Part shown: positions 1-32,000 of the stretch, one piece after another
How positions within the stretch are numbered: position 1 is the first letter of the stretch
Layout: each line of letters starts with the position of its first letter
Assembly (NCBI RefSeq): GCF_000186885.1
Contig: NC_014972.1
Location: 240,001-272,000 of the forward strand
Direction: 5' to 3'
DNA: 32,000 nt
Source of the DNA: Desulfobulbus propionicus DSM 2032
GTDB lineage: Bacteria; Desulfobacterota; Desulfobulbia; Desulfobulbales; Desulfobulbaceae
Translations under genes and position numbers: made by a program
Notes under the pieces: generated by a model
Told to the model about the DNA's origin: nothing
The model's database searches: none
What the model saw: the letters and a program-made list of their open reading frames with translations, nothing else

Positions 1-242
1 AGCTCAGCGGCGGCGAATGCCAGCGGGTGGCCATTGCCCGGGCCCTGGCGGTCAAGCCGCTGCTGCTCCTGGCCGATGAGCCCACCGGCAATCTCGACGT
101 GGCCACCGGCCGCGAGGTGAGCGATCTCCTGTTTCACCTGGTGGAGCAGGAACGGATGACCATGGTGGTGGTCACCCACAATCAGGAACTGGCCGACCGC
201 TGCCATCGCCGGCTGCGGCTGACCGAGGGAGTCCTGCGATGA
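1..242 (+). CDS. ABC transporter ATP-binding protein, C-terminal fragment (5' end outside the window)
   Basis: Frame 3 reads [32 protein letters not shown]...VVVTHN. This gives the ABC signature (LSGGx), Walker B (LLLADEP) and the H-loop. The stop overlaps the next start (ATGA at 239-242). Confidence 0.9.
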
Positions 243-2791
243 AGGTGCTGCTGCGGCTCGTGTGGCGCGGCCTCGTCCGCCATCCGCGCTTTTCCCTGTT
301 GTTCCTGGTCAACCTGGCCCTCGGCCTGACCGGTTTTCTCCTGGTCAGCTCGTTCAGCGCCACCCTGTCCCGCTATGTCGACGGCCACCTGCGCGAAATC
401 TTGACCGCCGATGTGGTGATCCAGGGCAGTCGCCCCCTGACCGAACAGGAAAGGGAGCGGGTTCGCCGCGTCGCCGGGCCGGACAGCCGTTTTTCCCGGC
501 AAATCGCCTTCTACACCATGGTCAAGGGAGGCGGCACCTCCAAGCTGGCCCAGATCGTGGCCATTGATGCGGCCTATCCGCTCTACGGCGCTTTCCAAGA
601 CGCGGGGCAGCCGGTCGATCCGCACCTGCTGGCCGCCCTGCAGGAGCAGCCCCGCCTGCTGATGAGCCGCGAGACCGCCCGGTCCTACGGCCTGCGGCCG
701 GACGACCCGCTGACCATCGGCCAGCTCGTTTCCACGGCGAGGACCTTTTTTGATCGCGATCCGGGCGGCGGCTTCACCGGCCTGACCCTGGCCCCCAAGA
801 TCTATCTTGGCCTGCCGCAGGTGGAGAGCTCCAACCTGATCCGGTTTGGCAGCCGGGTCACCCACACATGCTTCATCCGGCTGCCGGAAACGGCCGACAA
901 CGCCGAAGTGGCGACCCGACTGGGCGCGGCCCTGGCCGGGCCCGAGGGCAAGTCGGATCTGCGTGTGTCTTCCACCGTGGATGTCAACCGCCGCCTGGGC
1001 CGGGCGGTGGGCTACTTCAGTTCGTTCCTCGGTTTGGCCTCCATGGCCTCCCTCGGCTTGGCCGGCCTGGCGGGCGGTTATCTGTTCCGGGAGCATCTGC
1101 GCGGCAGGAGGCGGGAAATCGCCATTCTCCTCAGTCTCGGCGCCGGCCGCCGCCAATGCCTGCTTCTGCCCATGGGAGAGCTGGCCCTGCTTGGCCTGGG
1201 CGCGGCCTGCCTGGCGACGATGCTGAGCCAGGCGCTGCTGCCGCTGTTTAGCCGGCTGTTCGTTGGTCTCATTCCCGTCGACCTCCACCTCGGGGTTGAT
1301 CCGGCTTCCGTGCTCATGACCCTGGTGATCGGAACGGCCGGCAGCCTGCTGTTCTGCCTGCCGGTTTACCGGCGCATCCTGGCTGTCCGGCCGTTGTCGC
1401 TGTTGCGCGATCAATTCGACAACGGTTCGCCTTCCTGGCAGGAGCGCATCCTGCAGTCGGCCACCCTGGTCCCAGCCGTTGGTCTGCTGTTTTTTCTGGC
1501 CGTGCGTCTCAGCCACACGCCTGCGCAGGGCATCGGATTCGCCGTCGGACTGGCGGCGGTGATCGGACTGCTCGCCCTGATCGGTAGGATGCTCGCCGCC
1601 GGCTGCCGCCGCTGGTCGCGAACCGATCGCCTCACCTGGCGGATCGTCTGGCGCAACCTTTACCGCAACCGCCTCGCCGCCAGCGCGGTCTTTGCCGCCC
1701 TGGCCACGGCCCTGTTGCTGGTGAACCTCATTCCCCAGGTGGAAAAGGGGCTGATCGCCGAGATCGGCCAGCCGGAGGGGATGGAGCGGCCCGACCTGTT
1801 CCTCATTGATATTCAGGAAGAACAGCGGCAGCCGCTGGAGGCATTGTTGCACACGGAACAGGTGGTTCTGTCTCCACTGGCCCCCATGGTTCAGGGACGG
1901 ATCGCCAGCATCAACGGCATCCCTTTCGCCCGCTGGCGCGACCAGCACGGCGCTGGCGACGAGCGGGGGTTGCGGCGCACCGAGTTCAATTTTTCCAGCA
2001 GGACTCGGCTGGATCCGTCGGAGCATGTGGTGGAGGGCGTGCCACTACCCACGATCCCCTGGGCGATGGATGCCGGCGAACCCTTTGCCCTGTCGATGGA
2101 ACGGGAGTTCAGCGAGCGGCTACGGGTGGGCATCGGAGACCGCATGGTCATCGATATCCTGGGGATCGAGCTGGAGGGACGGATCGTCAACCTGCGCAAG
2201 GTGCGCTGGAACAGCTTTCAGCCAAATTTCTTCATGCTGGTGCAGCCGGGGGTGCTCGACGAGGCGCCCAAAACCTACCTGGCCTCGGTGAGCGGGGTGG
2301 AGAACAAGGACAAACAGGCGCTGGTCAACCGCCTGACCGCGGCCTTTGCCAATATTTCGGTGATCGACGTGAGCGGCACGGTGGAGCGGTTGAGTGCCTT
2401 GACCGCCCAGCTCAGCCAGTCGCTGCGATTCATGGCCGGTATCGCCTTGGCAACCGGACTGGTGACCGTGGTCGCCATTGCCCGTCAGGAGGCGCTGCGG
2501 CGTGAACGGGAGATCAACCTACTCAGGGTGTTGGGAGCGGGAATCGGCCGTATTCGTACCCTGATGATGCTCGAATTCGCCCTCCTGGGAGGCGCGGCCG
2601 CCTTGATTGCCCTGCTGCTAAGCCTGTGCTGCTCACTGGGGATCTCCTGGCTGATGTTCGACCGCTTGTGGCAGTTCCAGTGGCTGTCCGCCATCCTGCT
2701 CCTCCTGAGCGCTCCCCTGATCTGCAGCTTCATTGCCTTGCTGGCCGCTGATTCGGTGATTCGCCGTCCACCGACGACCCTGCTCGGATGA
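239..2791 (+). CDS. ABC transporter permease, FtsX-like family (YbbP/large MacB-type architecture)
   Basis: 850-aa ORF with strong coding periodicity at high GC. It has two blocks of hydrophobic helices separated by large soluble domains, as in FtsX-type permeases. It is translationally coupled to the upstream ABC ATPase. Confidence 0.8.
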   Translation: MKVLLRLVWRGLVRHPRFSLLFLVNLALGLTGFLLVSSFSATLSRYVDGHLREILTADVVIQGSRPLTEQERERVRRVAGPDSRFSRQIAFYTMVKGGGTSKLAQIVAIDAAYPLYGAFQDAGQPVDPHLLAALQEQPRLLMSRETARSYGLRPDDPLTIGQLVSTARTFFDRDPGGGFTGLTLAPKIYLGLPQVESSNLIRFGSRVTHTCFIRLPETADNAEVATRLGAALAGPEGKSDLRVSSTVDVNRRLGRAVGYFSSFLGLASMASLGLAGLAGGYLFREHLRGRRREIAILLSLGAGRRQCLLLPMGELALLGLGAACLATMLSQALLPLFSRLFVGLIPVDLHLGVDPASVLMTLVIGTAGSLLFCLPVYRRILAVRPLSLLRDQFDNGSPSWQERILQSATLVPAVGLLFFLAVRLSHTPAQGIGFAVGLAAVIGLLALIGRMLAAGCRRWSRTDRLTWRIVWRNLYRNRLAASAVFAALATALLLVNLIPQVEKGLIAEIGQPEGMERPDLFLIDIQEEQRQPLEALLHTEQVVLSPLAPMVQGRIASINGIPFARWRDQHGAGDERGLRRTEFNFSSRTRLDPSEHVVEGVPLPTIPWAMDAGEPFALSMEREFSERLRVGIGDRMVIDILGIELEGRIVNLRKVRWNSFQPNFFMLVQPGVLDEAPKTYLASVSGVENKDKQALVNRLTAAFANISVIDVSGTVERLSALTAQLSQSLRFMAGIALATGLVTVVAIARQEALRREREINLLRVLGAGIGRIRTLMMLEFALLGGAAALIALLLSLCCSLGISWLMFDRLWQFQWLSAILLLLSAPLICSFIALLAADSVIRRPPTTLLG

Positions 2792-2926
2792 GCCAGGCCG
2801 TTGGAGCAATTGTTGTCGAGCCCCTGCCCGCGATGTCACAACTTCCCGCCGTGCAATCCATTCCTCGCCGATAATGTCGGTCATCGAGGGAAACTTGATC
2901 CTTCTCCTTTTATGGAGGAATTTAGT

Positions 2927-2941
2927 GAGAAAGCAGGGTTT
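2927..2941. other. Candidate degenerate distal att remnant (GAGAAAGCAGGGTTT versus tRNA 3' end GGAGAAGCAGGGATT)
   Basis: The 8-mer AAGCAGGG (2931-2938) is identical to tRNA-Ser plus-strand 28632-28639. It sits where GC falls after the permease stop, and flanking bases match partially. The match is short, so support is positional only. Confidence 0.25.
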
Positions 2942-3026
2942 GATTATTGCCCACCGAAGGGTGGCAACTCCCGGAATCAGACGGCGTGAAGAGATGGATG
3001 TTATTCCTTTGAAATCATAATAAAAA

Positions 3027-4103
3027 TCAGTCTGCCCACTCCAATTTACGGATGAGATCCTTGAACATTTGCCATTGCCCTGTGAGAAATTGATACCGCC
3101 CGGCAACGATGCCCGGAGAAATGCGCAGTTCGTCGGCCAGAAGGATGATCTCTTGCTTGCTGCGACAGTTAGAAATCCGGGCATCATGCTTGGCGGGAAT
3201 AAGGGTTTCCGCAGCAAAGGCATCGGCTTTTTTTTCGCTGAGGTCACCATTGCTCTCGTCGTTGATGAAGAGCCCCTTCTTCTTGTCCTTGAGCACATGG
3301 CCAGCTTCGTGAAAAAATGAAAACCAGAACTTATCCTCTCCCTTGCCACGCAGACTGAGCAGGATCATCGCCTTGTTGGGGGTTAGCCACTTGGTGGCGC
3401 CGTTCCAGGGTACCTTTTTCATCTCGCGTACCAGGGCCACAGCTACACCGGCATTCGCACAAAGCTGTTTCATTCGAGGCTCAAACACCACCGATTCTTC
3501 CCGGGTGAGAGGACGAATCTCCTCCAAAGCAGCACTGAACCTGGTTTTATCGAAAGGGGCACACTCAATCTGCTGTGCCTGCAGTTCGCCCTGACGGATC
3601 CAGGCGGCCGCATCTCCTGGCCGGGATTCAAAGCAACGGGACCTTCGGGCAGCCACAGCGGGGGCAGCCCAGATCTCCTGCCAGGCCTGCACGCTGCAAA
3701 CACCAAAAAAGGCAAGAACCTTACGGACCAGATTCACCTTGTCATCGTCCGGCACCACATGGCCTCGCTCAATCAATTCTTTGATCGGGATCGTCTTCAG
3801 CCAGGCTTTGTCGGCCTCCAACCTTTGCCGCTCTTCCTGCTTGGCTAACTGCTCCCGGTATTGCGCTTCGAGATTGTTCCACATTCTCGCCGGTACACCT
3901 GTCACCAGTTCCAGTCGGTTGGCGGTTTCATAGGAAATCGGTTGGTCACCCTTGAAAATGCGGGTGAGTGTTTGCTCGGTCAGCCCGGTTCGTTGGGCCA
4001 ATTCTTTTTGGGACATCTGCAGAGATTCCATAACCTCGTGCAATGTCGCCCCTGGTGGAACCGCATAATCAGGTTCAAATTCGTCTTTTCTTTTCGCTCT
4101 CAT
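3027..4103 (-). CDS. Antitoxin-like regulator: N-terminal XRE-type HTH fused to an ImmA/IrrE-type (HExxH) metallopeptidase domain
   Basis: The HTH segment reads MSQKELAQRTGLTEQTLTRIFKG. The zinc motif FFHEAGHVL lies in the C-terminal half. The preferred start is the ATG at 4103 (MRAKRK...), preceded by AAGGAGGGGGG. The gene lies 14 nt downstream of the toxin stop. The ORF track begins at a TTG at 4121. Confidence 0.8.
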   Translation of the reverse strand: MRAKRKDEFEPDYAVPPGATLHEVMESLQMSQKELAQRTGLTEQTLTRIFKGDQPISYETANRLELVTGVPARMWNNLEAQYREQLAKQEERQRLEADKAWLKTIPIKELIERGHVVPDDDKVNLVRKVLAFFGVCSVQAWQEIWAAPAVAARRSRCFESRPGDAAAWIRQGELQAQQIECAPFDKTRFSAALEEIRPLTREESVVFEPRMKQLCANAGVAVALVREMKKVPWNGATKWLTPNKAMILLSLRGKGEDKFWFSFFHEAGHVLKDKKKGLFINDESNGDLSEKKADAFAAETLIPAKHDARISNCRSKQEIILLADELRISPGIVAGRYQFLTGQWQMFKDLIRKLEWAD

Positions 4104-4117
4104 CGCTCCCCCCTCCT

Positions 4118-4472
4118 TCAATGCGTATCGGCAATTTCCACTATTTCAATTTCCGTGACTTGCCCCCAGTCCAACCCACCATGTGGATGTACTGGTATTG
4201 GCTCGTTAGCGGGAATGAAAAGCAAGCGATACGGGTATTCCAGATCGACAGACAGTTGGGCCGCTTCGATTACCCGTCAACTCGTGGCACCTGGCAGGGG
4301 GCAAACGTGAAATATCGCCCAGATTTTCGGCAGCCTTGAGTTCCATCATTCGCTGCATCAGCTTGCCGCCCCGCTTGGCCCCCAACAGCTTGATTGCCTC
4401 AGCACTGTTTGAGCATATTTTTTGGAGCTTTTTGTTTTTAAAGAATATACGCACGTTGCGCACTAATCTCAA
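4118..4472 (-). pseudogene. HigB-like (plasmid maintenance system killer, RelE superfamily) toxin, disrupted by a +1 frameshift
   Basis: The ORF reads ...FFKNKKLQKICSNSAEAIKLLGAKRGGKLMQRMMELKAAENLGDISRLPPARCHELTGNRSG and then goes out of frame. Removing one base of the GGG run at 4258-4260 restores QLSVDLEYPYRLLFIPANEPIPVHPHGGLDWGQVTEIEIVEIADTH, ending at TGA 4118-4120. That is the typical C-terminus of this toxin family. The start is ambiguous (TTG 4472, GTG 4463 or GTG 4454). Confidence 0.75.
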
Positions 4473-4478
4473 TTTTTA

Positions 4479-4495
4479 TTAACATATTATGTTAA
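4479..4495. promoter_or_regulatory. Perfect palindrome TTAACATA-T-TATGTTAA, candidate antitoxin operator in the toxin-antitoxin promoter
   Basis: The arms are 8 bp around a single central base. The site lies in an AT-rich tract immediately upstream of the toxin start on the minus strand. This is the typical position for type II TA autoregulation. Confidence 0.5.
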
Positions 4496-4735
4496 TTATT
4501 TTAAAAGGAGTGGCCCGCCAGCAGCGATGCGCCATCGGTGGTTCCAGCTGTCGCATGATTGTCGGCAATTCTTAAGTTTTTATCTGGCAGCCTATACTGT
4601 TGATGTTGTAACGTGCCAGGAAAATTCAGATACTCTCATTTTTCCGAGCATCATTTCATGGTGACGTTTGGCCGACGAAACGATGTGCGGCTCTGATTCT
4701 TTTCCAGACGACACGGATTAATCTGTTTCTCTGCA

Positions 4736-4750
4736 AGAGTTGACAACTCT
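4736..4750 (+). promoter_or_regulatory. Palindrome AGAGTTGACAACTCT containing a TTGACA -35 hexamer, upstream of hsdM
   Basis: 7-bp inverted arms centred on A4743. TTGACA is at 4740-4745, 94 nt upstream of the hsdM ATG. No convincing -10 hexamer follows at 17-bp spacing. Confidence 0.25.
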
Positions 4751-4838
4751 TTAACTTGTCGTCATTGCAGCCATCATGCTCCTCTTGAAACAGTAATGAT
4801 CATGGTACATCGAATTTCGACAACAAGGACATCCAGCA

Positions 4839-7031
4839 ATGAACGGTGAAACCCATAGTCAACTGGCCAACTTCATTTGGTCTATCTGCAATCTTTTGCG
4901 CGGCCCGTACAAGCGCAACGAATACCGTAAGGTCATCCTGCCGCTCACCGTGCTGCGCCGCTTCGAATGTTTGCTGGAGCCAACCCGGCAGGCTGCCCTT
5001 GAAGAATTCCAATCGCTGAAGACCAAGCCGGAACGGGTGCAGCAGGCACGATTGCAGCAGATCACCGGCCACCGTTTCTATAACCTGTCGCGCATGCAGC
5101 TCACCCTGCCGGGTGAAAAAATTCACTCGCTGCTGGACGATCCCAACAACCTCGCCCCCAACCTGAACAGCTACATCAACGGCTTCTCCGCCAATGTCCG
5201 CGCCATCATGGAGAAGTTCAAGTTCAGCGAGCAGATTGCCCACATGGCGGAAAAGAACATCCTCTTCGAGGTGATCAAGGCCTTTGCCGGGATTGATCTC
5301 TCGCCCCAGCGGGTCGACCAGATGCAGATGGGCTATGTGTTCGAGGAGCTGATCCGCATCGGCGCGGAGCAATCGAATGAGGAGGCCGGAGAGCACTTCA
5401 CCCCGCGCGAGGTCATCAAGCTGATGGTCAACCTGCTGCTGGCCCCAGAGCAGGACCTCGCCAAGAGCCACGTGGTCAAGACTATCTACGACCCCGCCTG
5501 CGGCACCGGCGGCATGCTGTCGGTGGCCGAGGAATACATCCGCCACCTCAACAGTGAGGCCAAACCCAAGGTTTTTGGCCAGGACTGGAACGACGAGGCC
5601 TGGGCGGTGTGCAAGTCCGACATGCTGATCAAGGGCGAAGATGCCAACAACATCATCCTCGGCGACAGCTTCACCCGCGACGGCTTTGACCGCGATTCTG
5701 ACGGCAACAAGTGGACCTTCGACTACATGCTGGCCAACCCGCCCTTTGGCGTGGAGTGGAAGCAGCAGCAGAAAACCATCCAACAGGAGGCCGACACCCT
5801 GGGCTATGCCGGACGTTTCGGCGCCGGCACCCCGCGCATCAACGACGGCGCCTTGCTCTTTCTCCAGCACATGATCGCCAAGATGCGCCCCGTCGATAAA
5901 GACGGCAGCCGCATCGCTATCGTCTTCAACGGCTCACCGCTCTTCACCGGCGACGCGGGCAGCGGCGAGAGCGAGATCCGCCGCTGGATCATCGAAAACG
6001 ACTGGCTGGAGGCCATCGTCGCCCTGCCGGAACAGTTGTTCTACAACACCGGCATTGCCACCTATATCTGGGTGATCACCAACCGCAAAGCCAAGGAGCG
6101 CAAAGGTAAGATTCAGTTGATCGACGCCCGCAACTTCTGGGTACAGATGGAAAAGTCCCTGGGCAACAAGCGCCGCCGCATCGGCGACCCGAATGACCCG
6201 AATCACCCACGCGATCCTGACTACATCGCTGACATCACCCGGGTCTATGAGAACTTCACCGACGGTGAAAGCCGTTGGGTTGTCTTCGACAAGGATAGCA
6301 AGGTTCTCGGCGTGAATGGGCTTGAGCCGACAGTCGATGACTCGAACGGGCAGAAGAAAAAATATCTGGTGGTCAGCAAGCTGTTCGACAACGAAGACTT
6401 TGGCTACCACAAGATCACCGTCGAGCGCCCTCTACGTCTCAATTTCCAAGCCACGGCCGAACGCATCGCCCGGTTGGAGGAGCAGACCGCCTTTAAGAAT
6501 CTCGCAACCAGCAGCAAAAAGAACGAAATCGTTCGCCAGCAGGAGATCGAGACCGGTAAGGCTCGTCAGCAGGCCATCCGCGACCTGTTGGCTGCCTTTG
6601 CCGACCAGCACGGCGACACCCTGTTCAAGGATCGCAAACAGTTCCTCCTTGCCCTGCGGGAGATCGACCGCGCTCGAGGCGTCAAACTTTCCGCCCCAGA
6701 ACTGAAGGCGGTGCTCGCCGTCCTGGGTGAACGCGATGAAACCGCATCCATCTGCAGGGATAAACAGGGTAACCCTGAGCCGGACACCGACCTGCGCGAC
6801 ACTGAGACCGTGCCGCTCAAGGAAGGAGTTGAGGAATATTTTCGGCGAGAGGTCCTGCCCCACGTCCCCGATGCCTGGATCGACCACAGCAAGACCAAGG
6901 TCGGCTATGAGATTCCCCTAAACCGTCACTTCTACCGCTATGAGCCGCCCCGTGAGCTTGCCGAGATCGAGGCAGAGATCAAGGTGCTGGAGGGGGAAAT
7001 CCTCGACCTACTGCGAGAGGTGACGGCATGA
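4839..7031 (+). CDS. hsdM: Type I restriction-modification system, DNA methyltransferase subunit M (N6-adenine)
   Basis: N-terminal HsdM_N-like segment (LANFIWSICNLLRGPYKRNEYRKVILPLTVLRR). SAM motif I is YDPACGTGGML and catalytic motif IV is LANPPFG. The gene is part of an operon with hsdS and hsdR. Confidence 0.95.
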   Translation: MNGETHSQLANFIWSICNLLRGPYKRNEYRKVILPLTVLRRFECLLEPTRQAALEEFQSLKTKPERVQQARLQQITGHRFYNLSRMQLTLPGEKIHSLLDDPNNLAPNLNSYINGFSANVRAIMEKFKFSEQIAHMAEKNILFEVIKAFAGIDLSPQRVDQMQMGYVFEELIRIGAEQSNEEAGEHFTPREVIKLMVNLLLAPEQDLAKSHVVKTIYDPACGTGGMLSVAEEYIRHLNSEAKPKVFGQDWNDEAWAVCKSDMLIKGEDANNIILGDSFTRDGFDRDSDGNKWTFDYMLANPPFGVEWKQQQKTIQQEADTLGYAGRFGAGTPRINDGALLFLQHMIAKMRPVDKDGSRIAIVFNGSPLFTGDAGSGESEIRRWIIENDWLEAIVALPEQLFYNTGIATYIWVITNRKAKERKGKIQLIDARNFWVQMEKSLGNKRRRIGDPNDPNHPRDPDYIADITRVYENFTDGESRWVVFDKDSKVLGVNGLEPTVDDSNGQKKKYLVVSKLFDNEDFGYHKITVERPLRLNFQATAERIARLEEQTAFKNLATSSKKNEIVRQQEIETGKARQQAIRDLLAAFADQHGDTLFKDRKQFLLALREIDRARGVKLSAPELKAVLAVLGERDETASICRDKQGNPEPDTDLRDTETVPLKEGVEEYFRREVLPHVPDAWIDHSKTKVGYEIPLNRHFYRYEPPRELAEIEAEIKVLEGEILDLLREVTA

Positions 7032-8086
7032 GTGAGCACCTGCCGGTGAAGAACGAAGGGGACATTCTCCTGTACCAGACCGAGGACGGCCAGGCGCGCA
7101 TTGAGGTGCAGTTGGTCAATGAGACCGTCTGGCTCTCGCAAAAGCAGATGGCCGAACTGTTCCAAAAAGATGTCCGCACTATCAACGAGCATATTGGCAA
7201 CATCTTTGAGGAAGGGGAGCTGACGCCGGAATCAACCATCCGGAATTTCCGGATAGTTCAACTCGAGGGCACACGGAAGGTCAGTCGCGATGTCGCCCAC
7301 TACAACCTGGACGTTATTATCTCGGTCGGATACCGGGTGAAGTCGCATCGGGGCACTCAGTTTCGCATCTGGGCCACCCAGCGGTTGCGCGACTATCTGG
7401 TCATGGGCTTTCTGCTCGACGATGAACGTTTTAAGCAGGGTAGAAGCGGCCATTATTTCGATGCGCTGCTGGCCCGGATCCGCGATATCCGCTCCTCAGA
7501 GAAGGAGTTCTGGCGCAAAGTGCTCGATATCTACGCCACCAGTATTGATTACAACCCCTCTACCCAGGCCTCGCAAACCTTCTTCGCCACCGTGCAAAAT
7601 AAAATGCACTGGGCAGCGCACGGCCACACCGCCGCCGAAATCATCCACGCCCGCGCCGATGCCGCCCGGCCCAACATGGGGCTCACCTCCTTTCCCAAGG
7701 GGCAGCTCGCCCCGCGCAAGGCCGATGTGACAGTGGCCAAGAACTATCTGAATGAAGACGAACTCGACCAGCTCAACCGCATCGTCAACCTCTACCTGGA
7801 ATTTGCCGAACTACAGGCCATCAACCGTAAGCCCATGTATATGCAGGACTGGATAGCCAAGCTCGACCAGTTCATGCAGATCAGTGATCGCGAGATTCTC
7901 ACCCACGCCGGCAGCATCTCCGCCGAAACTGCCCGGCTCAAGGCCGAACAGGAATATGACGGCTTTCGCCGCCTGCTTGATACCCAGCCATCTCTGGTGG
8001 AGAGGCATTTTGAAGAGGCGGTAGCCAAGGCCAAACAACTGAACGAACAGTCGAAACCGACGAAGAAAAAAAGGAGGAGGCAATGA
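7028..8086 (+). CDS. rhuM: RhuM-family protein embedded in the type I R-M operon
   Basis: The N-terminus (LLYQTEDGQARIEVQLVNETVWLSQKQMAELFQKDVRTINEHIGNIF...IRNFRIVQLEGTRKVSRDVAHYNLDVIISVGYRVKSHRGTQFRIWATQ) matches the pattern I recall for RhuM/virulence-protein family members. ATGA overlaps occur at both ends (7028-7031 and 8083-8086). Confidence 0.8.
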   Translation: MSEHLPVKNEGDILLYQTEDGQARIEVQLVNETVWLSQKQMAELFQKDVRTINEHIGNIFEEGELTPESTIRNFRIVQLEGTRKVSRDVAHYNLDVIISVGYRVKSHRGTQFRIWATQRLRDYLVMGFLLDDERFKQGRSGHYFDALLARIRDIRSSEKEFWRKVLDIYATSIDYNPSTQASQTFFATVQNKMHWAAHGHTAAEIIHARADAARPNMGLTSFPKGQLAPRKADVTVAKNYLNEDELDQLNRIVNLYLEFAELQAINRKPMYMQDWIAKLDQFMQISDREILTHAGSISAETARLKAEQEYDGFRRLLDTQPSLVERHFEEAVAKAKQLNEQSKPTKKKRRRQ

Positions 8087-9491
8087 ACTGCCCGGCCTAT
8101 CCAAGGTACAAGGACAGTGGGGTGCAGTGGCTGGGCGAGGTGCCGGAGCATTGGGAGATTCGTCCTATAAAGGCTATTGTCTCCACACCAGTCACCGACG
8201 GGCCTCACGAAACCCCTGAAATATTCGATGAGGGTGTTCCGTTTGTATCGGCAGAGGCTATTAGCAATGGAAAAATCAATTTTAACAAGATTAGAGGGTA
8301 CATTTCAGCAGAAGACCATCGAAAATACTCAAGAAAATACAGACCAGAGTTCGGCGATATTCAGAGTTCGGCGATATTTACATGGTTAAATCTGGTGCAA
8401 CGACCGGCCGTGTTGCGATGGTAGAGACGCATACAGATTTTAATATTTGGTCTCCGCTCGCAGCAATACGGTGCAATCCTTCCCGTGCCGATAAACGATT
8501 CATTTACTTCTATCTTCAGTCCAAAGAGTTTCAAACCGGAGTTGAGCTGAGTTGGAGCTTTGGTACGCAACAGAACATCGGAATGGGTGTTATCCAGAAC
8601 CTTGCGGTTCCGCTTGGTACGATCCCGGAACAAACTGCCATCGCCGATTTTCTCGACCGGGAGACGGGGCGGATCGATACGCTGGTGACAAAAAAGCGGC
8701 GGCTGATCGCGCTGCTGGGGGAGAAGCGCACCGCGCTCATCTCCCGCACCGTCACCCGTGGCCTGCCCGCCGAGGCCGCCCGCGAATTCGGCCTCAAACC
8801 CCACACCCGCTTCAAGGATTCCGGCATCGAGTGGCTGGGTGAGGTGCCGGAGGGGTGGGAGGTAGTCAAGTTTTCAAGAGAAGTTAAAATAGCCGAAGGT
8901 CAAGTTGATCCAGAACGTGAGCCCTACTCTACAATGGTTCTGATTGGGCCAGAACATGTTGAGGCAGGAACTGGCCGTTTAGTAAGCGAAGCTACAGCTG
9001 AAGATCAGGCAGCAATCAGCGGTAAATATTACTGCCATAAAGGTGAGGTAATCTATTCAAAAATCCGTCCCGCACTTAGGAAGGTCGTTAAGGCAAAAAA
9101 CGATTGCCTGTGCAGTGCTGACATGTATCCACTGGGAGGTAGAGATAAGTTACTGAACGATTACATATACTGGCTCTTCCTATCAGATCAGTTTGCGGCT
9201 TGGTCAGTTCTGGAGGCTGACAGGGTAGCAATGCCTAAGATCAATCGTAATACATTGAATGAGCTACGGTTACCCGTACCGGTTGGCTCTGAGCAAGCCG
9301 CCATCGCCACCTACCTCAACCGCGAAACCGCCAAGATTGATCAACTGTTTACTAAGGTCGAGGCGGCCATCGTCCGTTTGCTGGAGTACCGCACCGCGCT
9401 GATCACTGCCGCGGTCACCGGCAAGATCGATGTGCGGGGGAAGGCGGACAAACAGGGACTAACACGGACGGATCGGACTGATCCGAACTGA
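8083..9491 (+). pseudogene. hsdS: Type I R-M specificity subunit S, split by a 17-bp tandem duplication
   Basis: Two ORFs (8083-8424 and 8382-9491) together give a full HsdS. It has two target-recognition domains and the two conserved helical repeats (IPEQTAIADFLDRETGRIDTLV... and EQAAIATYLNRETAKIDQLF...). Deleting one copy of the 17-bp repeat joins ...RPEFGDI to YMVKSGATTGRVAMV... in frame. Confidence 0.9.
8345..8378 (+). repeat. Perfect tandem duplication, 2 x 17 bp (CAGAGTTCGGCGATATT)
   Basis: 8345-8361 is identical to 8362-8378. The +17 nt shifts the hsdS frame by +2, matching the frame offset between the two hsdS ORFs. Confidence 0.97.
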
Positions 9492-9542
9492 TCTGAACTG
9501 GACAGATCGACACCAACCAGGGGAGGCACAACAGAAGGCACG

Positions 9543-10199
9543 GTGGAAAAAGAACCTCTGATTCCCAAACATGGCGGCTACCGGAAACTGAAAAGTTTCC
9601 AGGTCGCGCAGTTGGTGTATGACATCACGGTGCGATTCTGCGACCGCTACATTGACCGTCGCAGCCGTACCCACGACCAGATGGTGCAGGCAGCGCGCAG
9701 CGGTGTGCAGAACATTGCCGAAGGGTCGCTGGCCTCGGCCACCTCGAAGAAGATGGAACTCAAACTCACCCAGGTGGCCCGCGCCAGCCTGGAAGAGCTC
9801 AAGCTCGACTACGAAGATTTCCTGCGGCAGCGGGGGCTGGCCATGCTGGAGCCCAGCCATCCTGCGCTGACGCGCTTCAAAAAGCACAAACCGCAAACGG
9901 TTGCGGCGTTTGCGGCCTGGATCGAAGAAGAGCGGCAAAGGAACACGGACGGACCAGGACAGACACAGATGGGCAAGGACAGCCGGATCGACGAGTCGTC
10001 GGTGCCGGTCGGTGCTGGTCCGTGTCAGTCCTTGTCATCCGCCTGCCTGGCGGCCAATGGGGCGCTTTCGCTGCTCAACCTGGCCTGCTATCTTCTTGAG
10101 CGCCAGGTGGCGCAGCTTGCCGACACCTTTGAAAAAGAAGGCGGCTTCACTGAGCGGCTCTACCGGGTGCGCACCGCTAATAGGAGGAGCAAAGGATGA
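9543..10199 (+). CDS. Four-helix-bundle protein of the type often found inside type I R-M operons
   Basis: ...YRKLKSFQVAQLVYDITVRFCDRYIDRRSRTHDQMVQAARSGVQNIAEGS...LEELKLDYEDFLRQRGL fits the four-helix-bundle family (23S rRNA intervening-sequence-protein-like) as I recall it. It has a GTG start, and its stop overlaps the hsdR start (ATGA at 10196-10199). Confidence 0.65.
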   Translation: MEKEPLIPKHGGYRKLKSFQVAQLVYDITVRFCDRYIDRRSRTHDQMVQAARSGVQNIAEGSLASATSKKMELKLTQVARASLEELKLDYEDFLRQRGLAMLEPSHPALTRFKKHKPQTVAAFAAWIEEERQRNTDGPGQTQMGKDSRIDESSVPVGAGPCQSLSSACLAANGALSLLNLACYLLERQVAQLADTFEKEGGFTERLYRVRTANRRSKG

Positions 10200-13100
10200 G
10201 CACACAGACCAGCGAAAAAGCCTTTGAAACCTATGTCGAGCACATGCTGCTGGCCAAGGGTTGGCAGCAGGGTTCGGTGAGTGAGTGGGACCAAGAGCGG
10301 GCGCTGTTCCCCGGTCAGATTGTTGCGTACATCGCCGCCACCCAGCCGCAGTTGTGGCAGGCAATGCGCGGCCAGCACGGGGCGCAGTTGGAACCGATGT
10401 TGCTGTCAACGTTGGTCAAGGAACTGGCCATCAAGGGCTCACTCTCTGTGCTGCGCCACGGTTTCAAGTTCTACGGCAAGACCTTTCGCCTGGCCACCTT
10501 CAAGCCTGCACATGGCCTCAATGACGAGGTCTTGGCCCAGTATCAGGCCAATCGCTTGACCGTCACCCGGCAGGTGGCCTGCCATCCGGGCGACCATTCG
10601 ACGGTCGATTTGCTCTTTGCCGTCAATGGCCTGCCGGTTGCCACTTGTGAGCTGAAAAATCCCTGGACCGGCCAGAGCTGGCGTCATGCAGTGCGCCAGT
10701 ACCAGGAGGACCGCAACCCGCGCGCGCCGTTGTTCGCGTTCAAAGAGCGGGCCTTGGTCCATTTTGCCGCCGACCCGGATGAAGTGCACATGACCACCCG
10801 GCTGGCCGGGGCCAAGACCTTCTTCCTGCCCTTCAATCGCGGCAGCCACCCTGGTGCGGTGCAGTGCGGCGCGGGCAATTCGCAACACGCTTGCGGCTAC
10901 CGCACCGGCTACTTCTGGGAGGAGATACTTGAGCGCGAGAGCTTTCTCGACATTCTCGGCCATTTCGTGTTCGTCGAGAAGAAGGAGGAAAAGGTGGACG
11001 GCGGCAAGGGTGGCAGCCGGATCAGGACCCGCGAGACCATGATCTTCCCGCGGTACCACCAGTTGGACGCCACCCGCAAACTGATCGCCGCCGCCCGCGC
11101 CGAGGGGCCGGGGCAGAACTATCTCATTCAGCATTCGGCGGGCAGCGGCAAGACCAACTCCATTTCCTGGCTGTCGCACCGGCTGGCCAGCCTGCATGAC
11201 GAGCACGATCACAAGGTGTTCGACTGCGTCATCGTCATCACCGACCGGCAGGTGCTCGACCGCCAGTTGCAGGATGCCATCTACCAGATCGAACATGCCC
11301 AGGGTGTGGTCAAGGCCATCGACCAGGATTCCAAGCAGTTGGCTTCGGCGCTGATCGACGGCACCAAGATCGTGGTCACCACCCTGCAGAAGTTTCCCTT
11401 TGTGCTGCGCGGCTTGCTCCATACCGCTGGGGCTGAGAACCTGGACAGTCCCGACGATGAGGCAAAGGCGCAGGCCAAGGCCTGGGAGGCTGAAATCGGT
11501 AAACGCCGCTATGCGGTCATTGTGGACGAAGCCCACTCCTCCCAAACCGGTGAGACGGCGCGGGAGCTGAAGGCCATTCTGGGCGCAAGCAACGGCGACA
11601 TGAACGATGACGAGGAGGCTGACTTGGAAGATCGGCTCAATCAGGTGATGGCCTCGCGGGGCCGCCAGCCTAACCTGAGCTTCTTTGCCTACACCGCCAC
11701 CCCCAAAGGAAAAACGCTCGAACTTTTTGGCCGTACCGGTCCCGGCGGCAAGCCGGAACCCTTCCATCTCTACTCCATGCGCCAGGCCATCGAGGAGGGG
11801 TTTATTCTCGATGTGCTGCGGAACTACACCACCTATGCCACCTATTTCCGGCTGATCAAGGCGGTGGAGGACGATCCCGATCTGCCCAAGAAGAAGGCTG
11901 CGCGGGCGCTTTCAAAATTCCTGGTGCTGCACCCGACCAACATCGCCCAGAAGATCGAGGTGATCGTCGAGCATTTCCGGGGCCATGTGCGCACCCATCT
12001 CGGTGGACGGGCCAAGGCGATGGTGGTCACCAGCTCACGCCTGCAGGCGGTGAAATACATGGAGGCTTTCCAGCGCTATATCGGCGAGCAAGGCTACACC
12101 GACATCCGGCCGCTGGTGGCCTTCAGCGGCACGGTGCGCGATCCGGACACCGGCTTGGAATATACCGAACCAGGAATGAATCTTGACGTGGTGGGCGGCA
12201 AGCCAATCAGCGAGAAGCAACTGCCCGAGCGCTTTGCCTCGCCCGATTACCAGGTGCTGCTGGTGGCCAACAAGTACCAAACCGGCTTTGACCAGCCGTT
12301 GTTGATGGCGATGTACGTGGACAAGCGGTTGGACGGCGTGCAGGCGGTGCAGACCCTGTCGCGCCTCAACCGCATGGTGCCGGGCAAGGAGACGCCGTTC
12401 GTGCTTGATTTCGTCAACGAAGCTACGGACATCTACCGAGCCTTCAAACCTTATTTTGATGCCACCAGCCTGCAGGAAAGTTCGGACCCCGCCCTGCTCG
12501 AACAGCTCAAGCATGCGTTGGACGGGTTTCAGGTCTATCACTGGAGCGAGGTGGAGGCCTTTGCCCGCATCTTTTACCGAGCACCAAACAAGCAGAATCC
12601 GGCCGACCATGCTCACTTGCAACGACATCTGCAACCGGCGGTGGATCGCTTCAAGGCGATGGAGGACGAGGAACAACGCGGCGAATTCCGCGACAAGCTG
12701 AGCGGTTACGTGAAGGTGTACAGCTTCCTCAGCCAGATCATCCCCTACGCTGACCCCGATCTGGAGATGCTCTACAGCTTCGGCCGCTTGCTGCTACCGC
12801 ATCTGGTGCTTACACGCGACACCGGCACCGTCAAGCTCGGCGATGAGGTGGGTTTGCAGTACTACCGCCTGCAGCGGGTCTTTTCCGGGGCCATTGAGCT
12901 GCGCGAGGGGGAAGGCGAATACGGGGTGAAGAGCCCCACCGATGTCGGCACCGGCAAGGCCAAGGAAGAAAAAGCGCCGCTGTCGGAGATCATCGAGGTG
13001 TTGAACGACCGTTTCGGCACCAACTTCACCGAAGAGGACCGCCTCTTTTTCGAACAGATCAAGGAGAAGGCGACCAAAAGCCCGGAGGTGGTCCGGCTGC

Positions 13101-13297
13101 GCAGGGCCAACCCTTTTGACAAATTCCAACTGGGCCTGCGCCAGATGCTGGAAGACCTGATGATCCAGCGCATGGGAGAAAACGACAGGATCGTCTCTCG
13201 GTACATGGACGACAAGGCCTTCGAGGATGCCGCCTTCGCGGTCCTCTCCAGGGTGATTTACAAGACAATCCCGGCCGAGGGTGGCGCCGTGGAGTGA
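10196..13297 (+). CDS. hsdR: Type I restriction endonuclease subunit R (SF2 helicase/translocase plus PD-(D/E)xK nuclease)
   Basis: N-terminal nuclease motif (DLLFAVNGLPVATCELKN). Walker A is HSAGSGKTNS and the DEAH box is VIVDEAHSSQ. Later helicase motifs are present (FAYTATP, QTGFDQP). Length 1033 aa. Confidence 0.95.
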   Translation: MSTQTSEKAFETYVEHMLLAKGWQQGSVSEWDQERALFPGQIVAYIAATQPQLWQAMRGQHGAQLEPMLLSTLVKELAIKGSLSVLRHGFKFYGKTFRLATFKPAHGLNDEVLAQYQANRLTVTRQVACHPGDHSTVDLLFAVNGLPVATCELKNPWTGQSWRHAVRQYQEDRNPRAPLFAFKERALVHFAADPDEVHMTTRLAGAKTFFLPFNRGSHPGAVQCGAGNSQHACGYRTGYFWEEILERESFLDILGHFVFVEKKEEKVDGGKGGSRIRTRETMIFPRYHQLDATRKLIAAARAEGPGQNYLIQHSAGSGKTNSISWLSHRLASLHDEHDHKVFDCVIVITDRQVLDRQLQDAIYQIEHAQGVVKAIDQDSKQLASALIDGTKIVVTTLQKFPFVLRGLLHTAGAENLDSPDDEAKAQAKAWEAEIGKRRYAVIVDEAHSSQTGETARELKAILGASNGDMNDDEEADLEDRLNQVMASRGRQPNLSFFAYTATPKGKTLELFGRTGPGGKPEPFHLYSMRQAIEEGFILDVLRNYTTYATYFRLIKAVEDDPDLPKKKAARALSKFLVLHPTNIAQKIEVIVEHFRGHVRTHLGGRAKAMVVTSSRLQAVKYMEAFQRYIGEQGYTDIRPLVAFSGTVRDPDTGLEYTEPGMNLDVVGGKPISEKQLPERFASPDYQVLLVANKYQTGFDQPLLMAMYVDKRLDGVQAVQTLSRLNRMVPGKETPFVLDFVNEATDIYRAFKPYFDATSLQESSDPALLEQLKHALDGFQVYHWSEVEAFARIFYRAPNKQNPADHAHLQRHLQPAVDRFKAMEDEEQRGEFRDKLSGYVKVYSFLSQIIPYADPDLEMLYSFGRLLLPHLVLTRDTGTVKLGDEVGLQYYRLQRVFSGAIELREGEGEYGVKSPTDVGTGKAKEEKAPLSEIIEVLNDRFGTNFTEEDRLFFEQIKEKATKSPEVVRLRRANPFDKFQLGLRQMLEDLMIQRMGENDRIVSRYMDDKAFEDAAFAVLSRVIYKTIPAEGGAVE

Positions 13298-13352
13298 GGG
13301 ATGAGCTGTTTACAGGTTCCGAGTCAAGTGGTGGCGAATAAAGGAAGAAACA

Positions 13353-13667
13353 ATGGATACAGATGATTTCTCGGAAATGGCCCGGGAGGTTATTGTGCGG
13401 GCTGCTCAGGTTTCCGATTCTTTGAAGGCGGAACTCGGTGCAATGAGCATGGAGCATGCAACTGAGGATGATTGGCTTCGGGGGGCCTGGGAATATCTCC
13501 AGGAGATTGCTGAAGCGCCGGAGGAATTTGTCGAATTCTGGAATCTGGAAGAGGAAGAAAGGGTGACGGCGACAATGATCAGTGAATTGGCGGTGGATCT
13601 TGCCAGCCAGGTGGAAAAAGTGCTGGCCACGCCGATGGCAGAACGTGGCTTTGAGGAGATGGAATGA
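13353..13667 (+). CDS. Hypothetical small, strongly acidic protein (104 aa; roughly 27 D/E versus 7 K/R)
   Basis: AAGGAAG lies 5 nt upstream of the ATG. It is translationally coupled (ATGA at 13664-13667) to the next ORF. I recognise no motif. Confidence 0.55.
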   Translation: MDTDDFSEMAREVIVRAAQVSDSLKAELGAMSMEHATEDDWLRGAWEYLQEIAEAPEEFVEFWNLEEEERVTATMISELAVDLASQVEKVLATPMAERGFEEME

Positions 13668-14215
13668 TGTCGGGTGCCAAGAAAAAGCCGACGTGGAATG
13701 ACCTCAAACGCACCATCGGCGGCTTGGACCGAGATGCCCTGCTGGGCTTGGTGCATGATCTCTATGTAGCCCACAAGGAGAACAAAACCTTCCTGCACGC
13801 ACGATTTGGCTTGGGCGACGATGTTTTGGAACCTTACAAGGCGACCATCTCCCGCTGGGTTTGTCCCGATGTGATGCGTAACCAGGATTACTCGGTTTCC
13901 AAGGCCAAGAAGGCGATCTCGGATTACAAAAAGGCCGTTGGTCATGCCGAGGGGCTGGCTGAGTTAACGGTGTTCTATTGCGAATCCTGCCGGGATTTTC
14001 TTGGATTTTGCAGCGTAGATGACGAGGTGTATTTCAATGCCCTGGTGCGAATGTTCGAGCAGGCTTTGAAATGGATCCGGCAGCTTGATTCGGATCAGCA
14101 AGAACACTATCTGGAGCGGCTTGATAGTGTTCACTATCGAGCCGGCGATTGGGGATGGGGCGTGAGCAGCGACATGAGCGAGCTGATGGCGGAGTATGGA
14201 TTTGCCGAAAAATGA
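13664..14215 (+). CDS. Hypothetical protein (183 aa); layout reminiscent of DUF6155-type proteins (from memory, unverified)
   Basis: Clean ORF coupled to the upstream acidic ORF. It ends 50 nt before the point where int1 homology stops. Confidence 0.55.
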   Translation: MMSGAKKKPTWNDLKRTIGGLDRDALLGLVHDLYVAHKENKTFLHARFGLGDDVLEPYKATISRWVCPDVMRNQDYSVSKAKKAISDYKKAVGHAEGLAELTVFYCESCRDFLGFCSVDDEVYFNALVRMFEQALKWIRQLDSDQQEHYLERLDSVHYRAGDWGWGVSSDMSELMAEYGFAEK

Positions 14216-14264
14216 CGAGCCTTTGAATGTGCAAGATGAACTCAAGCGGCTGCATGAGGAGAAT

Positions 14265-15407
14265 GTAGGCTGCTCCCAGGGGGCCTTTGACTGCGTGGCC
14301 GAGTTGGCGTTCAATAGGCTCTTCATCGCAACCAAGCTCCTGGCGGATAAGCGTTCTGGCAGTTGCCCTGAGTCCATGGACATGCAATTCTTCCTGGCTG
14401 TATCCCATGCGTCTGAGGGCATTGGTCAAGGTGGCATCGCTCATTGGCCTAGCCGTTGATCGCAGGCCGGGGAAGAGATATTTTCCCTGGCCGGTCAAGG
14501 CCTGGACCTCCCGCAGGATATCAATAACCTGGGTTGCCAAAGGCGCCAGATGAAAAGCTGAACCGCTGGTCTCTTTATCTCGCTTGCGCCCTTTCATCTT
14601 GGCAAGGGGGATACGCCATTCCGCTTTCGCAAAATCGAATTCCGACCATTCGGCAAAACGAATCTCCTTGCTTCGCAAAAAGACATGTGGCGTCAGCTGC
14701 AAGGCGCAGCGTGTGATCGGCGAGCCGGGATATCGGTCAATGGCCCGGAGTAATTCTCCAACCTGCTTGGGATCGGTGATGGAGGACATGTGGCTGACAT
14801 TGGGTCGCGGGATCGCGCCTCGAAGGTCAGCGGCCGGATTACGCTCCGCCCGGCCGGTGGCAATGGCATACATGAAGACTTGGCCGGCATTGGTCTGTGC
14901 CCGATGGGCATTTTCCAGGTGCCCCCGAGCCTCAATGCGACGTAAAGCCGAAAGCAATTCCGGTGCTGATATCTCGCCAACGGGACGAGCGCCAATCCAT
15001 GGAAATAAATCGCGACGCAGGCGGCCGGAGATGCTCTCCAGATGACTTTCTGTCCACTGATGCTTGAATTTCTCCAGTCACTCTTCGGCAACGGTTTGAA
15101 AGGTGTTGTCCGTTGCGTTTGTACCTTTGCGAATTTTTCTGACGAGGCCCGGATCAACACCCTCTGCAAGTTGCTCTTTTGCCTGTTGGGCGCTTTTTCG
15201 TGCCTTGGCAATCGATACGTTGGGATAGACGCCCAGGGCGAGCAGCTTTTGTTTGCCGCCGTACCGGTACGCCATGCGCCAATATTTGGAGCCGTTCGGC
15301 CTGACTTCCAGAAACAATCCGCCACGATCCGCCAACCTCTTGGTTGTTGCTCCTGGTTTGGCGTTTCGTAGCGCCAGTTTGGTTAATTTGTTGGTCATTC
15401 CACCCAT
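14265..15407 (-). pseudogene. P4-type tyrosine integrase (int1): in-frame TGA nonsense codon plus replaced C-terminus
   Basis: ORFs 15078-15566 and 14034-14957 are in the same frame, separated only by a TGA at 15078-15080. The aligned residue in int2 is Trp (AEE*LEKFKHQW versus AREWFLKNKHTW). The catalytic R, HxxR and H...Y (LGHAVKGPLGAAY) are present. Similarity to int2 ends right after the Tyr (about 14265), and the reading frame then runs antisense into the 183-aa gene. The start is the ATG at 15407, after GGGAGG. Confidence 0.85.
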
Positions 15408-15545
15408 GTTGGTACCTCCCGTTGCGAAGAAAACCGGTTTGTTTGTCCGAACGTATCGAAATGGCAGGAATTTTTCGAATAACTGTTGGCACCGTGTTGG
15501 TACCAACATGAGGGGTGTTGGTACATGCCCCTGAGAGTACCAACA
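15407..15545. repeat. Six copies of TGTTGGTAC (both orientations) at and upstream of the int1 start; candidate arm-type or regulatory sites
   Basis: Copies at 15407-15415, 15484-15492 (variant TGTTGGCAC), 15495-15503, 15500-15508 (inverted, forming the palindrome TGTTGGTACCAACA), 15516-15524 and 15537-15545 (inverted). Confidence 0.5.
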
Positions 15546-15590
15546 AATACAACCAGATCTGCTCAAATTGCAACGGACACCCCTGGACGC

Positions 15591-15623
15591 AAAAAGCCCG
15601 CAATCCTTGTCGAATTGCGGGCT
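15591..15623 (-). terminator. Rho-independent terminator (minus strand)
   Basis: Perfect 10-bp stem AGCCCGCAAT/ATTGCGGGCT with a 9-nt loop, followed on the minus strand by TTTTT. It occupies the same relative position upstream of int1 as the tRNA-Ser terminator does upstream of int2. Confidence 0.7.
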
Positions 15624-15727
15624 TAATGGACATCTTTAGATGGTGTTGGACAATGACATGGGAAGCAGACCTTCACATTGAGCCGCCAACTATCAGTTTT
15701 CATTCAAACTTGCCAATTCAAATCCGA

Positions 15728-15750
15728 GAGATACCATCAAAAGTACCATC
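15728..15750 (+). repeat. 23-nt repeat GAGATACCATCAAAAGTACCATC (copy 1), candidate Int2 arm-type site at the distal end of element B
   Basis: 22/23 identical to 28488-28510, in direct orientation. It contains two TACCATC half-sites. Confidence 0.6.
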
Positions 15751-15769
15751 ACGGCCTGCCGGTACCCCA

Positions 15770-16246
15770 TTATTCAGGGTCGATTTTGACGTTCGGCTTG
15801 GTCTCTTTCACGGCCACATATTTTTCAATGGCGGCCTTGACCTCATCAGGATCCTGGATGCCTAAAGCGTGTCCGGACTGCATGAATTTTTTGAAATCCG
15901 ATGTGGTCTTGTAGGTGGTGCTCTTGATGAAGAACCGAGCAAACAATGGCCCCAGGGGAACCGCGATATCTTCCACCTTTTTGCTCACCGAAAAAGATTC
16001 TCTGAAGGTGACAACTGCCTTGGCCGACACCCCTTGAAGGGAAACGGTGGTGCTCCCTTCCCGCCGGGCCTGCGCTATCTCTATGAGCCTGGATTGTACA
16101 GCGTCAAGTTCACCTTGCGCGGCATCTACCTTACTCTTGAGCCTCAGGCCTTTTTGGATGAGTTTTTCAATGTCCGCATCTTCGGCGGGCATGAGATATT
16201 TCTTTCCATCTACCTGAACCTTCTTGATTTCCTTGACAGGTTTCAT
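15770..16246 (-). CDS. Hypothetical protein (158 aa) with an N-terminal coiled coil; faint resemblance to Mu Gam-type proteins (unverified)
   Basis: Preferred start is the ATG at 16246 (MKPVKEIKK...), preceded by GGGGGAG. The ORF track begins upstream at 16303. Confidence 0.55.
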   Translation of the reverse strand: MKPVKEIKKVQVDGKKYLMPAEDADIEKLIQKGLRLKSKVDAAQGELDAVQSRLIEIAQARREGSTTVSLQGVSAKAVVTFRESFSVSKKVEDIAVPLGPLFARFFIKSTTYKTTSDFKKFMQSGHALGIQDPDEVKAAIEKYVAVKETKPNVKIDPE

Positions 16247-16736
16247 TGACTCCCCCTTTTTCATGACAACGCTGATCCCGCCAAGTCCCGCAAGATCCCA
16301 CATAGTCCCGGATAATTGTTAGAAATATGAAACTTTCTTCGTTCTTGGTAGCAACTAGAGGCCGACACGCACTATTCAAAAAATTTGCGGCAAATCAGGC
16401 CAGGACCACCGGCCAGGAACCCGCAAAAATCTGGCATGGTGAAAGTTTGCATGTTAAAACGGGCCAAAAATTTAACATTTTCCAGACCATTTGCGCAAGC
16501 AGGTATATGAAATTAAAGATAAATTTCAAAAGTGCTATAAGAACCACTATCATCATCACAACTGTTTTTCCGGGCTTGCAATCAACGAAGAAAATAGCGC
16601 AACATTTTGATATTATTGTATAAATAGAAAGGCCAGCTTTAGGGCATGGGGTATAATCTTACTATTACACAAAGTCTGGTATTTTATCACGCAAAGACAG
16701 GCGGTTGCAAACGTGTTAAAACGGTTTGCGCCCTGT

Positions 16737-17867
16737 TATTGACCGAATGGATAAATAGTTAAATTACCAGTGGGCTGTTAGCTCAAAATCGTGTATTCTT
16801 TTCGCATGGAAAAGATCGATGCACGAACACATAACCAGCAGACCCAATACGAGTTGCGCAAGCAGGTTGTCAGGCTCCGAAAGCGTGGTTTTTCGAACAA
16901 AGAAACGGCTGAACTCGTTGGCATCTCCGCGGCACATGCCAGTACGATCTGGAGCAAGTATTCGCGAGACGGCATTGAGGCAATCAAACCGGGTAAGCGC
17001 GGCCGCCGACATGGAACCCAGCGGGTTCTTGAGGCTAACCAGGAAACGGCAGTGCAAAACATGCTTGTGGATAAGGCCCCGAATCAATTGAAGTTGCCGT
17101 TTGCTTTGTGGACTCGGGACGCTGTCCGTCTGGCGATCAAGCGAGAGTTTGGCCTTGAATTGCCGCTGCGTACCATCACCGACTATCTCAAACGATGGGG
17201 CTTTACTCCGCAAAAGCCAGCGAAACGAGCCTACGAGCAGAATCCGGAAAAGTTGAAGCAGTGGCTTGAGCAAGGATACCCAGAAATTGCCGACCGAGCG
17301 AAACAAGAGAAGGCGGAGATTCATTGGGGAGACGAGACTGGGGTGAACAACGAGGCGTATAACGCCCGAGGCTTTGCGCCCAGGGGAAAAACACCGATTG
17401 TCCGGTTGCATGCCAAGCGAAGCAGCATCAACATGATCTCGTCGATCACCAACCAGGGCAAAGTCCGCTTCATGCTGTATCGAGAAACGATGACCGCACC
17501 GGTGCTGATCAAGTTCATGTCCCGGTTGATCAAGGATGTGGAGAAGAAGGTCTTCCTGATTCTGGACAATCACCGGGTGCATCATAGCAAACGGGTGAAG
17601 AAATGGCTTGATGAGCATCAACAGTGGATTGAAGTCTTCTTTTTGCCACCTTATGCGCCGGAACACAACCCTGACGAATATCTGAACGGAGACCTGAAGC
17701 AACGGATACGCTCCGGTCTTCCTTCCAGGAGCCAGGAAGATTTGGCAAAGAAAACCAGGTCGTTCATGAAGACTTTGCAGCGACGACCTGAACATGTCAG
17801 AAATTACTTCAACCATCAACTTGTTCGTTATGCCGCATGATTTCGATATTTATTCACCGGAGTAATA
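16737..17867 (+). mobile_element. IS630-family insertion sequence (about 1.13 kb)
   Basis: A single DDE transposase ORF is flanked by imperfect 28-bp terminal inverted repeats. The left repeat is TATTGACCGAATGGATAAATAGTTAAAT. The reverse complement of the right repeat is TATTACTCCGGTGAATAAATATCGAAAT. They match at 19/28 positions without gaps. TA is present at both ends, consistent with the family's TA target duplication. Confidence 0.75.
16806..17840 (+). CDS. IS630-family DDE transposase
   Basis: N-terminal HTH (GFSNKETAELVGIS). Catalytic triad context is HWGDETGVN, LILDNHRVHHS and PPYAPEHNPDEYLNGDLK. An alternative GTG start exists at 16791. Confidence 0.9.
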   Translation: MEKIDARTHNQQTQYELRKQVVRLRKRGFSNKETAELVGISAAHASTIWSKYSRDGIEAIKPGKRGRRHGTQRVLEANQETAVQNMLVDKAPNQLKLPFALWTRDAVRLAIKREFGLELPLRTITDYLKRWGFTPQKPAKRAYEQNPEKLKQWLEQGYPEIADRAKQEKAEIHWGDETGVNNEAYNARGFAPRGKTPIVRLHAKRSSINMISSITNQGKVRFMLYRETMTAPVLIKFMSRLIKDVEKKVFLILDNHRVHHSKRVKKWLDEHQQWIEVFFLPPYAPEHNPDEYLNGDLKQRIRSGLPSRSQEDLAKKTRSFMKTLQRRPEHVRNYFNHQLVRYAA

Positions 17868-17872
17868 AAACC

Positions 17873-19153
17873 TCACCGGTTCAGTGGGTTGTGCATGCCC
17901 GGGTGATCGTCATAGCTCTGGGCGGCATGGACATAAATCATGGTGGTGTTGATATCCTGGTGCCCGGCCAGCTTTTGGATGTCCTGCAACTTCACCCCTT
18001 CCTGCGCAAGCATGGTGAAGGCGGTATGCCTTAGGGCGTGTGGGCTCAGTGTCGCCTCTTCCCTACTGATCTTGGCCTTCACTAGGTACTTCTTGACCAC
18101 GTTCTCAACGGCCTTTACTGACAGTGGCTGGTGCTTCCGGTCCCGGCGAATAACCAGCTCCTGGTTGTTGCGGTCATAGATGAAGGGGAGAAACACCGGC
18201 GTCTCTCCATCAACCGTCACCCCCTGCCGGCCGACGGTATCCAGCCAGTCGTCAAAGGCACGAAGAGCCCGGCCGCTCAAAATGATGGCCGTCTTCGGCC
18301 GGTTTTGGAACTTCCCCTTTCGATCCACGATCCAGGCCTTTTGCTGCCCCTTCACCCGCTCCCGCTCAAGGTTCTTGTGCCGCAGGCCGGCCACCTCATT
18401 GGCCCGCAGGCCGTACACCAGAATGAGCAGCAGCAGGGCATAGTCACGCTTGCCGATGGCGGTCCGCTTGTTGACCTGCTTCAGTAGCCGCTCCGATTCC
18501 GCCGTTGACAGCACGCTGTAGTAGCCCTTGTCCTTCTTCGGGAATATCAGTTTTAGCCCCTTGAAAAAGATAGGGTTCTTGAACTTCCGGTTTTCCCGCT
18601 CGACAAACTTGAAAAAGCGGTTGAGGGCAACGAACTTGTTCCAGATCGTTGAATCCTTGTGGCGCTTTTCGTTTCGCAGGTGATCCCGGTATGCAAGGAT
18701 GGCCTGGATATCGATCTCGGCAAGGTCCTTACCGGCCCAGGTGAAGAACAGCTTGACCTGGTTCTCGTAACTGCGCCGGGTGTTTTTGGTGTTTTGCTCG
18801 GCAAGGAAGGAGGCCAGGTATTTTTTGAACTCGTCACTGGCGGCGCCCTTGTGCGTCTTGAAGGTATCGAGGCTTTCAATCGGGTTTACGAAGCCTTTAA
18901 CGGCCGTTGCAACGAACTTGAAAAAATTGTTCAGGATGGAGAATTTCCGTTTCGTCGTTGCCGGGCTGTGCTGCACTGCAAGGTGGCCCTGGTACTCATG
19001 CAGGGCGGCCGCATCGACCTGGTTGATGTCGAGGCCTTTAAAGTCGAAGAACTGCTGAATCTCGGAACGATAGACGCGCTGGCTGCCGCCTTTGTACTTG
19101 GCCAGGTACTTCGCAAACAACTTTTGCCCTTTTGCAGTGTCAAGAAATGCCAT
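17873..19153 (-). CDS. Tyrosine recombinase (phage integrase family) with a duplicated N-terminal SAM-like core-binding domain
   Basis: The C-terminal catalytic domain is intact (GLRANEVAGL, HALRHTAFT, LAGHQDINTTMIYVH). Residues about 10-85 and about 105-185 form an internal repeat (..KYLA..Y...I..FF...D..D..A...Y..HL....T...KF..LN.FFKFV). Confidence 0.85.
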   Translation of the reverse strand: MAFLDTAKGQKLFAKYLAKYKGGSQRVYRSEIQQFFDFKGLDINQVDAAALHEYQGHLAVQHSPATTKRKFSILNNFFKFVATAVKGFVNPIESLDTFKTHKGAASDEFKKYLASFLAEQNTKNTRRSYENQVKLFFTWAGKDLAEIDIQAILAYRDHLRNEKRHKDSTIWNKFVALNRFFKFVERENRKFKNPIFFKGLKLIFPKKDKGYYSVLSTAESERLLKQVNKRTAIGKRDYALLLLILVYGLRANEVAGLRHKNLERERVKGQQKAWIVDRKGKFQNRPKTAIILSGRALRAFDDWLDTVGRQGVTVDGETPVFLPFIYDRNNQELVIRRDRKHQPLSVKAVENVVKKYLVKAKISREEATLSPHALRHTAFTMLAQEGVKLQDIQKLAGHQDINTTMIYVHAAQSYDDHPGMHNPLNR

Positions 19154-19156
19154 ACG

Positions 19157-19543
19157 CTACCCGTCTTGCTCCTCTGCGCCGCCCTGCTTTCCCTGCTGTT
19201 CATCAGCAGCCTCACCAAGGATCGTCCACACCTGCCTTTCGCAAACCCCGGTAAGTGATGACAGCTCATGAGCGGTAATATTGCCCTGATCGTAAATCGA
19301 ACGCATGATGACGTTGCGCCACAACCTGATGAACTTATCCGGCTTGCGAAGGTATAGATGCTGGCCAGGGAACACTTGAGCCAGCAGCAAGGTCAGCCGC
19401 ACGCCATCGCCTGGCATGTGCTCATCAATGGCGGTTGCAACGGTTTTCAGCTCACCGGGAAGGTCGCTGATCTTCGGGAGGAAGTCCTTTGGCAGATGTA
19501 CCACCGGCGGCCGCAGGCAGCGCAACACATCGCGATTATCCAT
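19157..19543 (-). CDS. Mor-family (Mu middle operon regulator-like) transcriptional activator, paralog 1
   Basis: ELKTVATAIDEHMPGDGVRLTLLLAQVFPGQHLYLRKPDKFIRLWRNVIMRSIYDQGNITAHELSSLTGVCERQVWTIL fits the Mor layout, with a C-terminal HTH. The preferred start is the ATG at 19543 (MDNRD...), which overlaps the upstream gene's stop (ATGGATAA). Confidence 0.7.
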   Translation of the reverse strand: MDNRDVLRCLRPPVVHLPKDFLPKISDLPGELKTVATAIDEHMPGDGVRLTLLLAQVFPGQHLYLRKPDKFIRLWRNVIMRSIYDQGNITAHELSSLTGVCERQVWTILGEAADEQQGKQGGAEEQDG

Positions 19544-20009
19544 TGTCCTGCTCCTCTGCGCCGCCCTTCTTGCGCTCGACAATCTTTCCCAGGGCATAGT
19601 ATGCCTTTTGCGCCTGCTTGCGGTCCATGGTGCGAAAATCCTCCACCTTGATCCATTTCTCGAGCCAACCCTTGATTTCTTCTTTGCTCCATCCCAGGTC
19701 CCTGAACATCAAACGGATATCCATGACATGGTAGTGGCTCGGCAGCGTCTCTCCGCCTTCAACCTCGTTTTCTCGTGGTGGCGGAAGCGGTCCGGTCCGG
19801 ACCGTCTGCCCGGTCATCTTGCCAATCATGAAGAGCTCTTCCTGCTTTGACAATGCCGTCAAGCTCGGTATCCCCGTCAAGTCTGCCGCCAATCGGTACA
19901 CCTCGTCTTGCGAAAATCCGTGCTTTCTCCCCTGGAAATGAAGGGATTTGATCAGCTGCTTCGGGATGGGCTCAAACACCTTGATAGGCCGTTTCATCGT
20001 CAATTCCAT
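19536..20009 (-). CDS. GemA/gp16-like (DUF1018-type) regulatory protein
   Basis: IKSLHFQGRKHGFSQDEVYRLAADLTGIPSLTALSKQEELFMIGKM and HVMDIRLMFRDLGWSKEEIKGWLEKWIKVEDFRTMDRKQAQKAYYALGKI match the two-block pattern I recall for Mu GemA-family proteins. The start is uncertain (ATG 20009 or ATG 19997). Confidence 0.6.
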   Translation of the reverse strand: MELTMKRPIKVFEPIPKQLIKSLHFQGRKHGFSQDEVYRLAADLTGIPSLTALSKQEELFMIGKMTGQTVRTGPLPPPRENEVEGGETLPSHYHVMDIRLMFRDLGWSKEEIKGWLEKWIKVEDFRTMDRKQAQKAYYALGKIVERKKGGAEEQDNG

Positions 20010-20032
20010 GTGGGGGGTGTTTTTTCAAAAAC

Positions 20033-20300
20033 CTGCACCATCTACACCATTTCATCGTAAAATACTGTTTTTCCGTTTAATTTCGTGGTGTAGATCATAT
20101 TGACGATCTACACCACGGTTGAGAATTTACATTTTTATTCAGGCGGTTAGATAGGCATCGTGGATCCACACCACCTGAAGAGGATCTACACCACGTGGTG
20201 TAGGTCAAAAGGGGATGTACACCACGCCTACACCAGGGATATACACCAAACAAATATAATAAAATTATATATTTATAAAGAAATGGTGTAAAGGTGTAGG
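20033..20300. repeat. Iteron-like array: at least 11 copies of (GAT)CTACACCAC in both orientations plus an AT-rich tract; candidate origin or regulatory hub
   Basis: Direct copies at 20042, 20107, 20165 (variant), 20185, 20216 (variant), 20227 and 20240 (variant). Inverted copies at 20085, 20195, 20284 (variant) and 20292 (variant). An 18-bp perfect palindrome CTACACCACGTGGTGTAG lies at 20186-20203. The AT-rich block is 20250-20283. Confidence 0.75.
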
Positions 20301-20376
20301 CATTTTCACATATACGCCCTGTTTTTTTTAGCCACCAACGAAAAAAATAGGTTTGCGGGCAGTTTGGGAATTATTA

Positions 20377-20589
20377 TCACAGTGTCCTTTTTTGCACCCC
20401 CCCCTTTTTACCCATGACCCTCCCCTGATTTTTCGACCAAAAACTGGCACCCCTTACCACTCCCTTTTCCAGGGCAGGCTGTTTCAACTTGCCGAGATGG
20501 AGTAAAGTCCCAGGGAAACTGATTCCTTTTTCGGTCATCTTTATCCTTGCCTTGACCGTTTTGCCTTTCCGCTTCTGTATCAATTTCAC
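20377..20589 (-). CDS. Possible small basic protein (70 aa), uncertain
   Basis: GTG start preceded by GGAGAGG and overlapping the Mor2 stop (GTGA). The product is very K/R-rich. No motif is recognised, and it could be spurious. Confidence 0.3.
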   Translation of the reverse strand: MKLIQKRKGKTVKARIKMTEKGISFPGTLLHLGKLKQPALEKGVVRGASFWSKNQGRVMGKKGGVQKRTL

Positions 20590-20945
20590 TGTCGCCTCTC
20601 CAGTTGTTCACTTGTTCCCGTTTTCATGTTTTTGGTAGCTGGGCTCGCCAGTATTTTTTCGACAGTGCGCATGCTGAGGCGGAATTTGGTGGCCAAAACT
20701 TTTGCAGTACATCCTCCTTGGTCATATTCGGCGCGGATACAATCATGCTGCCATGCGGTGATGAATCGCTTAACACTGCGGAAATAGACGGGCTGCCCGT
20801 GGAAAATCTGTGCGAGCAGCAAGGTAAGACGTACCCCGCTGCCTGGAAGATGCTCCTCGATAGCATCCGCCACCCGCCGCAAATCACCGGGCATGTCCTC
20901 AATTGGCGGATAGTACTGTTCAGGCAAATGTACAATTTCAAGCAT
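20586..20945 (-). CDS. Mor-family transcriptional activator, paralog 2
   Basis: DLRRVADAIEEHLPGSGVRLTLLLAQIFHGQPVYFRSVKRFITAWQHDCIRAEYDQGGCTAKVLATKFRLSMRTVEKIL aligns by eye with paralog 1. The preferred start is the ATG at 20945. The track begins at a TTG at 20960. Confidence 0.7.
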   Translation of the reverse strand: MLEIVHLPEQYYPPIEDMPGDLRRVADAIEEHLPGSGVRLTLLLAQIFHGQPVYFRSVKRFITAWQHDCIRAEYDQGGCTAKVLATKFRLSMRTVEKILASPATKNMKTGTSEQLERRQ

Positions 20946-21032
20946 GATAGATTTTTCCAATTTTCTCTCAATTTATGCAAGTTCAGGCATTGCTTTTGAA
21001 TACATCGAGGCCGCCAGTCACATCGTTTTCAT

Positions 21033-22052
21033 TTACAGAAAAGAAGGTTTCCCTTCTTGAATATTGATCCCAAGGCCCATAAGCCGTCCAATTTCTGCAT
21101 CAATTTTTTCCTGAATATCGCTTCCATTAAACTTGAAGAGCATGCCGGGCATATCTGTGATATCGTGCGCCATGCAGGTATCCAACCGGAACGATGGAAT
21201 GCTGAAACTGCGGGTGTATGGCCCGAATACCTCTTTTCGCGCTCCGCACCTCTCGATAACAGAGGATAGCGCAATCACCTTGGAGTATGCCGCCGCAAGG
21301 TTGCCGGCCTGCTTCACATACTCTCCACCGGCCTTTTCCAGCTCCTGTTCAAGAAATATCGCCAGGCCGTCAAAAAGGTTCCGTTCGGCAATGGCAACTT
21401 CATTTTTTGCTTGCACAAGCTTCCGTTTGAGACCCGGTATTTTCTCGGAAGCTGCGGCAATCTCTTTGTCCAGCCTGCAACGTAGACCTTTCTCTTTTGA
21501 TATTTCGAGGGTGAGCGAATCGAGGTGTTCTTGGTTTATTGATTCCCCGCAAGCGATATCGGCAATCAGGTCCTCTCTTTCCCTGATCATCTTGGCCAGT
21601 GTGTCGTTGTTCCCTTGTTTGGCAACAGCTAGACGTTCTTCTTCCTCAGCAATCAGGTCCTCAATTTTTTGAATCTTCTGAGCTCCATCGTTGACCGCTT
21701 CTTGCATGGGCAAGAGGTCTTCGACGGTTATCTTCTGCTCAAGGGCGTCAAGCTGCTCCTGAAGGTCGTTCAGCCGTGCGTCAATCTGCGCTTTCTTATC
21801 TTTGCAGGCCTGCATCTTTGAATCAGCACTGTCTACCGTCTCCTTGAAGTTGCGATAATCGGCCTTAACATGCCCGGGCCACATGCTCTCATCGGTTCCA
21901 TACCTTGACTTCATGGACTCAATGCGCGTCTGTGCATCCCCTCGCTCCCGATACATCACGTCGAGAGATGGGAGCTTATCAAGACCTCTCCGGGTCCGTT
22001 TGATTTCTTCCAACAATGCGCGTTTCTTCTCAATGACTTGTGCAAAACTCAT
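21033..22052 (-). CDS. Hypothetical coiled-coil protein (339 aa)
   Basis: ATG at 22052 preceded by GAGGGG, 21 nt after the primase-helicase stop. It has long heptad-like, E/K/Q-rich stretches. No catalytic motif is recognised. Confidence 0.7.
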   Translation of the reverse strand: MSFAQVIEKKRALLEEIKRTRRGLDKLPSLDVMYRERGDAQTRIESMKSRYGTDESMWPGHVKADYRNFKETVDSADSKMQACKDKKAQIDARLNDLQEQLDALEQKITVEDLLPMQEAVNDGAQKIQKIEDLIAEEEERLAVAKQGNNDTLAKMIREREDLIADIACGESINQEHLDSLTLEISKEKGLRCRLDKEIAAASEKIPGLKRKLVQAKNEVAIAERNLFDGLAIFLEQELEKAGGEYVKQAGNLAAAYSKVIALSSVIERCGARKEVFGPYTRSFSIPSFRLDTCMAHDITDMPGMLFKFNGSDIQEKIDAEIGRLMGLGINIQEGKPSFL

Positions 22053-22075
22053 CGTTTTTCCCCTCTGTTTTCGCC

Positions 22076-24873
22076 TCAGCGATTTGATTTTTCCCGCCTG
22101 AACACCCTGCTCAGGCGATGCCGTCGTTCCCCGTTGTATTTCGTTGCTTCGCGCTCAAATATCCATCCCGCTTTCCGCAACACCTCTATGGAGTCGGTTA
22201 TTCTGGCCCCAAGCTGTGATGGTGATTTAAACGGGTTGGCAATGCCCCGATCCTTGGCCAGCCAGTCAAAGGCCCTGAAAATGGTGCCTGTCGAAGCTGT
22301 AAAGACGACCTTCTTCAGCTCGTTGCCGTCCCGATCCGCATTTACCTTGATACCGTATTCTTGCTCGAATCGATCCGGCCTGATTTCGTATTCTTTGAGC
22401 AAGGACTCAATGCCGTAGAGTATCCGGTTGGTCTCTGCCTCGGTGGCAAAGGCCCGCTGGTTCTGGTTGCGAATCCATTCGTCCAGTATCCACCGCGCTT
22501 CGGTGTTGCCGGTCTGGTCTTTTACCTGCGAGATGTACTTGACCACCTCTTGCAAGATGATGAAGAGCATGGCATACAGCTCGTTGAGGCGTTTTTTCGA
22601 GTGCGCCGGATAATCGGTGCGGAGGACCTTCAGGGCGTCGGATTTCTTCTCATCGATCCCGGGCAGGATGTCGTTGGCGATGATTTTGAAGATCGTGCTC
22701 CAAATCAGGTCCCTGGACTCGCGAAGGTCGGACTCGACCGCGATTGATTCCCGGAAATTCGGGTTGTGGAACTTCTTGTCGAAGAGGATCTCGTTGGTTC
22801 GTTCGATCAACTCCGGCTCGGAAAACGGCTCAATGGATGTCACCAGCAGTTGGGTGCAAGAGCGCTCGTATACGTTGTCAGAATCGCTTCCAGCCTTCCG
22901 CTTCTGCCGGGTGATACCCGTGGCCGCAGTCAACAAGAAATCGCGTTTGCCGCCCTTCACCGCGTCCGACTCGAGGTTGTCCGAAATGGTCAGCGGAGAG
23001 ATGGCCGCCTCGGAAAAATCAGAGGCGGCCGAACCAGTGGTAACGCAGTCCTCACCGTAGATGAGCGTGGAGAGCATCGACGCCGCCGATGTCTTGCCGC
23101 ACCCCTTGGTGCCTGAAAACTTGGTGATACCCCTGGCCTTGACGTATTGCAGCAGCACAACGTTGAAGATCAGGCACACCACGAAGTATTTGTCCGCCAG
23201 GTCGCACGCCAGGTTGTCGAAGATGTGGGCCTTGATGCTGGCCATACCCTTCTTCACGTCGGCGTCATGGAGATAGCGCAGGGGGTGCATTTTTGGTGAA
23301 TTGCGGAGCAGCACCCGCTCGGAGTTGGTGCCATTGGGGACCACCTCTATCTTTCTAGGGCCGATTTTGAGCAGGGTGGTGTTCTCCCCGCACAGGTTGA
23401 AATAGACGGTGTTTTCCTTGAAGTTGGTGAAGATCCAACCCGGTACCGAAGTGTGATCCCCCCTCAGGTAGGCCTGGCTTTCGATGTTCTGAACGACCAT
23501 CCTGGCGCCGATGTTGGCCGCATTAATACCGGCCTCACTGTAGAGCAGGGCCTTGAACGGTGTGTTGGCGCCGATTTTGTAAATTCGGTTGTTGAAGTAG
23601 AGGTGGCAGTCTTCGCCGTCGATGAAGAACTTGCCCTTGGCCTGGAACCACTCGAAGCAGATCTTGCCGAAGGTGTCATAGTCGAACTTCCCCTCTTGCT
23701 GGTTGACGTGCTGCGAGTACCAGGACTTCAGCTCAGTCAACGGCGGATAGTAGCGCTCCGCCCCTTTCATCAGCGATTCGAGCACGTCCGCCGGCTTGTC
23801 CTGGCCGCGCAGGTGCTCATCAATGTCTTTCACCTCACGGTCAAAGCGCACCAGGCGAACTTCGGCCGCCTCTGTTTGCATGAGCCTGGCCAGCGTCGGC
23901 GGCAGGCAGTGTTCCCGCAGCGCCTGGCACACGCTGTCGGTGTATTTCTGCCCGGCTGTGTCGTTGTCGAAGCAGAGGTATAGCTTCCGCCCCGGCGCCC
24001 ATGATTTCAGGTAGTCGAGCTGGGCCTTTGATATCTGGCCGTTGATGGCCGCCACGTTGGCCAGGCCGCCCCGTCCATGCACCGTGAGCAGGTCATTCTC
24101 GCCCTCTACAAGGAAAACTTCCTTCCCGGCGAAGCCGACATGTTGAAGAACAGAGTGCCCCCCTCAAGCCAATATTCGGCCGGCAAGCGGTACTTGTACT
24201 TCTTGCGCTGATCCTTGATGGTGAACCCGGCCACCTGGTTGTGCCGGTCCCGGTGCGGATAGATGAACAGGTCACGGCAGAAGAAATCCTGCATCCGGCC
24301 ATCGTTGGGTTTCCCCAGGCCGGATGCAACGATGGCCTCATCGGTGAAACCTTCGGCCTTGAGGTGATCACAGAGCCGGCCGTCGGTGTAGCCCACCATG
24401 AAGGCCACCAGCGTCTTGTCAGCATGGCACCGCTTGCCGTGCTGATAGCCCAAGGCCCGGTGATCCTTCATCAGGGTTTCGTGGTAGTAGAGGGCGGCCT
24501 TGGTGAAGATGCGGCGGCGGCCGTCGCGCTGCTGCTCTTCCTCAGGGCTCAGCTTTGGTTGATCCTTGGCCCCGGTCAACTCGTGGCCGTGGTACTCGGC
24601 CAGAGTCTTGAGCGCCTGGTGCTTATCGCACTGGTTAAGGCGTTGGATGAAATCGTAGATGTCGCCGTCATTATCGCCAGGGGCACACAGTTGGAAGCAG
24701 TGCCACCGCTGCTTTGATGGCGTGATGCGGAAGCAGTCGTGCCCCCCGCAGAAGGGGCACGATGCAAGGTTGATGGTATCGGCGCCGGCATTGGTGGTCG
24801 CCATGCCGGTAACCTGGCGGATGTACTCCGCCAGGTCGGTGCGGTCTTTGAGAAGGGCGAAGTCGTCTGTCAT
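22076..24873 (-). pseudogene. Bifunctional primase-helicase (zf-CHC2, TOPRIM, P-loop NTPase), split by a frameshift
   Basis: The upstream ORF (24106-24873) carries the CHC2 zinc finger (CPFCGGHDCFRI...WHCF). The TOPRIM acidic motif VFLVEGENDLLTV is encoded in the downstream ORF's frame but upstream of its first start codon. The DxD part (LCFDNDTAGQ) and Walker A (GTKGCGKTS) are in ORF 22076-24082. The frame change must occur within 24109-24163, and a C6 run (G6 on the coding strand) lies at 24158-24163. Confidence 0.8.
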
Positions 24874-25430
24874 GCCGCCACCCCCTGGCCTTGCTGGTCC
24901 GGCGGTGCGGTTGGTTGTTTCTTGCCGCCGTTGGCGGGTTGCTTTTCCTTCAGTAGCGCCTTGATGCGGCCTTCAAGCTCCATGGCATGGCTGGAAAGCA
25001 TATCGCCGCGCTGCGCAACAATCGCTGTGCAGGCCAGGGCCCTGGTCAGTTCCATCTTGACTTGATCATTTCCATACCAGCCGGTCTTGATCTGCTCCAG
25101 GGTGGCGGTCACCTTTCGAAGCAAATGTTCGTCGCTGTCCTGGTAGCGGTCCACATAGCCGGCAACGATGCGGGCCTGCTCATCGATGCAAAGATCGATG
25201 AGCTTTGACAGCCCCCATTGCAGGTCTTGGGCGATGTGATCAGCAAGGGAACCATCTCTGCATTCGCCCGGGTCGAAGTAGGAAAGCCGCGCTGTTTTGA
25301 TCAGCGCGCTCAGGGCGCGGGGGGCGTGGCATGCCTCATCAAATGCGTCTTGCAGATCAAGAGGGGTGCGGATGGTGGGGATTGAGGAAGAGGTGGTGCT
25401 GGCGGAAACTTCTTGCGAACGGTCAAACAT
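24870..25430 (-). CDS. Hypothetical protein (186 aa), first gene of the replication operon
   Basis: ATG at 25430 (MFDRSQE...) with GGAG 9 nt upstream. The stop overlaps the primase start (ATGA at 24870-24873). Confidence 0.6.
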   Translation of the reverse strand: MFDRSQEVSASTTSSSIPTIRTPLDLQDAFDEACHAPRALSALIKTARLSYFDPGECRDGSLADHIAQDLQWGLSKLIDLCIDEQARIVAGYVDRYQDSDEHLLRKVTATLEQIKTGWYGNDQVKMELTRALACTAIVAQRGDMLSSHAMELEGRIKALLKEKQPANGGKKQPTAPPDQQGQGVAA

Positions 25431-25444
25431 GGCTATTACTCCGG

Positions 25445-25517
25445 AAAATAAAAATGCCCAGAGTGGTACCACGCCTAGAAGGGCGTCGGGGTCCTCGCGG
25501 ATACCCCCCACTCTGAG
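25445..25517 (-). terminator. Leader hairpin 1: long stem-loop followed by TTTTTATTTT, immediately upstream of the orf186 RBS
   Basis: On the minus strand the outer stem is CUCAGAGUGG/CCACUCUGGG (10 bp, one G-U), with an inner stem ACGCC/GGCGU. It contains the shared 16-nt block at 25490-25505. Confidence 0.55.
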
Positions 25518-25644
25518 CAAATTCAAATTCTGGATGTGCGCTTATCTCCAGCCGTGCCTGAGCACCTTGGGCGGTGTCGGCAACTGGCTGGGCGCAAATA
25601 AAAAATTCCCGGTTTAAGGTGTGCGGGAGCCACCCTTCTAGTTT

Positions 25645-25660
25645 GGTATCCGCAAGATAC
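25645..25660 (-). ncRNA. Leader element B (minus-strand RNA GUAUCUUGCGGAUACC), partly complementary to the 16-nt block in hairpins 1 and 2
   Basis: It contains GCGGAUACC, the exact complement of GGUAUCCGC. The extended duplex with GGUAUCCGCGAGG has 11 Watson-Crick and 2 G-U pairs. The element itself forms a 5-bp hairpin (GUAUC/GAUAC). Confidence 0.35.
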
Positions 25661-25685
25661 GGAAAAGCCGCTATGTTCGCAAGGT

Positions 25686-25765
25686 AAAAATGCCCAGACT
25701 GCCAGGAGGATTGACCCTGACAGTCAACGCCTTGCGGTCCTCGCGGATACCGCACAGTCTGGGCA
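25686..25765 (-). terminator. Leader hairpin 2: long stem-loop followed by TTTTT, downstream of alpA
   Basis: Perfect 11-bp outer stem TGCCCAGACTG/CAGTCTGGGCA, with internal stems GAGGA/UCCUC and UUGAC/GUCAA. It contains the shared 16-nt block at 25736-25751. Confidence 0.55.
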
Positions 25766-25809
25766 AAAATCATTGGTATGGCCACGCCGGAAGGTCCCGT
25801 CACTTGATA

Positions 25810-26025
25810 TTATGCGACGTTACCGCTTCGGGCTTGCTGGATGCGGCCTGATATCCAGTTGTCGATCTCATCGGAAATCCAGGCCACGGCCCGGCCGGCC
25901 AGAGGTACGGCTTGCGGGAACTCCCCTTGCTTCATCAGGGCGTAGATGTGGGCGCGTTTCAGGCCGGTGCGCTTCTCAACATCCGGCCTTCTGAGTAGGG
26001 TTTTCGGCGGTGCTTGGCTTGACAT
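25810..26025 (-). CDS. alpA: AlpA-family DNA-binding protein (prophage regulatory/excisionase-like)
   Basis: 71 aa. LLRRPDVEKRTGLKRAHIYALMKQGEFPQAVPLAGRAVAWISDEIDNWI is the classic AlpA pattern. AAGGAG lies 8 nt upstream of the ATG. Confidence 0.85.
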   Translation of the reverse strand: MSSQAPPKTLLRRPDVEKRTGLKRAHIYALMKQGEFPQAVPLAGRAVAWISDEIDNWISGRIQQARSGNVA

Positions 26026-26049
26026 GCTCTATTCTCCTTGGGTTTATAG

Positions 26050-26064
26050 GAAGCAATTTGCTTC
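26050..26064. promoter_or_regulatory. Perfect palindrome GAAGCAA-T-TTGCTTC just upstream of the alpA RBS; candidate operator
   Basis: 7-bp arms, 25 nt upstream of the alpA start codon. Confidence 0.35.
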
Positions 26065-26187
26065 TCAATGTTCTGGCGGGAGAGTAGAGCGTTTTTCTGA
26101 TGGGAAATAGAACCCGTTGCAGGGGGGAAGGTGGTTTAAATCAAGAGTGTAAAAGTGGTTTTTTGTTTGAAATCGAACGGTTGAATC

Positions 26188-26994
26188 TCAGGGGTGTTTT
26201 TTTTCAGAGGTGTGCTTTTTGTCATGCCATGGCGGGCATGATCCTTGACCAGGGAATTTACACGGGGAAACGATAGCGGCTATATTCTGGCGGGCGGTAG
26301 GGGTTATGGATTTGTCAAAATGATCTTGTAACCATTTCTCAATCATTTTCTTGTGGCCGCCATGCGGCTTAAAAGCATTATCACCTTTATGGCCTTCATG
26401 GTCGGCATAAAGGGCGAACCAGGCATTGATAGCATGGGCAAGGTTTTCTGAATACCAAGGGTGCTCCTTGTCGATGACTTCAGCAATCATACTTGAATGG
26501 TCTTTGGCGCTGGTCATTGTTGACTTGAATCTTTCAAACTCTGTCCTGAGGATAACTTTTTTCGCTGTTTTGCTGTTGCACCCGAGTGTATATACTTGAG
26601 TGGCAAGTATATATTTATCATATCCTTCATGATATATCATAAACGGATATTTCTTTTCATGTACCAGTTCCAATGCCTCCCATCTTGATTTCACTGCAAC
26701 ATGAAAACTTTTATGTAATCCTTCTTCAGGATTGTCGGCGTCAATTTGGTAAACAATTGGACCTTCACCCCGTCGAGTTGGCGCTATAAAATCCCATAAC
26801 CCAAAAAGACGAGTATGGCATGGTGGGTACGCACTGCTGGTATTCCCATCGTGGATGTAACCTGGCTCATCTTCAAGCCATAGAACAAAATTTAGCTTTC
26901 TCGCCTCTATGAAATGGTTGATGTCTTCGACCTTGCATTCAAACATTTCCGCAACTTCATCCAGTGAATACCAGTCCTTGAACTGAGTAATCAT
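26188..26994 (-). CDS. Hypothetical protein (268 aa), low-GC orphan cargo gene between int2 and alpA
   Basis: Uninterrupted ORF at about 40-45% GC by eye, against about 60% for both neighbours. The N-terminus (WYSLDEVAEMFECKVEDINHFIEARKL) looks like a small excisionase/MerR-type HTH. The remainder has no motif I can name. Confidence 0.65.
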   Translation of the reverse strand: MITQFKDWYSLDEVAEMFECKVEDINHFIEARKLNFVLWLEDEPGYIHDGNTSSAYPPCHTRLFGLWDFIAPTRRGEGPIVYQIDADNPEEGLHKSFHVAVKSRWEALELVHEKKYPFMIYHEGYDKYILATQVYTLGCNSKTAKKVILRTEFERFKSTMTSAKDHSSMIAEVIDKEHPWYSENLAHAINAWFALYADHEGHKGDNAFKPHGGHKKMIEKWLQDHFDKSITPTARQNIAAIVSPCKFPGQGSCPPWHDKKHTSEKKHP

Positions 26995-27230
26995 CGCACA
27001 ACCTCCCTCAGGTCGTCACCCTGCAATGAAAACTGACAGGCAGGCCGCCAGGGTTGCGGCTTTTCGGGGGCCATCCTAGCCTGTCAAATCGTTGTAACCT
27101 TAAATCGACACCGTGCGCAGAGCAAGGCCGGACCGGCGCACGATCCGGCGCGTGTGCGCCTCATGGCAGGGTGGCCCCCCTAGCGGAACACGCCTCTAAA
27201 ATAAACGGGAACTTCTGGGCAGCTTGGCCG

Positions 27231-28460
27231 CTATCCGGCCGCTGCAAAAATGGGGATGATGTCCGCCCCCTTCTCCAAGGCATCAAGATAATCAGCCCAG
27301 GCCTGCATCATCTTGCGCCGTTCCGGTATGTGCTGGGCGTAGTTGTAGGCGGCCTTGACGCTGTTTCGCTCCTTGTGGGCCAGCTGCCGTTCGATCACGT
27401 CCGACGGCCAACCCTGTTCATGCAGCAGGGTTGAGGCCATGGCCCGGAAGCCGTGCCCGGTCATTTCATCCTTGGCATACCCCATGCGGCGCAGGGCGGC
27501 ATTGACGGTGTTTTCACTCATGGGGCGTTCGCCCGTTCGCAACGAGGGGAACACATAGCGGCCTTCGCCGGTCAACGGCTGTAACTCCCTGAGCACGGCC
27601 AGGGCCTGCCTGGACAGCGGCACAAAATGGAAGTTTTGCGGTATCGCCTTCAGCGCCTTTTTCAGCTTCCGCTTTTCCGGCGGTATCTTCCACTCGGCGC
27701 GGTCAAGGTCTATATCGGCCCATTCCGCATGCCTCAGCTCCCCAGGACGAACAAAGGTAAGCGGGGCCAGGCGCAGGGCGCACCGGGTGATGATTTCGCC
27801 CTTATAGCCCCTGATGGCCCGCAGCAGGGCGGAAACCCCTTTGGGGTCGGTGATGGTGGCCATGGATTTTGACGGTGGCGGCGGCAGGGCGCCGCGCAGA
27901 TCCGCGCTTGGGTCACGCTCGGCGCGGCCGGTGGCCACGGCATAGCGGAACACCTGCCCGCACATCTGCTTGATGCGGTGGGCCGTCTCTATGGCGCCAC
28001 GATCCTCTATCCGGCGGAGCACGGCCAGCAACATGGGCGCGGTCACATCGGCAATGGGCGTCCGGCCAAGCCACGGAAAGACGTTGGCCTCAAGGCGGGT
28101 GATAATGTCCCTGGCGTGATTGTCCGTCCAGGTGTGCTTGTTCTTGAGGAACCACTCACGGGCCACCGCTTCAACGCTGTTGAGGTTGGTGGCGGCTTCC
28201 TTGTCCATCTTCCTCTGTTCGCCGGGGTCGATGCCGTCGGCAATCAGCTTGCGGGCCTCGGCCAACCGCTCACGGGCGCCGGCCAGGGACACATCAGGGT
28301 ACACCCCCAGGGCCAGGGTTTTCTGCTTGTCCTGGAAACGATAATTGAAGCGAAAATATTTGCCGGTGGACTTCACCAAAAGGTAGAGCCCTTTTCCGTC
28401 GGTCAGCTTATAGGGCTGTTCCTTTGGCTTGGCGTTTTTGATGGCGGTATCAACGAGCAT
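27231..28460 (-). CDS. int: P4-type tyrosine integrase (int2), apparently intact
   Basis: N-terminal DUF4102-like arm-binding domain (KLTDGKGLYLLVKSTGKYFRFNYRF..KTLALGVYPDVSLAGARE). The catalytic residues are R (RPGELRHAEW), HGFRAMAS and LAHKERNSVKAAYNY. It lies 164 nt downstream of the tRNA-Ser 3' end, in the same orientation. Confidence 0.92.
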   Translation of the reverse strand: MLVDTAIKNAKPKEQPYKLTDGKGLYLLVKSTGKYFRFNYRFQDKQKTLALGVYPDVSLAGARERLAEARKLIADGIDPGEQRKMDKEAATNLNSVEAVAREWFLKNKHTWTDNHARDIITRLEANVFPWLGRTPIADVTAPMLLAVLRRIEDRGAIETAHRIKQMCGQVFRYAVATGRAERDPSADLRGALPPPPSKSMATITDPKGVSALLRAIRGYKGEIITRCALRLAPLTFVRPGELRHAEWADIDLDRAEWKIPPEKRKLKKALKAIPQNFHFVPLSRQALAVLRELQPLTGEGRYVFPSLRTGERPMSENTVNAALRRMGYAKDEMTGHGFRAMASTLLHEQGWPSDVIERQLAHKERNSVKAAYNYAQHIPERRKMMQAWADYLDALEKGADIIPIFAAAG

Positions 28461-28487
28461 TTGATGGTACCTGGATTCAAGATTGTC

Positions 28488-28510
28488 GAGATACCATCAA
28501 AAATACCATC
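28488..28510 (+). repeat. 23-nt repeat GAGATACCATCAAAAATACCATC (copy 2) between int2 and tRNA-Ser; candidate Int2 arm-type site
   Basis: 22/23 identical to 15728-15750. An inverted half-site TTGATGGTA at 28461-28469 forms a 9-bp inverted repeat with TACCATCAA (28492-28500), lying immediately upstream of the int2 start codon (28458-28460). Confidence 0.6.
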
Positions 28511-28554
28511 GCCAAGGACCGGCTGTCAATGAACTCTGTGGAACTCAGCGGAAA

Positions 28555-28588
28555 ATAAAAAAAGCCAAATGCTTGGTAGCAAATGGCT
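28555..28588 (-). terminator. Terminator downstream of tRNA-Ser (minus strand)
   Basis: Stem AGCCA..TGC/GCA..TGGCT with a symmetric A-A internal loop, followed on the minus strand by a T run (the plus-strand A run at 28555-28563). Confidence 0.55.
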
Positions 28589-28623
28589 TTTGTGACCTCT
28601 ATGGAACTTTGTGGAACGATTTT

Positions 28624-28713
28624 TGGCGGAGAAGCAGGGATTCGAACCCTGGGTGGAGTTACCCCCACAACGGTTTTCGAGACCGTCCCGTTCAACCACT
28701 CCGGCACTTCTCC
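28624..28713 (-). tRNA. tRNA-Ser (anticodon CGA), 90 nt with encoded CCA
   Basis: Folded by hand. Acceptor stem GGAGAAG/CUUCUCC; anticodon stem ACGGU/ACCGU with loop CUCGAAA. It has a long variable arm (GUGGGG..CUCCAC), a T arm CAGGG-UUCGAAU-CCCUG, discriminator G and CCA. Confidence 0.9.
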
Positions 28714-28725
28714 GCGTCGGGGCTA

Positions 28726-28754
28726 TTGATACCGTTTTCTGGCGGGAACGTCAA
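28726..28754 (-). promoter_or_regulatory. Candidate sigma-70 promoter of tRNA-Ser
   Basis: On the minus strand, TTGACG (28749-28754), a 17-nt spacer, then TATCAA (28726-28731), ending 12 nt before tRNA position 1. Confidence 0.5.
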
Positions 28755-28831
28755 CTGTTCCATCGCGCTGTTGACTTTGTCATTCCCCCTGGTTAAGTAA
28801 GAGCATCGTCATTTCCACCCAAGGAGCGGCC

Positions 28832-29350
28832 ATGTTTTTCTCTGGACTGCAATCGAAAATCCCCGCCTTCCTGACACTTTTGTGTACCCTGTTGCTGCTG
28901 AACGGTTGTGCCGCGATGTATGGCTTCAAGGAAGATCCCAAGGTGTCCATTGCCGATATTCGCATCCAGGAAGTCAAGGCGCTGGAAGGCGTTTTCCTCA
29001 TCAAACTGCGGATCTTGAACCCCAACGATGTCGCCCTCGACCTCCACGGCATCGACTGCGATCTGGAAATCAATAAACGCCATTTTGCCAGCGGCATCGG
29101 CGACAGCAATCAGAGCGTGCCGGCCTTCGGCACGGCGGTGGTGCCGGTGGAAGTCTACGCTTCGGTACTGGATATGATTGCCTCGGTGGCCGACCTGCTG
29201 CACACCGCCGGCAAGATTCCCTCCAAGGATGAACCCGTGCCCTATACCCTCCAGGGAAAGGTCCGGGTGGGCATTCATGGCTTCAAGAAGGAAGTGCCGT
29301 TCAAATCCACGGGAGAGCTCTCCCTCAAGGGGCTGAGCCAGTACCGGTGA
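28832..29350 (+). CDS. LEA_2/WHy-like lipoprotein
   Basis: Signal peptide with a lipobox (LLLLNGC), then KVSIADIRIQEVKALEGVFLIKLRILNPNDVALDLHGIDCDLEINKRHFASG, typical of LEA type-2 domain proteins. AAGGAG lies 6 nt upstream of the ATG. Confidence 0.75.
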   Translation: MFFSGLQSKIPAFLTLLCTLLLLNGCAAMYGFKEDPKVSIADIRIQEVKALEGVFLIKLRILNPNDVALDLHGIDCDLEINKRHFASGIGDSNQSVPAFGTAVVPVEVYASVLDMIASVADLLHTAGKIPSKDEPVPYTLQGKVRVGIHGFKKEVPFKSTGELSLKGLSQYR

Positions 29351-29535
29351 GGCCGATGGGCTCGCCTTCTCCCCGGGAAGCCGATGCTCGACGTCTCTTG
29401 TTCCCCCTTGCCTGCCGCTGAACGCTTTTCTCTCCCCAAGCGCCTGCCTCCCTTGGAGTCCAGCACAATTGTATTGACAGGATCAGCCCGTGCTTTAGAG
29501 TACAGGCCTTTTTGACGGGGGCATCAGGGAGGCAG

Positions 29536-30123
29536 ATGATAATGCTCAGCCAACAACAGGGACAAGTCCTTGTCCGCCTGGCGCGGCAGGAGATCGAACG
29601 CCATTTGGGCATGACGCCGTCACGGCCGGTCACCACCGAGGAGTTGCGCGATCCGGCCTTGCAGGAACGGCGCGGAGTGTTCGTCACCCTGCACAAGCGG
29701 GGCGATCTGCGCGGTTGCATTGGCAGCTTGGCCGCCGCGGAATCCATCGTCGACGGTACCCGGCGCAATGCCCTCAATGCCGCGTTCCACGATTATCGCT
29801 TCGAGCCGCTGACCACGGCCGAATTGCCGGCGCTCCATGTGGAGGTTTCGGTGCTCACCGAGCCCCAGCCGCTCGCCTATGAAAATGCCGACGATCTGCT
29901 GCGGCTGCTGCGGCCGGGCGTGGACGGGGTCATTCTCCAGGGACCGGGCGGGGCGAGCGCCACCTTCCTGCCCCAGGTGTGGCAGCAGTTGCCCGCCCCG
30001 GACCAGTTTCTTGGCCACCTGTGCCGCAAGGCCGGTTTGGCGCAAGGCGCTTGGCGTTCCGGAACGCTTGGCGTTTTTACCTATCAGGTCCAATCCTTCG
30101 AGGAACCCCGCGCAGACGGGTGA
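29536..30123 (+). CDS. AMMECR1 domain protein
   Basis: Hallmark LRGCIGSL motif and surrounding conservation (GVFVTLHK..., FHDYRFEPL, VEVSVL). The start is either ATG 29536 or ATG 29542, after GGGAGG. The track begins at a TTG at 29512. Confidence 0.85.
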   Translation: MIMLSQQQGQVLVRLARQEIERHLGMTPSRPVTTEELRDPALQERRGVFVTLHKRGDLRGCIGSLAAAESIVDGTRRNALNAAFHDYRFEPLTTAELPALHVEVSVLTEPQPLAYENADDLLRLLRPGVDGVILQGPGGASATFLPQVWQQLPAPDQFLGHLCRKAGLAQGAWRSGTLGVFTYQVQSFEEPRADG

Positions 30124-30128
30124 ACCCC

Positions 30129-30752
30129 ATGAAAGAACTGTTTCTTCCCCCGGAACTCTCCTGCGAGATCAGCGAGATCTACGCCTCCATGGCCACCGCC
30201 TACGACGAGGTGGCCCGCGCCATCACCCTGACCTGCGAGGGCTGTCCGGACAACTGTTGCGACTCCTATTTCCTCCACTACACCTATTGCGAATGGGCCT
30301 ACCTGTGGGAGGGCATTCGCGCCCTGGATGACGCCCGTCTGGATCGGATCATGCAGCGGGCGCGGGACTATGTGGAGCAGAGTCGCGTGCTGATCGCCCG
30401 GGGCCAGCGGCCGCAGATCATGTGCCCGCTCAACGAGGACGGCCTGTGCGGCCTGTACACGCATCGCCTGATGATCTGCCGCACCCACGGGGTGCCGGCC
30501 ACCTTGACCCGGCCGGATGGCCAGCATCTCCGCTTCCCCGGCTGTTTTCGTTGCCAGGAGATCGTCAAGGCCACCTATGCGGCGGAAACCGATGCTCCGG
30601 CCATGGACCGGACCATCCTCTACAAGCGGCTGGCGCAGCTGGAATCGCGTTTTTTGGGCGACAAACGCGGCCTCTTCCCCAAAATCAAGCTGACCATCGC
30701 CGAGATGATTGTCGGCGGCCCGCCCAGGGACATTAAAACCAACCGGAACTGA
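30129..30752 (+). CDS. YkgJ-family cysteine-cluster protein (CxxCxxCC putative Fe/Zn-binding domain)
   Basis: CEGCPDNCCDSYF motif plus a later CPL...GLCGLY...RLMICRTHG cluster. The start is the ATG at 30129 (MKELF...), 5 nt after the AMMECR1 stop. The longer track ORF from 29979 overlaps AMMECR1 and is not favoured. Confidence 0.75.
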   Translation: MKELFLPPELSCEISEIYASMATAYDEVARAITLTCEGCPDNCCDSYFLHYTYCEWAYLWEGIRALDDARLDRIMQRARDYVEQSRVLIARGQRPQIMCPLNEDGLCGLYTHRLMICRTHGVPATLTRPDGQHLRFPGCFRCQEIVKATYAAETDAPAMDRTILYKRLAQLESRFLGDKRGLFPKIKLTIAEMIVGGPPRDIKTNRN

Positions 30753-30776
30753 TCGCCGTCAAGGCACCCAGACATT

Positions 30777-31745
30777 ATGGACTCCATCGTACACCAGGCC
30801 ACAGAAACGATTCTCACCGGCGGCCAGATCGACCGGTCCACCGCGTCGCGATTGCTCGGCAGCGACAAAGAGGAGCTCTATCGCAGCGCCGATGCCATCC
30901 GCCGTCATTTCTGCGGCAACCACTTCGACCTCTGTTCGATCATCAATGCCAAGAGCGGCAACTGCACCGAGAACTGCCGATTCTGCGCTCAGTCGGCGCG
31001 CCACCGCACCGGTATCGACACCTATACCGTGATTCCCGAGGAGGAAGCCCTGGCCCAGGCCCGGGACAACGACGAGCACGGCGTGCATCGCATTTCGCTG
31101 GTCACCAGCGGCCGCAGCCTGTCGCCGGAGACGGTGGCAGAGCTGACTCACCTCTATCAGAAGATGGCCCAGACCACTTCGATGCTGTTCTGCGCCTCGG
31201 CCGGTTTTCTTGACGAGCGGATCGCCCGCGATCTGTATGCGGCCGGGGTGCGGCGCTACCACTGCAACCTGGAGGCGAGCCGCACCTATTTTCCCCAGGT
31301 GTGTACCACCCATACCTGGGAGGAAAAGGTCGAAACCCTGCGCCTGGCCCGCCAGACCGGCATGTCGCTCTGTTCGGGCGGCATCATCGGCATGGGCGAG
31401 ACCATGGAGGATCGACTCGACATGGCCTTTGAGCTGCGCGAGCTTGCGGTCAAATCGATCCCGGTCAACATCCTCACCGCCATTGAGGGCACGCCGTTGG
31501 CCGATCTGCAACCGTTGTCGGTGGACGAGGTCCTGACCACGGTGGCCCTGTTCCGCTTCATCAATCCCGACGCGGTGATCCGCATGGCCGGCGGCCGGCA
31601 GCAGCTGGGCGAGGAACAGTACCGCTGCTTCACCGCCGGCGCCAACGGCGCCATTGTCGGCAACTACCTGACCACCACCGGTTCGGGGATCGCCGGTGAT
31701 CTGCACCATCTCACGGAGCTTGGCTTCACCTTTGCGCGCGGATAA
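30777..31745 (+). CDS. bioB: Biotin synthase (radical SAM)
   Basis: [21 protein letters not shown] (CxxxCxxC). [28 protein letters not shown] and GGIIGMGET blocks are typical of BioB. Confidence 0.92.
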
Positions 31746-31749
31746 GACC

Positions 31750-32000
31750 ATGGCCAGCGACAGTCTGCTGCGATTCGATCGCGACCACCTCTGGCACCCC
31801 TACACCTCGACCACCCGGCCGCTGCCGGTCTATCCGGTGGCTTCGGCTTCGGGCGTGCGCATCCGGCTGATGGACGGCCGGGAGTTGATCGACGGCATGT
31901 CCTCCTGGTGGTGCGCCATCCACGGTTACAACCACCCGGTGCTCAATCGGGCGATCCGCGAGCAGAGCGAGCGCATGGCCCACGTCATGTTCGGCGGCCT
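31750..32000 (+). CDS. bioA: Adenosylmethionine-8-amino-7-oxononanoate aminotransferase, N-terminal fragment (continues beyond the window)
   Basis: My own translation from ATG 31750 gives [83 protein letters not shown]. This is the characteristic BioA N-terminus, directly after bioB. Confidence 0.85.

Follow-up and report, generated by a model that had tools for sequence, protein, structure and literature searches.

In type I restriction-modification (R-M) systems, the specificity subunit HsdS positions HsdM2 (and HsdR2) on the DNA via two target recognition domains (TRDs) and a coiled coil, and a system that lacks HsdS neither methylates nor restricts. Frameshifted hsdS genes are common. In EcoR124I and EcoR124II, a 12-bp repeat in the central conserved region of hsdS is reportedly present in 2 or 3 copies; the copy number is said to change by unequal crossing-over or slippage, and these changes are in-frame and alter the length of the recognition spacer without inactivating the protein. 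Phase-variable hsd genes with simple sequence repeats (SSRs) have been recognised by tracts of at least 3 units, in which the unit length is not a multiple of 3, or by homopolymers of at least 9 nucleotides (Atack et al. 2020, PMC7383803). The tracts of such type I systems are located between the TRDs and toggle the gene between full-length and truncated forms of HsdS, both of which are active (PMC7383803). Phase variation by tandem duplication has been described for the pneumococcal capsule genes cap3A, cap8E and tts (Waite et al. 2001, 2003, as summarised in PMC4022640): a perfect duplication inside the ORF abolishes function and the loss of one copy restores it. The duplications mentioned in that summary are many and independent, they vary in length and position, and their reversion was measured. 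Finally, a 30-bp internal duplication in rcsA of Y. pestis represents a fixed pseudogene that is stably carried by the whole lineage while a sister lineage keeps the functional single copy, and the loss was shown by experiment to be adaptive (PMC4381331; Sun et al. 2008).

Here, we examined an hsdS gene with a short tandem duplication in a 32-kb stretch of the Desulfobulbus propionicus DSM 2032 genome, hereafter called the window. The gene is located in an operon with the order hsdM, rhuM, hsdS, a gene for a four-helix-bundle protein and hsdR, in which hsdS alone is broken. The intact hsdM gene (4839..7031, plus strand) encodes a protein of 730 aa with HsdM_N and N6_Mtase domains, which matches PF12161 at 1.9e-24 and PF02384 at 5.5e-58, while the match to TIGR00497 falls below the cutoff of that model. 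The two accessory genes are the RhuM-family gene between hsdM and hsdS (7028..8086, plus strand), identified by a domain search, and the four-helix-bundle protein gene between hsdS and hsdR (9543..10199, plus strand), which is 23S rRNA IVP-like and has a 4helix_suffix domain. The hsdR gene (10196..13297, plus strand) is also intact and encodes 1033 aa with HSDR_N, SWI2/SNF2, ResIII and T1R_D3-like domains (PF04313, PF18766, PF04851 and PF22679). Hence, the domains required of both HsdM and HsdR in a type I system are present, the latter combining an HSDR_N nuclease with an SF2 helicase/translocase motor.

The sequence CAGAGTTCGGCGATATT is present in hsdS as a perfect tandem pair at positions 8345-8361 and 8362-8378. 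The duplication, first noted in a preliminary description, was recovered both by exact matching and by TRF (period 17, 2.0 copies, 100% matches). The tract around it reads ...AATACAGAC-CAGAGTTCGGCGATATT-CAGAGTTCGGCGATATT-TACATGG..., and the repeat is exactly 34 nt long, with base 8344 (C) differing from 8361 (T) and base 8379 (T) from 8362 (C). Since the repeat is not extended by the flanking bases, there is no microhomology at the duplication junction. No other perfect tandem duplication with a unit of at least 10 nt was identified by our script in the 32-kb window, for which the chance expectation of such repeats is about 2e-6, and no further copies of CAGAGTTCGGCGATATT were found on either strand of the window outside 8345-8378. 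The first copy (8345..8361, plus strand) corresponds to hsdS codons 88-93 (P-E-F-G-D-I), and the second, inserted copy (8362..8378, plus strand) shifts the reading frame by +2. The unit had previously been placed just before the conserved GDI segment, but it encodes P(88)EFGDI(93) and thereby includes GDI itself, which is part of a motif, GDIY..KSGATTG, that is conserved among HsdS homologues.

The absence of any junction microhomology is unusual for duplications made by slippage and would be easier to explain if the duplication were the footprint of a staggered cut, either a target-site duplication left behind by a mobile element that inserted and was then cleanly lost, or the product of fill-in of 17-nt staggered nicks. 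Such an explanation concerns the origin of the duplication and not its effect. One of the metagenome contigs described below (L003) carries IS elements, namely IS21-type and DDE_5 genes, near the island. However, there is no remnant of an element between the copies and no inverted repeat or hairpin (z = -1.3 for a local DNA hairpin at the duplication, which is not significant). To our knowledge, bacterial IS families do not typically generate target duplications of 17 nt, and the loss of a bacterial IS rarely leaves both target copies intact. We therefore regard an origin by staggered cutting as highly improbable.

The duplication splits hsdS into two fragments. The N-terminal fragment (8083..8424, plus strand; 113 aa) consists of 93 native residues followed by 20 out-of-frame residues (QSSAIFTWLNLVQRPAVLRW) and the stop codon TAG at 8422-8424, and it contains no coiled-coil helix. 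The C-terminal fragment (8382..9491, plus strand) is 369 aa long if translated from ATG 8382 and 357 aa long from ATG 8418, which is the start annotated by gene callers, and it keeps the rest of TRD1, the central helix CR1, TRD2 and the C-terminal helix CR2. When one of the two copies was deleted from the sequence, hsdS became a single ORF of 463 aa with two Methylase_S domains, precisely as proposed in the preliminary description, and the split ORFs and the repaired frame also bear out the frameshift within TRD1 that was proposed there.

Intact HsdS matches the solved HsdS structures 7VRU, 1YF2, 3OKG and 2Y7C, and the AlphaFold2 model of a natural intact allele obtained a mean pLDDT of 92.8 and a pTM of 0.82. 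In the model, TRD1 spans residues ~19-172, CR1 175-220, TRD2 ~238-393 and CR2 396-439, and residues 88-93 directly precede a strand (93-96) within the globule formed by TRD1 (19-172). As it stands, the window does not encode an undivided HsdS in which two TRDs and two coiled-coil helices are combined; such a protein is present only after the deletion of one copy or in the natural allele P0001/L001 described below.

We considered the possibility that the split gene still works, either because translation reinitiates at ATG 8418 and gives a C-terminal fragment (CR1-TRD2-CR2) that serves as a one-TRD subunit with altered specificity, or because the two fragments reassemble. The overlap of ATG 8418 with the upstream stop codon at 8422-8424 (ATGgTAG) would suit translational coupling and is the one feature that could yield some of the C-terminal fragment. 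According to the model, this fragment retains both coiled-coil helices and a complete TRD2, and many natural HsdS proteins of half size (~220 aa) carry a TRD of this type. Furthermore, a truncated HsdS can be active, as in NgoAV, which uses a 208-aa N-terminal half. On the other hand, the break is located inside the TRD1 globule and the C-terminal fragment drags along about 70-80 residues of an incomplete domain, there is no Shine-Dalgarno sequence before ATG 8382 or ATG 8418, and no sigma-70-like internal promoter was found upstream of the fragment. In truncated forms known to be active, the repeats are placed between the TRDs and an entire TRD is retained along with a helix (PMC7383803), and the downstream fragment in NgoAV, hsdS2, encodes no active protein. 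We consider residual function of the split gene to be very unlikely. The features expected for programmed ribosomal frameshifting are likewise absent from the duplicated hsdS, with no slippery heptamer of the type X XXY YYZ for -1 frameshifting in 8330-8424.

The locus resembles the SSR-containing type I systems, exemplified by the poly-G tract in the hsdS gene of NgoAV, in that a change in repeat length alters the frame of the specificity gene (PMC7383803). It differs from these systems in that the 17-nt unit is present in exactly 2.0 copies and in that the tract, at residues 88-93, falls within TRD1 (19-172) and not between the TRDs, CR1 beginning at residue 175 in the model. The truncated product is also different and lacks a complete TRD as well as a coiled-coil helix. 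Homopolymers in hsdS do not reach 7 nucleotides, the longest runs being two A6 tracts. A change in the copy number of a short tandem repeat is shared with EcoR124I and EcoR124II, but the hsdS gene studied here is frameshifted.

To examine the reality and spread of the duplicated allele, we searched the repaired HsdS against about 5.8 billion proteins. Two matches were 100% identical to the query, one being an intact protein of 451 aa (P0001) and the other the 357-aa C-terminal fragment (P0002), which is encoded on 7 metagenome contigs (L002-L008). The duplication-specific 113-aa ORF was found on 12 contigs, and these duplicated-allele contigs come from 11 accessions (JGI 3300002219, JGI 3300000568, ERZ27315046, ERZ922796/SRR636559, DRR358088, DRR381268, SRR28386958, SRR26484016, SRR27751818, SRR29904083 and ERR7015317). 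The SCADC alkane-degrading culture is the common origin of at least three accessions, SRR636559 being one of them, so the dataset corresponds to roughly 10 independent sources; SRR26484016 represents a Dehalococcoides enrichment. Both copies were present in every duplicated-allele contig for which the DNA was fetched. Exact-pattern matching of a 30-mer close to the junction gave no hits in collections of genome and metagenome contigs, from which the source species is evidently missing, as a JGI contig does contain this sequence.

The finished genome of D. propionicus DSM 2032 was produced from 454 and Illumina data at 147x coverage with a stated error rate of <1e-5 (PMC3072085), and the use of 454 data for part of the assembly is a reason to suspect an artefact. 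However, the sequence was polished with 110x Illumina data (PMC3072085), and the same 34-nt tract is present in unrelated samples, in assemblies from JGI, ENA/MEGAHIT (k127, k141) and Logan. The k-mer sizes given in the names of the MEGAHIT contigs exceed the 17-nt length of the repeat, which should thus have been neither created nor collapsed by the assembler. Its presence in independent assemblies from different assemblers shows that the duplication is no assembly or sequencing artefact, and we rejected this explanation, the probability of which we take to be practically nil. The same identical tracts agree with the earlier statement that the duplication is no simple base-calling error.

Sequence variation among the duplicated contigs was confined to the flanks. 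The hsdS gene was 100% identical to that in the window in all of them, and a core of 2.3 kb (7446-9763) contained zero substitutions. Outside this core, two contigs (L006 and L100) have a block of ~6% divergence in the 3' part of hsdM and in rhuM, two others (L007 and L008) have a block of ~6% divergence in the 5' part of hsdR, and the other duplicated contigs show 22-30 clustered differences further into hsdR. The duplicated hsdS core is thus found on at least three flanking haplotypes, a mosaic that could be due to recombination among related type I loci or to partly chimeric assembly. With the same duplication at the same site within a core without substitutions, all OFF alleles go back to one mutational event, and the lack of substitutions in the core indicates that the duplicated allele is probably young. 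In populations of D. propionicus-like bacteria from many sources this is the predominant allele. The genes for HsdM (730 aa) and HsdR (1033 aa) and the two accessory genes nested among them are open in every contig, which fits continuing selection and a very recent lesion equally well.

A single-copy allele with an intact hsdS gene was identified on only one contig, the 4.85-kb L001 from the Logan assembly of ERR7015313. With each metagenome contig showing only the majority allele of its sample, the repeat is present in two copies on 12 contigs and in the window, and in one copy on 1 contig with a different flanking haplotype. L001 is identical to the window across 7973-9412 save for the 17 bp. 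The tail of hsdS is different, with the last ~30 codons and the 3' tail deviating by numerous small indels where imperfect repeats of 9-10 nt occur, such that the protein ends in ...VRGTSKD in L001 and in ...VRGKADKQGLTRTDRTDPN in the duplicated alleles. Further differences that set L001 apart from all of the duplicated alleles are located in the 3' part of rhuM and at five sites in hsdR. Its nearest duplicated relative is L006 (98.8%), whereas 84 mismatches separate it from L008 despite the close accession numbers of the two runs (ERR7015313 and ERR7015317). Both states consequently exist in nature, on different haplotypes, and L001 may represent the ancestral state that has survived, a product of recombination or a revertant. 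The single-copy allele in ERR7015313, with its otherwise identical hsdS body, has the appearance that a revertant would have.

A TRD1-only search for partial proteins with an intact junction yielded none with more than 79% identity; this search was not exhaustive, as it missed P0001. A protein of 329 aa (P0020) was evaluated as a case of recurrent breakage and rejected, since it has a different TRD1, another fragmentation pattern and no tandem duplication. In a set of related loci (L089-L093), hsdS is also fragmented, without the duplication.

The preliminary description interpreted the duplication as a reversible switch, and the single-copy allele that this requires does occur naturally in L001; interconversion of the two states is not supported, given that the OFF alleles represent one event and that the ON allele has another haplotype and another tail. 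If the duplication collapsed and re-formed by slippage often enough, populations would be expected to hold both states, and restriction and methylation by this type I system would be turned on and off. The two states with an otherwise identical hsdS body, their presence in near-numbered runs, the intactness of the rest of the operon and the precedent of cap3A, cap8E and tts in the account of PMC4022640 are all in line with such switching. Against it stand the single identical event in about 10 sources, with no alternative duplications seen, and the ON allele, with 84 mismatches to L008 and an hsdS tail unlike that of every OFF allele. In addition, with 2 copies only and no junction microhomology there is no favoured route from ON to OFF, the tract has neither the 3 or more units nor the location between the TRDs that published criteria for SSRs demand (PMC7383803), and all samples except one assembled to the OFF allele. 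Last, the island's own tyrosine integrase gene (14034..15566, minus strand) is interrupted by an in-frame stop codon at 15078-15080, the position of a Trp in an intact paralogue, and this nonsense mutation is common to the metagenome contigs.

Taken together, we judge switching in both directions to be unlikely. The more elaborate proposal of a working duplication-and-collapse switch, in which the ERR7015313 allele is a natural revertant and the OFF allele forms a reserve for restriction-proficient cells, for example under phage pressure, is in our opinion a rather long shot. It would be the first case of phase variation of an R-M system by tandem duplication, as distinct from SSRs and inversions, and it would place R-M phase variation in a free-living environmental anaerobe rather than in a host-adapted pathogen.

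The interpretation that we favour, and hold to be probably correct, is that of a young hsdS-null allele of single origin that is potentially revertible by the loss of one copy. On this best reading, the duplicated hsdS is a potentially revertible null and not a dedicated bidirectional phase-variation switch. A genuine and heritable tandem duplication that arose once shifts the frame of hsdS beyond residue 93, within the TRD1 core. The N-terminal fragment is without the rest of TRD1 and without both of the coiled-coil helices that tether HsdS to HsdM, and the C-terminal fragment is devoid of the first ~95-105 residues of TRD1 and of a ribosome-binding site. Because of these defects in both fragments, no normal specificity subunit should be made at the locus. 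The type I system would be expected neither to methylate nor to restrict even though hsdM and hsdR are still intact, and the biology of type I enzymes makes it reasonable to expect that the whole system is silenced.

Perfect tandem duplications collapse by slippage, and reversion of the allele at some low rate is physically expected. It would involve the precise loss of one copy, either via replication slippage or by RecA-independent deletion. For scale, a rate of at most about 1e-5 is quoted in PMC4022640 for an insertion of no more than 9 bp in a capsule gene, and rates of 0.5-2e-6 have been given for a three-unit tetranucleotide tract (PMC7383803). Re-forming the same 17-nt duplication should be far rarer than reversion, because there is no junction microhomology to guide it.

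Like the capsule genes, hsdS has a perfect duplication that breaks the frame and a precise single-copy allele. The OFF alleles of hsdS, however, all contain the same 17-nt duplication at the same site and represent one event, unlike the recurrent and diverse duplications in the capsule genes as portrayed in PMC4022640. An OFF allele that persists in almost every source, on an island with a dead integrase, more closely resembles a fixed tandem-duplication pseudogene such as rcsA, in which a short tandem duplication also inactivates the gene, with the difference that the rcsA duplication is in-frame (30 bp) and that of hsdS is a frameshift (17 bp). The allele sits on an old tRNA-Ser island, and it is most aptly seen as marking the beginning of the decay, or of the adaptive loss, of this R-M island.

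A lesion of the tandem-duplication type is less common than hsdS frameshifts in general, and nothing in it falls outside known categories. If the allele is a plain null, it would capture a defence island at the start of its decay or adaptive loss, with the gene for specificity as the first to go and with the methylase and the potentially toxic nuclease still intact, in an allele that has reached many anaerobic communities. For annotation purposes, the type I system would in that case be affected as well: the type I system of this genome should not be counted as active, and the methylome should lack its motif. No paper linking a methylome to D. propionicus was found in the literature, and Desulfobulbus is absent from the supplements of Blow et al. 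2016. If revertants turned out to be frequent, phase variation based on duplications would extend from capsule genes to R-M systems. With both alleles in the wild, reversibility is directly testable with public reads, in which the single-copy allele is marked by the k-mer ACAGACCAGAGTTCGGCGATATTTACATGG and the duplicated allele by the junction sequence GGCGATATTCAGAGTTCGGCG.

The integration site of the island is a tRNA-Ser(CGA) gene (28624..28713, minus strand). In the window, a second element of 13 kb (15662-28623) is located between the R-M island and the tRNA gene; it has an intact integrase (27231-28460) and also encodes primase-like and Toprim-like genes. The 13-kb element is missing from contig L002, in which the R-M island directly adjoins tRNA-Ser(CGA). 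The best matches to the BioB protein encoded in the flank, with about 82% identity, were in Desulfobulbus genomes.

Comparison of the window with five metagenome contigs (L001, which carries a single-copy, intact hsdS; L006, L007 and L008, which carry the duplicated hsdS; and L100, which groups with L006 by flank haplotype) revealed blocks of about 6% divergence at 5956-7445, in the 3' part of hsdM and rhuM, and at 9970-12277, in ivp and the 5' part of hsdR. The 2.3-kb core between these blocks was fully invariant. The combination of divergent flanks and an invariant core suggests either that related type I loci often recombine homologously or that the metagenome assemblies are chimeric across paralogues. 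Several contigs (L099-L102) stop at 8669-8773, within the central helix region of hsdS, which is conserved; such ends would be expected if this segment is common to several hsdS alleles.

The hsdS gene is also in pieces, encoding 125, 58 and 329 aa (the last being P0020), at a related type I locus from other metagenomes (L089-L093), where TRD1 is different from that of the window, where hsdS has no tandem duplication, and where an FRG-domain gene is located between hsdS and hsdR. Decay of hsdS seems to be common in the type I locus family to which the window and these loci belong. The TRD1 type of the window HsdS is very frequent in half-size, single-TRD HsdS proteins of about 200-250 aa from many metagenomes (protein matches P0125-P0240); in other HsdS proteins (P0044 and P0107) it occupies the TRD2 position, which illustrates how TRD modules are shuffled. 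At the 3' end of the window hsdS (9440-9500), overlapping, imperfect tandem repeats of 9-10 nt (TRF rows 9445-9500) encode the HsdS C-terminal tail, KADKQGLTRTDRTDPN. Compared to the window, the tails of the intact allele in L001 (TSKD) and of homologues such as P0006 differ by multiple small indels. This part of HsdS thereby appears hypervariable, and its repeats are probably prone to slippage.

Nested in the type I operon, with start and stop codons that overlap, are two accessory genes: the RhuM-family gene (7028-8086) between hsdM and hsdS, and the gene for a four-helix-bundle protein (23S rRNA IVP-like) carrying a 4helix_suffix domain (9543-10199) between hsdS and hsdR. Both were kept in all related contigs.

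The left edge of the R-M island contains a gene on the minus strand for a fusion of a HigA-like HTH with a peptidase domain of the M78 (IrrE) type (3027-4121), and immediately upstream on the same strand an 88-aa ORF (4206-4472), which together may represent a toxin-antitoxin or regulatory pair. The island integrase (14034-15566, minus strand) is interrupted by an in-frame stop codon at 15078-15080, where an intact paralogous integrase has Trp. Since metagenome contigs spanning the site align to the window without gaps, the stop is a real lesion, and by inactivation of its own integrase the island has probably been immobilised.

Between the island and tRNA-Ser(CGA) (28624-28713, minus strand) there is an inserted 13-kb element (15662-28623). 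It encodes two integrases, a tyrosine integrase that is intact (27231-28460) and another at 17873-19153, and also has genes of the DnaG-like zinc-ribbon and Toprim types (22076-24873). A 23-nt direct repeat (96%) is located close to each end of the insert (15728-15750 and 28488-28510). This element is absent from L002, a contig with the duplicated hsdS, in which the tRNA gene directly adjoins the island. The location of both elements at a single tRNA gene looks like tandem island accretion.

Follow-up and report, generated by a model that had tools for sequence, protein, structure and literature searches.

The window analysed here, a stretch of 32,000 nucleotides from Desulfobulbus propionicus DSM 2032 (contig NC_014972.1, positions 240,001 to 272,000), holds a structured leader between an alpA gene and a set of replication genes. 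Read on the minus strand, the order is alpA, a predicted promoter, a target site, a putative weak terminator, a spacer, a c4-type RNA and then the replication genes; promoter, target, terminator and RNA keep this order in the related loci. The alpA gene (25810-26025) lies upstream on the same strand and encodes a protein of 71 amino acids that belongs to the Phage_AlpA family (Pfam PF05930, E = 3e-20) and is the counterpart of P4 vis/ORF88. On the other side of the leader, orf186 (Despr_0271, 24870-25442, minus strand) is the first gene of the operon proposed to be regulated; its product has no known domain, and a Shine-Dalgarno sequence (GGAG, 25442-25439, minus strand) lies 5' of it. A DnaG-type primase gene follows downstream of orf186. 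This position of a leader between an AlpA gene and a primase gene was found for the Desulfobulbus island family and for P4.

The host element is a tRNA-Ser island of a sulfate-reducing Desulfobulbus. The same island carries the int-alpA RNA motif (RF02996) 1.5 kb upstream of the c4-type RNA, a motif reportedly described in the same 2017 paper by Weinberg et al. as the c4-2 RNA discussed below. No att direct repeat marking the far end of the island was found within the window. Compared with related loci, the leader is conserved as well as or better than its flanking genes: it is 89% identical to that of relative L015, where alpA is 73% and orf186 64% identical, and 97% identical to that of L010, where orf186 is 70.5% identical. 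The spacer holds a hairpin of its own (25537-25596, minus strand; fold z = -3.7) whose pairs are almost all invariant. This hairpin is kept in close relatives, partly deleted in L006 and missing from L205.

The last structure before orf186, hairpin 1 (25445-25521, minus strand), is a member of the Rfam c4-2 family (RF02944). Its segment 25452-25520 matches the family model over its full length (model positions 1-79) with 45.6 bits, the curated gathering score being 41 bits. Rfam places c4-2 in clan CL00128 together with C4 (RF01695), the family of P1 c4 and P4 CI RNA, which does not bear out the view of the sequence-only reading that the sequences here are unrelated to P4. For the window, c4-2 alone was reported and C4 was not, overlapping Rfam matches within one clan being reduced to the best. 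Relatives L015 and L205 also pass the c4-2 gathering score, and the distant groups L174, L189, L197, L211 and L212 miss it; with a local covariance model, hairpin 1 scores 91.8 bits. The main text of the paper on c4-2 (Weinberg et al. 2017, PMC5737381) considers the motif a likely distant homologue of a known RNA.

Hairpin 1 is unusually stable (-38.9 kcal/mol, z = -5.8, with none of 200 shuffles as stable). Its outer stem, which contains four covarying pairs among close relatives and seven across 12 loci, encloses two inner hairpins and is followed by a U-tract. The first inner hairpin ends in a GCGA tetraloop and carries an invariant 16-mer (25505-25490); we propose that this hairpin with its GNRA tetraloop is a structural module. 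The second presents the loop CCCUUCUAG (25483-25475) and is followed by a 3' junction, UGGUA (25471-25467). A scan of genome contigs with the bare 16-mer returned at least 120 loci, and those listed were chance matches apart from two Streptomyces hairpins, which are not c4-2-like. The same scan of viral contigs found one true relative, L174; at the protein level, neither orf186 nor the primase N-terminus had a match among viral contigs.

The second loop and the junction have a partner at the 5' end of the leader. This target (25631-25648, minus strand), the counterpart of seqA and of a1b1, consists of UACCA (25648-25644), AA and CUAGAAGGG(UG) (25641-25631). The CUAGAAGGG block (25641-25633) begins 3 nt 3' of element B (GUAUCUUGCGGAUACC, 25645-25660, minus strand), the segment that the sequence-only reading took as effector, and was missed there. 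The target matches the second inner loop of hairpin 1 exactly in reverse complement, and the full pairing joins the CCCUUCUAG loop and UGGUA to CUAGAAGGG and UACCA. In an alignment of nine leaders, 96.8% of cells (one sequence at one pair) are paired, and two-sided changes occur at five pairs, in 18 cells. The covariation score of this pairing is 0.429, against 0.119 +/- 0.03 for shuffles, none of 500 of which reached 0.429; sliding the partner columns gives no more than 0.097. In a set of 12 loci from at least five sequence groups, the duplex between RNA and leader has a mean energy of -26.0 kcal/mol within a locus and -18.2 +/- 3.2 kcal/mol between loci, and the partner from the same locus ranks first in 10 rows and 11 columns of the 12 by 12 comparison. 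The loop-target pair is the partnership best supported by evolution, ahead of that between the 16-mer and element B. We propose that this variable pair sets the immunity specificity. The covariation fits pairing in trans and in cis alike.

An exact-run search within 3 kb on either side found no conserved loop-complementary site of at least 7 nt besides the upstream one, leaving no candidate for a second target like seqC or a2b2; duplex-energy scans for downstream targets are noisy in this GC-rich island. The c4-a1b1 (RF03163) and isrK (RF01394) models gave no match at E <= 10 in 25350-25900.

A sigma-70-type promoter is predicted just upstream of the target (25654-25682, minus strand), with TTGCGA (25682-25677), a 17-nt spacer and TATCTT (25659-25654), placing the predicted transcription start near A25647. 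The match in the window is weak, agreeing at 8 of 12 positions, which about 8% of shuffles equal or better. In each of the 12 loci, a -35/-10 pair nevertheless precedes the target by 12-20 nt, and four sequence groups among them, with unrelated leaders, have a near-consensus TTGACA. Downstream of the target lies T1 (25600-25628, minus strand), which the sequence-only reading had described as a small stem and which is the putative counterpart of P4 t1: UCCCG (25628-25624) pairs with CGGGA (25611-25607) and AUUUUUU follows. With five base pairs and a 12-nt loop, T1 is weak as an intrinsic terminator, and element B and T1 taken as a whole fold with ordinary stability (z = -0.4). T1 is invariant in nine relatives, and a comparable hairpin with a U-tract occupies its position in the distant groups, the position being kept in 12 of 12 loci. 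The T1 sequence had no matches in viral contigs.

A second helix, S1 (25616-25636, minus strand), is the predicted anti-terminator. It pairs AGGGUG (25636-25631) with CACCUU (25621-25616), and its 5' arm lies within the target while its loop contains the 5' arm of T1. S1 belongs to the minimum-free-energy structure of the leader, and covariation is seen at two of its six pairs (G-C to U-A and U-A to C-G). With the target blocked, the predicted probability of T1 goes from 0.15 to 0.97 for the window leader, and 7 of 12 leaders move from at most 0.2 to at least 0.69. Since constraint folding of this kind can only increase the T1 probability, the sign of the change does not count as independent evidence. 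For the leaders of L015, L017, L174 and L197, terminator formation is already predicted with the target free, at 0.62-0.83. S1 and T1 could also coexist as an H-type pseudoknot instead of excluding each other.

These features recall the immunity region of P4. In P4 the same gene order is seen: the AlpA-family gene vis/ORF88, the promoter PLE, seqA, t1 (where the window has the putative terminator T1), a spacer of about 100 nt, CI RNA and the replication genes, there epsilon and alpha (primase). P4 ORF88 matches the Phage_AlpA family (PF05930) and lies upstream, with the primase downstream, and P4 CI RNA matches the C4 family with 74.9 bits, 110 nt downstream of isrK and c4-a1b1 matches that hold seqA and the terminator. 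P4 also shares the pairing in two blocks, GUGAGAA...UUCACAGG with the CI loop and 3' junction; in both elements the 5' leader block meets the junction 3' of the second hairpin and the 3' block meets the loop. The t1 terminator of P4 is said, on the authority of Briani et al. in 2000, to require both CI RNA and seqA and to serve CI autoregulation. In P4, CI RNA pairs with seqA and seqC and causes premature termination (PMC4825925). The sequence-only reading had drawn the analogy to P4 CI, and it was right in kind, both in the c4/CI class of RNA and in the order alpA, leader, primase, but it gave the parts the wrong roles.

There are also clear differences from P4. P4 has seqC downstream of CI, whereas the window has no such second target within the 3 kb searched on either side. 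The P4 RNA belongs to C4 and the window RNA to c4-2, two families of one clan, and the P4 target region matches the c4-a1b1 and isrK models, while that of the window matches neither. Unlike in P4, the c4-2 RNA immediately precedes the first gene, and its terminator-like end lies 15 nt ahead of the start codon. The P4 primase is of the alpha/D5 type and that of the window of the DnaG type, and P4 resides in enterobacteria rather than in Desulfobulbus. The c4 RNA of P1 and P7 (immI) likewise has an outer stem with two inner hairpins whose loops set specificity, and targets that lie upstream on the same transcription unit (PMC5320573). The functional P1 target, a2/b2, lies downstream, in contrast to the window, where only the upstream target was found within the 3 kb searched on either side, and a2/b2 covers the icd ribosome-binding site, so the output in P1 is translational repression. 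The first hairpin, which determines specificity in P1/P7, is invariant here. For P1 c4 and P4 CI, release by RNase P processing and trans-acting repression or immunity are known (PMC5499578, PMC5320573).

Taken together, we consider it highly probable (roughly 85%) that the structured leader 5' of the replication genes holds an antisense phage immunity RNA of the c4/CI class with its own upstream target; a putative terminator accompanies the two. That the whole chain works as a P4-type module of RNA immunity and autoregulation built around the c4-2 RNA is somewhat probable, and for termination at T1 as its output we see about even odds. In this model, a constitutive promoter overlapping element B would start transcription near 25647, and the first 17 or so nucleotides of the transcript (ACCAAACUAGAAGGGUG) would carry the target. 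Without c4-2 RNA, the target would fold into S1 and sequester the 5' arm of the weak terminator T1; with that arm sequestered, RNA polymerase would read through T1 into the spacer and hairpin 1. Hairpin 1 would then yield the c4-2 RNA, with its own terminator-like outer stem, and a fraction of transcripts would continue into orf186 and the primase gene. As c4-2 RNA accumulates, its second loop and 3' junction would bind the target on nascent leaders. This duplex would break S1 and allow T1 to form, stopping transcription early. The outcome would be repression of c4-2 and of the replication genes, both in the resident island and in an incoming copy of the same specificity. The transcription start, the action in trans and termination at T1 are what we infer from this arrangement; the start site, like processing of the RNA and termination, is a prediction of the model.

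An alternative is that the second loop of c4-2 and the 5' end of the leader meet only in cis, within one precursor, where their pairing would guide processing or stability or mask the RNA without any immunity in trans. Some 160 nt separate the two partners on a single predicted transcript, and the covariation would fit this arrangement equally well. In P1, a1 and b1 lie upstream of c4 on the same precursor. Rfam (RF03163) describes a1 and b1 as C4 antisense RNA targets. However, with T1 between the partners, transcription would often stop short of c4-2. The RNA also has a terminator-like end of its own, which is typical of a free small RNA, and action in trans is known for its characterised relatives, P1 c4 and P4 CI (PMC5320573, PMC4825925). 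We regard pairing in cis alone as unlikely.

The P4-type module could also have an output other than termination. A target RNA of about 48 nt ending at T1 might, like IsrK, titrate c4-2 or activate the long transcript, or the duplex might trigger RNase III cleavage or alter the stability of the 5' end. The region of P4 equivalent to the target matches the isrK family, and IsrK is both a small RNA and a messenger RNA that activates downstream translation (PMC4825925). IsrK of Salmonella Gifsy-1 (RF01394) resembles the window in having a short terminated and a long read-through isoform from one promoter on a mobile element; it differs in that it activates translation, while the element in the window is proposed to repress, and the window has no isrK match. 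T1 is weak, and in four leaders it is predicted whether or not the target is blocked. Against this, S1 overlaps both the target and the terminator arm and covaries, which fits a terminator switch, and the orf186 ribosome-binding site is not close to the target but 190 nt away, beyond c4-2. An output of this kind seems quite unlikely.

The window leader differs from its relatives in a second structure of the c4-2 type. Hairpin 2 (25681-25767, minus strand) is a diverged copy, inserted as a stretch of about 90 nt behind the alpA stop codon and ahead of the leader promoter, and it folds stably (-41.1 kcal/mol, z = -5.0, with none of 200 shuffles as stable). In minimum-free-energy folds, hairpins 1 and 2 have the same three-way architecture: an outer stem around two hairpins, a UA bulge and a GNRA loop in the first of these, and a 3' U-tract. 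They share the outer stem/terminator and the first inner hairpin, and the two exact blocks TAAAAATGCCCAGA and GGTCCTCGCGGATACC, recovered here as direct repeats D1 and D2, had already been pointed out in the sequence-only reading, as had the compensatory difference in the outer stem and the unrelated inner stem-loops. The second inner hairpin of hairpin 2 differs from that of hairpin 1; it is longer and has the loop UGUCAGG. Hairpin 2 scores 50 bits (E = 5e-13) against a local covariance model of 12 relatives from which it was left out, and gave no match to Rfam c4-2 even at E <= 10 in a 551-nt search, making it a paralogue outside the curated threshold.

None of the related loci sampled has hairpin 2 in its leader; each carries a single c4-2-type copy. 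The outer stem of hairpin 2 is of the L006 type, and hairpin 2 replaced an A-rich tract upstream of the -35 box. We propose that it is an extra c4-2-type RNA gene of different specificity, inserted upstream of the promoter and probably sitting in the alpA 3' UTR. Its loop has no target site within the window; among viral contigs the loop sequence matched five times by chance, never together with a c4-2 RNA. The predicted target would be a leader with CCUGACAG(UCAAC) adjoining a T1-like terminator. Whether hairpin 2 was captured from a sibling island and, expressed from the alpA 3' UTR, works as a hetero-specific immunity RNA that silences the replication operon of a rival element, island or phage, whose immunity type differs is doubtful. 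If true, hairpin 2 would represent RNA-based exclusion between mobile elements.

Conversely, hairpin 2 might be debris of illegitimate recombination in a locus that regulates nothing in DSM 2032. The lack of a target in the window and the replaced A-rich tract would fit such decay. So would the primase reading frame, which is broken between 24118 and 24187 and is intact, at about 931 amino acids, in relatives; with the primase frameshifted, the module may no longer control anything in this strain. However, the leader 3' of hairpin 2, at 97% identity to L010, has all its elements intact, and hairpin 2 keeps a perfect fold and terminator. We find decay decidedly improbable, and it would concern the present activity of the element rather than its identity.

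The sequence-only reading had assigned the parts differently: element B would be the seqB-like effector, binding the 16-mer of hairpins 1 and 2 as seqA and seqC targets and causing termination. All four elements on which it was built (hairpin 2, element B, the small stem and hairpin 1) are present on the minus strand where it had placed them. The 13-bp run between element B and the 16-mer, with 11 Watson-Crick and two G-U pairs, was confirmed by hand; positions 25645-25656 are 92% complementary over 12 nt to both 16-mers. Chance rarely produces a run of this length (2 of 5000 dinucleotide shuffles of the leader between the hairpins), and element B is conserved in 8 of 9 close leaders. The c4-2 model leaves this pairing unexplained. 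Element B may also be a palindromic operator, a reading that gained no support: covariation is absent from its arms, and L205 lacks the right one.

Such an arrangement is nevertheless highly improbable, as hairpin 1 is itself a c4/CI-class RNA, the hairpins being effector-class RNAs and not targets that flank an effector, and as hairpin 2 is missing from all relatives sampled, so that a three-part scheme cannot be the conserved mechanism. The covariation sought in homologues was found for the loop and its target; for element B and the 16-mer no compensation is seen, with an invariant 16-mer and 10 of 117 cells unpaired. Changes of element B in L004, L008 and L006 break pairs uncompensated, 7 of 13 pairs are lost in L205, and the distant groups have no B-like site, yet L205 and these groups retain the 16-mer hairpin. 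The 16-mer is locked in a 7-bp stem and 4-nt GNRA loop and is poorly accessible. Element B overlaps the predicted -10 box and start, which would leave most of it 5' of the transcription start and only its last three or four nucleotides (ACC or UACC), which begin the UACCA block, in the leader RNA.

To our knowledge, enterobacterial elements are the only ones in which RNA immunity like that of P1 c4 and P4 CI has been worked out. Our analysis suggests that a Desulfobulbus island and related metagenomic elements follow the same logic, with the c4-2 family and a target module whose sequence is unrelated. Through the covarying loop-target pair, a bioinformatic motif gains a concrete target, with attenuation at an upstream terminator as the likely output, and the nucleotides that would set specificity are identified. 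The practical use lies in the annotation of satellite-like islands, and the surprise to specialists will be small. If the target and terminator module has not already been described, the orphan c4-2 family gains a testable mechanism.

The minus-strand array in this region of Desulfobulbus propionicus DSM 2032 is that of a P4-style integrative island. It begins with a tRNA-Ser(cga) gene (28624-28713) and continues through a tyrosine integrase (27231-28460), the int-alpA RNA motif RF02996 (27019-27086, 52 bits), orf268, alpA (25810-26025), a 379-nt leader, orf186 (Despr_0271, 24870-25430) and, 3' of orf186, a DnaG-type primase gene (22076-24873). The leader element is a c4-2 RNA in a P4-like layout. 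Hairpin 1 (25445-25521, minus strand) contains a full-length match to Rfam c4-2 (RF02944) at 25452-25520, scoring 45.6 bits where the gathering score is 41. Rfam places c4-2 with C4 and c4-a1b1 in clan CL00128, and Weinberg et al. 2017 (PMC5737381) describe c4-2 as a likely distant homologue of an already described RNA.

The sequence-only reading had likened this leader to the P4 CI RNA system, with element B (25645-25660, minus strand) effector-like and hairpins 1 and 2 target-like. As a comparison of kind this was correct; it gave the parts the wrong roles and took the wrong pairing as decisive. When P4 itself is run against Rfam, its CI RNA matches C4 at 74.9 bits; the isrK and c4-a1b1 matches, which include a terminator hairpin, lie about 110 nt upstream of CI RNA. 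Rfam describes c4-a1b1 as 'a1, b1 targets of C4 antisense RNA'. Together with the c4-2 match, these results make hairpin 1 an effector-class RNA and not a target.

The probable target lies elsewhere in the leader. CCCUUCUAG (25483-25475), which forms the loop of the second inner hairpin of hairpin 1, is perfectly complementary to CUAGAAGGG (25641-25633), a site located 3 nt 3' of element B. UACCA (25648-25644) makes up a second block and pairs with UGGUA (25471-25467), just 3' of that inner hairpin. Among related loci (L-numbers), leader site and loop vary jointly: CAAGUAGGG with CCCUACUUG in L001, CGACAAGGG with CCCUUGUCG in L004, UAUCAGGGCG with CGCCCUGAUA in L006, CUAUCAC with GUGAUAG in L015 and L197, CUGACAC with GUGUUAG in L017, CUAACACG with CGUGUUAG in L205, ACACAAC with GUUGUGU in L174, and AUAACAC with GUGUUAU in L189. 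L205 also carries a compensated change within the UACCA/UGGUA block. Across nine leaders the loop-target duplex is 96.8% paired, with both sides changed in 5 pairs (18 cells, a cell being one sequence at one pair). Its covariation score of 0.429 compares with 0.119 +/- 0.03 after shuffling (reached in 0 of 500), and sliding the partner columns gave at most 0.097. When duplex energies for 12 loci were compared all against all (12 x 12), own-locus duplexes averaged -26.0 kcal/mol versus -18.2 +/- 3.2 for foreign ones, and the own partner ranked first in 10 of 12 rows and 11 of 12 columns.

These relatives came from two sources. Loci L001-L017 were reached through nine homologues of orf186 (44-89% identity), and all show the order int, orfX, alpA, a leader of about 300 nt, orf186 and a primase of about 931 aa; their leaders hold one c4-2 hairpin, element B, the small stem and a spacer, and lack hairpin 2. 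Scanning metagenomes for the 20-nt core sequence of the first inner hairpin added L205, a more distant island with unchanged gene order, and four further sequence groups (L174/L189, L197, L211 and L212) on phage-like contigs near integrases. Judged by sequence identity, the non-coding leader (25431-25682) is at least as conserved as its flanking genes: it is 89% identical to L015 (alpA 73%, orf186 64%) and 97% identical to L010 (orf186 70.5%). Two further metagenomic loci have c4-2-like hairpins that contain this family's 16-mer and score lower on a local covariance model: L207 (472-550, 31 bits), where the hairpin starts about 10 nt 3' of a tRNA gene (376-462), and L202 (575-658, 33 bits).

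Downstream of the target lies T1 (25600-25628, minus strand), the small stem UCCCG/CGGGA with AUUUUUU after it. The nine leaders show no variation in T1, and an analogous hairpin with a U-tract replaces it in the distant groups. The minimum-free-energy fold of the leader contains not T1 but S1 (AGGGUG/CACCUU, 25616-25636, minus strand), a predicted anti-terminator helix with two covarying pairs, whose 5' arm lies inside the target and whose loop contains the 5' arm of T1. Blocking the target, a constraint that can only raise the value, took the predicted T1 probability in the window from 0.15 to 0.97. In 7 of 12 leaders this probability started at 0.2 or less and reached 0.69 or more. The two folds, the S1 covariation and the blocking result suggest that pairing of c4-2 with the target would disrupt S1 and promote termination at T1, which would fall upstream of c4-2 as well as of the replication genes. 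Between T1 and c4-2, a stable spacer hairpin (25537-25596, minus strand; -31 kcal/mol, z = -3.7) has no Rfam match; it occurs in close relatives, is partly deleted in L006 and is absent from L205, and its near invariance neither supports nor refutes the structure.

What the sequence-only reading observed is confirmed. All four of its leader elements lie where it placed them, a repeat finder returned both blocks common to hairpins 1 and 2 and showed element B to be complementary to each 16-mer, and the two hairpins share the same three-way fold (z = -5.8 and -5.0). The 13-bp run between element B and the 16-mer was equalled in only 2 of 5000 dinucleotide shuffles. As the key pairing this run is not supported: the 16-mer is invariant across all relatives from the protein search, changes in B (U to G in L004 and L008, two in L006, most of B in L205) are uncompensated, with 10 of 117 cells unpaired and none changed on both sides, and the distant groups keep the 16-mer hairpin with nothing B-like. 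The 16-mer folds into a 7-bp stem that carries a UA bulge and is capped by a GCGA tetraloop, and its equivalent in the Rfam c4-2 consensus is GGuAgCgGAAAcGcCC, so it looks like a structural module. Element B coincides with a promoter-like TTGCGA-17-TATCTT, a weak match on its own; a -35/-10 pair stands 12-20 nt upstream of the target in 12 of 12 loci, with consensus TTGACA in groups whose leaders are of unrelated sequence. If transcription from this predicted promoter began near 25647, the RNA would contain no more of B than its last 3 or 4 nt. The rare B:16-mer run could matter on read-through transcripts from alpA.

The 16-mer hairpin GGUAUCC-GC-GAGGACC also recurs in contexts that are not c4-2-like, including a Streptomyces intergenic hairpin (L094 6668-6694, L145 740-766) and a highly conserved, probably coding stretch in many metagenome contigs from skin and other sources (L186-L219). 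It may be that this GNRA hairpin is favoured in general.

Other features of the island deserve mention. Besides c4-2, these islands conserve the int-alpA RNA motif, which lies between int and orf268, as a second RNA element; it is also present in L006, L015, L205 and even the distant L194, and the intergenic stretch that holds it matches L001 at 100% identity across 88 nt. The primase gene is in two frames (L010 primase residues 1-251 align to 24873-24118, and 229-931 to 24187-22079 in the other frame), and in relatives one ORF of 925-935 aa encodes the enzyme. The split reflects either a frameshift (pseudogene) or a sequencing error; given the frameshifted primase, the island may be decaying. 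Between tRNA-Ser and int, a terminator-like hairpin (AAAAGCCAUUUGCU...AGCAUUUGGCUUUUUUUAUUUU, 28552-28591, minus strand) is a weak partial match to the local covariance model (10.8 bits). On the minus strand 3' of the primase (19536-22052) lie the coiled-coil-like orf339 and weak matches to the Mor (20586-20960) and GemA (19536-20009) families, which suggest that the island has Mu-like late-gene regulators. No att repeat marking the far boundary was found within the window.

Hairpin 2 (25681-25767, minus strand) is not reported by Rfam even at E <= 10; a local covariance model trained on 12 sequences of c4-2 type, with hairpin 2 left out, scores it at 50 bits (E = 5e-13). It shares the outer stem/terminator and first inner hairpin with hairpin 1 and differs in its second inner hairpin, which is longer and has an unrelated sequence. 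The window carries an insert of about 90 nt in place of GACAAAAACTC, directly upstream of TTGCGAAC, and the outer stem of hairpin 2, CCCAGACUG/CAGUCUGGG, is of the type seen in L006 and L007. By the local model, every other locus has a single copy. The predicted duplex of its loop with the island's own leader (-20.4 kcal/mol) is at the level of foreign pairings, so by modelled energy the loop is mismatched to that leader. We found no target site for the loop in the window and no source element among viral contigs. One possibility is that hairpin 2 serves as a hetero-specific immunity RNA made from the alpA 3' UTR; another is that it is recombination debris.

P4 t1, between PLE and cI, is reported by Briani et al. 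2000 to need CI and seqA and to serve autoregulation. As read from its sequence, P4 has the same two-block topology as the loop-target pairing here, the leader GUGAGAA...UUCACAGG facing CI CCUGUGAA...UUCUCAC. In P4, CI RNA pairs with seqA and seqC and causes premature termination (PMC4825925); no second, downstream target of c4-2 was found here within +/- 3 kb. The covariation-supported target and terminator for c4-2 are a modest addition, as is the strain-specific second copy of different specificity.
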